NCBI GenBank assembly: GCA_039187775.1
Contig: JBCCZL010000024.1
Coordinates: 1-32,674 of the forward strand
DNA length: 32,674 nt
Reading direction: 5' to 3'
DNA from: Myxococcota bacterium
Lineage (GTDB): Bacteria > Myxococcota_A > Polyangia > Polyangiales > JBCCZL01
Shown: in pieces, positions 1 through 32,674 of the stretch
How positions within the stretch are numbered: the stretch's first letter is position 1
How the letters are laid out: every line of letters begins with the position of its first letter
Notes under the pieces: generated by a model
The model's database searches: none
What the model saw: the letters and a program-made list of their open reading frames with translations, nothing else
What the model was told of the DNA's origin: nothing
Program-made: the position numbers and the translations under genes

Positions 1-342
1 CACCAACCAGCGCGCTGCGAGCTCACCCGGGTGGATATTCACGAACAAAGGAAAATCGTTGCAGCGGGCAAAGGTGACCTCGCGGATCATCCGACCGAGG
101 CGTCCCACGAACTGTTGCCGAACGGCCACCTCGAAGAGTACCGCCGGGTTTCGGAGCTGTTCTCGCTTGCAACGGACGAGCGCCTCGAAGGCCATGGCTT
201 TGCCGGTCGAGAGATCGACGATCGGCTGGAAGACCACATCGAGGTCTTGTTTCGAAACGGTGCTTAGCGCTTCGGGAGGGGCGCTCTTATGGGCCTGAAA
301 GGCCGCTCGGTCCGCCGCTGTCCAGTGATGCCGTCTCGCCAC
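1..342 (-). CDS. EAL-domain protein (c-di-GMP phosphodiesterase-like), 5' part only; gene runs off the left edge
   Basis: Minus-strand translation from a GTG at 342 (preceded by an in-frame TAA at 379-381) gives MARRHHWTAADRAAFQAHKSAPPEALSTVSKQDLDVVFQPIVDLSTGKAMAFEALVRCKREQLRNPAVLFEVAVRQQFVGRLGRMIREVTFARCNDFPLFVNIHPGELAARWLV. The FQPIVDL..G....FEALVR opening is the canonical EAL-domain start. It is absent from the ORF track because it is truncated. Confidence 0.6.
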   Translation of the reverse strand, partial: MARRHHWTAADRAAFQAHKSAPPEALSTVSKQDLDVVFQPIVDLSTGKAMAFEALVRCKREQLRNPAVLFEVAVRQQFVGRLGRMIREVTFARCNDFPLFVNIHPGELAARWLV

Positions 343-474
343 GGGATGGTTCCTGGCGCCAAGATCATGACGCCGACCTTAGTATGAGGGATCTTTCGCT
401 TTAGTGAAGATGTGAAGGTGCCGTATTAATGTAATGTGGTGCATGCATCGACCGATGTGGTGGGGCTTCGATCG

Positions 475-1380
475 CTATGCCTGCGACACCTGGTTGCGAC
501 CGTTGCTCTTTGAACGGTAGAGCGCTTTGTCCGCAGCCTGAAACAGATCTTGGGTGCTTTCGATCGACGGTGCGGGGGCGCCTGCGACTCCCACGCTGAC
601 CGTCACCAGCAGAGGACGCCCGTCGTACTCGAAGGCGTACTCCGCGATCGAGGTCCGTAGGCGCTCGGCCACGATGAACGTCTGGGCCTTGGTAATGCCG
701 CGACAAAGGATCGCGAACTCCTCGCCTCCGACTCGGGCAAAGCAGTCTTCCTGCCGGACCACTCCGGACACCAGCTTGGCGACCGTGGCGAGGACGTAGT
801 CGCCGGCCGCGTGACCAAAGGTGTCGTTGGTTTGCTTAAAGTGGTCCAGATCAAAAAGGATCAGAGTGAGGGGTGAATCGTGACGCTCGGCGTAGGCCCA
901 CTCCTGATCGAGGCGATCGCGAAACGCTTTTTTGTTGTACGCACGGGTCAGTGCATCGCGGGCGGCCGCCTCGTAGAGGTTGCGTTGGAACTGCTCATCG
1001 AGTCGATCCTGGAGGGAGAACTTGAGTACGAACGTGGCTCCCACCTGAATCTTGTCGCCGTCGCGAAGGGGAACCGGCTTTTTGATGCGACGCCCATTGA
1101 CGAAAGTTCCGTTTTTAGAGTCCAGGTCTTCGACGTAGGTCACGTCGCCGTGGGTGTAGAGCCGGGCGTGCCGTCGAGATGCCCCTTCGTCATGGATGCT
1201 CAAATCGACGCGTTGGGATCGGCCGACCGTCAGCGCTTGATCCACGGGGTGCATCTCTCCGACCGAGGCACCGGCGATCACAATGACGAATGCCCGGGTC
1301 CGATCGGTGGTGTCGGTGAGCCGTTTTGCGCTGACGATCGCGGTAACTTCTTCCTGATCATCGGGGAATTCGCTCTCCAC
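475..1380 (-). CDS. FHA-domain diguanylate cyclase (FHA + GGDEF)
   Basis: 301-aa ORF with a GTG start. The FHA core is GRSQRVDLSIHDEGASRRHARLYTHGDVTYVEDLDSKNGTFVNGRRI. The GGDEF domain is RAYNKKAFRDRLDQEW...LILFDLDHFKQTND..GHAAGDYVL...RVGGEEFAIL, with a GGEEF active site and an RQED (RxxD) I-site five residues upstream. Confidence 0.85.
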   Translation of the reverse strand: MESEFPDDQEEVTAIVSAKRLTDTTDRTRAFVIVIAGASVGEMHPVDQALTVGRSQRVDLSIHDEGASRRHARLYTHGDVTYVEDLDSKNGTFVNGRRIKKPVPLRDGDKIQVGATFVLKFSLQDRLDEQFQRNLYEAAARDALTRAYNKKAFRDRLDQEWAYAERHDSPLTLILFDLDHFKQTNDTFGHAAGDYVLATVAKLVSGVVRQEDCFARVGGEEFAILCRGITKAQTFIVAERLRTSIAEYAFEYDGRPLLVTVSVGVAGAPAPSIESTQDLFQAADKALYRSKSNGRNQVSQA

Positions 1381-1495
1381 GGACCCCTACGGTACCCCAT
1401 GGCGCTCGCTCGGGGAAAGTTGAGGAACGATTCACGAAGGCAACGACGGATCGGTTGTAGGCACGCTAACAACACGGCATCCTTGAGCGAATCCT

Positions 1496-1849
1496 ATGTC
1501 CACCTTTCAGGAAGCACGAGAGCAGATCACCGAAGCGGAGAAGGACTTTCGAAAGACCGGCAAGAGCGTAGGTGCGGAAGTCGATCTAAAGGCGCTTTAT
1601 ACCCGGCAGGGCTGGGGCATGAATGCGGCGCCGCTCACGAAGGCGGCGCTCAAGGAGCTCGAGCTCGTGGATATGACCGCGGACTCGCGATGGATGCCAT
1701 ATTTTACAAAGAGCAAAGCGCACCTTGGTTTGTATCGTTCCAACGTGGGCTGCTACTGGCTCCTTCGTTACGAAGCGGGGTTTAAGCAGCACCTTCTCGA
1801 GCAGATCGGTACCGCATTGGCGGCGAGCAAGCGGTTCGCGAAGGACTGA
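1496..1849 (+). CDS. hypothetical protein (117 aa)
   Basis: Clean ATG ORF with GC-rich third codon positions, in the divergent intergenic region relative to the GGDEF gene. No motif recognised. Confidence 0.45.
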   Translation: MSTFQEAREQITEAEKDFRKTGKSVGAEVDLKALYTRQGWGMNAAPLTKAALKELELVDMTADSRWMPYFTKSKAHLGLYRSNVGCYWLLRYEAGFKQHLLEQIGTALAASKRFAKD

Positions 1850-1957
1850 CCCGGCCTTTGGCGCCTGCTCTTGGGGACCCCGAGTGTTCGGCTCGGTTAT
1901 CTGGGAAACGGCGCGAGGTCCGGGGGCAGGTAGCTTCGTCGTGTACTTTTAGCGTCG

Positions 1958-2338
1958 ATGACCGAATCTGACTATTGCACCGGCGGGTGTCACTGCGGCC
2001 GCGTCCGCTACCGAGTCCGGTTCCAAGGACGCGTACTGCTCGATTGCAACTGCTCCATCTGCCAGAAGAAAGGCATCCTGCACGGGTTCGTCGACCCCGA
2101 CAGCTTCGAGCTGATCTCCGGTCGAGAGGCACTGACGACGTACACGTTCAATACGCACGTCGCGAAGCACCGCTTCTGCTCCACCTGTGGAGTACAGTGT
2201 TTCTATCGTCCCCGTTCCCACCCCGACCAGATCGACGTCAATGCTCGAACGTTGGATGGGTTCGATTCTGAGGAGTGGGACATCCGGCCGTTCGACGGTC
2301 AAAACTGGGAAGCCAACGTCGAGTCGATTCGCAAGTAG
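1958..2338 (+). CDS. GFA-family (glutathione-dependent formaldehyde-activating enzyme-like / CENP-V-like) zinc-binding protein
   Basis: 126 aa with the characteristic cysteine pattern CHCGRVRY ... CNCSICQKKG ... CSTCG of the GFA (PF04828) fold. Confidence 0.8.
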   Translation: MTESDYCTGGCHCGRVRYRVRFQGRVLLDCNCSICQKKGILHGFVDPDSFELISGREALTTYTFNTHVAKHRFCSTCGVQCFYRPRSHPDQIDVNARTLDGFDSEEWDIRPFDGQNWEANVESIRK

Positions 2339-2475
2339 TCGCGATCCATAACCCACCGACCGTTCCGCGGAGCGATGCAGTTCTGTTCACTTTGGATTTG
2401 AGCATCGACGCGGTTTTTTCTGACGATGTTCGTGCGGCTCTGGTCGGAGCTGAATTTTGGCTCCACAATACCTGG

Positions 2476-2757
2476 GTGCAAGCGGAGTACTACGCGCTGG
2501 ATCACGAGCCACAAACGCAACGCTGTCCCCGCTGTGAAACTCAGGTCTCCGTAAGTCGGCCCTGGCCGCACTGGAAAAAGGCGCGGAATGCATGGATGGG
2601 ATTCATCGTCCTTTTGCTGGTGATCTTTCCGTTCATGTCGGCGGACTACTGCTTCATGATTCCGACCTTCATGGTCATCGTTTCGGCGGTTGGCCCGCTT
2701 CACGGGTTGGCGCAGCAGCGGCCGAGCTGCCGCCGTTGCCGGCTCGAACTCGAGTAG
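2476..2757 (+). CDS. possible small membrane protein with zinc-ribbon cysteines (CPRC...CRRC); start uncertain
   Basis: It is the tail of ORF 2275..2757, whose 5' part overlaps the GFA gene. It encodes CPRCETQ ... a hydrophobic stretch GFIVLLLVIFPF..MIPTFMVIVSAVG ... SCRRCRL. The region has lower GC (about 55%) and weaker GC3 bias than its neighbours, so it may be non-coding. Candidate starts are GTG 2476 and ATG 2596. Confidence 0.2.
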   Translation: MQAEYYALDHEPQTQRCPRCETQVSVSRPWPHWKKARNAWMGFIVLLLVIFPFMSADYCFMIPTFMVIVSAVGPLHGLAQQRPSCRRCRLELE

Positions 2758-2834
2758 GCCCGTCTTTTCCACTGGTGGGCGAGCGGGCGCCCCAGCACCT
2801 TAGGGTGCGGGATATCCTGGCGTGGCCACATCCC

Positions 2835-5342
2835 CTAGGGAACGACACTGGAGCAGGTCGCGTTGCATCGGTCGCCGCTCGTCGTGTTCCCGTCGTCGCA
2901 GACCTCGCCGCCGTCGAGGATGCCGTCGCCGCAGATCGGGACGGTGCAATCGAGGCGGCAAGCGGAGGGCGTATTGAATGCGCGAATCGTCAACGGCTGG
3001 GTGAGGTTTAGGCCGCTGAAGATGCTGCCTTCGTTCACCCAGCGCCAGTTCGAGATCCCCATCATGAACGATGGCGTGAGGGTGATCGTCCAGTTGCCGG
3101 GCAGGCTCAACCCTTGGGCGATGCCTCCATCGGTATTGGCGCGGAAGAACCAGCTGCCCGTAAACGTGCCGGCGCCGGTCTGTCGGAACTCTCCCGCATC
3201 GTCCGACAGAGACGCGATCGTCCCCGCGGGTACTCCCGTGAGCGTCATGTCGACCGAGGCGGTCGACTGGAAGATGCCCGAGGTGTCGAAGTCGATGCCG
3301 TGGACGAGGAAGAGACTGAGTGTCCCGGTGTTGAGGTCACGGTAAATAAAGATGTTGCTGAGCCCCGCCTGCTCAAACCCAGTGTGCGCGCTCGCCGACA
3401 CGAGGGCGTAGAACACCGTCGACGAGGTAAACCGCTGGAGCGGGTCGACCGCGGCGATCACTGTACCCCCCTGGCTGATTTCGATCGCCGGACGGTCGGT
3501 GTTCATCGCTCCGAGATCGCACTGCTCGCCCATTTCGACGATGCCATTGCCGCAGAAGTCGAGCTCGATGTCGCAGCTCGGAGTGCACCCGTCGCCGGGA
3601 AGCAGGTTGCCATCGTCGCAGGCTTCCATGCACTCGACGACCCCGTTGCCGCAAGCCTCGACCACGCAGGTGGCCGAACATCCATCGCAGGCGGTGGTGT
3701 TGCCGTCGTCGCAGGTCTCGCTGCACTCGACGACACTGTTGCCGCAGCCCTCGGTGGCGCAGGTCGCCGAACATCCATCGCAGTCGATGTTGTTCCCGTC
3801 ATCGCAGGTCTCGCCCGCGTCGATTCGCCCATCGCCGCAGCGCGGCGGAGGCGGTTCGTTGGTGCACGTCGGAGAGCAACCGTCGCCCGGGAGCAGATTT
3901 CCGTCGTCGCACTCCTCCATGCATTCGACGCGCGCATTTCCGCAGACCTCGCGGTCACACATCGGCGAACAGCCATCGCAGGCCACTGTATTGCCGTCGT
4001 CGCACACTTCGCCGGGGTCGACATTTCCGTCGCCGCAGCGGGGCGGAGGAGGCTCGATATTGCACATCGGGTCGCAGCCGTCGAGGGGTCGGTTGTTCCC
4101 GTCGTCGCACTGCTCCGAGCACTCCACGACCCGATTGCCGCATCGTTCGACCTGGCAGGCCACATCGCAGCCGTCGCACGCGGTGAGGTTTCCATCATCG
4201 CACTGCTCCCCCGGATCGATCCGGCCGTCGCCGCAGCGGGGGGCTTCGAGGATGCACATCGGATTGCAGCCGTCGCCTCCAACGTTGTTTCCGTCGTCGC
4301 ACTCCTCAAAGCATTCGAGGGTGCCGTTGCCGCAGGACTCGGTCGTGCAGATCGGCGAGCAGCCATCGCACGGGAAGTTGTTCCCATCGTCGCACTGCTC
4401 GGGCATCTCCAGCCGGCCGTTGCCGCAGCCAGCGAGCTCGATGGTGCACGTGCTCGAGCAACCGTCGTTGTCGATGAGGTTGCCGTCGTCGCACTGCTCG
4501 ATGCAATCGATTAGGCCATTGCCGCAGGACTCCGACGTGCAGAATGGCGAGCAGCCATCGCAGGGGAGATTGTTGCCGTCGTCACACATCTCGCCGGGCT
4601 CGACTCGCCCGTCGCCGCAGCGCCCCGCCTCGATCTCACACAGCGACGAGCACCCGTCGCCGTTGAGAAGGTTGCCGTCGTCGCATTCTTCTTCGCAGTC
4701 GATGATCCGATTGCCACAGGATTCGAGCGTGCACGCCGGCGAACATCCGTCGCAGGGTCGGTTCCCGCCGTCATCGCATTGCTCCCCGGGGTCGAGGACG
4801 CCATTGCCGCAGCCCGGGGCTTCGACTGTGCACGTGTCGCTGCACCCGTCGCCGCTCAGGAGGTTGCCGTCGTCGCAGCCCTCGAGGCAGTCGAGGACCC
4901 GGTTGCCGCATTCCTCGTTGATGCAGTCGCTCGAGCATCCGTCGCACGCTTCCAGGTTGCCGTCGTCGCACTGTTCGCCGGGATCGATACGGAAGTCCCC
5001 GCAGGCCGCGATTTCGAACTGGCAGGCCGACGAGCATCCATCGCCGTTGACCCGGTTGCCGTCGTCGCAGGCTTCCCCGGCGTCGAGGATCCCGTCGCCG
5101 CAGTTTTCGAGCTCCAGCCGGCATGCCATGTCGCAGCCGTCGCCGTTGTTCGTGTTCCCGTCGTCGCACTCTTCGCCTGCCTCGACGATGCCGTTGGGGC
5201 ACCCGACGGCGCTGTCGGTCCCCGAGTCGCGAACCGTGGCGTCGCGGGCAGTGCTATTGAGCGTCGACCGGCCGCACGCGGGCAGGAGGCCGAGGGCGAG
5301 AAACGCGACGGCCAGGGGGCCGACGAGGCGTCGAGAGAACAT
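2835..5342 (-). CDS. secreted lipoprotein with about 21 Myxococcus cysteine-rich repeats (Myxo_disulf_rpt / TIGR02232-type)
   Basis: 835 aa. The signal peptide plus lipobox is MFSRRLVGPLAVAFLALGLLPAC. About 21 units of roughly 36-40 aa of the form CGNGxxExGEECDDGNxxxGDGCSxxCxxE follow. The C-terminal region of about 230 aa is non-repeat and ends with one more repeat. Confidence 0.9.
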   Translation of the reverse strand: MFSRRLVGPLAVAFLALGLLPACGRSTLNSTARDATVRDSGTDSAVGCPNGIVEAGEECDDGNTNNGDGCDMACRLELENCGDGILDAGEACDDGNRVNGDGCSSACQFEIAACGDFRIDPGEQCDDGNLEACDGCSSDCINEECGNRVLDCLEGCDDGNLLSGDGCSDTCTVEAPGCGNGVLDPGEQCDDGGNRPCDGCSPACTLESCGNRIIDCEEECDDGNLLNGDGCSSLCEIEAGRCGDGRVEPGEMCDDGNNLPCDGCSPFCTSESCGNGLIDCIEQCDDGNLIDNDGCSSTCTIELAGCGNGRLEMPEQCDDGNNFPCDGCSPICTTESCGNGTLECFEECDDGNNVGGDGCNPMCILEAPRCGDGRIDPGEQCDDGNLTACDGCDVACQVERCGNRVVECSEQCDDGNNRPLDGCDPMCNIEPPPPRCGDGNVDPGEVCDDGNTVACDGCSPMCDREVCGNARVECMEECDDGNLLPGDGCSPTCTNEPPPPRCGDGRIDAGETCDDGNNIDCDGCSATCATEGCGNSVVECSETCDDGNTTACDGCSATCVVEACGNGVVECMEACDDGNLLPGDGCTPSCDIELDFCGNGIVEMGEQCDLGAMNTDRPAIEISQGGTVIAAVDPLQRFTSSTVFYALVSASAHTGFEQAGLSNIFIYRDLNTGTLSLFLVHGIDFDTSGIFQSTASVDMTLTGVPAGTIASLSDDAGEFRQTGAGTFTGSWFFRANTDGGIAQGLSLPGNWTITLTPSFMMGISNWRWVNEGSIFSGLNLTQPLTIRAFNTPSACRLDCTVPICGDGILDGGEVCDDGNTTSGDRCNATCSSVVP
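3520..5210. repeat. tandem DNA repeats of about 110-120 bp encoding the Cys-rich repeat array
   Basis: The periodic protein repeats are mirrored in the DNA (recurring gtcgtcgca / gccgttgccgca strings). They give rise to long spurious ORFs on the opposite strand (3114..4514, 3499..5394). Confidence 0.8.
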
Positions 5343-5396
5343 GTCCGGAAGGATAGGTCACCCGAGCGGCCAATTCACCTCCGGGAGCGACTGAAT

Positions 5397-5849
5397 TCAT
5401 CCGTAGTCTCGAAGCATTTTTCGGAGCTCGAGGGTGTGCAGCTCTTCCTGACCGATCATCCCGCGGGCGTACTCTTCGAGGTACACGCTGGAGTCCTCGA
5501 CGATGCCGAGGAGCTTCTTGTAGAGGCCGAGGGCCTTTCGCTCGTGTTCGAGGCTTTCACGGAGGATGTCCTGAAGTCCGTGCCGATGAGTTTCCTCGAT
5601 CCGAGCGATGCCCAGCGAAGGATGACCAGAGAGGCCGGTCAAAATCTCGCCGGCCTGCTGGGCATGCAAGAGGGACTCGTTGGCTTGGCCCTTGAGGAAC
5701 GCCACGATCGGGATGCGGTGGGGGCCCGTGACCATCAACGAGTAGTGCGTGTAGCGGACCACTCCGGCGAGCTCGCATTCGAGAATCTCGTTGAGCGCAC
5801 CGAAGGTTTGATTCATGTCCAGATCGTCCATCACTAGATCACGTGACAC
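5397..5849 (-). CDS. bacterioferritin-like / ferritin-like di-iron protein
   Basis: 150 aa. LNEILECELAGVVRYTHYSLM aligns to Bfr LNKLLGNELVAINQYFLH (Glu18, Tyr25). ESLLHAQQAGEIL corresponds to E51/H54, LRESLEHERKALGLY to E94 and EEYARGMIGQEELHTLEL to E127/H130. The heme-ligand Met52 position is Leu, so it may be a heme-free ferritin-like protein. Confidence 0.8.
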   Translation of the reverse strand: MSRDLVMDDLDMNQTFGALNEILECELAGVVRYTHYSLMVTGPHRIPIVAFLKGQANESLLHAQQAGEILTGLSGHPSLGIARIEETHRHGLQDILRESLEHERKALGLYKKLLGIVEDSSVYLEEYARGMIGQEELHTLELRKMLRDYG

Positions 5850-5878
5850 GGACCGCTTCAGAAGTAAAGATCCCTCGA

Positions 5879-7570
5879 ATGGGAATCGCCTCGGAGCGAC
5901 GCCCGCGAGGCATCGCGCTTCTTATCGCGATCATCCTCGGGGCTGGCTGCGACCCGCCGCGCGAACCGCGGTTTCCGAAGCGCGTCCCACAGGTTCCGAT
6001 CGCCGCGGACGAGTTTGTAGGGGTAGAGGGCACTTCGTTTGTGCTCCGTGGGCGACCGTTTCGTTTTGTGGGTGCGAACGCGGCGATGATGCACGGCGAG
6101 CGGACCCGCGCGGGCATGCCAGGCCTCTTCGATGTGCTGCAAGAGGACGGTGTGTCGGTGGTGCGGGTGTGGGCGGTCGGGGAGAGCCCCAACGACGGAG
6201 AGGCTTGGCGGCGTGACTATTCGTTTCGGCTCGACCCGGAAGTCTGGGTGGAGGAGAGCTACGTCTATCTCGACCGGCTGCTCGTCGAGGCGAGGGCGCG
6301 AAACATGCGAGTCATTGTCACGCTCGTAAATCGGTGGGGGGACTACGGTGGTCTCCCCCAGTACGCGCGCTGGATCGGGGTCGAGCCTCGTCGCCGGCAT
6401 CTTCTCCCTCCGGAGCTCACCCACGTGCTTCAGAGCGAAGAGGCGCGGGCGATGTATCAGAGCCATGTCGACCGGATCGTCTCGCGCCGAAACACCGTCT
6501 CGGGAATCGTGTACCGCGACGACCCCACGATCTTCGCTTGGGAACTTGCGAATGAACTCTCCGCGTCCACCTGCAGCGGCGGCGCGGTGCTCGAAGATTG
6601 GGCGCGCGTCATGGTTCAGTTCATTCGGGAGCGCGATCCCAACCACCTCATTGCGGCGGGCCACATCGGATATAAGACCGCGCTCTCGCGTGAAAGCTGG
6701 CGCGCTACCGTGGGAATCGCCGAGGTTTCCTACGCGAGCACCCATCTCTACCCGCAGCATCTCTTAGGAATCGACAGCGAGGGAGTGCTCGGCGCATGGC
6801 TCGCGGATCGGGCGCGCATCGCGCAGCAGCTCCAAAAGCCACTCGTCCTTGGCGAGTTCGGCATTCCGCGGGAAGCGGGGGTGGAGGAACGCCTCGAGTT
6901 CTTTGGACACGTTTCGCGACAGGCCGAGGCCAACGGTTACGCGGGCATCATGCCGTGGATCTATCGGAGCTGGGATGGCCGAGAGGACCCGCATGGAATC
7001 TGGGCCGAGGGCCCGCTCGCCGACGACACCAGGGCGATTCGTTCGGTGCTGCGGGAGACCGCGGAGCGCTGGGTGCATCGTGCGCCGGTGACAACGAATC
7101 CCGAGCTTCTTGCGGCGACGGGCAACGATCCGCTCTATCCACTCGACCTCCGGCGGGCGCGGCCATGGCCCGAGGGGACCCGAGAAGTGCTGTCGCGGGG
7201 AGTGCGGCTGAATGTCGACCCTGCGGCCTTCGCCGAAGGCTGTGCGGTCGGTGAGGCGGCATGGGTCGTGTATGTCATTGATGTTCTCGAAGAGGGCGTT
7301 CCCGAGGCAATGTCGGTCGAAGCGATCGGGCCAGTGGACACGGGCGCGTCGCCCGAGCTCGACTTTCTTGTCGGCGGGGTAAGGATCGGGATCTGGGCCC
7401 GCGGGCGCTTTCGGCCGGAACGCCGCGCCCTCGTCGATGCGTTTGCGACCCGAGAGGGGTTTCGCTATCTCCGAATCGAGGCGCGGAATGAGGACGGTCG
7501 CGCCCACCTTCGCCGCATCCTCATTGGGCTTCCGAGCGAGGAGCTGCTTGAACTTCGGATCCGCTGGTAG
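5879..7570 (+). CDS. secreted glycoside hydrolase family 5 (beta-mannanase-like) lipoprotein
   Basis: Start taken at ATG 5879 (MGIASERRPRGIALLIAIILGAGC, a lipoprotein signal), which avoids overlap with the Bfr gene. GH5 signatures are FRFVGANAAMM (FxGxNxxW-type), the catalytic acid in FAWELANELS and the nucleophile in VLGEFGIP. There is a C-terminal extension of about 150 aa. Confidence 0.8.
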   Translation: MGIASERRPRGIALLIAIILGAGCDPPREPRFPKRVPQVPIAADEFVGVEGTSFVLRGRPFRFVGANAAMMHGERTRAGMPGLFDVLQEDGVSVVRVWAVGESPNDGEAWRRDYSFRLDPEVWVEESYVYLDRLLVEARARNMRVIVTLVNRWGDYGGLPQYARWIGVEPRRRHLLPPELTHVLQSEEARAMYQSHVDRIVSRRNTVSGIVYRDDPTIFAWELANELSASTCSGGAVLEDWARVMVQFIRERDPNHLIAAGHIGYKTALSRESWRATVGIAEVSYASTHLYPQHLLGIDSEGVLGAWLADRARIAQQLQKPLVLGEFGIPREAGVEERLEFFGHVSRQAEANGYAGIMPWIYRSWDGREDPHGIWAEGPLADDTRAIRSVLRETAERWVHRAPVTTNPELLAATGNDPLYPLDLRRARPWPEGTREVLSRGVRLNVDPAAFAEGCAVGEAAWVVYVIDVLEEGVPEAMSVEAIGPVDTGASPELDFLVGGVRIGIWARGRFRPERRALVDAFATREGFRYLRIEARNEDGRAHLRRILIGLPSEELLELRIRW

Positions 7571-9109
7571 TTACCAGCTAGCTCGATAGATCCACGCCGT
7601 GTATCCAAACGCTTCATTCATCGTGCTGAGCCCCGAGTCGAAGCCTCCGACGTAGAAGGCACGACCCGCCTCGTCGGGGAATGGTGAAGCGACGATGCTT
7701 CGCACCGTGCGAAGTCCGCCGGCGACGTCCTCATTGGGCACCGGCTCCGCCGGATCCCAGACCCGGCCGTGAGAATAGGTTCCGTCGGGGTAGCGCACGA
7801 GGTACCAGCCCGAGTTGCCGAGCGGGGTGCCGATCCCCGCCGGGTGGGACAGCCAGAGGCCGACCAGCTGCACGGCGCGGCTATCGGTAGGGTTTTGAAC
7901 GGTGACGAAGTCGTTGGCTGCGATCTGTCGCACGACGGCGTCCATGCCAAAGGCCTCCGAAAAGTAGCGGGTCACGTCGAGTTCGACCTCGGCCGTCCGC
8001 GTCCGCGGATCGATGGCGAGCACTTCGCCAGTAAACCCTCGGCCGGCGAGCAGGACGTTTGGGGAGCTGGCCTGCGGAGAGCGTCCCGCAGTGAGCCCTC
8101 GAATTTGCCGATCGAGCTTGTGGCCGATGCGTGCCTCTTCGGCTTCGGCGGCGTGCGACCACTCGTAGACGTGTTCCCAGCGAGGGGCTGGGCCGTCGAC
8201 CCGTCGGTAGAGCCCGCCTCGGCCGGGAACGGAAGGATCCATTTCCAATGACCAGTAGAGTATCCCGCCCAGGACCGCGGCCGCGGGCATCCGCTGACCG
8301 TCGGGCATTTCGGTGCGATGGTCGAGCTCCGGGACATCGGACCAAACGACCCGACCGGGCGGCGTCGGGTCGTAGGCGCCTCGGTAGATCGTGCCTTCGT
8401 TGGCGGCGATAAAGAGGTGATGGACGCCAGTGACGGCATCGATGTGATCGATGATCGTCCGGATCTCGCTGTCCCATACGGTTTCGGCGCCGCGGATCAG
8501 GCTCTGCTCCCACACGCCGGCCTCGCGCCGGGCGTACACGGAGATCTCTCGGGACGCTCCAGTGGCCGATGCCAAGAGTACCCTCGCCGGAGGATCGAGG
8601 CGGGTTCCGTTTGCGTCGGTCGTGAACGTGACGCTGCGGAGATGCTCGGCGCGAGCGTGAAATGGCCCGAACGAATACTCGAGCTGCCAGGGAGCATCCG
8701 ACCGGGGCTTCACGAGCACCTGGGGGCCGGTGGTCATGCCGGTGTTCCATCCCTCCTGTTTCCAGGTGCTGACCGTGGCGTAGAGCCGCTGTTCGAACGC
8801 GGCGAGATAGTTGACTTCGACGCCCCCGAGAAGGTTGCCGTTTGGGTCCGTGGTACCAGGAAAATAGTCGCGTGCGAACGACAGTTCGGGAAACGGGGCG
8901 TCAGGACGCGGGACATCCTGGACGTCGATTCCTGTGTCGCTGGGCTCACCATCACCCGCGGCTGCGTCGGAGACGATGTCCGTACTGCCATCTCGTGGGG
9001 TGCTTGGGTCTTCGGTCCCGCACGAGGACGCGAGCATCAGGAGGAGCACAATCTCGGAGATGCGGGCGAAGACACGGGATTTGCAGGCGTCGGGTATCTG
9101 TCGAGGCAC
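7571..9109 (-). CDS. hypothetical secreted protein / lipoprotein (512 aa)
   Basis: The N-terminus MPRQIPDACKSRVFARISEIVLLLMLASSCGTE looks like a signal peptide with a lipobox-like LASSC. The rest is W/Y/G-rich (possibly a beta-propeller). No motif recognised. It is convergent and directly abuts the GH5 stop. Confidence 0.6.
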   Translation of the reverse strand: MPRQIPDACKSRVFARISEIVLLLMLASSCGTEDPSTPRDGSTDIVSDAAAGDGEPSDTGIDVQDVPRPDAPFPELSFARDYFPGTTDPNGNLLGGVEVNYLAAFEQRLYATVSTWKQEGWNTGMTTGPQVLVKPRSDAPWQLEYSFGPFHARAEHLRSVTFTTDANGTRLDPPARVLLASATGASREISVYARREAGVWEQSLIRGAETVWDSEIRTIIDHIDAVTGVHHLFIAANEGTIYRGAYDPTPPGRVVWSDVPELDHRTEMPDGQRMPAAAVLGGILYWSLEMDPSVPGRGGLYRRVDGPAPRWEHVYEWSHAAEAEEARIGHKLDRQIRGLTAGRSPQASSPNVLLAGRGFTGEVLAIDPRTRTAEVELDVTRYFSEAFGMDAVVRQIAANDFVTVQNPTDSRAVQLVGLWLSHPAGIGTPLGNSGWYLVRYPDGTYSHGRVWDPAEPVPNEDVAGGLRTVRSIVASPFPDEAGRAFYVGGFDSGLSTMNEAFGYTAWIYRASW

Positions 9110-9352
9110 CCCTAGATGCTAGCTCGGATGAAGCGCCGCGGGAGAGATTAAATTAGTTGCTTAAGCATCTACTAGACGTTGGTGTCTCTGTTCGAGGACG
9201 GCGCGGCGAGAGCTTGGAGCGATGCGCACAATTGTTGGCCCGGTTCTGTGCTGTGGTGTGTCCAACGGGGGCGGAGTCCGCGCATCGAGCGCAAGGCGAT
9301 CCGATCGAGACATTTCGATAACATGCCATTGACCGACTACTTCAGAGGTTCC

Positions 9353-10444
9353 ATGCGAGTCTTTCCTCAGGCCTTCATCTTTCTGCTCGCACTGCTTGGC
9401 TGCGGTGGTGACGATTCCGCGTTGGATGACGCCGCGGTGGCCGATGCGTCGACGGACCTCACCGACGCGGAAACCCCCATGACGGACAGTGCGGGCGACG
9501 GCGCGGATGGAAGCGATGGCTCGGACAGCCAGGCGCCGAATTGCGAGCCGGCGACCGTGACGCCCGGACCCACCATGGCCACACTGAGCTTCGGCGCCGC
9601 CGACCGCCAATACCTCCTGTACATTCCGACTTCCCTCGTTCAGCCGGCCGCCCTCGTGCTCGCATTCCATGGCGGCGGAGGGGCCGGAAGCATTGGCTTG
9701 CTTCAGGGCACCGGGCTCCGCGCCAAAGCCGATGAGGAGGGGTTCGTGCTCGTTGCGCCAAGCGGTATCGGCGGGTTCTGGAGCGCGGGGTCCTGCTGTG
9801 GCCCGCAGGCGGTGGATGATGTCGGGTTTGTTCGCGCGGTGATCGACGACGTCGCCAGTCGGGTGTGCCTCGATCCGAGGCGAGTGTTCGCGACCGGTCA
9901 CTCGAATGGCGGCATGATGGCGTATCGGTTGGCCTGCGAGCTTTCGGACCGAATCGCGGCGGTAGCTCCGAGCGCGGGTTATCTCGTGAACATCAACAAT
10001 GGGCGCCAGGGTGCGCCAGTGGAACCACCGACCACGATCTACGAGTGCCTACCCACGCGGCCCGTGCCGGTGCTCACCGTCCACGGCACGGGAGATACCT
10101 GCGCGCCGATCGAGGGAGGCCCCGTCACATGTGGGGGCACGCTCCTTCGACCGCCCGTCGCCCACGGCGTCGACATTTTTCGCGACCGCAACGGCTGCAC
10201 CGGCGAAGGAACCGTGAGTTTCGAGAATGGGGCCGCCCGATGTCTCAGCTACGCACCGTGCCGCGAAGGGTCCGACGTCGTGTACTGCACCGTCGAAAAC
10301 GGCGGCCACACCTGGTTCGGCAATCTCGGAATGACCAATCCCGAAGAGTTCGGCGGCGTCTACTCCGACGACCTCATCATGCAAAACGCCGCCTGGGACT
10401 TCTTCGCGTCCCACCCCATGGCGCAACCCGGGGGGACGAGGTAA
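9353..10444 (+). CDS. secreted alpha/beta-hydrolase esterase, poly(3-hydroxybutyrate) depolymerase family (LpqC-like)
   Basis: Start chosen at ATG 9353 (MRVFPQAFIFLLALLGCGG, a lipoprotein signal). LVLAFHGGGGAG...FVLVAPSG...VFATGHSNGGMMAYRLA carries the GHSNGG nucleophile elbow typical of esterase_PHB / COG3509. The last codons and the stop (GGG ACG AGG TAA) lie inside the terminal repeat of the MITE-like element. Confidence 0.75.
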   Translation: MRVFPQAFIFLLALLGCGGDDSALDDAAVADASTDLTDAETPMTDSAGDGADGSDGSDSQAPNCEPATVTPGPTMATLSFGAADRQYLLYIPTSLVQPAALVLAFHGGGGAGSIGLLQGTGLRAKADEEGFVLVAPSGIGGFWSAGSCCGPQAVDDVGFVRAVIDDVASRVCLDPRRVFATGHSNGGMMAYRLACELSDRIAAVAPSAGYLVNINNGRQGAPVEPPTTIYECLPTRPVPVLTVHGTGDTCAPIEGGPVTCGGTLLRPPVAHGVDIFRDRNGCTGEGTVSFENGAARCLSYAPCREGSDVVYCTVENGGHTWFGNLGMTNPEEFGGVYSDDLIMQNAAWDFFASHPMAQPGGTR

Positions 10445-10634
10445 TTTTTTTCCTCACCACGATCGCTAAACCCTCGAAATTACAGCGCCCGCGTTTCGCT
10501 CATCGAGGACTCGCGACGCGTTCCTGAACCCATGACTTTTCGGGTGTTGGGCGCACGCCGATCCGCCGAATGCTGAAGCGAGTGATTCCAGGTATTTGGC
10601 GATCGTGGTGAGGAAAAAAATTACCTCGTCCCCT
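10432..10634. mobile_element. MITE-like element of about 203 bp with 35-bp perfect terminal inverted repeats (GGGGACGAGGTAATTTTTTTCCTCACCACGATCGC)
   Basis: Left end 10432-10466 and the reverse complement of right end 10600-10634 are identical over 35 bp. Similarity continues imperfectly for about 20 bp inward (CGATCGCTAAACCCTCGAAATTACAG versus CGATCGCCAAATACCTGGAATCACTC). There are no ORFs inside. A related unit pair recurs at 30283-30870. Confidence 0.55.
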
Positions 10635-10683
10635 GGAGTTGTCCTTCGATTGGGTGGCGCGGGTCTTGCTGATGGGGAGGCCG

Positions 10684-11355
10684 ATGCGGATTCGTGACAC
10701 ATGTTGGCTCGCGCTTTTGGCTGGTGCGGTGGCTGGGTGCTCGGCCGCCCATGGGCGCGGTGATGGGGACACCGAGGAGGTCGATGGGCAAGTTCCGGAT
10801 GCGAGAATTCCGGATGGGTCCACTCCCGACCGTTTGGTGCCGGATGGCAGTCCCGATGGGAATGCGTTGGTCTCCACGTGCAGGAGCAGCGCGGACTGTC
10901 CGTCGGACCTCATCTGTTCTTTGTTTCAACCGATCTATCGCTGCGGAGGTCCGGCTCCGTTCCTCGCCTGTTATCCGGGGGATGATCCGCGAGGGGAGCT
11001 CATCGACGGCGAGCTGGACCGGAGATGCGAAGAAGGGGCTCTCTGCGACCCCGACGACTGCGGCGGAAGTGCCTGCGTTCCGGATTGCCGAGGCGAGGAC
11101 GGGGCGTGGTGCGGTCGTGGTCGGACCTGCGACGACACGACGGGCCTGTGCCGGACCGTCACCTGCGACCGCGATCGCATTGCTTGCCCAGACCACTTTC
11201 GCTGCGCGGCGCCGGGGGTCGCCACTGACCTGCCCTCCCGGTGCCAACGCATTCCTTGCTCGGCCGACCGGGACTGCGCGGGAGGGGTCTGTGCCGAGGG
11301 GCGATGTTTCGCGGCCGCGGGACTGTGCGCCGAGCTGACTCCTCCGCCTCCCTGA
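10684..11355 (+). CDS. cysteine-rich secreted lipoprotein (hypothetical)
   Basis: ATG at 10684 preceded by GGGGAGG (short 3-nt spacer). Alternative starts are TTG 10639 and ATG 10672. MRIRDTCWLALLAGAVAGC is a lipoprotein signal. The mature part is Asp/Gly/Cys-rich (about 24 Cys) with no Myxo-repeat periodicity. Confidence 0.6.
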   Translation: MRIRDTCWLALLAGAVAGCSAAHGRGDGDTEEVDGQVPDARIPDGSTPDRLVPDGSPDGNALVSTCRSSADCPSDLICSLFQPIYRCGGPAPFLACYPGDDPRGELIDGELDRRCEEGALCDPDDCGGSACVPDCRGEDGAWCGRGRTCDDTTGLCRTVTCDRDRIACPDHFRCAAPGVATDLPSRCQRIPCSADRDCAGGVCAEGRCFAAAGLCAELTPPPP

Positions 11356-11390
11356 CGCGATGCTTCGAATGCCCGCTCCGACGGGCTAGC

Positions 11391-12359
11391 CTACGGCTCG
11401 CGCGGGAGGTCCATCCGCGGCCCCCACTCTGCCCAGCTTCCGTCATAGAGGCGCACATCCGAGAACCCGAGCGCCCGGAGTACGACGTACGAGACCGATG
11501 CCCGCGAGCCGGTCTGGCAGTAGGTGACGATCGTCTCGCTTCGGTCGAGGCCAGGATAGAGCGCGTCGAGCTCGTCCGTGGAGCGGAGTTCTCCACTGGC
11601 CACATTGAGAGTCCAGTCGACACTGAGTGCGGTTGGAAGGCGACCTGCCTCGTACTCGCCGCTCGAGCGTGCGTCGATCAGATGGAGGCCAGGGCCCGCG
11701 AGCCGTCCGGTAATAAACTCGACGTCGACCCGCCGGTCTTCATCGAGGCCGACCGCGTACTCGCTCGGTGTTGCCCCGGCCGAACCCATCTCCATCGCAC
11801 CCCCTCCTGCGGTCCAGGCGCTGAAGCCCCCGTCGAGGAGTGCCACGCTTTCATGGCCGAAGTACTCGAGCGTCCACACCACTCGGGCTGGCGTCGTGGT
11901 GGTGTCGGGCCCGTACACCACGATCGCTGCATCGCGGCGGAGTCCGGCCGCGCGAAACACCATCTCAGCGGTGGCCTGATCGACCACCTGTCCACCGACG
12001 CCATTGACGGTGGCTCGGAGATCGGCCGCGTCGACCACCGCCGCACCTGGAATATGGCCCTGCGCGAAGGCCACATCTCCGCGCGCATCGACGACCTGAA
12101 GATTCGGCTCGTCGATCCGCTCCGCGAGCCAGGCCGCGTCGACGACAATGTCCGCGCCACCGCAGAGTAGGCCTGCGGGGCATGTGCCCACGGCCTCCCC
12201 GTCGGTGCGCGCGTCCGGGATGGAAGTATCGGCGAGCGATGCGTCGGCGGCCCCATCGACCGGCGAGGCGTCGGAGAGTGAGGCGTCGGGCGTCGAGTCC
12301 GGATCATCGTCGCCGCAGGCGATCAGGACTAGGAGGGGAACAATTACAAGCCGGGTCAT
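11391..12359 (-). CDS. tandem-rhodanese sulfurtransferase lipoprotein (thiosulfate / 3-mercaptopyruvate sulfurtransferase-like)
   Basis: 322 aa. MTRLVIVPLLVLIACGDDD is a lipoprotein signal. There are two rhodanese-like domains, and the C-terminal active-site loop is TYCQTGSRASV (CxxGxR). Confidence 0.8.
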   Translation of the reverse strand: MTRLVIVPLLVLIACGDDDPDSTPDASLSDASPVDGAADASLADTSIPDARTDGEAVGTCPAGLLCGGADIVVDAAWLAERIDEPNLQVVDARGDVAFAQGHIPGAAVVDAADLRATVNGVGGQVVDQATAEMVFRAAGLRRDAAIVVYGPDTTTTPARVVWTLEYFGHESVALLDGGFSAWTAGGGAMEMGSAGATPSEYAVGLDEDRRVDVEFITGRLAGPGLHLIDARSSGEYEAGRLPTALSVDWTLNVASGELRSTDELDALYPGLDRSETIVTYCQTGSRASVSYVVLRALGFSDVRLYDGSWAEWGPRMDLPREP

Positions 12360-12440
12360 AGGTTCTTGGAGTCACGTCGAACCCAAATGGATTCGAAAAA
12401 AATCGCGCGCTGGGCTTTTGGGGACGAACCGGAAGAACCG

Positions 12441-12686
12441 CTAGCCCTTGTCGAGCGCTTGGCGAAGGGTCTCGAGGGCTTCCGCGGACGGTTCGGGGAC
12501 GGGGAGCCGACGCAGCGAGGTGACCAGGGCCCCGAAGTCGGCACCAAAACGCTGGCAGTTTGTGCAGTGGGCCAGGTGAACCTCGACCCGGGCGACGACT
12601 GCGGGAGGGAGATCGCCCTCGAGATAGTCGCTTAGCCCGTCCAGCACTTCGGAGCAGGAGATCCCACCGTCTGTGCGCTCATTCAT
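12441..12686 (-). CDS. zinc-finger anti-sigma factor (ZAS / zf-HC2 type)
   Basis: 81 aa containing HLAHCTNCQ (the HxxxCxxC ZAS motif). It overlaps the upstream ECF sigma gene by 8 nt, the typical sigma/anti-sigma coupling. Confidence 0.75.
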   Translation of the reverse strand: MNERTDGGISCSEVLDGLSDYLEGDLPPAVVARVEVHLAHCTNCQRFGADFGALVTSLRRLPVPEPSAEALETLRQALDKG

Positions 12687-13272
12687 TCAAACCACCCTTC
12701 TCCCGAGCGTTTCGACGTAACGTGGCCGCAAGGCGGAGTCGCGCACGATGAAGGCGGCTCTTCGTCGCCGCGAGGTCGAGGCCGAGAACTTCTGCGGTCT
12801 CCGGACCGGTAAGCTGCTCCAAATCCCGAAGCACGATCACCGCCTGCTGTTCCGAGGGCAGTTCGGCGAGAGCCCCAAGAAGGCTGGTGCGGCGCTCGGC
12901 GATCGTCGCCAGCGACTCGGGATCAAGCACTCCCCAACCCGCCTGCGCACCCAGCTCAAAGAGTGAAGGCACCGGCTCTTCGCGGGTCTGGCGCTTCGCC
13001 ATCCGAAGCGCGGTATTCCGCGCAATGGTAAGCAGCCAGGTGCGGGCGGACGCGTCGCCGCGAAAACTCTTGGCCCCCTGATACGCGGTGAGAAATGTCT
13101 GCTGGAGTGCATCCTCCGCGAGCGCGTGGTCGCGAGTAAACACCCTCGCCATTCGCAGTACCGCGCCGGCATGTCGGGTGACGAACTCCGCGAAAGCGGA
13201 ACGATCGCCCGCGGCGGTGCGACGGAGGAGCTCCTCATCGGAGCTGGCCTTCGGCTGGGCTTCTCCGGCCAT
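12679..13272 (-). CDS. ECF (sigma-70 family, group 4) RNA polymerase sigma factor
   Basis: 197 aa. Region 2 is FAEFVTRHAGAVLRMARVFTRDHALAEDALQQTFLTAYQGAKSFRGDASARTWLLTIARN. Region 4 is LPSEQQAVIVLRDLEQLTGPETAEVLGLDLAATKSRLHRAR. Confidence 0.85.
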   Translation of the reverse strand: MAGEAQPKASSDEELLRRTAAGDRSAFAEFVTRHAGAVLRMARVFTRDHALAEDALQQTFLTAYQGAKSFRGDASARTWLLTIARNTALRMAKRQTREEPVPSLFELGAQAGWGVLDPESLATIAERRTSLLGALAELPSEQQAVIVLRDLEQLTGPETAEVLGLDLAATKSRLHRARLRLAATLRRNAREKGGLNE

Positions 13273-13316
13273 CCACAGTTTCTATGGAGCCAGCCCACGC
13301 AATTCCAAGGTTGCGG

Positions 13317-14111
13317 CTAGCCCGCCTTCGCCACTGGAACGAATTTCCGCCCGAATACCCATTCGGAGTCGGTGGAGCGGGCCTTTTGGAACCGATAGCG
13401 GTCCTTTCGAAAATCCTTAAGACCGTCGCATTGGTCGATTCGCTCTTCGATGATGAAGCGCGCCATCGCACCGCGCGCATACTTCGCCATGAAGCTCACG
13501 ACATTGGGCTTCTTCCCGTCTTTCCAATCTTCGAACACGATCCGAAGCACCGGTGTGTCGAGCTTCTTCGCCTGGGTCGCCTTGAAGTACTCGGCGCTCG
13601 CGAGGTTCACGAGGGTTGGGTCCCCGTGATCGGCGACCACGCCCGCGATCTGTTTCCGGATCCGATCGTCCCAGTACGCGTAAAGGTTCTTGCCCCGTCG
13701 TGTCGACAGCTTGGTGCCCATTTCAAGCCGGTAGGGCTGGATCCGATCGAGGGGTCGAAGCAGACCGAAGAGCCCCGATAGAATGGCCACCCGGCCCTGC
13801 GCCCATTTGAGCGCCTCTGTGTCGAGGGTTCGCGCCGAGAGCCCTCGGTACACATCGCCGTCGAACATGAGTGCGGCTGGCATCGCGTTCTTGTCGGTAA
13901 ACGGGAGCTCGAAGCTTCGAAAGCGGTCGTAGTTCAGCTTCGCGAGATCTGGGCTGATGCTCATGAGCTCACGGACCTTGGTCTGACTCAGCCCCCGGGT
14001 GGTCTTCATCAGATTCGCCGCGTCCTTCATGAGCGCGGGCTCGGTGGTCGATACCGAAATCGGCGGAGGCGTCAGGTCGAGGGACTTTGCGGGGGACAGA
14101 ACAGCGAGCAT
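13317..14111 (-). CDS. yaaA: YaaA-family peroxide stress protein (UPF0246 / DUF328)
   Basis: 264 aa opening with MLAVLSPAKSLD, the hallmark YaaA N-terminus, at the family-typical length. Confidence 0.85.
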   Translation of the reverse strand: MLAVLSPAKSLDLTPPPISVSTTEPALMKDAANLMKTTRGLSQTKVRELMSISPDLAKLNYDRFRSFELPFTDKNAMPAALMFDGDVYRGLSARTLDTEALKWAQGRVAILSGLFGLLRPLDRIQPYRLEMGTKLSTRRGKNLYAYWDDRIRKQIAGVVADHGDPTLVNLASAEYFKATQAKKLDTPVLRIVFEDWKDGKKPNVVSFMAKYARGAMARFIIEERIDQCDGLKDFRKDRYRFQKARSTDSEWVFGRKFVPVAKAG

Positions 14112-14240
14112 GGTCTTTCGAGATTACCTTTGAGAACCAGCGGGCCAAAGGCCGAACATGTATGCCCGCGACTTCTCGCACGGTGGGTGCCCATGAGCAG
14201 TGGCGTGAGGGAAAAACCGTGCAGCGGACGTGGTCCCGGG

Positions 14241-16406
14241 CTAGACAGCCCGGACTTCGACGGGGATTCCGTTGAGGGCGGCGTTGCCGCTCAGCTGATC
14301 GAGGTACTCAGGATCGGTGAGGTCGTTGACGCTCTGTCCGGCGTGGGCCTCGGCGACCTTCTGCCGCGTGCCGCCGACGCCATGGCCGAACCCGTGGGGC
14401 AGTGAGACCACGCCCCTCATGACTGCGTCGGTGCTCTCGAGAGTCACCCGGAGCTCTCCGGCGGCGGAGCGCACGACGACTTCGTCGCCCTCCTTTGCGT
14501 CGAGACCGGCGACGTCTTCTGGGTGCATCAGCAAGCTGCAGCGATTGTTGCCACCGACGAGCTTCTCAAGATTGTGCATCCAGGAGTTGTTGCTTCGAAG
14601 ATGGCGCCGCCCGATAAGAACGAACCCGTTGGCCGCGCTATTGGTTCGGGCTTTGGGGAGGCTGTCTCGGAGCCGCTGCAGATCGGCGACGATCTCCCCG
14701 GGGACGAGGTCGATCGAGCGCCCCGCCGGCATTCGATGAAGGAGACACGGGCGAAGCGGACCAAGATCGATCCCGTGCTCGCTCTGGCGGAGGCGTCGAA
14801 GGCTCAGCCCGTGGCGTGGCGGACTGAGACGGAGTCCGTAGGGCCCGGCGCGAAGGCCCGCATCGAGCAGCCGCTCCGGTCCGAGCTTGCGAAGGCCTCG
14901 GGCTTTCCAAGCGCCGCTTCGGTCCCCGCGAAGCTCGAGCAGGCGCTCCTGGAGGCGAAGAAGGGTGTCCCAGTCCGGCCGGGTGTCCCCGCGCGGCTCG
15001 AAGAGCGGCGGCGAGTACTTCGCGACGTTTCGAACCGCGAGCAGGTTAAACGCCGGGTCGAAGTGGCCCCGTTCGAGCGGTGAACTTGCCGGAAAGATGA
15101 TGTCTGCGTGCCGGGTGGTTTCGTTCAGGTAGATGTCGAGGCTCGCCATAAAGTCGAGCCGACCGAACGCCTGCTGGAGGCGCTGTCCGTTCGGCGTCGA
15201 AAGCGCCGGGTTGCCCGCGATCGTGAGGAGCCCCTGGATCTGTCCGGGGCCGTCGGTTTCGATCTCCTCGGCGAGGACCGACACGGGAAGCTCACCGCCA
15301 AACTCCGGAAGTCCGCGGACGCGGCTTTGCCACCGGTCGAAGTGACCGGGGCCCACGCCCATTCCGCCAACGGCTTTGAGGGTATCGAGCGCGGGCTCGG
15401 TGAACATGGCGCCGCCGACGCGATCGAGGTGTCCGGTGCAAACATTGAGCGCATTGATCGCCCATTGGCAGAGCGCGCCAAACTCCTGCGCGCAGGTGCC
15501 GAGGCGGCCATAACAGACGGCGGCGGGCTCCTTGCCGAACTCGTGGGTAAGCCGCTCGATGGTGGCTTCGTCGATGCCGGTGTGCGTCGCGGCCCAGGCC
15601 GGGGTGAACTCCTCGACGATCTTCCGGAGCGCGGCGAGGCCCTTCGTGCGGCTCCCGAGGTGGTCGAGCCGGTCCAGCCCTTCACGGAACACCACATGAA
15701 GCATGGCGAGGAGCAGGAGCGCATCGGTACCCGGTCGAATGAAGTGATGCTCGTCGGCGAGCTCGGCGGTCTCGGTGCGCCGCGGGTCGATCACGACCAG
15801 CTTTCCGCCGCGTTCCCGCAGGTCCCGAAGTCGCTTTTTGATTCCCGGGGCGCTCATCAGGCTGCCGTTCGACGCGGCCGGATTGGCTCCGAGCATCAAG
15901 AAGTGCCGCGTCCGATCGATGTCTGGAATCGGAAAGAGGAGCTGGTGGCCGAACATGAAGAACGACGCGAACATGCTCGGGAGCTGATCCACGGACGTCG
16001 CCGAGTAGCGGTTCTTGGTGCGGAGCGTCCGGAGAAACAGCGGACCGAAAACCAGGGCGCCGAAGTTATGAACCACCGGGTTTCCGATGTAGACCGCGAA
16101 GGCGTCGCGTCCGTGGCGTTCCTGGATGCCAAAGATCCGCTGCGCGGTCTCGTCGAGCGCTTCGTCCCACGCCACCGGCTCGAACCCAGTCCGCGTCTTG
16201 CGAAGCGGGTGGGAAAGCCGGTCCGGGTCTTCTTGAAGGTCCTTGAGCGCCGCGCCCTTGGGGCACAGGTAACCGCGGCTCAACGGATCGTCGTCGTCAC
16301 CTCGAATCGAGATCACCCGCTCCGCGGTGGCTTCGATGGTCAGGCCGCACATCGCCTCGCAGAGATTGCAGGTCCGATAGTGGGTGCGTGGCTGAGAGCG
16401 GGGCAT
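14241..16406 (-). CDS. molybdopterin (Mo-bisPGD) oxidoreductase, FdhF/YdeP-like
   Basis: The N-terminal 4Fe-4S motif is HYRTCNLCEAMCGL...RGYLCPKG (CxxCxxxC...CPKG), followed by a long MopB-type catalytic domain. The ORF extends to 16514, but I prefer ATG 16406 (MPRSQPRTHYRTC...). The true start is uncertain. Confidence 0.8.
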   Translation of the reverse strand: MPRSQPRTHYRTCNLCEAMCGLTIEATAERVISIRGDDDDPLSRGYLCPKGAALKDLQEDPDRLSHPLRKTRTGFEPVAWDEALDETAQRIFGIQERHGRDAFAVYIGNPVVHNFGALVFGPLFLRTLRTKNRYSATSVDQLPSMFASFFMFGHQLLFPIPDIDRTRHFLMLGANPAASNGSLMSAPGIKKRLRDLRERGGKLVVIDPRRTETAELADEHHFIRPGTDALLLLAMLHVVFREGLDRLDHLGSRTKGLAALRKIVEEFTPAWAATHTGIDEATIERLTHEFGKEPAAVCYGRLGTCAQEFGALCQWAINALNVCTGHLDRVGGAMFTEPALDTLKAVGGMGVGPGHFDRWQSRVRGLPEFGGELPVSVLAEEIETDGPGQIQGLLTIAGNPALSTPNGQRLQQAFGRLDFMASLDIYLNETTRHADIIFPASSPLERGHFDPAFNLLAVRNVAKYSPPLFEPRGDTRPDWDTLLRLQERLLELRGDRSGAWKARGLRKLGPERLLDAGLRAGPYGLRLSPPRHGLSLRRLRQSEHGIDLGPLRPCLLHRMPAGRSIDLVPGEIVADLQRLRDSLPKARTNSAANGFVLIGRRHLRSNNSWMHNLEKLVGGNNRCSLLMHPEDVAGLDAKEGDEVVVRSAAGELRVTLESTDAVMRGVVSLPHGFGHGVGGTRQKVAEAHAGQSVNDLTDPEYLDQLSGNAALNGIPVEVRAV

Positions 16407-16535
16407 ACCCGAGGATAGAGAGTTGCCCCCGGCGCGGGAAGCGATCGGAAAGGCCCAAGCTGTCGTGCCCGTTCTGGAAACCGATTGGAAACCCGCCGTC
16501 CTCGAAGTGGTCACTTGACGCGAGGAGCGCTTCGT

Positions 16536-17063
16536 TCAGCGGTCCTCCACGAGGGCCGCGAGTTCTTCGACGTGAGCATCGTGTGCGCCAAGGGAGCGGA
16601 GGGCCTCGCGGAGCCGAAGAAGGTACTCGTCGTTGGGTCCGCTCGGCCCCTTGGACGCGCGAATGTGCGACGCCATCGTCTCTGGTGGGGCGGGGCCGAG
16701 ATAGTGCGGGTTTTCCGTGGTTGCGCGATAGATCAGGCCAGAGACCGTTTCGGCGGGGTCCTCGAGTTCGAGGGGAAGCCACTGCCGGTCGTAGCCGCCC
16801 TGCTCTCGATGATCGAGTTGGGCGAGCACCCCCTCGGCGTCTTCGCTCCCGACGAGGTACGCGGCGCCAACCGTCGAGTCTCCGGTGGCCTCGAGAAGCG
16901 TTACCACCCGCCCCGGGGCTTCGGGAACGCCTCGATGATCGGGCGAGCCCTGATAGAACCGCCGGACAAATCCGTGAAGAACCGCACGGCGGCGGTCGAC
17001 GAATGGAAAGTCGGGCCGCCAGATAAGCGAGCCGTAGCCAAAGATCCATACCGCCGCGTGCAC
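16536..17063 (-). CDS. chaC: ChaC-family gamma-glutamylcyclotransferase
   Basis: The VWIFGYGSLIWRP motif (YGSLxW) is followed by the HGFVRRF..Q core. Start taken at GTG 17063 (VHAAVWIFGYGSL). The ORF extends to 17264 with a hydrophobic, signal-like N-terminal extension that may or may not be translated. Confidence 0.65.
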   Translation of the reverse strand: MHAAVWIFGYGSLIWRPDFPFVDRRRAVLHGFVRRFYQGSPDHRGVPEAPGRVVTLLEATGDSTVGAAYLVGSEDAEGVLAQLDHREQGGYDRQWLPLELEDPAETVSGLIYRATTENPHYLGPAPPETMASHIRASKGPSGPNDEYLLRLREALRSLGAHDAHVEELAALVEDR

Positions 17064-17378
17064 CGTTCGGGGATACCTATGGGGGCGACTCTGTCCATCC
17101 TTTGTCGCGCGATCGCGTACTGCATGCGCTTGGGTGGACTGCTTAGGATCGCGTTGTGCAAGATGGGCTGCCGCGACTCCACTCAAGGCCACAAGCGTGA
17201 GCACGACCGAGAGGGTCGATAGCGTATGTAGTTCAAGAAGCACCTCCTTCCGGTGGCACTCCAAGCCCGTGCCATCGACGTTTCCCGACAGGTGGCGACC
17301 CGGCGATGCCAGGGCGCGTCCTCTTGGCGGTGTGGCGGTCGACCACTGCCAATCGGGCAGGCGTCCGACGGATCTCTG

Positions 17379-20300
17379 CTATAGCTCGTTGTCGGCGCGG
17401 AGCTTGGCGTCGACGCGGCGAATCAGCTCGAGGAGCTGCATCACGTGCTCGTGGAGAGCCTTGGAGTCGGCGAGATCTTGGTTGGCCCGCTGGACCAGGG
17501 GGAGGAGCGAGCGCTCGACCACCTGAAACTGCTGAGCGACGAGGGCACTGACGTCCTGGTTTGGAGCTGCCCCTTGAAGGCCAGGAGCGTCGAGGTGCAC
17601 TTCAACCTTCGGGTGCTGAAGCGCAATGAGGGCCTGCTCGAGTCGGGAGAGCTGGGGCGCGAGGGCTTCCACCAATGCGCTGTGCCCGTTGCCGTTCGGC
17701 TCGGCCGCGTGGGCTTCCTGTGCCTCGCGTCGCGCGGCTTCACGACGCTCGGCGTTTCGAACGGCTTCTAGCCGTTGTTCTTCGGCGCGTCGCTTGTCGG
17801 CCTCGGCCTGTGCCCGGGCCGAGTCCTCGACTGCCTTGCCGAGCGCCTCTCGAATGGAGGAGAGCTCCTGCCCGAGCACCGACAGCGTTCCCGTGACGCG
17901 GGTCACCGGGTCGTCCTCGGCGCCGCCCATGCTCTTTTGCCGGCGAAACTCGGCCTTGATCTCCTCCCAGCGCGCCCGCTGCTCATCGGTCATGCGGCCG
18001 CGCATTTCGGCGAGCTTAAGGAGATTCTGCTCCGCGCCGGTGGTGAGGGTCTGTGACTCCGAGGCGTAGTGGTCGTCGATGAGGCGCTCGAGCTCCTCGT
18101 CATTCATTGCCGAGACCACCTTTTCGGAGAGCTTGTTCATGTTCCGGTAGCTCCCCTGGAGCTTAAACGGGGGCTCGGTTCGAAAACTGTCCTCCTGGGA
18201 CGCCGACTCGATATACTTCAGGTTTACCGCGAGAAGCACGTCGCGGACTTTGAAGAGCCGCTCGAAGACCGCCGTCATCTCCGAGAGCTCCGCCCCCGAA
18301 TAGCCGTAGCTCAGATCGGTGGTCGCGACCTGCTCGCCCTCCGCCATCTTGATCACCTTGTACACATCGCCCTGCTCCCGCGTCGCGAGCGGGGAGAGCG
18401 CCGCGTTCGAGGTGAGCGAGTTCTCGATGTAGCTCAGCGCGAACTGCTGGTCCTTGCCCTCCAAGATATCGCCGAGATTGTAGGTGTCCGCGCGGTTCGC
18501 GAGCATGTCCGGGATCTGGAACTTATCGCCGCTCTCGGTGTACGGGTTTCCCGCCATCACCACGCAGAACTTCTTGCCGCGAAGGTCGTACGTTCGGGTC
18601 TTTCCTTTCCACACGCCCTCGACGCGACGCTGAGCGTCGCAAAGGCTGATGAATTTCTGAAGTAGCTCGGGATGGGTGTGCTGGATGTCGTCGAGATAGA
18701 GCATCACGTTGTTGCCCATCTCGAAGGCGAGGTTGATCTTCTCGACCTCTTGCCGAGCGGTCGCGTTCGGCGCCTCGCCGGGGTCGAGGGAATGCACCCC
18801 GTGCCCCAGCGAGGGACCGTTCACCTTCATGAACACGAGTCCGAGCCGGTTCGCGATGTACTCCATCAGCGTGGTCTTGCCGTAGCCCGGCGGCGAAATG
18901 AGGAGGAGGAGACCCATGAGATCGGTCCGCTTCCCCGCCCCCGCGGCGCCCATCTGCTTGGCGAGGTTGTCGCCGATCATCGGCAGATATACTTCGTTGA
19001 TGAGCCGGTTTCGCACAAACGAGCTCATCACTTTTGGCTTGTACTCCTCGAGTCGAAGCCGCTCGCGGTTGTCTTCGAGGAGCGAATGTCGAGCGTTTCG
19101 GTACTCGCGAAACGCCGGCGCGCGACGGTGGGCAAAGTCGCCGAGGCGCTCGAGGAACTCGTCGAGGCGAAGCTCCATCGTTCGGTTACTGATCCGCGGA
19201 TGTTGGCCGAGGAGCCCTTCGACCTTGATCGCCGTAAGCGCCTCGCTGAGATCGCGATCGAGACTCTCGGTCAAGAGGAGCCCCGCCGCCTCTTCGCTCG
19301 CATGGGCCACCGCCTGAACCTCTTCTCGGTCGCTCGCCCGCACGAACGCCTCCACCCACGCTCGGGTCAGCCGAATACGGGCTCCAAGATTGCCTCCGAG
19401 GCCCGCTCGGTCGTCGTCGAATGCCCGCCGGGTGCCCGCCACGTCGAGATGTGAAAGGAGCAGATCGCGGAGCTTGGCCGCATCGTGGCTCGTGACGAAG
19501 CGTGGTCGTTCCTCGCCGATCTCGTCGACCAGGTAGCGTCCGGCGAGAAGGCATTCCTCTTCGGAGGCTTCGACGCTGCGTTCTTGAAAGAACGCGTGAA
19601 TCTGGGTGCCAAGCTCCTCGCCAAACGCCGCGCGCTCGCCGGTGGGCCCGAACGCCTCGGTGAGTCGGCCGAGGCTGTATGCCCGTTGGTGGAGCTCCGC
19701 GCGAAGCGAGCCGTCGGAAAGGTGCGCCCAGTACAGGCAGCCAAGGGTCCGCGGCCCCGGCGGATAACGAAGGAGTGCCGCCGAGTCCCGGAGCACGAGA
19801 ATCTTCTCGAGGATCAGGGCCGCGTCGGCGTCGTGCACCCCTCGCTCGTAGCCCTCGTCGTAGCGATCTGCGGCCACCTTTCGGACGAGTCCGAGCAGGC
19901 CCCCGTCGTTTCGCTCCGCTTCGTGGAGGGCCGCAACGGAGAGCTGCTGGCTCTCCGCCTCCGCCGAAAAGAGGATGCTCGCGGCGAGATATTCGCCCCG
20001 ATACACCTCGCGGGTTTCGGAAATGTACTGCTGGTCCCAGAACGGCTCGGTCTTTCGAAAGTCCGCGTCCTCGACGAGTTCGTAGAAGTTCGTTCCCGTG
20101 AGGTGGAGCGCCATCTCGCCTTCGCGGGGCACGAGCGATAGCTCGAGGGGCTGGGTGTTCACGGTGAAGCGATGTTTGCCGAACTTGATGAGGTCTTCGC
20201 CTTCCTCGAAGAGCTCGAGCTTGTCCCGCATCGCCCGGAGCGAGTCCTGTCGGGCGGTCTTGAGGCGGGCTTCGACCTCCTCGGCCTTGACCGAGTCGTC

Positions 20301-22784
20301 GAGCTCGCGGAGCTGCTCCACGATTTGGCGGAGCTTCATCACCATCGGGTCGGACGCAAAGTAGGCGTTGAGCTCGTCCTGCTCCTTGAAGCTGCGCCAA
20401 CGCCGACCTACTCCTTCAAGAATTCGGTGGGCCGCGTTCATCAGGTTCTCTGCGCGGCGCTGGCGCTCATCGAGGAGGGCCTGCTTCTTCGAGCTGAACG
20501 CGTCGTAGATCTCTTCGCGTTTTTTGCCGATGTCTTCAAGGAACTCGTCGAAGTCGGAAAAGCGCGCCTCGAGCTCTTCGAGCTGCACCATCAACCGCGA
20601 GAGCTGCTCGTCGGTGCGTTCCGGCGTATCCGCGAGGGTGAGGCCGCTCGAAACGCTCTGCCCGAGGAGATTAAACTGTGCGGCGAACTCCGCTCGACCC
20701 TCCCGTCCGAGGAGCTCCTGCCGCTTGGCGGTGAGGGTGGCTCGGGTGCGGTTGAGCTGAGAGAAGACCTCGCTGATCGCCTCGAGAATTCGCGTACGTG
20801 CCGTGGCGTCGTCGACCTCGAGGCCGGCGACCACTTCGCTGATCACGTTGAGTCCTTCGCTTACCTTCTCGAGGCGTTCGATCAGCGGGTTGATGTCCGC
20901 GACTCGATCGACCTCGTCGGTCTTTTCGAGGAGGCCTTCGAGCTCGGCGATCACCGGCTTGAGCGCGTCGTCTCGGAGGAGAAACTGCACGCACTCTCGA
21001 CTGACGCGGTCGAAGTGCTTGACGACCTCGTCTTCGTTCTTCTGAATCGCGTCGAGGTCGATGTAGCGGATGTCCCGAAGGGTGATGAGATGACCCCGCT
21101 GGTGCCGAAGCGCGGTGAGGACGCCCATGTACGCGTCGACGCTCTGGAGCTCCTCGGTGTGCACCCGGCGCACGAGTTCGGTCTGTTCGGCTTCGGCCTT
21201 TTCCAGGGCCTCCCGAGCCCGGGTCTGCATCGCGAGGACCTTTTCGAACTCGTCGATCACGAGCTCGGCGGTGCGCTTGATCTCGTCCAGCACCGGCTTG
21301 AGCCCGACTTCGTCGTTGGCGAGCCAGTAATAGGCATCGAGGATGCGGTTGGTGGATTCGACGAGGTCGTCGTAGGTGTACCGCCGCGGGTCTTCCCGGT
21401 CGATGAGGCGCTTGATGCTGTAGGCATCGGAGATCCCTCGGACGAGCTCTGCGTTTCCGACCTTCGCGAGAAACGAGCCGTCGGTGGGCGCCGCCGCTGC
21501 GTGTTCCGCGCTGAAGAACGGCGTTCGCCAGATCTGCATCGGGTGGACCCGAGTCGGCTCGTCGCTCAGGGCGCGAAACACGAGCATTTGGCCGTCATCG
21601 AAGATCGAAAAGCCGTGGCACTGAATCGGGGTCTGGGCCTCTTTTCGAATCAGGTTGTACGGAAGAAGTTCGTAGCGGCCTTCGTCCTTCCGGTGGAACA
21701 CGTAGAGGACATCCTCGCCGTTCGGCGACTTGATGACCCGCTTCATCTGCAGGCCTTCGCGCTCCGCATCGAAGATCTTGTATTCGCCGGTTTGGAGGTA
21801 ATAGCCGCCGGGAAAGATGATTCCGTGGTCCTCGGGAAGCTGGCGGCAGGCTTCCCCGACCGCATCGATTCGATGCACCGACTGCTCGCGCGCGTTGAAG
21901 ACGAGGTAGCGAAACTTCGCCTCTCGGAACGGGAGGATTTTTAGGAGGAGCAGGCCTCCGAGCTTGGCGTAGTAGAACTCGCCGTCATCGAGGGTCTGAT
22001 TCGGGTCTTCGACCGGCTCCGCGTAGATGCCGCGGCCACTTTCGGTGTTGTTCTCGACTTTGATCGTGAGGTCGCCGCCGGTCGTCTCGATGAAGCACTC
22101 GTCGAGGATCGAAAGGTGGGGGAAGCGGCCGGTGACCTGATGGTCGCGGGTGGTTTGCGTCCACTCGAAGTCGTACGGCGGCGGCAGTACATGATCCCGA
22201 TCGCCGCGGCCGTCCATGTAGGAGAGCGTGCCGTCGGGGTGCACTTTCCAGCGGAAGACTTTGACCTCGTCGATAGTGGCCCCCGTCTGGAAAAGTGCGA
22301 GGAGCCGGGTGTCGGTCTTTCGAAGCTGAACGAGCCGGGTCTTGTCGTAATAGCGGTACAGTTCCTGGAACTCTTTGACGAACGCCGGGTCGGCGAGGAA
22401 CGCGTCGCCAGCCTCTCGATCGACTTCCCCAAAGTCGTAGGCGCCGTCGTTCACCGCAAACTTGTGAAGGCTGAACACGTCGGAGACATCGGTCTCCTTC
22501 TTGAGGCCTACGAACACGTTGTAGCCAAAGAGGACCTGGCCCTGGACGTTGAGGATGTCGCGCGGGACGCAGTTATTTTCGGTGCGGATGCGCTCGTTGG
22601 CGATGACCTCGAGTTCGGTGCCGCCGAAGACTTCTTTTCGCCGGGCGTTGAGCGCTTCGATCTGTTGCCCGAGGGCTTTCCCTTGGGCGATCAGCCGGTT
22701 GCGGATGACCTCGTAGTTGCCTCCTTCGAGGGAGCCTTCCGCACCTTCCGGGGTTTCTTCGCCCGCTGAGGCTTCGTCCGCCAT
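17379..22784 (-). CDS. giant (1801 aa) coiled-coil protein with a single AAA_5 (MoxR/McrB-like) ATPase module; function unknown
   Basis: It has a Walker A LISPPGYGKTTLMEYIANRLG (about residue 1297; nt about 18870-18900), a Walker B VMLYLDDIQ and a sensor-1-like FCVVMAGNPYTE. There is a globular N-terminal region of about 450 aa. Long Glu/Leu/Arg/Ala-rich predicted coiled coils flank the ATPase. The start lies 9 nt downstream of the flotillin stop. Confidence 0.85.
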   Translation of the reverse strand: MADEASAGEETPEGAEGSLEGGNYEVIRNRLIAQGKALGQQIEALNARRKEVFGGTELEVIANERIRTENNCVPRDILNVQGQVLFGYNVFVGLKKETDVSDVFSLHKFAVNDGAYDFGEVDREAGDAFLADPAFVKEFQELYRYYDKTRLVQLRKTDTRLLALFQTGATIDEVKVFRWKVHPDGTLSYMDGRGDRDHVLPPPYDFEWTQTTRDHQVTGRFPHLSILDECFIETTGGDLTIKVENNTESGRGIYAEPVEDPNQTLDDGEFYYAKLGGLLLLKILPFREAKFRYLVFNAREQSVHRIDAVGEACRQLPEDHGIIFPGGYYLQTGEYKIFDAEREGLQMKRVIKSPNGEDVLYVFHRKDEGRYELLPYNLIRKEAQTPIQCHGFSIFDDGQMLVFRALSDEPTRVHPMQIWRTPFFSAEHAAAAPTDGSFLAKVGNAELVRGISDAYSIKRLIDREDPRRYTYDDLVESTNRILDAYYWLANDEVGLKPVLDEIKRTAELVIDEFEKVLAMQTRAREALEKAEAEQTELVRRVHTEELQSVDAYMGVLTALRHQRGHLITLRDIRYIDLDAIQKNEDEVVKHFDRVSRECVQFLLRDDALKPVIAELEGLLEKTDEVDRVADINPLIERLEKVSEGLNVISEVVAGLEVDDATARTRILEAISEVFSQLNRTRATLTAKRQELLGREGRAEFAAQFNLLGQSVSSGLTLADTPERTDEQLSRLMVQLEELEARFSDFDEFLEDIGKKREEIYDAFSSKKQALLDERQRRAENLMNAAHRILEGVGRRWRSFKEQDELNAYFASDPMVMKLRQIVEQLRELDDSVKAEEVEARLKTARQDSLRAMRDKLELFEEGEDLIKFGKHRFTVNTQPLELSLVPREGEMALHLTGTNFYELVEDADFRKTEPFWDQQYISETREVYRGEYLAASILFSAEAESQQLSVAALHEAERNDGGLLGLVRKVAADRYDEGYERGVHDADAALILEKILVLRDSAALLRYPPGPRTLGCLYWAHLSDGSLRAELHQRAYSLGRLTEAFGPTGERAAFGEELGTQIHAFFQERSVEASEEECLLAGRYLVDEIGEERPRFVTSHDAAKLRDLLLSHLDVAGTRRAFDDDRAGLGGNLGARIRLTRAWVEAFVRASDREEVQAVAHASEEAAGLLLTESLDRDLSEALTAIKVEGLLGQHPRISNRTMELRLDEFLERLGDFAHRRAPAFREYRNARHSLLEDNRERLRLEEYKPKVMSSFVRNRLINEVYLPMIGDNLAKQMGAAGAGKRTDLMGLLLLISPPGYGKTTLMEYIANRLGLVFMKVNGPSLGHGVHSLDPGEAPNATARQEVEKINLAFEMGNNVMLYLDDIQHTHPELLQKFISLCDAQRRVEGVWKGKTRTYDLRGKKFCVVMAGNPYTESGDKFQIPDMLANRADTYNLGDILEGKDQQFALSYIENSLTSNAALSPLATREQGDVYKVIKMAEGEQVATTDLSYGYSGAELSEMTAVFERLFKVRDVLLAVNLKYIESASQEDSFRTEPPFKLQGSYRNMNKLSEKVVSAMNDEELERLIDDHYASESQTLTTGAEQNLLKLAEMRGRMTDEQRARWEEIKAEFRRQKSMGGAEDDPVTRVTGTLSVLGQELSSIREALGKAVEDSARAQAEADKRRAEEQRLEAVRNAERREAARREAQEAHAAEPNGNGHSALVEALAPQLSRLEQALIALQHPKVEVHLDAPGLQGAAPNQDVSALVAQQFQVVERSLLPLVQRANQDLADSKALHEHVMQLLELIRRVDAKLRADNEL

Positions 22785-22793
22785 CGGACCCGG

Positions 22794-24920
22794 CTATTCG
22801 AGGCCGAGGTGTTTGGCCTGGTCGGCGAGGGCTTGGAGTTTGCCCTTGGTGGTCTCGTCGGCGCCGCTCATCAGCTTCGCAAGGATCGCGCTGACGCTGA
22901 GATTGCGGACCGTCTCCGAACTGATCGCCGGGCGAGACAGCACCTCGACCACATCGGCAGGAAGGGACTTGTCGCCGTTGAGGTACTCGGCGAGGAGCGT
23001 TTGCACGGTGTCGCTGTTGTGCACCATGCCGTCGGCGGACTGTCCGAGCGACACTGCGTTGACGAACCGGTCGAAGAACTCGCCGTCGCCGCCCACGATG
23101 TTGATCTTCGCGTTGGTCATCGCCTGGCTCATCACCTTGGCCTGATGCTCGGCGATCTCGGTGCGCGCATCGATGTGGCGGAGGTCGACTTCCTTTTCCT
23201 TCTCGAGACGGATCCGGAACTCTTCGTGTTCGCGGCCGACCCCATCGAGGGCCTTCATCGCGTTGGCCTTTTCGGCAAGGCCTGCCGCTTCGGCGCTGAG
23301 CTTCTTTTCGATGGCGAGCGCTTCGGCGAGGCCGGTCTGCTCGATGGCTTTCGCGTGCGCCTCTTTGATACGCGCTTCGGCCAACCCCTGGGCCTCCTGG
23401 CCGGTGGCCTCCGCGTTCATCTTCTCGCGGACCACCGCGGCGGTGGCGAGGCCTTCCTTTTCAGTGATCGCCGCGGCCGCATCGCGCACCCGGACCTCGG
23501 CGAGGCCCTCTTTTTCGATGGCGGCGGCATTCGCTTCCTTCACCCGGACCTGAGCGAGGCCCTGGGCGGCGGCTTCGGCCTGGGTCCCTTCGGCGAGGCG
23601 CATCTTCGCGCGCGCTTCTTTGTCGGACGCTTCGAGGTCGGCCTCGGCGATGGTGAGCGTTTCTTTGGCCTTGAGCCGCGAGACCTGCTCCTGCGCTTCC
23701 GCGGCCTTCACCGTCTTGAGCAGTTCCTCTTCCGCCTTCGCTTCGGCGGTGATGACGGTGGCTTCTTTCTTTCGCTTCGCGTCGGCCACGAGCCGGAGGT
23801 CTTTGATGCGCTCTTCTTCTTCGGCCACGGTCTTGTCGACGGCCACCCGGGAGCGAACGACGTCGGCGATCTCTTTCTTCTGGACCTCGACCTCCTTGTT
23901 CTTGGAGATCGTCTGGAGTTCGGTTTCCCGGTGTCGAGAAATCTCTTCGAGGGCGCGCGCTTTTTCGACCCGCTCGGTTTCGACGCCGATTTCGCGCTCT
24001 CGGTTTTTCTGGGCGACGGCGATGCCGCGCTGCTTCGCTTCGTCGGCGACGGCGATCTCTTCTTCGTGCTTCTGCCGAAGCATCATGGTGCGCTTGTGCT
24101 CTTCGTCCCGGACCCGGATCGCCTCGTTTTCTTCGCGGGCCTGCGCGCTCACGATCTCTTTGTTCTTCTTGGCTTCCGCTTCGGCGCGGCGCTGGTCGAA
24201 CTGAAAGATCGCTTCGTCGGCGGTGAGGTTTTGGCTGCCGATCTCCATGCGCTCTTTCTGGCGAAGCTCGTTGGTATGGACGTTCTGCGCCGCGGTGATC
24301 TCGGTGATCTTTCGAATGCCCTGGGAGTCGAGGATGTTCTGCGCGTCGAGTTTTTCGACCGGGGTCTGTTCGAGGTAGTCGATCGCGGCGTCGTTGAGGG
24401 TGTAACCGTCGAGATCATCTCCGATGACGCCGACGATGTTCTTCCGGAACTCGGATCGCTTGGTGTAGAGATCGGCAAAGTCAAACTGCTTGCCGACCGT
24501 CTTGAGGGCCTCTGAGAACTTGGCGCTAAACAGGTTGTCGATGGTTTGGGGGTCGGAGGCACGCTGGCAGCCGATAAGTCGGGCGACCTTGAGTACGTCT
24601 TCGGGCTCCTTGTTGACCTGGACAAAGAACGTGACGCGGATGTCAGCGCGAATGTTGTCTCGGCAAATGAGTCCGTCGGTGCCTCGGCGGTCGATGTCGA
24701 TCGTCTTGACCGAGATGTCCATGATCTCCGCGCGATGAACGATCGGAAAGACGACGGTTCCCGTGAAGGTCGTTTCGATCTTGCCGCGCATTTTGTTGAC
24801 GATGAGCGCTCGGCCCTGATCCACCTTGCGGTAGAAGCGTGCGAGCATCGCGAGGATGCCCATCAGGACAACGACGACGAAGCCGACTCCGACGAGGACA
24901 GGTAAAATATCTTCCAGCAT
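22794..24920 (-). CDS. flotillin-family SPFH (band 7) protein, YqiK/FloT-like
   Basis: 708 aa. It has an N-terminal TM (LPVLVGVGFVVVVLMGILAMLA) and an SPFH domain. A long EA-rich flotillin-type coiled-coil region (EAEAKKNKEIVSAQAREENEAIR..., AEAKAEEELLKTVKAAEAQEQ...) and a C-terminal tail follow. Confidence 0.85.
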   Translation of the reverse strand: MLEDILPVLVGVGFVVVVLMGILAMLARFYRKVDQGRALIVNKMRGKIETTFTGTVVFPIVHRAEIMDISVKTIDIDRRGTDGLICRDNIRADIRVTFFVQVNKEPEDVLKVARLIGCQRASDPQTIDNLFSAKFSEALKTVGKQFDFADLYTKRSEFRKNIVGVIGDDLDGYTLNDAAIDYLEQTPVEKLDAQNILDSQGIRKITEITAAQNVHTNELRQKERMEIGSQNLTADEAIFQFDQRRAEAEAKKNKEIVSAQAREENEAIRVRDEEHKRTMMLRQKHEEEIAVADEAKQRGIAVAQKNREREIGVETERVEKARALEEISRHRETELQTISKNKEVEVQKKEIADVVRSRVAVDKTVAEEEERIKDLRLVADAKRKKEATVITAEAKAEEELLKTVKAAEAQEQVSRLKAKETLTIAEADLEASDKEARAKMRLAEGTQAEAAAQGLAQVRVKEANAAAIEKEGLAEVRVRDAAAAITEKEGLATAAVVREKMNAEATGQEAQGLAEARIKEAHAKAIEQTGLAEALAIEKKLSAEAAGLAEKANAMKALDGVGREHEEFRIRLEKEKEVDLRHIDARTEIAEHQAKVMSQAMTNAKINIVGGDGEFFDRFVNAVSLGQSADGMVHNSDTVQTLLAEYLNGDKSLPADVVEVLSRPAISSETVRNLSVSAILAKLMSGADETTKGKLQALADQAKHLGLE

Positions 24921-25051
24921 GGCCCACTCCCGCGCGCGAGGTGGCCGTCAAGGCCCCCTCCAAAATCGCCGCCTGATCTACACGATCGCAGAGGGGGTGT
25001 CACCGCCGATGCCGATGAACTCGCGAAGGGCGCGCCGCGGGGAACCCTGAA

Positions 25052-25849
25052 TTACTTGGACTTCTCGTGGAGGATCGAGTCCATCGCTTCGACCTCGAAG
25101 GTGTCGCTCGCTTCGTCGTAGTCCACGAGGAGCACCCGCGCGTTGGGGTCGAGGGCGGAGTCCGCGCGGACCCGGAGAAGGCTGCCCGAACCGTCGTCCA
25201 GCGTGGCCTGGCCTTTTTCTCCGGGGTCGGCGTGCACCCGGACTCGGGCGACCTTTCCAACGAGAGTTCGCTTGCTTGGCGCTTTGTTCGAGACGAAGAG
25301 CTTGCCGATCGGCCGGCTGGTGAGGGACGCGAGAGGAAGGGCTACGAACAGGGAGGCGAAAAGGACGGTGAGTTGGCCGGCGATATCCGGTCCGGGAATG
25401 AGCGGGGCGGCGAACTTCGCCGCGTAGTAACAAACCAGCCAGCCAAACAGGAACAGCAAGCTGAGCGAGATGGTGATCGGGGCCTTTCGCAGACTGAACA
25501 CGCCTAGAAGCGCGGCGAGGGCCCCTTCGCCGCCGCCCGCGCCGCCGCCGCCGCCGTCCCCTGCCTCGCCGACGTCGGCCGCACCGGTGAGGTCGTCGCC
25601 AACATCTCCGTCCCCGAAGTCTCCCTCCCCAAGGTCGATGTCTGCGTCGCCCATGCCCGCATCGCCCGCGCCCGCGTCGCCCACGCCGGCATCTCCCACG
25701 TCCGCGTCGGCTCCGAGGTCGAGATCGAGCGCGCCGAGCATGACAAAGAGCCAATACATCAGCGACAGGAGGATCCCGGCGGTGAAGACCACCGTCGGAA
25801 AGCCAAACGCAATGGCGACAAACTCGTCCACGGGGCACCACCCTCGCAC
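25052..25849 (-). CDS. NfeD-like / YqiJ-like inner-membrane protein (OB-fold C-terminus) with an acidic Gly/Asp/Ala-rich low-complexity insert
   Basis: 265 aa with two TM segments, a GDAGVGDAGAGDAGMGDADIDLGEGDFGDGDVGDD linker and a C-terminal NfeD OB-fold-like region TLVGKVARVRVHADPGEKGQATLDDGSGSLLRVRADS...LLVDYDEASDTFEVE. It lies 131 nt upstream of flotillin, with a GGGAG SD-like sequence before the flotillin ATG. Confidence 0.75.
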   Translation of the reverse strand: MRGWCPVDEFVAIAFGFPTVVFTAGILLSLMYWLFVMLGALDLDLGADADVGDAGVGDAGAGDAGMGDADIDLGEGDFGDGDVGDDLTGAADVGEAGDGGGGGAGGGEGALAALLGVFSLRKAPITISLSLLFLFGWLVCYYAAKFAAPLIPGPDIAGQLTVLFASLFVALPLASLTSRPIGKLFVSNKAPSKRTLVGKVARVRVHADPGEKGQATLDDGSGSLLRVRADSALDPNARVLLVDYDEASDTFEVEAMDSILHEKSK

Positions 25850-25897
25850 GGCTTTCCAAGCAAAGGAACCCCGCTTGGCTTCGTGATCGCCGCGAGG

Positions 25898-26296
25898 CTA
25901 TTGGGGCAGGTTCTGTAACACCTGCTGGTGGTGATAGTGCGCTGCCGCTGCCCCCGTCGCCGCCTGTTGCCGTCGGGCGACCTCCGCAGCGTGCATTCCT
26001 TCCGGGGAGTCCGAGAACCATTGGTAGCCGACGCGGGTGTAGAGGCGTCGCTGGCCGGACCCGATGACGCCTACCTCCGATGGGTACCGTCCGAGGCGAC
26101 GGAGCAGCCTGTAGCGAAGCTCATGCTGAGGGCACTGAAGCTCGAAGGATGCGCGCGGCGCAATGCCTTCGACCGCGGCCGACCAGTACTGCGGGTATAC
26201 CTCGATGCCGCTGACGACGATCGGCCGTGCCCGCGCGCAACCGCAGCATAGCCACAGGCAAAGGCCCAACCACGCAAATCCCCACTTCCACGACAT
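25898..26296 (-). CDS. hypothetical lipoprotein (133 aa)
   Basis: Start chosen at ATG 26296 (MSWKWGFAWLGLCLWLCCGCARA), preceded by GAGGGG 8 nt upstream. The ORF as tracked (to 26575) would overlap the divergent ExbD-like gene. Confidence 0.5.
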   Translation of the reverse strand: MSWKWGFAWLGLCLWLCCGCARARPIVVSGIEVYPQYWSAAVEGIAPRASFELQCPQHELRYRLLRRLGRYPSEVGVIGSGQRRLYTRVGYQWFSDSPEGMHAAEVARRQQAATGAAAAHYHHQQVLQNLPQ

Positions 26297-26427
26297 CTTT
26301 CGCCCCTCGGTTTCCCAAGTGTAGAGGGATGTCGGCCGCGATTCGAGCAGTTCCCACGGGGCCGGCGGGAACACCGAGAGTCGTCGGGTGTCGAAGGGGC
26401 GTGGCGACGCCTCGACGGACGAAATCG

Positions 26428-27039
26428 ATGAGCCAGACAGAGCTTCGGCGATGGGTTCGGCGGCGGCGCCCGGAGCCTCCGCGTCGAACCGGACTCTTGC
26501 TTTACCCGATGATGGATGCGCTCTCGGTGCTTTTGGTCTGCCAGCTCGCCCAGGTGGGCTGGGCCGCGGGTCCAAAGGCCGCGTCGGCGATCGATCTTCC
26601 CTACGCGGCGTCCGCGTATGTGGCCGATGAACGAAGCCTGAGCGTCCTGATCGCGACCGATGGCGTGTATCTCTTCGACGGGCGTCCCACCGATCGGGGC
26701 TCCCGCCTCCTGTCGCTCCGGGACGGGCGGCTTTGCTGCAGTGAGCAGCTCCAGCATGGATGTCCTGTCGTCCTTCGGCTGAAGACGACGCTCCGAGACC
26801 GCCGTGAGGAAGAGCGGGATCGTGGCCTCCCCGAAACCCGCCGAGTTCAGATCGTTGCCGATCGGGAGGTGCCCTTCGAGACGATCGACTCGGTGTTGCG
26901 CACGCTCGCGATGACTGGCTACGACCAAGTGGTGTTCGCAGTCTTCAAACGAGGCGGACTCAAACGAGGCGGAGTCCAAACAACGGTGAGCTCAGGCGCT
27001 GTGACTCCCGGTGCAACACAGACAGAAGAGACCCCATAG
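26428..27039 (+). CDS. ExbD/TolR-family biopolymer transport protein with C-terminal extension
   Basis: A short basic N-terminus is followed by the TM PMMDALSVLLVCQLA. The periplasmic domain is LSVLIATDGVYLFDGRPT...RVQIVADREVPFETIDSVLRTLAMTGYDQVVFAV, matching the ExbD/TolR fold pattern. Start taken at ATG 26428. No ExbB or TonB gene is in the window. Confidence 0.6.
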   Translation: MSQTELRRWVRRRRPEPPRRTGLLLYPMMDALSVLLVCQLAQVGWAAGPKAASAIDLPYAASAYVADERSLSVLIATDGVYLFDGRPTDRGSRLLSLRDGRLCCSEQLQHGCPVVLRLKTTLRDRREEERDRGLPETRRVQIVADREVPFETIDSVLRTLAMTGYDQVVFAVFKRGGLKRGGVQTTVSSGAVTPGATQTEETP

Positions 27040-27056
27040 GAGGTCCTGAGCGTGCG

Positions 27057-27899
27057 CTAAAACCGATAGCTCAGACCGACGCTTAGCTCGGGGGTAAAGC
27101 CGTAGCTCTCGATCGCGTCTTCGGTTTCTCGTTCGACCTGTGCGGCGAGCTCGTCGTTTTCGAGCTCGACGTTCACATCCGCCGAAACCGTGTGGGTCCA
27201 GCCGACGGCGAGGCGAAGTCCAAGATGGTCGCCGAGCGCGATTCGCCAACCGATCTGTGCGCTCACCGCGTGAAGACGAACCGAAATCGGAACTGCCGCA
27301 AGCCCAAGGTTGGGGGCGCCGGGGACAAAGGCCTCTGCAAAGGTGTTCGGGTCGATGTCGCTTCCCCCGCCGATCAGGGTGTAGCCGCCGCCGATTTCAA
27401 AGCCGCCGCCGAGCGAGAGTCCCACCATCCACCGGACGTTCCAAAACCCGCTGTCGGTCAGCTCGTTGACGATCGGGTCGTAGTCATCCGGGATCGCGCC
27501 AGTGTCGCCGAGAACGCCGGTCACCACGCCGACGAAGGAGCTCGGGACATAGCCGACCCCGAAGCGCCCGAACAACGCAAACGGAGTGGTGAGCTGTGCT
27601 TCCAGCGAGGGTCCCAGCGGAACGGAAAGACGCGCGCCGAGTTCGAAGTCCCAACCGGAGCCGGAAGAAGACGACGAAGCCGCGGGCGCGGAGGACGATA
27701 TGGCGGAGGACGATGTGGCGGAGGACGATGTGGCGGAGGACGATGTGGCGGAGGACGATGTGGCGGATGAAGCCGCTGGTGCGGAGAGCTCACCGCCGGC
27801 TTCGGAGGTTTGCGCCTGCACTTCGCGGGCCGAGATTGATGACCCCATCGAAACGCACAGAGCGAAACAAACAAACGCGAACGTTTTCCGAGTTGTCAA
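27057..27899 (-). CDS. outer-membrane beta-barrel protein with Ser/Ala/Thr tandem repeat
   Basis: It ends ...ELSVGLSYRF with a C-terminal Phe, the OMP signature, and has alternating Gly/aromatic beta-strand patterns. The putative signal is MTTRKTFAFVCFALCVSMGSSISA from TTG 27899 (the ORF extends to 28001). The (SSSAT)5 repeat is encoded by 15-bp tandem repeats. Confidence 0.6.
   Translation of the reverse strand: MTTRKTFAFVCFALCVSMGSSISAREVQAQTSEAGGELSAPAASSATSSSATSSSATSSSATSSSAISSSAPAASSSSSGSGWDFELGARLSVPLGPSLEAQLTTPFALFGRFGVGYVPSSFVGVVTGVLGDTGAIPDDYDPIVNELTDSGFWNVRWMVGLSLGGGFEIGGGYTLIGGGSDIDPNTFAEAFVPGAPNLGLAAVPISVRLHAVSAQIGWRIALGDHLGLRLAVGWTHTVSADVNVELENDELAAQVERETEDAIESYGFTPELSVGLSYRF
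27688..27768. repeat. 15-bp tandem repeat (GCGGAGGACGATGTG) x5, in-frame within the OMP gene
   Basis: There are five near-perfect tandem copies. The first is the variant ...GATATG, followed by a degenerate copy. They encode SSSAT units on the minus strand. Confidence 0.8.
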
Positions 27900-28047
27900 C
27901 GGAACCCTGCCTTTCAGCACAGAAACCGATTCGGCCACTTTTCTACCGCCGCCGATAACGAGTCTGTAGGGTGAGTTGCCTCTCACCGGCAGGGGGTTCA
28001 TCTATTTTTTGCTAACCCCGTCGAAGCAGGAGCTCTAGTGTGGTCAC

Positions 28048-28356
28048 GTGGGCGCGGAGGCCAACATCTCCCTCGCGGAGCAAGATGCACTCGCGCGCCA
28101 GGCCGCCGAAGGGAGCGACGCCGCGCGGGACGCGTTGATCGACGCGCACCGCGATTGGATTCGCGGGTTCGCGAAGCAGAGGATCGACGACGATCGGCTT
28201 ACCCCAGCCGTCGAATACGTGATCGATGCACTGCGGCGCGCCTATGCCGACCCGGAGGTCGGCTTCGACTACCGACGGGGCTACCGGTTCGGTTCGTGGT
28301 GTCCGTACTTTGTCCGACGCGCCCTCGATGAGTTTCGCGGAGACCGCTCGGAATAG
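28048..28356 (+). CDS. sigma-70 region-2-only mini-protein (102 aa)
   Basis: GTG start. ...AVEYVIDALRRAYADPEVGFDYRRGYRFGSWCPYFVRRALDEF resembles sigma region 2.1-2.2 (xxFDPxxGxRFSTYAxxWIRQAI). There is no region 4. The next ORF is in another frame with an unrelated secreted product. Confidence 0.45.
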   Translation: MGAEANISLAEQDALARQAAEGSDAARDALIDAHRDWIRGFAKQRIDDDRLTPAVEYVIDALRRAYADPEVGFDYRRGYRFGSWCPYFVRRALDEFRGDRSE

Positions 28357-28415
28357 TGTTGCAACGCGACTCCGCCTTGCCGAAGGCGAAGCGACGTCGC
28401 AGACTCCGCGCCGCC

Positions 28416-29132
28416 ATGCGCTGTCTATCCCATCGTCGGATTTGGCCGTTTGTTGTCGCGGCAGCACTCGTGTCGTTCAGCCCGTCGTTCAGCGCGGCCC
28501 AGGACGCGGAGTTTCAGATCTGGAACGCGATCGCGGCGACCGCTCGCGTCGCGCCGGTCGAGCCCACACCGATGCTGTGGCTCGACACTCATGCACGCCG
28601 CGGAAACGGAGGCACCGTCCTGATTTTCCGACCGGCGGTCGGCCTTGCGATTGCCGATTGGTTGAGCGTGTGGGCGGGGTATGCCTGGGTTCCGGTGTTC
28701 TCGGACCAGAGCGCGGATCCTGTCCATGAGCATCGCGCATGGCAGCAGGTCATTCTAAAACACACCACGAGTTTTCGGCTGTCGTTTCAGTCCCGCACGC
28801 GCTTCGAACAGAGATTTAGTGAAGCGGGAGACGATGTGGGGTTTCGGCTCCGCGAGTTTGTTCGGGTGTCGTATCAGCCCACCGACAGCTTTCCGATGGG
28901 CGTGGTGGTTTGGGACGAGCTCTTTATTGGGCTGAACGACACCGACTGGGGGGCCCCGGGTGGGGTCGACCAGAACCGAATTTTCGTGGGACCGTTTCTC
29001 AAGCTTGCCCCGTTTGCGCGCCTGGAGATGGGGTATCTCGCGGCCTACATCGATCGAGAGACCGACACGTTGGCCCACGTGCTTGCGATCAACCTCTTTA
29101 TTTCGGGAGGGCCGCGCTCTCCCGCGCCTTAG
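28416..29132 (+). CDS. hypothetical secreted protein (possible beta-rich / DUF2490-like)
   Basis: Start chosen at ATG 28416 (MRCLSHRRIWPFVVAAALVSFSPSFSAAQD, a signal peptide). It is W/F/Y-rich with alternating polar/hydrophobic stretches. The family assignment is tentative. Confidence 0.55.
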   Translation: MRCLSHRRIWPFVVAAALVSFSPSFSAAQDAEFQIWNAIAATARVAPVEPTPMLWLDTHARRGNGGTVLIFRPAVGLAIADWLSVWAGYAWVPVFSDQSADPVHEHRAWQQVILKHTTSFRLSFQSRTRFEQRFSEAGDDVGFRLREFVRVSYQPTDSFPMGVVVWDELFIGLNDTDWGAPGGVDQNRIFVGPFLKLAPFARLEMGYLAAYIDRETDTLAHVLAINLFISGGPRSPAP

Positions 29133-29170
29133 CGCTCGACGTCGGTCAACCAGCTGGCTACACCCGCCGA

Positions 29171-30220
29171 ATGCGGGTTCCCAAGGCCTTCTTCGAGCTG
29201 GCCTACGAGTTCGATCGAAGCCTTCGCCGTGCCCGGGCCACCGTCCAGCAGCAGTTCGGAGTTCGCCCGCCGCTCCGGATCGTTCCCTATCGAGGCTACG
29301 GCACTCGATCGCGCCTTCGGGTGCGCGCCCGGGTCCTTCTCGACCGAGGTGAACTTCCGCCCGAACTCGAGCGGGGAATGGTCGACGGGATTCGGGCGAC
29401 GGTGCAGCGCTTTCGAACCGAGCAGATCGCGCACTGCCCCCTGACCGTGCGGTGGGAAACGAAGACGGTGCATGCGCAGACCGATGAGGAGGGGTTTCTC
29501 GACGAGCTTCTCGCGCTTGAACCCCCGGAGGAAGCGGGCTGGCGGTCGGTCGAGCTCTCGCTTCGTGAAGACGATGGTGAGGAGACTCGAGCCCTTTGCC
29601 GGGTGGTGGACCGGTCACCCCGGATGATCATCACGGACATCGACGACACCTTGATCGACAGCCACATCACGAACCGGCTTCGACGGGCCGAGGCGATGTT
29701 TCTCGGCGAAGTGCGCCGGCGTCGCCCCTTTCCGGAAACGGCCGAGCTTCTGCAGGCGCTGGCTCGGGGTGCCGAGGAGCCGAACCCCGTGTTCTACGTG
29801 TCGAGCAGTCCTTGGAATCTTCACGACCATCTCGACCACTTTCTTTCGGTCCACGACTTTCCCCTCGGGCCGATCCTTCTCCGCGACTGGGGGCTCCATC
29901 GCGATGGCTTCGCCCCGGATGGGCGCCATGGGCACAAGCGCGAGAAGATCGAAACGATCCTCGCGGATCTCCCAGCTCAGCGGGCGATCTTGATCGGCGA
30001 CAGCGGGCAGCGCGACGCGGAGAACTATCGCGATCTGGTCTGGTCCCAGCCCGAGCGAATCGCGGGGGTGATGATTCGTCGCGTGGCGATGCGCCCCGGG
30101 CGGGTGCACCGTTACGCGTCGTGGACAGACGAGCTTCGGGCGACCGGCATTCCGTTCCTGGAGTTCACCCACAGTCGCGAGGCGTTCGAGTTTGCCCGCC
30201 GCAATGGCTGGGTTCCATGA
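29171..30220 (+). CDS. App1-like / DUF2183 (HAD-type DxDxT) phosphatase, putative phosphatidate phosphatase
   Basis: Start at ATG 29171 (MRVPKAFFELAYEF). IITDIDDTLIDSHI (the DxDxT catalytic motif) and FYVSSSPWNLHDHL (S-x-SPW) match the App1 catalytic-domain pattern. The long ORF from 28910 overlaps the previous gene and is not needed. Confidence 0.7.
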   Translation: MRVPKAFFELAYEFDRSLRRARATVQQQFGVRPPLRIVPYRGYGTRSRLRVRARVLLDRGELPPELERGMVDGIRATVQRFRTEQIAHCPLTVRWETKTVHAQTDEEGFLDELLALEPPEEAGWRSVELSLREDDGEETRALCRVVDRSPRMIITDIDDTLIDSHITNRLRRAEAMFLGEVRRRRPFPETAELLQALARGAEEPNPVFYVSSSPWNLHDHLDHFLSVHDFPLGPILLRDWGLHRDGFAPDGRHGHKREKIETILADLPAQRAILIGDSGQRDAENYRDLVWSQPERIAGVMIRRVAMRPGRVHRYASWTDELRATGIPFLEFTHSREAFEFARRNGWVP

Positions 30221-30282
30221 TCGCGCCGCACCTCGAACCTCCGAAGGCGCTGAAGAGTGCTCGCCGTTCCGAGGTTCACAAG

Positions 30283-30352
30283 GGCGGTTGAGTGATTTCA
30301 GGCGGTTGGCGATCGTGGTGGGGCAAGAAATTACCTCGTCCCCGTTTGTTGC
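30283..30352. repeat. palindromic repeat unit (inverted copy of the MITE terminal unit)
   Basis: GAGTGATTTCAGGCGGTTGGCGATCGTGGTGGGGCAAGAAATTACCTCGTCCCCGTTTGTTGC matches 32/35 to the reverse complement of the 10432 unit, plus an extended match (GAGTGATTYCAGG..TTGGCGATCGTGGTG) to the 10564-10634 arm. It contains the hairpin GCAAGAAA-N14-TTTGTTGC. Confidence 0.6.
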
Positions 30353-30358
30353 TTTTTT
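30323..30358 (+). terminator. candidate intrinsic terminator formed by the repeat hairpin plus a T6 tract, downstream of the App1-like gene
   Basis: GCAAGAAA ttacctcgtccccg TTTGTTGC TTTTTT: an 8-bp (7/8 paired, AU-rich) stem, a 14-nt loop and T6. The stem is weak for a GC-rich genome. Confidence 0.3.
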
Positions 30359-30442
30359 GACGGGTTGGCTTGGTTCGTAGTACCGCGGAGTTGGCGGGCG
30401 GCTTGTTAACGACTCTGGCCGTCGAGCTTGGGGGGCCTTGAT

Positions 30443-30448
30443 AAGGAG
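30443..30448 (+). promoter_or_regulatory. strong Shine-Dalgarno (AAGGAG) 5 nt upstream of ATG 30454
   Basis: ataAGGAGtgcgtATGATG. A consensus RBS of this quality is rare in this window. Confidence 0.6.
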
Positions 30449-30453
30449 TGCGT

Positions 30454-30723
30454 ATGATGCCCATTGAGTGGTTGCGGGGGCTTGTCGAGCGGGAAGCGGG
30501 CTACGAGGAGCTCGTCGAGCGAAGCGGCAGTCTGTCGGTGGCGGCACATCGCGTCGCGTCGGCTCGGTGTCAGACATGGTCGACTCCCACCGTCGTTCCA
30601 ACCGGTGCGGAGCTCCGGGCAGCGGCGCTCGAGATTGTTCGACGAGTCGACCTCCCCACGTCGGTTCCCACCGTCCAAGCGCTCCGCTCCGACTGCGAAG
30701 CCCGCGGCCTCCTCGTGCTCTAA
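30454..30723 (+). CDS. small hypothetical protein (89 aa) enclosed by inverted repeat units
   Basis: MMPIEWLRGLVEREAGYEELVERSGSLSVAAHRVASARCQTWS... It has a consensus RBS and GC-rich third positions, with no recognisable motif. It is flanked by an inverted unit at 30283-30352 and direct units at 30743-30870. Confidence 0.5.
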   Translation: MMPIEWLRGLVEREAGYEELVERSGSLSVAAHRVASARCQTWSTPTVVPTGAELRAAALEIVRRVDLPTSVPTVQALRSDCEARGLLVL

Positions 30724-30742
30724 CCCATCGACCCGCCACAAA

Positions 30743-30870
30743 CGGGGACGAGGTAATTTGTCGCAACAAACGGGGACGAGGTAATTTGTTGCCTCACCAC
30801 AACAAACGGGGACGAGGTAATTTGTTGCCTCACCACGATCGCTAACCTGCCGAAATCATGCGGCCAGGTT
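30743..30870. repeat. three tandem, progressively longer copies of the palindromic repeat unit (GCAACAAACGGGGACGAGGTAATTTGTTGC[CTCACCAC[GATCGCTAACC...]])
   Basis: The copies start at about 30743, 30771 and 30807. Each forms the hairpin GCAACAAA-cggggacgaggtaa-TTTGTTGC (perfect 8-bp stem). Only the third is full length (CCTCACCACGATCGCTAACCTGCCGAAATCATG), matching the 10432 unit and its inner extension. Confidence 0.65.
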
Positions 30871-30913
30871 CATCGGTGCACGAGCGCCCTCTTGGGACTA
30901 CTGGGTTGCCAGA

Positions 30914-31591
30914 TCAGCTCTCGCCATAGCCGAGGGCGAAGGCGTACAGGGCATCTTCGTGCATCGTTGGCCCCGGCGGGGGGAGCTCCGAGTCGCGGAC
31001 CGCAGAATCGATGCGTTCGTGGATCGCGTGGAACGGCACTCGGTCTCGCACGATCGACGCGGCGAGCCGATGGGCGCGAATGACTTCGTCGTCGAAGGCA
31101 CAGGCGGCGAGAAACGCAGCTTGGGCGGCGTGGGCACGCTGTGCGTAATAGGAACAGTCGGCATCGGCATCGCAGGCAAACGCCGCACAGGCGGCGGCCA
31201 TCGCTGCGTCGTTCGCACGAGCCGACCCCGTGGTTTCTTCGAGCTCACCCGCCGCATTTGCAGCGGCAAATCCATGCGCCCAGCATTCGGAGCCGCTCGC
31301 TTCGCCACGCACCCACGCCGACGCGAGATGAAGGGCCCGACGGGGACGAAACTCTTCGCGCGGGATGCGACCAAGCGACATCCCTGCACAGTCGACGGCA
31401 GCCTGCACCACCAAGCGCCTCGGCACCGCAACCCGAGTGGCGATCTGAAGGAGCCAGTCTCCCCGGTCGCACCGCTCCCATGCCTGACGAAGGTCGGGCT
31501 GGTGCCGCGCCCAGTCGACGAGCACCGGATCGAGCGCCAGGACTTCAAGGGTTCGCTCAAGGTCTCCCACGATGTCACAAACTCGATGCAT
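30914..31591 (-). CDS. hypothetical protein (225 aa), Ala/Cys-rich alpha-helical
   Basis: Clean ORF with high GC3, ending 44 bp from the repeat array. No motif recognised. Confidence 0.55.
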   Translation of the reverse strand: MHRVCDIVGDLERTLEVLALDPVLVDWARHQPDLRQAWERCDRGDWLLQIATRVAVPRRLVVQAAVDCAGMSLGRIPREEFRPRRALHLASAWVRGEASGSECWAHGFAAANAAGELEETTGSARANDAAMAAACAAFACDADADCSYYAQRAHAAQAAFLAACAFDDEVIRAHRLAASIVRDRVPFHAIHERIDSAVRDSELPPPGPTMHEDALYAFALGYGES

Positions 31592-31760
31592 CCGGCGTTC
31601 CAGAGAGCGAACTCACAATTGTTCGGCGTCGACGGCCCTGGAAGGCGGGTTCGGCGCCCCCAGTCGCGGATTCGATTGGGGCTCTTGTCCCCCAGTCCGC
31701 GCGCTTCCACGTCACGACGGAAAGCTACGCTGCCACCTCACACAGCCCTACACTCGGCGC

Positions 31761-32081
31761 ATGTGTTCCATTCCGCTCGGCCGGCGATCCTTTACCGGAG
31801 GCGTGGTCCTGGCGGTTACCGGCGTGGTCGTGGGATGTCGTCCCAAGGCCGAAAATGGCTTGGACTGCAACGACACATCGTCTCTCAGTCGTCCGGATCG
31901 CCAGACCCGCAGCACCCTAAAATACGTCGAAAGCTCGCCGCACGGAGTCGATCGAAACTGCGAGAACTGCCGCTACTACGAAGTTCGGCGGGCTGGAGAA
32001 TGCGGCGCATGCACCCTGATCCGGGGACCGATCAATCCACTTGGCTACTGTCAGAGCTGGGTCGAAGTCGCCGAAACCTGA
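31761..32081 (+). CDS. high-potential iron-sulfur protein (HiPIP) with Tat-type signal
   Basis: Start at ATG 31761. MCSIPLGRRSFTGGVVLAVTGVVVGC has a twin-arginine motif RRSF. The mature part LKYVESSPHGVDRNCENCRYYEVRRAGECGACTLIRGPINPLGYCQSW has the four HiPIP cysteines (CxxC...C...C..W) and an LKYVE stretch like canonical HiPIPs. Confidence 0.8.
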   Translation: MCSIPLGRRSFTGGVVLAVTGVVVGCRPKAENGLDCNDTSSLSRPDRQTRSTLKYVESSPHGVDRNCENCRYYEVRRAGECGACTLIRGPINPLGYCQSWVEVAET

Positions 32082-32119
32082 TCGCACAGGATTCTCGGCT
32101 TTGATTCTACAATCGCCCC

Positions 32120-32674
32120 GTGGCCAAGATCGATCTTCGTGCGCTCGAGGCGCTTTCCTCCACCGTCCTTCCGCGTTTCGGTGACGCGCTTCGCGAAAGC
32201 GGCTTCGACGAAAGCTTCGTCGGAACCACGGAGCGCCTCGCCCCGAATCAGTTCGATCCAGTTCGGCTGCCGCTGGTTCACTATCACCTGCGCGCGATGG
32301 ACGCGCCCGCGGCGGTCGTCGCCCGGGTGTTCGCCTACGACGATCCCGTCAGCGAGGCGGAGCTAACCAGCGTCCTCGGCGGCGACGTCACCGATGCGCT
32401 TTCCGATGCCAAGGTCCTCACCGAAGCGGAAGAAAAGAACCACCTGGCCTCCGCGCTTCGCCTCATGCCGTTCTTCGGCACCTACGTTCTCTCCGATCCG
32501 TTTGACGCCGTGGACCCGGTGATGGGACCGGGAGCCACGACCGCCGAGCTCGCGCGCATCCTTCCTCCCAAGCTCACCGGGAAATGCCTCGACGTGGGCG
32601 CGGGGAGCGGCTCGCTCGCGCTGGTGATGAAGGCCCGCGGCGCGGAGCGGGTCGTCGCGGTGGATCTCGACGGC
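32120..32674 (+). CDS. class I SAM-dependent methyltransferase (5' part; continues beyond window end)
   Basis: The frame is open from GTG 32120 to the window end. Motif I is CLDVGAGSGSLALVM and the acidic post-I motif is VVAVDLDG. It is not in the ORF track because it is truncated. Confidence 0.6.
   Translation, partial: MAKIDLRALEALSSTVLPRFGDALRESGFDESFVGTTERLAPNQFDPVRLPLVHYHLRAMDAPAAVVARVFAYDDPVSEAELTSVLGGDVTDALSDAKVLTEAEEKNHLASALRLMPFFGTYVLSDPFDAVDPVMGPGATTAELARILPPKLTGKCLDVGAGSGSLALVMKARGAERVVAVDLDG

What the first reader, a model, noticed from the sequence alone, without database searches (positions are those of the whole stretch)
10432..10634. MITE-like element of about 203 bp with 35-bp perfect TIRs that supplies the stop codon of the esterase gene
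10432-10466 and the reverse complement of 10600-10634 are identical (GGGGACGAGGTAATTTTTTTCCTCACCACGATCGC). Similarity continues imperfectly inward, so the element is a near-palindrome centred at about 10533 with no coding capacity. The last three codons and the TAA stop of the PHB-depolymerase-like gene (..GGG ACG AGG TAA) are inside the left TIR, so the insertion appears to have replaced the native C-terminus. The right end lies 5-50 nt upstream of the next gene (the Cys-rich lipoprotein), so it may also influence that gene's expression. No target-site duplication could be identified by eye.
Basis: seen in the sequence. Interest (0 to 1): 0.65.

Follow-up and report, generated by a model that had tools for sequence, protein, structure and literature searches.

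The report
Lineage-private inverted repeat, MITE-like foldback
Two inverted copies of a ~60-nt repeat, seen only in this uncultured myxobacterial contig, sit between an esterase gene and a lipoprotein gene and supply the esterase's last six codons and its stop codon; it looks like a small, low-copy mobile-type repeat, but it does not meet the definition of a classical MITE.

Summary
It is not a 203-bp near-palindrome. The arms are 60 nt (10424-10483 / 10582-10641, 83% complementary), and the 98 nt between them is no more palindromic than shuffled sequence. The repeated entity is a ~60-nt unit with two invariant boxes (GGGGACGAGGTAATTT and CACCACGATCGC). The window holds four full copies and two truncated tandem ones, at two loci. 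At the second locus (30293-30858) the arms face the opposite way and bracket a genuine, conserved 89-aa gene. The esterase keeps its family-typical C-terminal motif. The unit starts exactly where homologues end and adds QPGGTR plus the stop. No target-site duplication exists at any plausible boundary. No transposase or recombinase is on the contig. No further copy was found in the genome, metagenome, viral, plasmid or phage collections, in 5.8 billion proteins (translated frames), or in ~150 kb from relatives and sibling MAGs. Rfam, Tn3/TIME ends and REP-like hairpins were tested and rejected. Best reading: a new, low-copy interspersed repeat of mobile origin that creates a long intercistronic hairpin (confidence ~0.5). 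An invertible-segment reading is not excluded. Interest is modest.

The parts
9353..10444 (+). PHB-depolymerase-family esterase gene (363 aa as annotated by NCBI, P0001). The last 6 codons (QPGGTR) and the TAA lie inside unit A.
10424..10483 (+). Unit A (head CAAC... to tail ...GAAATTAC). The perfect 35-nt core is 10432-10466 and contains box 1 GGGGACGAGGTAATTT and box 2 CACCACGATCGC. GC 50% against 64% for the contig.
10484..10581 (.). 98-nt spacer between the tails of A and B. It is not palindromic, has native-like GC (63%), and has no ORF with an RBS and no consensus promoter or terminator.
10582..10641 (-). Unit B, an inverted copy of A. The perfect core is 10599-10633. Its head lies 31-43 nt upstream of the lipoprotein start codons.
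10672..11355 (+). Cys-rich lipoprotein gene immediately downstream (start 10672 as called on the Logan contig, or 10684 with a GGAGG RBS). No family match.
30293..30352 (-). Unit C, head pointing right (inward). Its head ends flush with the T-tract/TTGACG promoter-like element of the small gene.
30454..30723 (+). 89-aa gene bracketed by units C and D. It has an AAGGAG RBS and a coding-type GC1/2/3 pattern, and belongs to a conserved unannotated family (101 clusters).
30736..30764 (+). u1, a truncated head copy (CCACAAACGGGGACGAGGTAATTTGTCGC) containing box 1 only.
30764..30800 (+). u2, a truncated copy (head + box 1 + CCTCACCAC). It forms a 36-nt x 2.0 tandem repeat at 100% identity with the start of D.
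30800..30858 (+). Unit D, a full copy with its head pointing left (inward). It is 90% complementary to C over 59 nt.

Best explanation
The feature is one locus of a small, lineage-restricted family of interspersed ~60-nt repeat units that spread as DNA, i.e. mobile-type, non-autonomous repeats in the broad MITE/BOX/ERIC class. Each unit is asymmetric. It runs head RCAAC-N4, then box 1 GGGGACGAGGTAATTT, a 7-nt variable spacer, box 2 CACCACGATCGC, and a looser tail ending GAAATCA. The two invariant boxes are most simply the recognition sequence of a trans-acting protein encoded elsewhere in the genome. At locus 1 two units lie tail-to-tail, 98 nt apart, forming a 218-bp foldback that fills the esterase-lipoprotein intergenic region. 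The left unit landed on the original end of the esterase gene, so the protein now carries a 6-residue tail (QPGGTR) and uses a TAA from the repeat. If the region is transcribed from the esterase promoter, the arms fold into a 35-bp perfect (60-bp imperfect) stem that begins at the stop codon and ends ~30-40 nt before the lipoprotein RBS. That stem would act as a barrier or processing site (RNase III substrate, 3'-end stabiliser, or roadblock) that uncouples the two genes. Shown: the repeat, its anatomy, its position relative to the family C-terminus, its absence from relatives, and its folding potential. Inferred: mobility, the trans-acting protein, transcription through the element, and any effect on expression.
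For: The same unit occurs at two unrelated intergenic loci 20 kb apart. There are six copies of the exact 16-mer, with 0 expected by chance. The units are 48-55% GC in a 64% GC contig, while the spacer between them is native-like at 63%. Unit A starts exactly where 59 homologous esterases end and adds a non-homologous tail plus the stop. Unit C ends flush against a T-tract/TTGAC element that is also present upstream of a 60%-identical homologue that lacks the unit. Homologues of the flanked genes in relatives have no such repeats. No comparable inverted repeat exists elsewhere in the window or in 80 kb of relatives. Conservation is strongly uneven: boxes 28/28 invariant against 15/35 for the rest, Fisher p=2.6e-7, which fits a protein-recognised sequence. 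The unit alone has no fold (z -1.6 to +0.8) and no covariation, whereas the pairs fold very strongly (locus 1 -122 kcal/mol, z=-9.7; locus 2 z=-8.2). Truncated tandem copies, one of them 100% identical, indicate recent DNA-level turnover. From the literature: bacterial MITEs can be low-copy (TIMEs 1-4 per genome, PMC4133298; MITEAba12 1-22, PMC10969869), have lower GC than the host, make in-frame fusions, cluster, and act through RNA hairpins (CREE/RNase III, PMC2649163).
Against: No target-site duplication at any boundary. No transposase or recombinase on the 32.7-kb contig. No additional copy found anywhere: genome, metagenome and viral collections, plasmids and phages, translated frames against 5.8 billion proteins, and ~150 kb from relatives and sibling MAGs of the same study. 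The only second locus has the arms reversed and brackets a native gene, which a simple TIR element does not predict. Arms within a locus are more alike than arms between loci (A-B core 35/35, C-D 33/35, between loci 32-33/35). That pattern could instead reflect selection for pairing or gene conversion. There is no U-tract after the stem and no terminator or promoter consensus. Transcription and any RNA-level effect are untested.
Confidence: 0.5

Rival explanations
1. Invertible DNA segments (invertons). The units are recombination sites for a trans-acting site-specific recombinase, and each inverted pair flips the DNA between it: a 98-133-bp switch upstream of the Cys-rich lipoprotein gene, and a 450-bp segment carrying the small gene with its promoter.
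For: Both loci are inverted pairs of the same sequence around short segments (98 and 448 nt), and one lies directly upstream of a surface lipoprotein gene. The opposite head/tail arrangement at the two loci is irrelevant for inversion. Within-locus homogenisation of the arms (35/35 and 33/35) is what recombining repeats show. The invariant boxes fit protein recognition.
Against: No recombinase on the contig. The core has no dyad symmetry (169-435 of 500 shuffles score at least as well), whereas invertase and tyrosine-recombinase core sites are typically symmetric. No promoter consensus in the locus-1 spacer in either orientation. Units A and D lie at gene 3' ends, and the truncated tandem copies are not explained. 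No read-level evidence is available: the Logan unitig simply breaks in the 35-nt arm, as k=31 predicts.
Confidence: 0.1
2. Non-mobile cis-regulatory sites. The boxes are operators for a DNA-binding regulator that binds both members of a pair and loops the intervening DNA to control the lipoprotein gene and the small gene.
For: The invariant bipartite 16+12-nt boxes at fixed spacing contrast with variable flanks. Copies B and C lie upstream of + strand genes in the same orientation. Three closely spaced box-1 copies at 28- and 36-nt spacing resemble cooperative binding arrays.
Against: Copies A and D lie at or over the 3' ends of genes, and A overlaps a stop codon, which is not where operators evolve. 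The unit is absent upstream of homologues in relatives. No dyad symmetry. 35-60 nt is long for an operator. Lower GC and insert-like boundaries point to acquired DNA.
Confidence: 0.12
3. A locally generated relic. One unit was copied by inverted and tandem duplication or template switching, and spread between the two loci by an old rearrangement (for example a ~20-kb inversion between copies). It has no present function and no dedicated mobility.
For: Only two loci exist, on a single contig, and no copies are found elsewhere. No TSD. Perfect tandem duplication shows slippage-type processes operate here. Copies A/C and B/D are inverted relative to each other, so they could mediate a 20-kb inversion.
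Against: 28/28 invariant box positions beside ~40-60% variable flanks is not neutral decay. Unit boundaries coincide precisely with a gene end and with a promoter, which suggests discrete insertions. Four full copies, all intergenic with the head next to a gene, is a non-random pattern.
Confidence: 0.15
4. An RNA element that evolved in place: a long intercistronic stem (terminator, attenuator or RNase III site), or an sRNA gene, selected for base pairing rather than inserted.
For: Very stable folds at both loci (z=-9.7, -8.4, -8.2). The arms co-vary between loci (T7/A7 at locus 1 against GTTG/CAAG-type at locus 2).
Against: No Rfam family, even at E<=5. No U-tract or terminator consensus. No strand preference in the G-U-compatible mismatches (by inspection of the sequences). 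Identical primary sequence at two unrelated loci is not expected for independently evolved stems. Enclosing a whole gene and its promoter inside a 450-nt loop is not a known regulatory design.
Confidence: 0.08
5. Assembly artefact (a chimeric foldback created by the assembler).
For: Metagenome assemblies can create palindromic joins, and the source is a MAG contig.
Against: An independent Logan assembly of run SRR22824305 reproduces the right arm and its junction with the lipoprotein flank base for base, stopping only where k=31 must stop. A second locus carries diverged copies. The ORFs on both sides are intact.
Confidence: 0.02

Closest known systems
[quoted passage not shown]
   Same: Small (about 200 bp), non-coding, bounded by long inverted repeats, lower GC than the host, intergenic or gene-end location, can alter the ends of ORFs, can be very low copy (1-4 per genome for TIMEs), and needs a transposase supplied in trans.
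   Different: No target-site duplication. The interior is not shared between loci. The second locus has the arms reversed around a native gene. Conservation extends 8 nt outside the GGGG 'tips'. There is no sequence similarity to Tn3 or Tn21 ends beyond GGGG, and no cognate transposase is known.
Correia repeat-enclosed elements (CREE/NEMIS) of Neisseria (PMC2649163)
   Same: About 100-150-bp inverted-repeat elements next to genes. When co-transcribed they form long hairpins that are bound or cleaved by RNase III, and they can change expression of the downstream gene. This is the best functional analogy for locus 1.
   Different: CREE have 26-bp TIRs, TA target duplications, an IHF site and hundreds of copies, and they can create promoters. 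None of these was found here, and only two loci are known.
Modular pneumococcal BOX elements and ERIC/IRU elements (own knowledge; PMC10969869 for overview)
   Same: Built from short modules that occur in variable number and arrangement (boxA-boxB(n)-boxC). They include tandem module copies and clusters, fold into stable stems, and have no clear transposase or TSD. This resembles the unit-level organisation and the u1/u2/D tandem copies.
   Different: They are different sequences in different phyla, with tens to hundreds of copies. BOX and ERIC modules keep a fixed order, whereas here one asymmetric unit appears in both relative orientations.
REP / REPIN / BIME elements mobilised by RAYT transposases (own knowledge)
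   Same: Short intergenic units that occur singly or as inverted pairs in both head-to-head and tail-to-tail arrangements, without TSDs. They often lie right after stop codons and act as mRNA 3' stabilisers or terminators.
   Different: Each REP is itself a 20-40-nt hairpin with a conserved 5' tetranucleotide. This 60-nt unit has no fold of its own. REP families have hundreds of copies and a flanked RAYT gene, and neither was seen here.
Invertible promoters / invertons (fimS, Bacteroides Mpi-controlled switches; own knowledge)
   Same: Inverted repeats of shared sequence at several loci flank 100-500-bp segments upstream of surface-protein genes and are acted on by one recombinase in trans.
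   Different: No recombinase, no second orientation, no promoter in the segment and no symmetric core were detected. The repeats here are much longer (35-60 nt) than typical inverton IRs.
Rickettsia palindromic elements (RPE; PMC10969869)
   Same: Palindromic repeats that become part of coding sequence and modify proteins by in-frame fusion.
   Different: RPEs insert inside ORFs and are translated throughout. Here only 6 codons plus the stop are contributed, at the extreme 3' end.

Membership tests
MITE (classical, TIR-type) | Terminal inverted repeats bounding a short non-coding element | tested here: met
   35-nt perfect / 60-nt 83% arms, 218 bp overall, no ORF with an RBS inside
MITE (classical, TIR-type) | Target-site duplication flanking the element | tested here: not met
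   No direct repeat of 2-10 bp at the GGGG tips, the CAAC/GTTG ends, the locus-2 tails or an A..C composite, with +-4 nt slop
MITE (classical, TIR-type) | Several copies of the whole element (ends plus interior) at different sites | tested here: not met
   Only the 60-nt arms recur and the interior is not shared. The second locus has reversed arms. There are no copies in any searchable collection.
MITE (classical, TIR-type) | Cognate autonomous element or transposase with matching TIRs | not testable with these tools
   None on the contig. The remaining contigs of the MAG are not available.
TIME / Tn3-family ends | ~38-bp IR homologous to Tn3-family IRs (GGGG tip ... TAAG inner end) | tested here: not met
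   The Tn3 and Tn21 IRs were first verified in plasmid records. All unit copies score at or below shuffles against them once GGGG is excluded, while the Tn3-vs-Tn21 control is significant.
TIME / Tn3-family ends | 5-6-bp AT-rich direct repeats (PMC4133298) | tested here: not met
   Flanks are CCCGG and TGGAG at locus 1
REP / REPIN | Each unit is itself an imperfect palindrome forming a hairpin | tested here: not met
   Single units fold no better than shuffles (z -1.6 to +0.8). No covarying pairs.
REP / REPIN | High copy number and an associated RAYT gene | tested here: inconclusive
   Two loci in 32.7 kb, none in ~150 kb of relatives and sibling MAGs. No Y1 transposase on the contig. The whole genome was not seen.
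Inverton (invertible segment) | Inverted repeats flanking a short segment next to a regulated gene | tested here: met
   Locus 1 lies 31-51 nt upstream of the lipoprotein start. Locus 2 encloses the small gene.
Inverton (invertible segment) | Both orientations present in the population (reads) | not testable with these tools
   No read access. The Logan unitig ends in the arm, as k=31 predicts. Look-ups of the locus-2 proteins returned nothing.
Inverton (invertible segment) | Site-specific recombinase, and a recombination core with dyad symmetry | tested here: not met
   No recombinase on the contig. No dyad symmetry in the 35-nt core. A trans-acting enzyme elsewhere in the genome cannot be excluded.
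Known structured RNA (Rfam) | Match to a curated covariance model | tested here: not met
   No hit at gathering score for the window, nor at E<=5 for either locus
Intrinsic terminator | GC-rich stem followed by a U-tract | tested here: not met
   No terminator-like site at either locus. The 3' arm is followed by CTGGAGTTGTCC.

The most novel reading that the evidence does not exclude
The units are recognition sites of a trans-acting site-specific recombinase, and both loci are invertible segments. That would mean phase-variable control of a Cys-rich surface lipoprotein, and of a small conserved gene that is flipped together with its promoter, in an uncultured Myxococcota lineage. As far as I know, invertons have not been described in this phylum. 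A more remote variant is that the asymmetric units in opposed orientation are polar protein-DNA barriers (replication or transcription roadblocks).
Probability: 0.1. Interest if true: 0.65.

Novelty: new member of a known kind. Interest (0 to 1): 0.3.

Why it matters
If the best reading holds, this is a previously undescribed family of small interspersed repeats in Myxococcota, a phylum for which I found no published MITE or REP-type elements. It is also a clean example of such a repeat re-writing the 3' end of a gene and placing a very long hairpin between two genes. That is useful for annotating MAGs: gene ends, spurious ORFs, and contig breaks at 35-nt inverted repeats. It also gives a handle for finding the protein that recognises the two invariant boxes. 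It does not open or settle a major question. The unusual points are the reversed arm orientation around a native gene, the invariant bipartite core, the absence of a TSD, and the extreme rarity in public data. These make it worth a read-level check for inversion, which would raise its importance considerably.

Tried and rejected
(1) Known RNA families: Rfam at gathering score for the whole window and at E<=5 for both loci gave nothing.
(2) Sigma-70 promoter and intrinsic terminator consensus at both loci: nothing.
(3) A REP-like self-folding unit or a conserved unit structure: no fold and no covariation.
(4) A 203-bp near-palindrome: the interior is not palindromic.
(5) A longer shared element body beyond the tails: an apparent A/C similarity sat at inconsistent offsets and partly inside the APP1 coding sequence, so it was rejected.
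(6) Tn3-family/TIME ends (a lead from memory): the IRs were verified in plasmid records and then shown to be unrelated. No 5-bp DR.
(7) A composite transposon B..D or A..C (20 kb): the interior is ordinary chromosomal genes, with no transposase and no TSD.
(8) A mobile cassette carrying the small gene: the gene family is widespread without the repeats and has no plasmid or phage homologues.
(9) Retron, DGR, CRISPR and integron attC: no RT, no spacers, no integrase, and perfect 35-bp pairing with a 218-bp length is unlike attC. This was judged by inspection only.
(10) Further copies were searched for as follows, all negative or chance:
- A 23-base pattern in the genome, metagenome and viral collections.
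- The 16-mer in genomes: 107+ single chance hits, at most 18/44 identity outside the seed.
- A 20-base pattern in metagenomes.
- Four translated frames against 5.8 billion proteins.
- An nhmmer profile on ~150 kb from rhodanese relatives, small-gene relatives and three sibling MAGs of the same study.
- blastn against plasmids and phages.
(11) Empty-site comparison: impossible, because the nearest esterase is 47% identical and the nearest rhodanese 61%, with no synteny.
(12) Dyad symmetry of the core, as expected for a dimeric site: not above shuffles.
Full report
OBSERVATION. The sequence GGGGACGAGGTAATTTTTTTCCTCACCACGATCGC is present at 10432-10466 on the + strand, and as a perfect reverse complement at 10599-10633. 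None of 100 dinucleotide-preserving shuffles produced a match even with 3 mismatches. Complementarity extends to 60-nt arms, 10424-10483 and 10582-10641, at 83%. It does not continue further inward. The 98 nt between the arms aligns to its own reverse complement no better than shuffled sequence (145 of 500 shuffles score at least as well). The feature is therefore two inverted 60-nt units around an unrelated spacer (218 bp), not a 203-bp near-palindrome. An independent Logan assembly of run SRR22824305 reproduces the right arm and its flank exactly and stops 30 nt into the perfect arm, as a k=31 graph must. So the structure is real, and the break says nothing about copy number.

SOURCE AND CONTEXT. 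The window is a whole 32,674-bp contig of an NCBI 'Myxococcota bacterium' MAG. It carries ordinary chromosomal genes: a GGDEF protein, a DUF4215 Cys-rich repeat protein, a GH5 cellulase, a PHB-depolymerase-type esterase, a rhodanese, an ECF sigma/anti-sigma pair, YaaA, a molybdopterin oxidoreductase, ChaC, a 1801-aa DUF3686 ATPase, an APP1 phosphatase and an Imm5-like protein. There is no transposase, integrase or invertase.

THE REPEATED ENTITY IS A ~60-nt UNIT. A second locus at 30293-30858 carries the same sequence. Aligning the four long copies in one orientation gives this layout: head RCAAC-N4, box 1 GGGGACGAGGTAATTT, a 7-nt spacer (nTTnCCn), box 2 CACCACGATCGC, and a looser tail ...GAAATyA. 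Similarity between copies fades beyond the tail. An apparent extension between copies A and C was at inconsistent offsets and partly inside the APP1 coding sequence. The two boxes are invariant at 28/28 positions in the four full copies, against 15/35 for the rest of the unit (Fisher p=2.6e-7). Box 1 is exact in all six copies.

At locus 1 the units are tail-to-tail, with heads outward. At locus 2 they are head-to-head, with heads inward, around a 448-nt segment. On the right side they are preceded by two truncated tandem copies: u1 at 30736-30764 and u2 at 30764-30800. The u2/D duplication is 36 nt x 2.0 at 100% identity. The units are 48-55% GC in a 64% GC contig, while the locus-1 spacer is 63%.

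RELATION TO THE FLANKING GENES. An alignment of the esterase with 59 homologues shows that almost all end immediately after the conserved W.FF..HP(M/L/R)(P/R) motif. The window protein reads ...WDFFASHPMA and then QPGGTR*, and the Q codon (10424-10426) is the first codon of unit A. The repeat therefore abuts the family-typical C-terminus and contributes a 6-residue tail and the stop. No conserved residue is lost, so 'replaced the native C-terminus' overstates it. Unit B's head ends 31-43 nt before the two candidate start codons of the Cys-rich lipoprotein gene.

At locus 2 the bracketed ORF (30454-30723) is a real gene. It has an AAGGAG RBS, a coding-type GC1/2/3 pattern (0.73/0.53/0.74), and 101 representative clusters that match end to end at up to 60% identity. 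It has no Pfam, NCBIfam, PDB or PHROG assignment. A 60%-identical homologue (L115) has no flanking inverted repeat and no unit, but it shares a CTTTTTTGAC element upstream. In the window, that element starts exactly where unit C's head ends. So the segment between C and D is native DNA, with the units placed flush against it.

IS IT A DISPERSED FAMILY? Every accessible route was negative.
- The 23-base two-box pattern gave 0 hits in 185,579 representative genomes, the JGI metagenomes and IMG/VR.
- The 16-mer alone gave only single, taxonomically scattered hits whose flanks match the unit at chance level (at most 18/44).
- A 20-base variant gave 0 hits in metagenomes.
- Translations of the four open frames of the unit found nothing among 5.8 billion proteins.
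- blastn against plasmids and phages found nothing relevant.
- The nearest relatives are distant (esterase 47% or less, rhodanese 61% or less) and not syntenic, so no empty site can be shown.
- An nhmmer profile of the unit found nothing in ~95 kb from those relatives, in the small-gene homologues' contigs, or in ~57 kb from three Myxococcota MAGs of the same study (runs SRR22824306/7, JBCC... accessions).
- No comparable local inverted repeat exists elsewhere in the window or in 80 kb of relatives.
The remaining contigs of the source MAG could not be reached, so copy number in the genome itself is unknown.

STRUCTURE. A single unit does not fold better than shuffles (z from -1.6 to +0.8) and shows no covarying pairs on either strand. 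Its 35-nt core has no dyad symmetry above shuffles. The pairs fold very strongly as RNA: locus 1 gives -122 kcal/mol with z=-9.7 on the + strand and z=-8.4 on the - strand. At locus 2 the arms pair around the whole small gene, z=-8.2. No Rfam family matches, even at E<=5. No consensus promoter or U-tract terminator is present.

TESTS OF KNOWN FAMILIES.
- Classical MITE: TIRs and small non-coding size are met. A TSD is not met at any boundary, and recurrence of the whole element is not met.
- TIME/Tn3 ends: I recalled that Tn3-family IRs are ~38 bp and start with GGGG. I verified the Tn3 and Tn21 IR sequences in plasmid records and then showed that the unit is no more similar to them than shuffled sequence, while the Tn3-vs-Tn21 control is significant. 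The 5-6-bp direct repeats that define TIME insertions (PMC4133298) are also absent.
- REP/REPIN: the unit is not a hairpin.
- Inverton: the architecture fits, but a recombinase, a symmetric core and a second orientation are missing or untestable.
The literature shows that low copy number alone does not exclude a MITE (1-4 TIMEs per genome, PMC4133298; 1-22 MITEAba12 copies, PMC10969869). It also shows that MITEs make in-frame fusions, cluster, and act through RNA hairpins (PMC10969869; Correia elements and RNase III, PMC2649163). I found no paper describing MITE- or REP-type repeats in myxobacteria.

INTERPRETATION. Several features point to acquired, DNA-level dispersed repeats rather than sites that evolved in place. 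They have discrete boundaries that coincide with a gene end and with a promoter. Their GC is lower than the contig's. They are absent around homologues. Truncated tandem copies are present. The same asymmetric unit appears at two unrelated intergenic loci.

The invariant bipartite boxes beside variable flanks indicate recognition of primary sequence by a protein encoded elsewhere. I therefore rank 'new, low-copy interspersed repeat of mobile type that here forms a MITE-like foldback' first (about 0.5). Its likely consequence, which is inferred and not shown, is a very long intercistronic hairpin starting at the esterase stop codon that insulates or processes the esterase-lipoprotein transcript.

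The unit, not the 203-bp segment, is what recurs. There is no TSD, and the second locus has the arms reversed around a native gene.

Arms within a locus are more alike than arms between loci (35/35 and 33/35 against 32-33/35 in the core). That is compatible with separate origins, with gene conversion, or with selection for pairing. It keeps alive an inversion-switch reading (about 0.1), a looping-operator reading (about 0.12), a functionless local relic (about 0.15) and an in-place RNA element (about 0.08). An assembly artefact is very unlikely (about 0.02).

VERDICT. The repeat is real and statistically unambiguous. It is a new member of the broad class of small bacterial interspersed repeats. 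It is not demonstrably a MITE, and its mechanism is unresolved because the rest of the genome and the reads are out of reach. Interest is modest (0.3). It would rise if read mapping showed inversion, or if the complete MAG revealed a cognate enzyme.

Noticed in passing
window 30454-30723 (+); L115 3001-3318; L117 18-281: The 89-aa ORF between the locus-2 arms belongs to a conserved, unannotated small-protein family. 101 representative clusters match it, nearly all 85-110 aa, with invariant W6, P49 and G85 and a C-terminal CEAxGLxV motif. It has no Pfam, NCBIfam, PDB or PHROG match. In L115 a Pol-beta-type nucleotidyltransferase gene follows it.
   Followed up: partly
window 30351-30362; L115 ~2950-2965: A T-tract followed by TTGAC (GCTTTTTTGACG / GCTTTTTTGACA) lies upstream of the small gene both in the window and in a 60%-identical homologue from another metagenome. 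This is probably a conserved -35/UP-like promoter element of that gene family.
   Followed up: partly
window 2835-5342 (-): An 835-aa protein made of at least 13 DUF4215 Cys-rich repeats. At the DNA level it is a 93/192/198-nt tandem array with 8-10 copies at 60-75% identity.
   Followed up: partly
window 27688-27767 and 25644-25709: Two short in-ORF tandem repeats: 15 nt x 5.3 at 98% (GCGGAGGACGATGTG) inside ORF 27057-28001 (-), and 15/30 nt x 4.2 at 77-86% inside ORF 24978-26021 (-). Both ORFs lack any family match. These are possible slippage-variable proteins.
   Followed up: no
window 17379-28001 (-): A co-directional block: a 1801-aa DUF3686/DUF7902/AAA(MoxR-like) ATPase, followed by 708-aa, 347-aa and 314-aa proteins with no Pfam or NCBIfam hits. 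It may be an uncharacterised multi-gene system.
   Followed up: no
window 30914-31591 (-): A 225-aa protein with a borderline Imm5-like (polymorphic-toxin immunity) match (24.9 bits against a cut-off of 25) lies immediately downstream of unit D, convergent with the small gene.
   Followed up: no
L001 (Logan SRR22824305_200534), end at window 10604: The read-derived unitig stops exactly 30 nt into the 35-nt perfect arm. Short perfect inverted repeats like this fragment k=31 assemblies and can be mistaken for evidence of high copy number.
   Followed up: yes
L118, L120, L122 (GCA_039208735.1, GCA_039024335.1, GCA_039194325.1): Three other Myxococcota MAGs come from the same study and sibling runs (SRR22824306/7). 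L122 has the same GC (0.640) as the window. About 57 kb from them contains no copy of the unit.
   Followed up: yes
L109 7015-8332: In the closest rhodanese relative (61% identity, ENA contig) an IS256-family (Transposase_mut) gene, split into two ORFs, lies ~850 bp downstream of the rhodanese gene. It is unrelated to the unit studied here.
   Followed up: no

Follow-up and report, generated by a model that had tools for sequence, protein, structure and literature searches.

The window analysed here is a stretch of 32,674 nucleotides of DNA from an uncultured myxobacterium. Four open reading frames on its minus strand encode YaaA, an ECF sigma factor, an anti-sigma factor and a tandem-rhodanese lipoprotein, and upstream of yaaA on the same strand lie a molybdopterin oxidoreductase gene and a ChaC gene. 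An earlier note on this DNA had already recognised the four co-directional genes, and both the open reading frames and the domain matches agree with it. It was also right that the sigma and anti-sigma genes overlap by 8 nt (ATGAATGA), with the anti-sigma start lying over the sigma stop, while the gap between the anti-sigma and rhodanese genes, which it gave as 82 nt, measures 81 nt. The six genes are co-directional with short gaps (44, 81 and 129 nt). A scan of positions 10500-17600 for sigma-70 promoters and terminators picked up no promoter-like site, nor any terminator separating these genes, and the whole window gave no matches to Rfam at gathering thresholds. The features are as follows.

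11391-12359, minus strand: exported tandem-rhodanese sulfurtransferase lipoprotein, 322 amino acids (two rhodanese domains, 4.2e-36)
12368-12373, minus strand: predicted -10 element GACTCC, with 8 nt between it and the rhodanese ATG (12359)
12389-12394, minus strand: predicted -35 element GAATCC (exact-pattern match and top two-block matrix score)
12441-12686, minus strand: soluble predicted zinc (ZAS) anti-sigma factor, 81 amino acids (zf-HC2, 3.3e-9)
12555-12578, minus strand: codons of H37-x3-C41-x2-C44, the ZAS motif, read from the sequence
12654-12656, minus strand: codon of C11, the fourth ligand, read from the sequence
12679-13272, minus strand: ECF (group 4) sigma factor, 197 amino acids (Pfam Sigma70_r2 and Sigma70_r4_2)
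13286-13291, minus strand: orphan -10-like hexamer GGCTCC, 13 nt ahead of the sigma start codon and lacking a -35 partner
13317-14111, minus strand: yaaA (DUF328, peroxide-stress protein family; Pfam PF03883, 6.7e-79, 265.2 bits)
14241-16514, minus strand: molybdopterin oxidoreductase gene, upstream of yaaA
16536-17264, minus strand: ChaC gene, upstream on the same strand

The sigma factor consists, in Pfam, of region 2 (residues 30-97, 2e-16) and region 4.2 (residues 130-181, 3e-14), with neither region 1.1 nor region 3. It scores 80.1 bits against the sigma70-ECF model TIGR02937 (cutoff 42.9), and regions 2 and 4 alone, a length within the range of about 170-220 amino acids and the adjacent overlapping anti-sigma gene place it among the ECF (group 4) sigma factors. 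All NCBIfam ECF equivalog models stay under their cutoffs on this protein, the best being PRK11922 with 126.5 bits versus 204. The search at E<=1e-10 returned 1293 homologues with a top identity of 59%. As the region 4.2 helix KSRLHRARLRL is common to all 15 aligned orthologues, the same -35 specificity is expected across them; segments of region 2 are likewise common to relatives. Sigma and anti-sigma genes are adjacent in 33 other Myxococcota loci (sigma identity 45-60%), one of which, L082, has the same 8-nt overlap. Judged from sequence and gene order, the two proteins are a cognate, translationally coupled pair.

The anti-sigma factor matches zf-HC2 with 37.1 bits (cutoff 22.2) and carries the ZAS motif as H37-LAH-C41-TN-C44, plus C11. 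The H-x3-C-x2-C in a helical domain makes it a class I/ZAS anti-sigma domain, and as a soluble protein of 81 amino acids (the type has about 100) with an equivalent of the switch cysteine it also has the size and the C11 of the RsrA/RshA type. Its AlphaFold2 model is mainly a helical bundle (pLDDT 95.6), for which Foldseek placed the anti-sigma domains of RsiW, DdvA, MucA and RslA at the top of the PDB matches, all of them non-significant (E>0.9). No membrane helix was found in the protein (peak 19-residue hydropathy 0.68). Homologues were collected by an exhaustive HMMER search (1202 clusters at E<=1e-3), a word-indexed search having returned the query alone. C11, H37, C41 and C44 are invariant in the 73-sequence family alignment, where the consensus around the motif is AHLxGCxxCxRFG, and also in 16 of 16 orthologues; C11 aligns with the cysteine in the DCSEILD segment of RsrA (PDB 5frf). 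In RsrA, the switch disulfide joins C11 and C44.

The earlier note had described the motif as redox-sensing and RsrA-like. The motif and C11 are indeed present, but redox sensing was overstated, since none of the four residues reported to set the redox sensitivity of RsrA, namely E39, E40, L45 and E46 (PMC3177212), occurs in this protein, which has A39, H40, Q45 and R46 instead. HxxxCxxC is a zinc site found in class I anti-sigma domains in general, and ChrR, RsiW and RsuA bear it yet are insensitive to thiol oxidants (PMC3177212). The mycothiol-system anti-sigma-R equivalog TIGR03988 likewise stays below its cutoff (28.1 versus 62.5 bits). Redox sensing by this anti-sigma factor is thus not established. 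Assignment to the ChrR type was also considered and rejected, the NCBIfam ChrR model giving 16.1 bits against a cutoff of 124.5.

The rhodanese begins with MTRLVIVPLLV-LIAC-GDD, in which L12-I13-A14-C15 (encoded at 12315-12326) fits the lipobox of bacterial lipoproteins, [LVI][ASTVI][GAS]C, as a pattern match alone; its orthologues bear comparable lipoboxes. Both rhodanese domains align with E. coli SseA (1urh, 1.1e-34) and with thiosulfate sulfurtransferases. Cys281, which sits in the C-terminal domain within the loop CQTGSRA (encoded at 11499-11519), aligns with the catalytic cysteine of SseA and of 8k55, as in other tandem rhodaneses of the thiosulfate/3-mercaptopyruvate family, and the loop is closer to CRIGERS of the 8k55 sulfurtransferase (Arg at +5 in both) than to CGSGVTA of SseA. 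With two rhodanese domains, a lipobox and Cys281 retained, the protein is the tandem-rhodanese sulfurtransferase lipoprotein that it had been taken for. Because both domains are there and the catalytic cysteine is intact, it is probably a sulfurtransferase of the thiosulfate/persulfide type acting in the cell envelope. Two narrower identities were rejected: SseA, a 3-mercaptopyruvate sulfurtransferase, by NF008557 (128.4 bits, cutoff 250) and the differing active-site loop, and the selenite/tellurite-reduction rhodanese-like lipoprotein ExtH by NF040901 (68.5 bits, cutoff 200).

The orthologous sigma loci share a bipartite motif of fixed spacing, GA(A/G)TCC-N15-G(A/G)CTC(T/C). A first 35-nt matrix that included the spacer columns was overfitted to close training sites (window site 11.5, shuffle maximum 12.0) and was replaced by a two-block matrix, trained on the other loci only, with the window excluded. 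This matrix has a sole strong match in the window, of 23.0 bits, located in the 81-nt gap between the anti-sigma and rhodanese genes on the strand facing the rhodanese; the same site, 12368-12394, is the single exact match in the window to GAATCC-N16-18-CTCY. By chance, the exact consensus pattern is expected 0.81 times per window, and 0 of 19.6 million simulated positions reached 23.0 bits (maximum 21.5 in 300 simulated windows). The runner-up at 29870-29899 on the plus strand (12.7-14 bits) lies inside an open reading frame (28910-30220), has a poor -35 and was rejected as a promoter. We infer that the site facing the rhodanese is a promoter of this sigma factor and, because only 8 nt separate its -10 element from the ATG, too few to accommodate a Shine-Dalgarno sequence, that the rhodanese mRNA is near-leaderless. 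Just upstream of the -35 element, a weak stem is followed by a run of seven U, but the predicted folding of this stretch is on a par with that of shuffled sequence (z = 0.01), so that read-through transcription into the rhodanese gene from upstream may also occur.

The earlier note had suggested looking for ECF promoters upstream of yaaA and of the sigma gene, in a GGAAC-N16-CGTC-like form. That form is not the motif of this sigma family, and 5' of yaaA, the sigma gene, the molybdopterin oxidoreductase gene and the ChaC gene the two-block matrix gives at best -0.8 bits or lower, against 23 at the rhodanese. ECF systems typically carry an autoregulatory promoter; 5' of this sigma gene none was found, the best matrix score being -6.9 bits. 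The GGCTCC hexamer before it (8.1 bits for the -10 block, -15.1 bits for the -35 block) may be the remnant of an autoregulatory promoter or a weak version of one. The sigma gene is probably transcribed either by read-through, for which yaaA is a possible source, or from an unrecognised housekeeping promoter.

Relatives of the pair show how the motif is used elsewhere. A small YgaP-like membrane gene adjoins the pair in 32 of the 33 orthologous loci. More than 20 of the 33 have the motif ahead of the gene that opens the sigma operon. In related Myxococcota, sigma factors of this family would use the motif to express the small membrane protein. In L082 the motif occurs twice, upstream of the YgaP-like gene and again upstream of the sigma gene, where it is an autoregulatory promoter with its -10 element 12 nt from the sigma start codon. 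The L011 operon begins with the motif, followed by the YgaP-like gene, the gene of a rhodanese lipoprotein and finally the sigma and anti-sigma genes. Three rhodanese orthologues that are not beside a sigma gene (L167, L168 and L169, 52-57% identity) carry the motif with 16.9, 26.4 and 21.1 bits, respectively, the -10 element ending 7-8 nt before the ATG, and the assembly behind L169, GCA_039186435.1, also contains the sigma orthologue locus L082. A fifth case of such spacing (-10 element, 8 nt, ATG) stands before another target in L095. Predicted targets across the sigma family are the YgaP-like transmembrane domain (32/33), the rhodanese (the window and L167-L169) or both (L011). The link between motif and rhodanese is lineage-restricted, as 7 of the 10 rhodanese orthologues not adjoining a sigma gene lack the motif, and because those that bear it are orthologous to one another, their promoters may go back to one common origin instead of being independent events. 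The nearest sigma relative, L081 (59% identity), has no clear motif. Of the cargo that relatives carry, which comprises genes for the YgaP-like membrane protein, VTT/DedA, DUF6279 and CMD/AhpD, nothing was found in the window.

With the family motif directly before it and before rhodanese orthologues elsewhere, the rhodanese is very probably the target of the sigma/anti-sigma pair. We propose, with a probability of roughly 0.6, that the locus encodes a two-gene regulatory switch with one local target, the rhodanese, expressed via a near-leaderless transcript. The sigma factor and the cytoplasmic zinc anti-sigma of 81 amino acids would be made together, given the overlap of their genes, and in unstressed cells the anti-sigma would keep the sigma factor inactive. 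Once the anti-sigma is inactivated, the sigma factor would direct RNA polymerase to GAATCC-N15-GACTCC in the 81-nt gap, and the transcript would start at, or a few bases from, the rhodanese start codon. The trigger is the least certain part of this explanation: as the anti-sigma factor has no other sensor domain, our best guess is a thiol-reactive species (oxidant, electrophile or sulfane sulfur) that modifies the predicted zinc-bound cysteines.

The wiring could be the same if the zinc site were structural and the sigma factor were freed by proteolysis, by a partner protein (e.g. YgaP-like) or by a specific ligand. The lack of all four RsrA redox determinants and the insensitivity of several same-motif anti-sigmas to thiol oxidants speak for this (PMC3177212), as does the membrane partner gene kept beside the pair in 32 of 33 relatives. 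However, an 81-residue protein without extra domain or membrane helix leaves the anti-sigma domain as the only candidate sensor encoded here, a YgaP-like partner is absent from the window, and C11, the counterpart of C44 in the RsrA switch disulfide, is invariant in the family, so that we regard a structural zinc site as possible, if on the unlikely side. That the motif before the rhodanese arose by chance or serves a different regulator, with the rhodanese an unrelated neighbour, would agree with the 0.81 occurrences of the exact pattern expected per window and with the many rhodanese orthologues, the majority, that have neither the motif nor an ECF neighbour. Such a coincidence is nonetheless improbable, considering a score that no simulated position attained, the correct strand in the gap beside the cognate sigma gene, the recurrence of the motif 7-8 nt from the ATG in three orthologues and its presence before the L011 operon.

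The earlier note had proposed instead a single thiol/peroxide-stress module of yaaA, sigma, anti-sigma and rhodanese, expected to have ECF promoters at yaaA and the sigma gene and extended in function by the molybdopterin oxidoreductase and ChaC. YaaA does belong to the peroxide-stress family, as had been claimed, matching PF03883, NF002542 (334.9 bits, cutoff 278) and PDB 5caj (4e-60) over its full length; the six co-directional genes with their short gaps have no terminator-like sites between them, and a -10-like hexamer does stand 13 nt before the sigma ATG. But none of the 33 orthologous loci has yaaA, the molybdopterin oxidoreductase gene or the ChaC gene as a neighbour, nor does any of the 162 ECF-bearing loci examined, and the one strong site faces the rhodanese only. 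We therefore give the single module little credence: what stands of it is the pair with its very probable rhodanese target and the family motif before that gene, while yaaA drops out, as does the extension to the two genes further upstream. All three look like bystanders, not regulon members. Gene adjacency alone (yaaA, the Mo-enzyme, ChaC) thus misled as to where this module ends.

Known systems offer several points of comparison for the preferred two-gene switch. SigR-RsrA of Streptomyces coelicolor and SigH-RshA of Mycobacterium and Corynebacterium likewise combine an ECF sigma factor with a small soluble cytoplasmic anti-sigma, whose zinc site C11/H37/C41/C44 has the same residue numbers as ours. 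In M. tuberculosis, SigH directly regulates the tandem-rhodanese thiosulfate sulfurtransferase gene cysA3, and also moeZ (PMC4803200). Unlike these systems, the anti-sigma in the window lacks the redox determinants flanking the cysteines and stays under the TIGR03988 cutoff, the host is a myxobacterium with no mycothiol system, the motif is GAATCC-N15-GACTCY, the target is an exported lipoprotein, and no autoregulatory promoter is seen in the window. The RpoE-ChrR family (Rhodobacter sphaeroides, Shewanella RpoE2, Pseudomonas syringae PSPTO_1043) also pairs a ZAS-type anti-sigma with an ECF sigma factor. Its -35 element TGATCC is similar to the (T/C)GAATCC of the window family (PMC4336711, PMC5507510), whereas the -10 elements differ (CGTA versus G(A/G)CTC(T/C)), and the ChrR family model spans 216 positions where the 81-residue protein of the window is an anti-sigma domain only. 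Shewanella RpoE2/ChrR drives the periplasmic glutathione peroxidase PgpD, an antioxidant enzyme (PMC4336711).

The system itself is unsurprising, since pairs of ECF sigma and ZAS anti-sigma factors are a well-known type of stress switch. What the locus adds is a testable regulon for an uncharacterised myxobacterial ECF subfamily, with a defined promoter motif, a predicted leaderless target in the exported tandem rhodanese, and a recurrent link of the sigma factor to the two halves of a YgaP-like sulfurtransferase system. Envelope rhodaneses and the widespread DUF2892/YgaP membrane domain are both poorly understood, and the proposed regulon, if confirmed, would give them a physiological context.

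We speculate further, though this is doubtful, that the Myxococcota ECF/ZAS family is dedicated to sensing reactive sulfur species or cyanide and does not respond to disulfide stress in general. In this scheme, the zinc-bound cysteines of the minimal 81-residue anti-sigma would be modified by sulfane sulfur or a similar thiophile, and the freed sigma factor would turn on a split 'YgaP' system with accessories, partly via leaderless mRNAs; its targets would be the envelope rhodanese, the YgaP-like membrane protein, an AhpD-like CxxC protein and a molybdoenzyme of the sulfite-oxidase/MsrP fold. For the YgaP membrane protein of E. coli, thiocyanate export has been proposed. If this were true, the pair would be, to our knowledge, the first of the ECF/anti-sigma kind with a link to the detoxification of sulfur species.

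The two halves of E. coli YgaP, a membrane rhodanese, correspond to the YgaP-like transmembrane domain and the rhodanese among the family targets (PMC4730233). YgaP has a single cytosolic rhodanese domain (PMC4730233), whereas the rhodanese in the window has two domains and is lipid-anchored and exported; ygaP in E. coli is under the sulfide-responsive repressor YgaV (PMC9774250) and not under an ECF sigma factor. A precedent for an extracytoplasmic rhodanese is the periplasmic PspE of E. coli (PMC2593051).

The four genes that the earlier note joined into a thiol- and peroxide-stress module lie where it placed them, all on the minus strand of the window:

13317-14111, minus strand: yaaA, YaaA/DUF328 family (Pfam, 6.7e-79; NCBIfam NF002542, 334.9 bits, cutoff 278; PDB 5caj, 4e-60)
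12679-13272, minus strand: ECF sigma factor, 197 aa, regions 2 and 4 only
12441-12686, minus strand: anti-sigma factor, 81 aa, zf-HC2, with C11, H37, C41 and C44
11391-12359, minus strand: rhodanese, 322 aa, with lipoprotein signal peptide, two rhodanese domains and catalytic Cys281

As claimed, the sigma gene runs 8 nt into the anti-sigma gene (ATGAATGA); the gap between anti-sigma and rhodanese is 81 nt rather than 82. NCBI assigns the proteins to a metagenome-assembled genome of Myxococcota. The last gene is rightly called a tandem-rhodanese lipoprotein: both domains are present, the lipobox of the signal peptide reads LIAC (Cys15), and Cys281 lies within the loop CQTGSRA. Judged by sequence, membership of the yaaA product in the YaaA/DUF328 family is secure, as the NF002542, Pfam and PDB 5caj matches all agree with its description as a peroxide-stress family protein.

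New here is the definition of a promoter motif for this sigma family. Before the first gene of orthologous operons stands a bipartite motif of fixed spacing, (T/C)GA(A/G)TCC(TTTT)-N15-G(A/G)CTC(T/C), whose sequence layout is that of an ECF promoter; the comparison locus L082 has two copies, which precede its YgaP-like gene and its sigma gene respectively. The predicted -35 recognition helix (KSRLHRARLRL) and segments of region 2 are common to all 15 aligned orthologues, window sigma included, so the window sigma is expected to share their promoter specificity. The exact pattern occurs once in the window, at 12368-12394 (minus strand), within the 81-nt gap and oriented toward the rhodanese gene, whose ATG follows the end of the -10 hexamer GACTCC by 8 nt. 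With a two-block weight matrix trained on other loci only, the window being left out, this site scores 23.0 bits (training sites, 19-35 bits). The runner-up in the window, at 12.7-14 bits, is intragenic, and none of 19.6 million positions in 300 simulated windows reached 23 bits (maximum 21.5). The rhodanese is a well-supported predicted local target of the sigma/anti-sigma pair.

Seven consecutive T immediately precede the predicted -35 element (GATTTTTTTC-GAATCC; 12395-12404, minus strand). They could be a UP-like A/T tract or belong, as U-tract, to a weak terminator of the sigma/anti-sigma transcript; the fold there is no better than that of shuffled sequence. Two other loci, L003 (3841-3900) and L008 (1028-1087), carry a second, weaker copy, GAGTCC-N15-GACTCC, in tandem 33 nt upstream of the main motif.

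Ten orthologues of the rhodanese were found on other contigs (49-61% identity), all with a lipoprotein signal peptide and none adjoining an ECF sigma gene. Three of them (L167, 16.9 bits; L168, 26.4; L169, 21.1) have the motif ending 7-8 nt before the ATG, and the assembly that holds L169, GCA_039186435.1, also holds the sigma/anti-sigma orthologue of L082. The motif is absent from the other seven, and the link to the rhodanese is therefore confined to some lineages. The target at L095, a secreted 310-aa protein, likewise has 8 nt between -10 element and ATG. In none of these cases, the window rhodanese included, does the gap before the ATG leave space for a ribosome-binding site, so that mRNAs started here would have little or no leader. 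L168 (1-8005) is a rhodanese island, in which the motif-bearing lipoprotein gene lies amid four more rhodanese-domain genes (126, 134 and 135 aa, and a DUF4395-rhodanese fusion); on the opposite strand, a motif-like site of lower score (12.4 bits) faces the 135-aa gene.

The larger grouping fared less well. Loci with relatives of the sigma factor were gathered from a genome collection, a metagenome collection and two targeted look-ups, and in 33 of them a sigma orthologue (45-60% identity) is directly followed by an anti-sigma orthologue. The genes for yaaA, the Mo-oxidoreductase and ChaC are near none of these 33 pairs and in none of the 162 ECF-bearing loci examined. The earlier note suggested looking for ECF-type promoters upstream of yaaA and sigma; the best combined matrix scores there, and before the Mo-oxidoreductase and ChaC genes, are -0.8 bits or lower. 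The earlier interpretation is thus supported in part: the rhodanese is a probable member of the module, whereas membership of yaaA, the Mo-oxidoreductase and ChaC is not supported, and the three look like bystanders. The rhodanese itself adjoins the pair in only one of the 33 loci, L011 (motif, YgaP-like gene, rhodanese lipoprotein, sigma, anti-sigma). By sequence, the conserved partner of the pair is a YgaP-like transmembrane protein of about 70 aa (Pfam PF11127/DUF2892, 5e-20), present in 32 of the 33 and mostly encoded directly upstream of sigma. Many Polyangiales loci add downstream genes for a VTT/DedA protein, a DUF6279 lipoprotein and an AhpD-like CMD protein with CxxC; L082 has instead a sulfite-oxidase/MsrP-fold molybdoenzyme. 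None of these cargo genes is in the window.

The autoregulatory promoter usual for such genes, which in L082 has its -10 hexamer 12 nt before the sigma ATG, is absent upstream of the window sigma gene. Transcription of sigma therefore probably relies on read-through from yaaA or on a promoter not recognised here; such read-through may be the sole sense in which yaaA is tied to the unit. An orphan -10-like block (TGGCTCCAT; 13284-13314, minus strand; 8.1 bits), 13 nt before the sigma ATG, has no matching -35 partner (-15.1 bits) and may be the remnant of an autoregulatory promoter. The linker between regions 2 and 4, seldom conserved in ECF sigma factors, here carries the motif LGxxAG(W/F)(G/A) (residues 107-114; 12931-12954, minus strand) in 15 of 15 aligned orthologues.

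The anti-sigma factor was described as RsrA-like and redox-sensing. An exhaustive search gave 1202 clusters at E<=1e-3; those that score best are mostly 80-95 aa long. In a 73-sequence alignment C11, H37, C41 and C44 are invariant. RsrA has its zinc ligands and switch cysteines at identical residue numbers (PMC3177212), and C11 aligns with the Cys of the RsrA segment DCSEILD (PDB 5frf). AlphaFold2 predicts a mainly helical structure with high confidence (pLDDT 95.6); the top fold matches of the model, none significant, are anti-sigma domains. As the protein has no membrane segment or extra domain, its anti-sigma domain is the only candidate sensor. Three points speak against a plain RsrA-like label. 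None of the four residues shown to set RsrA sensitivity (E39, E40, L45 and E46; PMC3177212) is kept, the window protein having A39, H40, Q45 and R46. Thiol oxidants have no effect on ChrR, RsiW and RsuA, which share the motif (PMC3177212), and the score with the RsrA equivalog model falls short of its cutoff. Among the classes of possible trigger, thiol-reactive chemistry ranks first, but its odds are about even at best. Larger relatives (P0262, P0329, P0348 and P0245, P0251, P0258, among others) are of two kinds, proteins of 267-278 aa with the domain at the C-terminus, which may be sigma/anti-sigma fusions, and proteins of 300-450 aa with 2-5 tandem copies.

We propose that sigma and anti-sigma would be translated together and sigma sequestered by the anti-sigma; inactivation of the anti-sigma would free sigma to start transcription at about 12359, and the resulting leaderless mRNA would encode the tandem rhodanese, exported and lipid-anchored. 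The system is an uncharacterised representative of a familiar type of switch, with SigR-RsrA and SigH-RshA as the closest functional analogues; the tandem-rhodanese gene cysA3 is under direct SigH regulation (PMC4803200). RpoE-ChrR promoters (TGATCC-N16-CGTA; PMC5507510, PMC4336711) have a similar -35 element, whereas their -10 element and the anti-sigma architecture are unlike those here. A YgaP-like membrane domain paired with a rhodanese brings to mind YgaP of E. coli. The membrane domain of that protein is a proposed thiocyanate exporter (PMC4730233), and the E. coli ygaP gene is regulated by the sulfide-responsive YgaV (PMC9774250). The analogy hints at a sulfur-species or cyanide theme without establishing it.

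Elsewhere in the window, two MITE-like elements (10424-10641 and 30293-30858), without a match in Rfam, have inverted repeats of roughly 60 nt, share the terminal sequence ..GGCGATCGTGGTG.GG..AAATTACCTCGTCCCC and have 98 and 448 nt, respectively, between their arms; within the second, a palindromic unit of 28-36 nt (GCAACAAACGGGGACGAGGTAATTTGTTGC; 30733-30828) occurs three times in tandem. An 835-aa ORF (2835-5342, minus strand) consists of about 8-10 tandem 192-nt (64-aa) repeats, rich in Cys and Asp, that resemble the MopE-type putative metal-binding repeats of L011. A 15-nt unit, GGAGGACGATGTGGC, occurs in about five copies at 27663-27770, inside the ORF at 27057-28001 (minus strand).

Follow-up and report, generated by a model that had tools for sequence, protein, structure and literature searches.

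Comparative genomics had already described the kind of locus analysed here. In a computational survey, Ravi et al. (mSystems 2024; PMC11237479) reported a neighbourhood that combines a band-7/flotillin protein and a YqiJ/YuaF protein with a novel AAA+ ATPase carrying a coiled coil and a β-propeller, often together with CesT/Tir-like DUF2170, PspA and PLD; 'abbreviated operons' without PspA were widely distributed. ATP-dependent membrane remodelling was proposed for the operon class and a parallel with Vps4/ESCRT-III was drawn. The description was short, and it held no structure model, linkage count or ATPase motif analysis (PMC11237479).

In Pseudomonas aeruginosa, the operon bacABCDEF ('biofilm-associated cluster'; PA3732-PA3727 or PA14_16140-16200) has been linked to biofilm and virulence phenotypes, and RT-PCR demonstrated co-transcription from bacA to bacF, including the bacD-bacE junction (PMC10948618). 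BacB to BacF were 6- to 13-fold higher in a bacA mutant, and a sigma-54 promoter was proposed (PMC10948618). PA14_16180 is the SPFH protein PaFlo3 and PA14_16160 a short NfeD; deletion of paFlo3 lowered biofilm by only about 20%, and the authors suggested horizontal acquisition of PaFlo3 to PaFlo9 (PMC13086221). Given that small effect, phenotypes may be mild or conditional. PA14_16190 carries the annotation 'ATPase involved in DNA repair'. The primers published for the bacD/bacE junction matched the 'EGDFFN' tail of the SPFH protein and encoded the 'NNCI' motif of the ATPase, and six-gene bac-like cassettes were present in other Pseudomonas genomes examined (loci L048, L054, L055 and L074). 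FtsH-HflK/C likewise joins an SPFH scaffold to an AAA+ ATPase at the inner membrane, an analogy of principle: FtsH is a membrane-anchored AAA protease of the classical clade whose gene does not adjoin hflKC, and HflK/C faces the periplasm.

Gene content and conservation of the locus

The window, that is, the whole stretch of 32,674 nt that was analysed (contig JBCCZL010000024.1 of assembly GCA_039187775.1), carried three co-directional genes on the minus strand, encoding a YqiJ/NfeD-like protein with three transmembrane segments, a YqiK-type flotillin and a soluble AAA+ ATPase. Their layout was as follows.

25052..25849, minus strand, YqiJ-like ORF, 265 aa, GTG start as called
25644..25709, minus strand, tandem repeat (15/30 nt) coding GDAG(V/A/M) units of the acidic linker in the YqiJ-like protein
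24921..25051, minus strand, spacer between the YqiJ-like and flotillin genes, 131 nt
22794..24920, minus strand, YqiK-type flotillin (SPFH) ORF, 708 aa, ATG start
22785..22793, minus strand, flotillin-ATPase junction from stop codon to start codon, 9 nt
17379..22784, minus strand, giant AAA+ ATPase ORF, 1801 aa, ATG start

The three genes, both gaps, the Shine-Dalgarno-like site (GGGAG, 6 nt 5' of the flotillin ATG) and the protein motifs that a sequence-only reading of this DNA had listed were all recovered from the ORFs and the sequence. Homologue alignment and the NCBI call placed the likely true start of the YqiJ-like gene at V7 (GTG at 25831, 259 aa) and not at 25849. GC3 was 0.79-0.81 in all three frames of this 64% GC contig, as is typical of real genes. 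The RNA structure of the 131-nt spacer was not unusual (fold z-score 0.35), and no promoter- or terminator-like site was seen in it on the minus strand.

The same reading had taken the combination of genes to be undescribed, which did not hold. The neighbourhood appears in PMC11237479, and bacC-bacD-bacE of P. aeruginosa comprise the same three families in the same order, showing that the locus is a further member of a known system whose cassette has been described by comparative genomics. What the window adds in practice is a corrected annotation and one more data point rather than a discovery. Both the full and the abbreviated forms of the operon class of Ravi et al. were reproduced in the sampled loci, and the window was likened to that class by its description (PMC11237479). 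Compared with the bac operon, the window lacked bacA (DUF2170), bacB (PspA) and the downstream gene and came from a Myxococcota MAG; its ATPase was about 50% identical to the Pseudomonas ATPases. For the P. aeruginosa homologues, RT-PCR demonstrated that the flotillin and ATPase genes are transcribed together across their junction (PMC10948618).

Triads were counted in 80 species genomes/loci, with 83 loci examined in all. The order YqiJ-like gene, SPFH gene, ATPase gene on one strand was found in 72 of the 80 loci, spread over Myxococcota, Actinomycetota, Gammaproteobacteria, Acidobacteriota, Planctomycetota and Zetaproteobacteria. An SPFH gene lay upstream of the ATPase gene on the same strand in 77/80; most exceptions were contig ends, and in two loci (L051 and L008) no SPFH gene adjoined that of the ATPase. 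The triad also recurred in a low-GC branch with only 27% identity. Linkage of the three genes is far beyond chance, given its recurrence in six phyla and in the 27%-identical branch, and the neighbourhood check across phyla bore out the view that they form one conserved unit in which the ATPase truly belongs with the SPFH/NfeD pair. The gap between flotillin and ATPase genes had a median of 32 nt over 75 related loci, with 4-nt overlaps in many Actinomycetota. Close homologues of the ATPase numbered over 6200, and about 311 clusters at 50% identity were counted with E<1e-30; the family occurred in no fewer than 584 species genomes, among them those of Pseudomonas, relatives of Streptomyces, and myxobacteria. 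In 14 gammaproteobacterial loci the operon was extended, with DUF2170 and PspA genes upstream; PLDc_2 followed the ATPase gene in 8 loci and rhomboid in 7.

A role in defence, with the cassette as an anti-phage or abortive-infection module at the membrane in which the ATPase is the sensor and PLD or membrane components are the effector, was judged very improbable. Defence systems often contain large coiled-coil ATPases and PLD-family genes, the ATPase family is patchy among phyla, and PADLOC gave a weak match of the ATPase to LmuB (E 1.5e-6). The horizontal transfer suggested for PaFlo3 to PaFlo9 (PMC13086221) would fit as well. However, the LmuB match was confined to the coiled-coil region (residues 454-876) and was taken as coiled-coil similarity only, and the SPFH and YqiJ-like proteins had no PADLOC match. 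The window neighbours were ChaC, a molybdopterin oxidoreductase, YaaA, an ECF sigma factor, a rhodanese and DUF2490, which are housekeeping genes and include no defence gene, so the idea of a defence island was not borne out. The accessories kept at other loci were PspA, DUF2170, rhomboid and an ion channel, and the P. aeruginosa operon has been tied to sigma-54, biofilm and virulence (PMC10948618).

The flotillin and the upstream membrane protein

The flotillin had a transmembrane segment at its N-terminus (residues ~5-28; one TM-like segment within 1-33) followed by RFYRK, indicating by the positive-inside rule that the remainder is probably cytoplasmic. An SPFH domain (~32-200) was followed by an A/E/K/R-rich coiled-coil or 'flotillin' region (~240-560; A+E+K+R made up 0.58 of residues 241-560) and by a conserved C-terminal tail that includes NIVGGDGEFFDRF. 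A Pfam scan of the full-length protein returned no match, and the Pfam Flot-domain was sought in the window flotillin and not found. However, residues 1-260 alone gave a Band_7 (PF01145) match of 41.6 bits (E 1.8e-10), where the cut-off is 23.6; since this fragment scored far above threshold, the full-length miss was attributed to the A/E-rich region. In BLASTP, E. coli YqiK aligned over 458 aa at 25% identity (E 7e-30); hhalign against YqiK gave a probability of 99.7% (E 2e-26), and database names of homologues were 'YqiK' or 'SPFH domain-containing'. The flotillin call made from the sequence was therefore correct, and the protein is of the YqiK type, although it is 155 aa longer than YqiK and the identity is only 25%.

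The gene order of E. coli yqiJ-yqiK and B. subtilis yuaF-floT is the same as that of the first two window genes, YqiK being homologous to the flotillin, and YqiJ and YuaF resembling the upstream protein. In E. coli, sibD/ibsD follow yqiK and there is no ATPase.

The YqiJ-like protein contained three TM-like segments, arranged as TM1, an acidic Gly/Asp-rich linker, TM2 with TM3, and a predicted C-terminal beta (OB-like) domain. The linker (residues 42-112) held 20 D+E and 25 G and no K or R. In the family alignment the architecture was conserved and the C-terminal beta-type motif was kept; the linker differed in length and sequence between homologues. No above-threshold Pfam match to NfeD (PF01957), YqiJ_N (PF21001) or YqiJ_OB (PF07290) was obtained with the full-length window protein, and NfeD on its C-terminal 82 aa reached E 0.13 and 13 bits, below the cut-off of 29.1. 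Among 32 homologues, five matched YqiJ_N (best E 5e-4) and one matched YqiJ_OB (best E 3.5e-4). By contrast with these missed thresholds, hhalign aligned the family profile to E. coli YqiJ along 136 columns, which take in TM2-TM3 and the C-terminal domain, with a probability of 91% (E 9e-7). The profile also found the correct region of the B. subtilis YuaF soluble domain (2K14) at E 0.22, which is modest evidence. The earlier 'NfeD-like' label thus stood at the level of profiles and failed at the level of the Pfam NfeD and YqiJ thresholds. Profile-level homology gives modest support for the product of 25052..25849 being a putative short NfeD-like membrane protein of the YqiJ/YuaF type.

Architecture of the giant ATPase

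The 1801-aa protein was divided into four parts.

21225..22784, minus strand, ATPase residues 1-520 (DUF3686): N-terminal helix 23-53, beta-rich part 59-420, helices 426-519
20148..21224, minus strand, residues ~521-879: predicted helical, with segments of coiled-coil-like composition; includes DUF7902
19157..20147, minus strand, residues 880-1210: mostly helical with beta hairpins in the AlphaFold2 model, block pLDDT 86-97
17379..19156, minus strand, residues 1211-1801: two long helices, AAA+ core ~1290-1440, lid, conserved helical region, C-terminal helical tail

The N-terminal ~450 aa had been thought to hold no motif; Pfam DUF3686 (PF12458) covered this region with E 1e-201, and residues 66-75 carried the family signature RTENNCVPRD. 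In the AlphaFold2 model, residues 59-420 formed about 26 strands in a beta-propeller-like arrangement, and helices 426-519 formed a bundle together with the N-terminal helix. DUF7902 (PF25472) matched residues 606-690 (E 1.7e-26). No Pfam family or PDB fold matched residues 880-1210, and all Foldseek matches fell on the AAA+ part. The protein is not 'almost entirely coiled-coil', as first described: coiled-coil-like composition accounted for about 446 of its 1801 aa (about a quarter), and AlphaFold2 predicted globular domains at 23-520 and 880-1210. No TM segment was found in the ATPase. Homologues had the same architecture and length, and the family is defined by DUF3686, DUF7902 and one AAA+ module in about 1600-1950 aa.

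The AAA+ core carried Walker A (GYGKTT, 1300), Walker B (LDDIQ, 1364), AGNP (1411), the sensor-1 residue N1413 and R1431, and beyond the lid lay the conserved helical region EPPFKLQGSYRNMNK (residues 1537-1551). The Walker A, Walker B, sensor-1 and R1431 columns were invariant among 29 ATPase sequences of 33-57% identity. Walker B has DD rather than DE, suggesting that hydrolysis may be slow and switch-like instead of that of a processive motor. In the AlphaFold2 model, in which core confidence was partly 50-85, a hairpin (~1387-1400) preceded sensor 1 and just a loop lay between beta2 and alpha2 (1323-1340); the helix-2-insert clade (MoxR/McrB/dynein type) is marked by a hairpin in helix 2 in addition to the one before sensor 1. 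The proposed 'MoxR/McrB class' is a candidate assignment: AAA_5 (PF07728) scored 31.0 bits (cut-off 22) over 125 of 139 model positions, but AAA (PF00004) scored an equal 31.3 bits (cut-off 21.2) over 73 of 131, and fold matches were spread over several clades. Foldseek returned ClpB, NorQ, RuvB, MCM and CbbQ for the core, all weak (E>=7e-4), and the P-loop was the sole matching part in a PDB sequence search. With the clade matches split in this way, a remodeller or unfoldase role is not readable from close relatives.

The names given to this family would make the protein a DNA repair or chromosome-partition ATPase lying next to the flotillin gene by accident, which we consider scarcely credible. 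NCBI calls it 'DNA repair ATPase' and Pfam describes DUF3686 as 'ATPase involved in DNA repair'; experimental support for the NCBI name was sought in the literature and not found, and no paper in the collection searched names DUF3686 or ties the ATPase to repair. Weak matches to RuvB_N and RuvB fell on the P-loop, but they covered about 45 residues there, and their 22 bits fell short of the cut-offs, which are 27 for Pfam RuvB_N and 282-299 in NCBIfam. Further, Pfam detected no DNA-binding or nuclease domain in the ATPase, no conserved repair gene was seen near it in the sampled loci, and its gene is kept with two membrane protein genes over six phyla.

Proposed role of the cassette

The cassette is probably the 'abbreviated' three-gene core of the bacC-bacD-bacE type, with the ATPase acting as a remodeller of the scaffold or of PspA in envelope stress. 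For the ATPase itself, the most likely role is to remodel flotillin and/or PspA assemblies from the cytoplasm with energy from ATP. The soluble domains of both the YqiJ-like protein and the flotillin are predicted to be cytoplasmic by the positive-inside rule; unlike HflK/C, which faces the periplasm, the SPFH domain of the window thus appears to lie on the cytoplasmic side. By analogy with the solved complexes of HflK/C and QmcA-YbbJ, the flotillin would form an SPFH cage or raft scaffold at the inner membrane face together with its YqiJ-like partner. The ATPase would dock on this scaffold by its propeller/bundle end and may use ATP to assemble, remodel or dismantle the scaffold or its clients. 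Clients could include PspA (ESCRT-III-type) polymers, whose gene is adjacent in Gammaproteobacteria and presumably lies elsewhere in this genome. No PspA, DUF2170 or PLD gene occurred within the window, making the PspA link indirect at this locus. On this view the system would protect against envelope stress or maintain the membrane and would have no part in DNA repair. No experiments on the ATPase itself were found in the literature for any organism.

Alternatively, the ATPase might be a membrane-proximal unfoldase or disaggregase that acts on clients held in a flotillin microdomain, as FtsH does in the HflK/C cage, and not on the scaffold or PspA; this seems unlikely, though likelier than defence or repair. 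The FtsH-HflK/C precedent is established, the core was nearest to ClpB, RuvB and NorQ among solved structures, the hairpin before sensor 1 is typical of the superclade, and the modelled beta-propeller could bind a substrate or adaptor. Microdomains of S. aureus flotillin have also been reported to confine unfolded proteins (PMC11222466). However, those fold matches were all weak, no protease domain or gene belongs to the core cassette, and a rhomboid gene followed the ATPase in only 7/80 loci. The window ATPase also differs from FtsH in being soluble, in lacking a protease domain and in having the pre-sensor-1 hairpin.

Returning to scaffold and PspA remodelling, a more specific and speculative form of it, which we hold to be improbable as it stands, is that the DUF3686 AAA+ ATPase may be the bacterial counterpart of Vps4, docking on flotillin cages and disassembling or recycling PspA and/or flotillin polymers in membrane repair. 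The resemblance to Vps4 with ESCRT-III is that, in Gammaproteobacteria, the AAA+ gene is linked to the gene for PspA, which belongs to the ESCRT-III superfamily. Compared with Vps4, the window ATPase is homologous only in the AAA+ fold, lacks an MIT domain, is far larger and appears to belong to a different clade. According to a 2025 review, bacteria seem to have no Vps4-like ATPase (PMC7619361); if the counterpart were real, bacteria would have an energy-dependent membrane-remodelling cycle that current reviews deny them. For the assembly and disassembly of bacterial flotillins and PspA polymers, the DUF3686 ATPase family is the obvious candidate energy source; its gene adjoins the flotillin-NfeD pair and, in Gammaproteobacteria, PspA as well.

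Gene layout of the cassette

The cassette consisted of three genes on the minus strand, in the order YqiJ-like, flotillin (SPFH) and AAA+ ATPase:

17379..22784, minus strand, ATPase (1801 aa, ATG start)
22794..24920, minus strand, flotillin (708 aa, ATG start)
25052..25849, minus strand, YqiJ-like protein (265 aa, GTG start)

ORF calls and translations returned the genes as the sequence-only reading had described them, with 9 nt from the flotillin stop codon to the ATPase ATG, 131 nt between the YqiJ-like and flotillin genes, and a GGGAG located 6 nt 5' of the flotillin ATG. GC3 was about 0.8 and GC2 low in all three frames, values that fit real genes in a contig of 64% GC (32,674 bp, the entire contig of the Myxococcota MAG being the window). 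For the YqiJ-like gene, the GTG at 25831 (259 aa) is a more probable start than 25849; both the NCBI call and the homologues begin there. Scanning of the minus strand for promoters and terminators found no site, and no unusual fold was found in the 131-nt spacer. The 1801-aa protein was named 'DNA repair ATPase' by NCBI, and the 708-aa and 265-aa proteins 'hypothetical protein'.

Conserved linkage and earlier descriptions

At least 584 genomes carried a relative of the ATPase in a species-level scan (one genome each), and the best 80 loci were analyzed, with neighbors counted by HMMs built from the window's families.

Taxonomic origin of the best 80 loci
Actinomycetota: 28
Myxococcota: 24
Gammaproteobacteria: 21
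Unclassified or oddly labelled MAGs: 3
Acidobacteriota: 2
Planctomycetota: 1
Zetaproteobacteria: 1

Among these best 80 loci, an SPFH gene lay upstream of the ATPase gene on the same strand in 77/80, and a YqiJ-like gene upstream of the SPFH gene in 72/80. Gaps in the pattern were mostly contig ends (loci L025, L059, L064, L071, L079 and probably L006); the true exceptions were L051, with neither gene, and L008, with the SPFH gene 6.3 kb off. The SPFH and ATPase genes were separated by a median of 32 nt, and 4-nt overlaps were observed in many Actinomycetota loci. On a metagenome contig of 36-38% GC, an ATPase representative with only 27% identity to the window protein was also accompanied by the full triad in unchanged order. 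Gene-neighborhood conservation, which had been put forward as the main test of the linkage, was thus clear and reached this distant branch too. ATPases of the Myxococcota loci were 51-58% identical to that of the window. The cassette ATPase of L004 (CAZQBW010000056.1), labelled 'uncultured Clostridia bacterium', was 57% identical and hence equally close, suggesting a binning or labelling error.

The cassette had been proposed as undescribed; however, it is already described by Ravi et al. (mSystems 2024; PMC11237479; preprint 2020) and is part of the bac operon of P. aeruginosa. Ravi et al. report an operon of a CesT/Tir-like (YjfI/DUF2170) protein, PspA, a band-7/flotillin protein, a novel AAA+ ATPase with coiled coil and beta-propeller, and a 3-TM YqiJ/YuaF protein, with PLD in some Proteobacteria, as well as widespread abbreviated operons of a flotillin, a YqiJ/YuaF protein and sometimes an ATPase; our locus comparison reproduced this description independently. 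The biofilm-associated cluster of P. aeruginosa contains the same genes as the cassette: BacA is a DUF2170 protein with a solved crystal structure and BacB is PspA (PMC10948618), BacC (PA14_16160) is a short NfeD and BacD (PA14_16180) the SPFH protein PaFlo3 (PMC13086221), and BacE and BacF are PA14_16190 and PA14_16200. RT-PCR transcripts spanned every bac junction, including bacD-bacE; mutation of bacA raised BacB to BacF 6- to 13-fold, and a sigma-54 promoter is proposed (PMC10948618). The published bacD/bacE forward primer matched exactly the SPFH tail 'EGDFFN' of the gammaproteobacterial locus L074, and the reverse primer encodes PKNNCI, the counterpart of the N-terminal TENNC(I) signature of the ATPase family. 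The earlier view of the three genes as one functional unit was upheld by the conserved order, the tight junctions and the co-transcription of the homologous operon. The window locus is a further Myxococcota MAG member of a known system that was described computationally and studied only in part genetically. What remains of interest is the whole uncharacterized ATPase family rather than the window; our literature searches found no study of the ATPase itself and no mention of DUF3686, or of 'DNA repair ATPase' together with flotillin.

DUF2170 and PspA genes preceded the triad on the same strand in 14 gammaproteobacterial loci, and downstream of the triad in these loci PLDc_2 was present in 8 and a rhomboid gene in 7. 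The Myxococcota and Actinomycetota loci, including the window, had the three-gene core only, and tblastn found no PspA, DUF2170 or PLD in the window. The rhomboid-family intramembrane protease gene overlapped or directly followed the ATPase stop in L036, L055, L057, L060, L062, L064 and L074; this accessory is not mentioned in the available text of Ravi et al. (PMC11237479). In six Myxococcota loci (L009, L012, L015, L018, L019 and L022), a small Ion_trans_2 (potassium-channel-like) gene lay upstream of the YqiJ-like gene at a distance of about 100 nt, on the opposite strand in 5/6; this link to a membrane channel is lineage-specific.

The flotillin and YqiJ-like proteins

The full-length 708-aa protein had no Pfam, NCBIfam or PADLOC match, even at E 10, which initially cast doubt on the name flotillin. 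The doubt was settled by scans of fragments and comparisons with YqiJ and YqiK. When residues 1-260 were scanned alone, Band_7/SPFH was matched at E 1.8e-10 (41.6 bits); the protein aligned with E. coli YqiK over 458 residues (E 7e-30), and the family profile matched YqiK with 99.7% probability. Neither the flotillin sequence nor its family profile matched anything in PDB sequence searches. A single N-terminal TM segment was followed by RFYRK, an A/E/K/R-rich stretch (241-560) and a conserved tail. We concluded from these comparisons that the protein is a YqiK-type flotillin, and its bulk would be cytoplasmic by the positive-inside rule. At full length, the Band_7 score appears to be lowered by the long A/E-rich region. 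Many homologues also lacked a precomputed Pfam match, which suggests that annotation misses this SPFH subfamily systematically. The AT skew extreme of the contig (-0.436, at 23001-24000) coincided with the minus-strand region encoding the A/E-rich flotillin coiled coil, and is a protein compositional effect, not a replication signal.

The full-length 265-aa protein likewise matched nothing in Pfam, NCBIfam or PADLOC, even at E 10, and both the full length and its fragments stayed below every Pfam threshold. The protein ended in a beta-type domain and carried three TM-like segments as well as a strongly acidic Gly/Asp linker. Its family profile matched E. coli YqiJ in hhalign (91%, E 9e-7) and B. 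subtilis YuaF weakly, and a few homologues touched YqiJ_N or YqiJ_OB. On this profile-level evidence and the gene position, 'YqiJ/NfeD-like' is a reasonable description. Part of the linker is encoded by a tandem repeat:

25644-25709, minus strand, 15/30-nt tandem repeat encoding GDAG units of the acidic, lysine/arginine-free linker

Linker length varied widely among homologues, indicating that the linker may evolve by repeat slippage.

ATPase architecture, proposed role and neighboring genes

GYGKTT, LDDIQ and AGNP, the motifs noted earlier, were located at residues 1300, 1364 and 1411 of the ATPase. The N-terminal 450 aa or so, in which no motif had been recognized earlier, are covered by Pfam DUF3686 (38-486, E 1e-201), and DUF7902 was matched at 606-690; the AAA+ module was weak in Pfam (AAA_5 and AAA, each about 31 bits). 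Coiled-coil-like composition was limited to about a quarter of the protein, contrary to the description of it as almost entirely coiled-coil, and no TM segment was found. In the AlphaFold2 model of residues 1-520 (pLDDT 86, pTM 0.84), a long helix led into about 26 beta strands, which were followed by more helices; the model of 880-1720 (pLDDT 82) had a confident new domain at 880-1210, for which Foldseek returned nothing. In the AAA+ part of this second model, a hairpin preceded sensor 1, and a lid and another conserved helical region were present; Foldseek matches of this part to solved structures were weak and generic, spread over ClpB, NorQ, RuvB, MCM and CbbQ. The module belongs to the pre-sensor-1-hairpin part of the AAA+ tree, with the clade within that part left broad. 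Walker A, the DD Walker B, N1413 and R1431 were invariant in 29 sequences of 33-57% identity, which argues for an active ATPase, and the DD Walker B could make it a slow switch rather than a motor.

Public names clashed across the family (P0001-P0120): 'DNA repair ATPase', 'SpoVK/Ycf46/Vps4 family AAA+-type ATPase', 'MoxR-like ATPase', 'AAA family ATPase' and 'hypothetical protein'. No support for any of them was found in the literature searched, and a DNA repair protein, a reading whose sole ground is the name, is unlikely. We infer that, under envelope stress, the soluble ATPase may work as an ATP-driven factor that assembles or takes apart the flotillin/YqiJ scaffold on the cytoplasmic side and, in operons that have it, PspA; its substrate may be the scaffold, PspA or client proteins. 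This proposal draws on the linkage of the genes, on FtsH-HflK/C and Vps4-ESCRT-III as precedents, and on what Ravi et al. proposed.

The window's neighbors were ChaC, a molybdopterin oxidoreductase, YaaA, an ECF sigma factor, a rhodanese, DUF2490, an FHA-GGDEF protein and a DUF4215 repeat protein. No defense gene was among them, so the suggested defense-island setting was not borne out, and the cassette is unlikely to be a defense module, a reading with no positive support. A PADLOC match of the ATPase to LmuB was judged coiled-coil similarity only. The following neighbors and repeat were recorded:

16536-17264, minus strand, ChaC-like gamma-glutamylcyclotransferase, 114 nt after the ATPase, same strand
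27057-28001, minus strand, 314-aa ORF with a signal-like N-terminus and no Pfam family, about 1.2 kb upstream of the cassette, same strand
27688-27767, minus strand, near-perfect 15-nt tandem repeat in the 314-aa ORF (5.3 copies, 98% match), encoding SSATS units
475-1380, minus strand, FHA-GGDEF diguanylate cyclase
2835-5342, minus strand, 835-aa protein with 13 DUF4215 cysteine-rich repeats

The interval between the ATPase and ChaC-like genes showed no terminator-like site, and the latter gene was not conserved as a neighbor in the other loci. ORFs upstream of the cassette from 25898 to 28467 had no Pfam family. The FHA-GGDEF and DUF4215 genes are of a kind usual in Myxococcota and have no bearing on the cassette.

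Follow-up and report, generated by a model that had tools for sequence, protein, structure and literature searches.

An interspersed repeat, probably MITE/REPIN-like and non-autonomous, with solo arms on either side of a conserved small gene in an uncultured myxobacterium

A contig of 32,674 nt from a metagenome-assembled genome (MAG) of a Myxococcota bacterium, the whole of which is referred to here as the window, was analyzed. At 30.3-30.9 kb, a small gene lies between the gene of an APP1 protein and a convergent Imm5-like gene, and copies of one repeat unit are found on both of its sides. Two further copies of the unit form an element, E1, at 10.4 kb between a PHA-depolymerase-like gene and a lipoprotein-like gene (Table 1). 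An earlier note on this DNA, made from the sequence alone, had described the unit of the E1 ends as recurring near the small gene in the opposite arrangement, with an inverted copy at 30283-30352 and three direct copies of nested length at 30743-30870. This arrangement was recovered, with the boundaries refined to 30290-30368 and 30735-30861, respectively, and the peptide repeat NKRGRGNLLPHH noticed in a spurious frame is likewise present.

Table 1. Positions of the repeat copies and of the small gene in the window
Feature	Positions	Strand	Description
Arm A of E1	10411-10486	+	CYAMCC at 10411-10416; CAAC at 10424-10427; core GGGGACGAGGTAATTT at 10432-10447, then CACCACGATCGC
E1 spacer	10487-10578		About 92 nt, non-coding, partly self-complementary
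Arm B of E1	10579-10657	-	GGGTGG (complement of CYAMCC) at 10652-10657
Solo arm C	30290-30368	-	Between APP1 and the small gene; CAAC/CYAMCC end toward the small gene
Shine-Dalgarno AAGGAG	30443-30448	+	5 nt upstream of the small-gene ATG
Small gene	30454-30723	+	Encodes 89 aa (NCBI locus tag AAGF12_04015); distinct from the repeat
Truncated copy D''	30735-30762	+	First 28 nt of the unit, 2 mismatches
Truncated copy D'	30763-30798	+	First 36 nt of the unit, matching the start of D at 100%
Full solo arm D	30799-30861	+	In the gap that separates the small gene from the convergent Imm5-like gene (30914-31591, minus strand)

The conserved core of the unit was found to span about 60 nt, CAAC-N4-GGGGACGAGGTAATTT-N-TT-N-CC-N-CACCACGATCGC-N-AA...AAT. 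An outer CYAMCC motif, positioned 13-16 nt beyond the CAAC end in all four independent copies, extends the unit to about 80 nt (P ~1.6 × 10−8 for a motif defined post hoc, after it had been seen). The GC content of the unit is about 50% compared with 64% for the contig. The invariant 16-mer GGGGACGAGGTAATTT occurs six times in the window versus 0.21 expected, a count reached by none of 100 shuffles, and a profile built from the four full copies detected six copies in the window and no others. All copies were seen on this one 32.7-kb contig of the MAG, and six of the six are located in intergenic DNA or in the terminal codons of a gene. Long blocks of the unit are invariant from copy to copy, whereas changes at the hairpin positions are uncompensated; this pattern fits conservation at the level of DNA or protein recognition and not a conserved RNA fold. 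The four independent arms are arranged as two close inverted pairs instead of being scattered. Arms C and D are the most similar (53 of 60 positions, 88-90%; 46-50 of 60 for the remaining pairs), which hints at a shared origin or gene conversion rather than two independent insertions.

E1 (10411-10657) spans about 250 nt and is non-coding, with no credible ORF inside. Its two unit copies, 10424-10486 (plus) and 10579-10641 (minus), are 83% complementary over 60 nt, lie about 92-98 nt apart, and stand in the arrangement opposite to that of the 30.3-30.9 kb pair. Since the spacer is partly self-complementary, the whole of E1 folds as a single long hairpin: the fold of 10405-10660 is continuous, with pairing that extends into the spacer (-134.3 kcal/mol, z -9.3). 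The gap between the two co-directional genes is almost filled by E1. The match to the PHA-depolymerase catalytic-domain model stops at residue 409 (nt 10405), and E1 starts 6 nt later; from its other end it is 27 nt to the ATG (10685) of the lipoprotein-like gene. The PHA-depolymerase-like gene (9179-10444) runs into arm A, which provides its final ~11 codons together with the TAA stop (10442-10444). The start just beyond the catalytic domain, the supplied stop codon, and the end close to the next ATG read as an insertion footprint, and E1 has probably rebuilt the 3′ end of the PHA-depolymerase-like gene. No target-site duplication was detected at E1 with either definition of its ends, the flanks being TGGCG/TCCTT at the CAAC boundaries and TTCTT/GGTCT at the outer-motif boundaries. 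If transcribed, E1 would form an RNA hairpin of -134 kcal/mol.

At 30.3-30.9 kb, the unit ends that face outward in E1 (the CAAC/CYAMCC side) face inward. Arm C is located 70 nt after the APP1 stop, and with arm D it forms an inverted repeat of 59 nt (30293-30351 and 30800-30858; 90% complementary, 448 nt between). The small gene appears to be boxed in because the two arms are mutually inverted; however, each arm turns its E1-terminal end to the gene, which therefore lies outside what those ends would delimit and not inside an element. No target-site duplication was identified at this pair, with only a non-adjacent GCGG found to recur. Whether C and D might each be what remains of an E1-like element cut in half was considered and rejected, given that the C-D alignment of the extension on the AATCA side was not significant (p = 0.71). 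Marginal extension matches of A-C and B-C (p ~0.005, uncorrected for 12 tests) were also set aside, as they are not colinear and fall inside the APP1 coding sequence.

The direct copies D'', D', and D all begin at the same CAAC end and have nested lengths of 28 nt, 36 nt, and the full unit. D'' starts 12 nt past the stop of the small gene, and outside this copy a CTAACC motif (30720-30725) overlaps the TAA stop. By TRF, a 36-nt unit (2.0 copies at 100% identity) and a 28-nt unit (2.0 copies at 96%) were detected. The complete identity of D' to the start of D indicates a recent tandem duplication, and the nested series probably reflects two local duplications of the arm head, the 28-nt one (96%) being older and the 36-nt one (100%) recent. 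Replication slippage at the hairpin-prone head could have produced these copies; however, simple slippage poorly explains the exact CAAC start of both partial copies, for which the microhomology is 1 nt. The three copies that start at CAAC might instead represent repeated copying from a fixed origin that ended prematurely, were the unit the substrate of an undescribed transposition or copying system in an unsampled Myxococcota lineage; this reading, and with it an alternative in which the winged-helix-like small protein binds the units at the flanks of its gene, is given very little credence.

The small ORF proved to be a genuine, conserved gene of native composition. Its AAGGAG-N5-ATG start, which the earlier note had ranked among the best of the window, is the sole AAGGAG-N5-DTG occurrence in the window (0.46 expected by chance), and its codon-position GC (0.73/0.53/0.74) and codon score (0.16 per codon) are like those of its neighbors. 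The earlier note had allowed that the ORF might not be conserved, and conservation was found. A word-indexed homology search with the 89-aa protein returned the self-match only; the relatives emerged from an exhaustive HMMER search, which identified 101 homologue clusters, at least partly from Myxococcota, whose full-length identity reaches 60% and whose N- and C-termini coincide with those of the small protein. The AF2 model has a confident five-helix fold (pLDDT 96.9). Searches of Pfam, NCBIfam, and solved structures revealed no family match and no clear structural relative. The protein is a member of a conserved uncharacterized family of five-helix proteins of ~88 aa. The neighbors of the gene differ at every homologous locus examined, and bracketing repeats were absent from five other homologue loci (best flank match E = 0.03 versus 4e-17 here). 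With homologues at these loci that lack the repeats and share no neighbors, the small gene is probably not cargo.

This result bears on whether positions 30290-30861 are a single entity, either a composite or cargo-carrying element or the outcome of repeat recombination that brought the small gene in and displaced the earlier content of the interval. The similarity of arms C and D, the highest of all pairs, would be consistent with a single entity, as would the different neighborhood of the small gene in every genome examined. Moreover, in two readable relatives the interval from APP1 to the Imm5-like/HIPIP genes was found to hold ABC-transporter genes, with the small gene absent. The relatives are, however, only 48% identical in APP1, such that the event cannot be dated and the difference in gene content may be ancient; even the nearest APP1 homologue is 58% identical (48% for the next ones), too distant for an empty-site comparison at the DNA level. 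Composites of two MITEs that move the intervening DNA are documented as TIME-COMPs, in which a complete TIME of 262 bp with 38-bp inverted repeats stands at each boundary and which make 5-bp direct repeats (PMC4133298). The locus is similar in that a gene is placed between two miniature-repeat copies, but here a single arm, not a complete element, is present on each side, the arms are inside-out compared with E1, no flanking duplication was detected, and the similarity of C to D stops beyond the AATCA end. The gene also has native codons, and its homologues occur elsewhere without the repeats. Thus, the suggestion of a cargo-carrying relative of the MITE was not borne out, and a single entity of either kind is judged to be quite improbable.

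The RNA structure of the unit was examined at both loci. The earlier note had regarded each copy as a strong hairpin and the inverted copy with its T-run as a terminator of the App1-like gene. Neither description held. The GCAACAAA/TTTGTTGC hairpin of the four copies at 30.3-30.9 kb is weak (-5.3 to -8 kcal/mol, z -0.7 to -2), and it is absent from the two 10.4-kb copies, which read CAACCCGG.../TTTTTTTC (z > 0). When single units (81 nt) were folded, seven of eight folds were no better than shuffles (z -1.3 to +0.7). A T6 run does exist (30353-30358); it occurs in arm C alone, within the variable linker that joins CAAC to the outer motif. An intrinsic terminator has a G+C-rich stem-loop with a T-run directly after it; here the hairpin with its T-tail has an AT-rich stem, a loop of 12-14 nt, and a stability of -5.4 kcal/mol (z -0.46). 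A terminator scan of 30150-30950 and 10350-10750 detected no site, and the T6 'terminator' of arm C is unconvincing. No sigma-70-like site was detected by scan at either locus, and a sigma-54 or sigma-70 promoter within the unit was discarded, as none was found by scan or by eye. Rfam 15 models gave nothing at the gathering threshold across the whole window and nothing at E <= 1 at both loci.

These data were also weighed for a host-functional cis element (a co-opted REP/BIME, SPRITE, or Correia-like sequence) selected beside particular genes. Such an element would be (i) bound by a nucleoid or regulatory protein; or (ii) folded, as RNA, into a structure that terminates or shields transcripts at the 3′ ends of genes. 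The two invariant blocks of 16 and 12 nt, with centers about two helical turns apart, resemble a protein-recognition site, three of four sites (A, D'', and C) are at or just past the 3′ end of a gene, and transcription of paired arms would give RNA stems of high stability. A G-U-containing hairpin of the minus sense (GGCGA..GGUGA / UUACC..UCGUC) was also found in three of four copies. Counter to this, single units do not fold above shuffles and the hairpin proposed earlier is not conserved between the loci; the T-run is confined to one copy, with no site resembling a terminator or a sigma-70 promoter; and the orientation of the unit relative to the neighboring genes is inconsistent, with no Rfam family assigned. 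A role of this kind is considered unlikely.

Inverted repeats of this length around a complete gene with its own ribosome-binding site also raise the question of an invertible segment, in which the arms would be crossover sites of a recombinase encoded elsewhere and both 30352-30799 and the 92-nt spacer at 10.4 kb would be phase-variable. The repeats are long and highly similar, and two such segments are present on one contig. Yet at ~60-80 nt and 83-90% similarity, the arms are much longer and more diverged than typical inverton repeats, no recombinase is encoded on the contig, and the 10.4-kb spacer has neither a promoter-like site nor a gene to switch. Tandem truncated copies are not known as a feature of Hin/Gin-type or Bacteroides invertase sites. 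Inversion is judged to be very improbable.

Several known repeat types were also compared with the unit and rejected. A CRISPR array was dismissed since the copies are directly adjacent, with no spacers. Integron attC sites occur in one orientation, one per cassette, with core sites GTTRRRY / RYYYAAC; the copies that flank the small gene are inverted, and the CAAC...AATCA ends of the unit are a misfit to the core-site consensus. The GGGG...CGCTAA stretch of the unit bears a superficial likeness to the 38-bp inverted repeat of the Tn3 family. The terminus is not at GGGG, since conservation continues for 8-28 nt beyond it (CAAC at -8, CYAMCC at about -21 to -24), and no 5-bp duplication is present. 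A tRNA/att remnant was likewise set aside, as the contig has no tRNA.

The distribution of the unit was analyzed by pattern, nucleotide, and peptide searches. The strict core pattern had no matches in 185,579 species genomes, while a loosened gapped pattern gave 42 matches in genome contigs, all of which were single chance matches in unrelated taxa. Two unit patterns were not detected in the JGI metagenomes, the 16 matches of the 16-mer in IMG/VR were all to unrelated AT-rich phage sequence, and blastn against plasmids and phages returned nothing meaningful. Concatenated three-frame peptides of the unit, searched to reveal spurious ORFs called over further copies, matched nothing at E <= 10 among 5.8 billion proteins. 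The unit thus seems so far to be found only in this uncultured myxobacterium. With regard to a source of mobility, the contig was found to be devoid of any transposase, integrase, or recombinase gene, including that of a RAYT (Y1/HUH transposase), as well as of an IS or transposon with matching ends.

Based on the comparison of these sequences, the unit is probably an arm of a lineage-specific, non-autonomous, MITE/REPIN-like interspersed repeat, of which solo arms flank an ordinary gene and one arm has undergone local tandem duplication. The REP/BIME-like reading of the earlier note is best supported in this part, as an interspersed intergenic repeat of the REP/MITE type, and not in the role of terminator or mRNA stabilizer, for which the hairpin is weak and unconserved. 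The arms may have been spread by a transposase encoded elsewhere in the genome. The lack of target-site duplication together with the conserved terminal tetranucleotide would lean toward an HUH/RAYT-like or other non-duplicating mechanism and not a classical TIR transposase. Read-through from APP1 could allow arms C and D to pair as a 59-bp stem around the mRNA of the small gene; such effects on expression would be a by-product of the repeat sequence.

The proposed repeat resembles two groups of known systems. Similar to the REP/REPIN-RAYT sequences of Pseudomonas and Enterobacteria (PMC3337134, PMC3116915), the units are short, extragenic, and lineage-specific, as is described for REP/REPIN families (PMC3337134). 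Further parallels include: (i) inverted doublets that fold with their spacer into one hairpin, as in E1; (ii) singlets, tandem higher-order arrangements, and both doublet orientations; (iii) a terminal tetranucleotide, CAAC/GTTG here and GTAG in the REPs of E. coli and Stenotrophomonas; and (iv) the lack of a target-site duplication and of a nearby transposase, here over a contig of 32.7 kb. The differences are that the unit is 60-80 nt compared with ~20-40 nt in REPs, its own palindrome is poor, and E1 is larger (~250 nt, with a larger spacer) than typical REPINs (~90-150 nt). REP/REPIN systems comprise tens to hundreds of extragenic copies per genome and a single-copy RAYT gene with units at its flanks; on this contig there are six copies and no such gene. 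With bacterial MITEs such as Correia/NEMIS, ERIC, RUP, and the Rickettsia RPEs (PMC10969869, PMC3184786), E1 shares its non-coding nature, long terminal inverted repeats, a sequence AT-richer than the host, a position between genes, and an in-frame fusion to a gene end that supplies the stop. In-frame fusion with gene ends as well as clustering and nesting of repeats are described for known MITE families (PMC10969869), and transcribed elements of this group form long RNA stems able to alter mRNA processing. Unlike these MITEs, E1 has no visible target-site duplication. A parent insertion sequence whose ends match was not found on the contig or among the plasmids and phages, and one complete copy is found here, the others being solo arms.

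Overall, these results as they stand describe a further family of lineage-specific miniature repeats, in a branch of the myxobacteria that has been little sampled. They illustrate that two solo arms can make an ordinary gene between them look boxed in. E1 is a clear case of a gene whose 3′ end was rebuilt by a repeat arm, here over the final ~11 codons and the stop of a PHA-depolymerase-like protein. The small gene brings to attention a family of ~88-aa proteins, so far in Myxococcota-like high-GC genomes, for which there is no Pfam or NCBIfam model. If a complete genome were found to hold hundreds of copies of the unit, the repeat would be a marker for strain typing and for repeat-transposase co-evolution in Myxococcota.

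A repeat search confirmed the inverted repeat described around the small ORF, with arms of 59 nt that are 90% complementary, and two more copies of the unit were located at 10.4 kb. Alignment of the four full copies, together with an in-register listing, gave the conserved unit CAAC-N4-GGGGACGAGGTAATTT-N-TT-N-CC-N-CACCACGATCGC-N-AA...G-N-AAT. Its 16-mer core occurs 6 times in the window compared with 0.21 expected, and a profile HMM built from the four full copies recovered six copies and no others in the window. Two of these are truncated and precede the full solo arm D (TRF: 36-nt period, 100% identity; 28-nt period, 96%), and the repeated peptide NKRGRGNLLPHH noted earlier in a spurious frame was also present. 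The unit was estimated at about 80 nt in length because a C[CT]A[AC]CC motif was found 13-16 nt outside the CAAC end in all four independent copies (background 7.5e-4 per position; joint P ~1.6e-8, which is too generous for a motif defined post hoc but still far from chance). On the AATCA side, no significant extension of similarity was detected. The GC content of the unit is about 50% versus 63.8% for the contig.

Repeat copies, genes and other features of the window
Feature	Position (nt)	Strand	Remark
DUF4215 repeat protein gene	2835-5342	-	835 aa; 13 cysteine-rich repeats
PHA-depolymerase-like gene	9179-10444	+	upstream of E1
Unit copy, E1 arm A	10424-10483	+
Unit copy, E1 arm B	10582-10641	-
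1801-aa protein and 708-aa protein upstream	17379-24920	-	DUF3686 + DUF7902 + AAA (1801 aa)
15-nt-period array	25644-25703		within ORF
314-aa protein gene	27057-28001	-	no Pfam match
15-nt-period array	27663-27770		Ser/Ala/Thr-rich run (SSSAT)n in the 314-aa protein
APP1-Imm5-like interval	30221-30913		small gene and repeats
Inverted-repeat arms	30293-30351 / 30800-30858		in C and D
Small ORF	30454-30723	+	NCBI annotation: hypothetical protein AAGF12_04015
Truncated unit copy, 28 nt	30735-30762	+	starts at CAAC end like D
Truncated unit copy, 36 nt	30763-30798	+	starts at CAAC end like D
Full copy D	30799-30861	+	two truncated copies upstream
Imm5-like gene	30914-31591	-	convergent with the small gene

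The copies at 10.4 kb form a two-arm element, E1, in which a plus-strand and a minus-strand unit are separated by 92-98 nt with their CAAC/CYAMCC ends facing outward; a single hairpin spans the whole 256 nt of the pair (-134.3 kcal/mol, z -9.3). The upstream gene matches the catalytic-domain family NF050058 of NCBIfam (profile positions 5-276 of 276 against residues 140-409), and E1 starts 6 nt past the last matched residue (residue 409, ending at nt 10405) and ends 27 nt upstream of the ATG of the next gene. Such a fit between two genes that lie close together is the mark of an insertion. Arm A encodes the last ~11 codons and the TAA stop (inside GGTAATTT) of the PHA-depolymerase-like gene; therefore, the insertion replaced the original 3′ end of this gene (10406-10444). 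A transcript of E1 would form a highly stable hairpin between genes that run in the same direction.

The single units did not display the strong hairpin that the earlier note had ascribed to each copy. The pairing GCAACAAA-loop-TTTGTTGC is confined to the copies at 30.3-30.9 kb and is weak there (-5.3 to -8 kcal/mol, z between -0.7 and -2), while at 10.4 kb one side reads CAACCCGG/CAACTCCA and the opposite side TTTTTTTC, such that pairing is impossible (z > 0). When 81-nt units were folded on both strands, seven of eight cases were no better than shuffled sequences. The T6 run after C, the solo minus-strand arm between APP1 and the small gene, had been proposed as a terminator for the App1-like gene; however, hairpin plus tail reach only -5.4 kcal/mol (z -0.46), and the T6 lies in a variable linker peculiar to this copy. 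Based on these results, conservation of the unit lies in its sequence, as two long invariant blocks, rather than in a fold. Terminator and promoter scans returned nothing at the 10.4-kb or 30.3-30.9-kb locus, and the alternative that the unit is a host-functional cis element (a protein-binding site, terminator or stabiliser) is weakened.

The small ORF and its AAGGAG-N5-ATG start region are present as described, and the ORF is a real, conserved gene. Its GC content by codon position (0.73/0.53/0.74) is like that of its neighbours, and its in-frame score per codon (0.16) is close to those of APP1 and the Imm5-like gene (0.17 each), with negative or lower scores in the other frames. A word-indexed search with the 89-aa protein retrieved only itself, whereas exhaustive HMMER analysis of 1.84 billion cluster representatives identified 101 relatives (E <= 1e-3), of which 26 pass E <= 1e-10; the top match is 60% identical across residues 1-89. 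In a 56-member alignment, the family and the window protein share the N-terminus M-x-P-x-EWL and the C-terminus GL-x-V-[LI]-stop; A35 and P49 are invariant, and W6, L7, L20, G25, A30, A31, E53, A57, A58, C81, G85, L86 and V88 are at least 90% conserved. Homology searching and structure prediction, both suggested earlier for this protein, yielded this family and, with this alignment as input to AlphaFold2, a confident five-helix domain (mean pLDDT 96.9, pTM 0.88). The gene was previously unnamed and its function is unassigned.

Whether the small gene is cargo of the repeat, as had been suggested, was judged from homologue loci, composition and geometry, all of which speak against this reading. 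The neighbours of the homologues differ (PGM and a Pol-beta nucleotidyltransferase; 4HBT thioesterase and DLH hydrolase; a protein kinase; a MopE-like protein; a GAF/PAS histidine kinase), and the unit profile had no match in any homologue locus examined. When 400-nt upstream and downstream flanks were compared at five of these loci, the best match was 11 nt (E = 0.03) versus E = 4e-17 in the window. The composition of the gene is native, whereas the unit has a GC content of about 50%. In addition, the CAAC/CYAMCC ends of C and D point inward, opposite to E1, and therefore a process that uses the ends of E1 would leave the small gene outside its bounds. That 30290-30861 is a single composite element, or that the gene was captured by recombination, finds its main support in C and D being the most similar arm pair (53/60 versus 46-50/60 for other pairs), yet this alternative is also weakened. 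Cargo status is not supported, and C and D are best read as solo arms that occupy the two intergenic regions on either side of the gene. Given read-through from APP1, a 59-bp stem could form between C and D around the small gene mRNA (predicted fold z -9.1). A side observation is that the closest homologue is followed at 90 nt by a same-strand gene for a 112-aa nucleotidyltransferase of the Pol-beta type (PF18765, and weakly PF01909; L063 5408-5746, L064 4539-4877), a pairing that none of the other loci examined repeats.

Identity to APP1 is 58% for the closest homologue and 48% for those that follow, and the lineage is poorly sampled. In two 48% relatives (loci L061 and L062), the gene order is APP1, ABC-transporter genes, Imm5-like (minus strand) and HIPIP, with recognisable orthologues of the Imm5-like (41-45% identity) and HIPIP (37-41%) proteins; the Imm5-like gene of the window reaches 24.9 bits with the Pfam model Imm5_like, marginally short of the 25 bits set for gathering. 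The transporter genes (L061 7062-9683, L062 7056-8818) encode an ATPase and an ABC-2 permease, with an additional solute-binding protein in L061. The counterpart interval in the window lacks them and holds the small gene and repeats instead, both of which are absent from the APP1 neighbourhood of these relatives. The interval is thus variable, although relatives this distant neither date nor explain the change.

The core patterns of the unit were absent from one genome each of 185,579 species, in which a loosened pattern gave 42 matches, all by chance. Two core patterns had no match among JGI metagenome contigs, IMG/VR gave unrelated matches only, blastn against PLSDB plasmids and INPHARED phages detected nothing similar, and unit-encoded peptides had no match among 5.8 billion predicted proteins. 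The window is a complete contig (32,674 nt) from a metagenome-assembled genome that NCBI labels 'Myxococcota bacterium'. The contig carries chromosomal genes of ordinary type (GGDEF/FHA, DUF4215 Cys-rich repeat protein, ferritin-like, GH5, rhodanese, ECF sigma factor, YaaA, molybdopterin oxidoreductase, ChaC, the 1801-aa DUF3686/AAA protein, DUF2490, APP1 phosphatase, HIPIP and others) and no tRNA or Rfam match. No transposase, integrase or recombinase was found on its 32.7 kb, and the alternative of an invertible segment is weakened. Separately, the DUF4215 gene contains diverged direct repeats (spacing mostly 192-198 nt, 60-73% identity). The 1801-aa protein and the 708-aa protein, the latter without Pfam match, have the top codon scores of the contig and may form an uncharacterised ATPase system.

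Intrinsic terminators, attC sites, CRISPR arrays and known Rfam families were rejected as identities for the element. Tn3-derived TIME and TIME-COMP elements (features from PMC4133298) were also rejected; the termini reach past GGGG, a 5-bp repeat is lacking and each side has one arm only. The closest working likeness is a REPIN or long-TIR MITE, with only some of the expected features found: the doublet hairpin of REPINs is present, while single units are poor palindromes and no target-site duplication was seen. For REPINs, doublets of either orientation have been described along with singlets in decay and higher-order tandem arrangements (PMC3337134); MITEs can fuse in frame with the end of a gene, and they can lie in clusters in which one element has inserted into another (PMC10969869). 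We propose that the unit is an arm of a non-autonomous miniature repeat, probably mobilised by an enzyme whose gene lies elsewhere in the genome, because it is lineage-specific, AT-rich relative to the host, located at intergenic or terminal-codon sites, and found as hairpin doublets, solo units and partial tandems with no transposase nearby. The missing target-site duplication and conserved end tetranucleotide (CAAC/GTTG, comparable to GTAG in REPs) would favour an HUH/RAYT-like mechanism, and a TIR-type MITE would be favoured by the length of the unit, 60-80 nt, and its poor internal palindrome. The partial tandem copies are most simply explained as two local duplications of the arm head, one old (28-nt period) and one recent (36-nt period), as judged by their identities; slippage does not explain well the shared CAAC start, with microhomology of 1 nt only.

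Overall, the earlier observation was largely confirmed, apart from its hairpin, terminator and cargo details. What is new is another miniature-repeat family of known type, adjoining a conserved small gene and known from 32.7 kb of genome.
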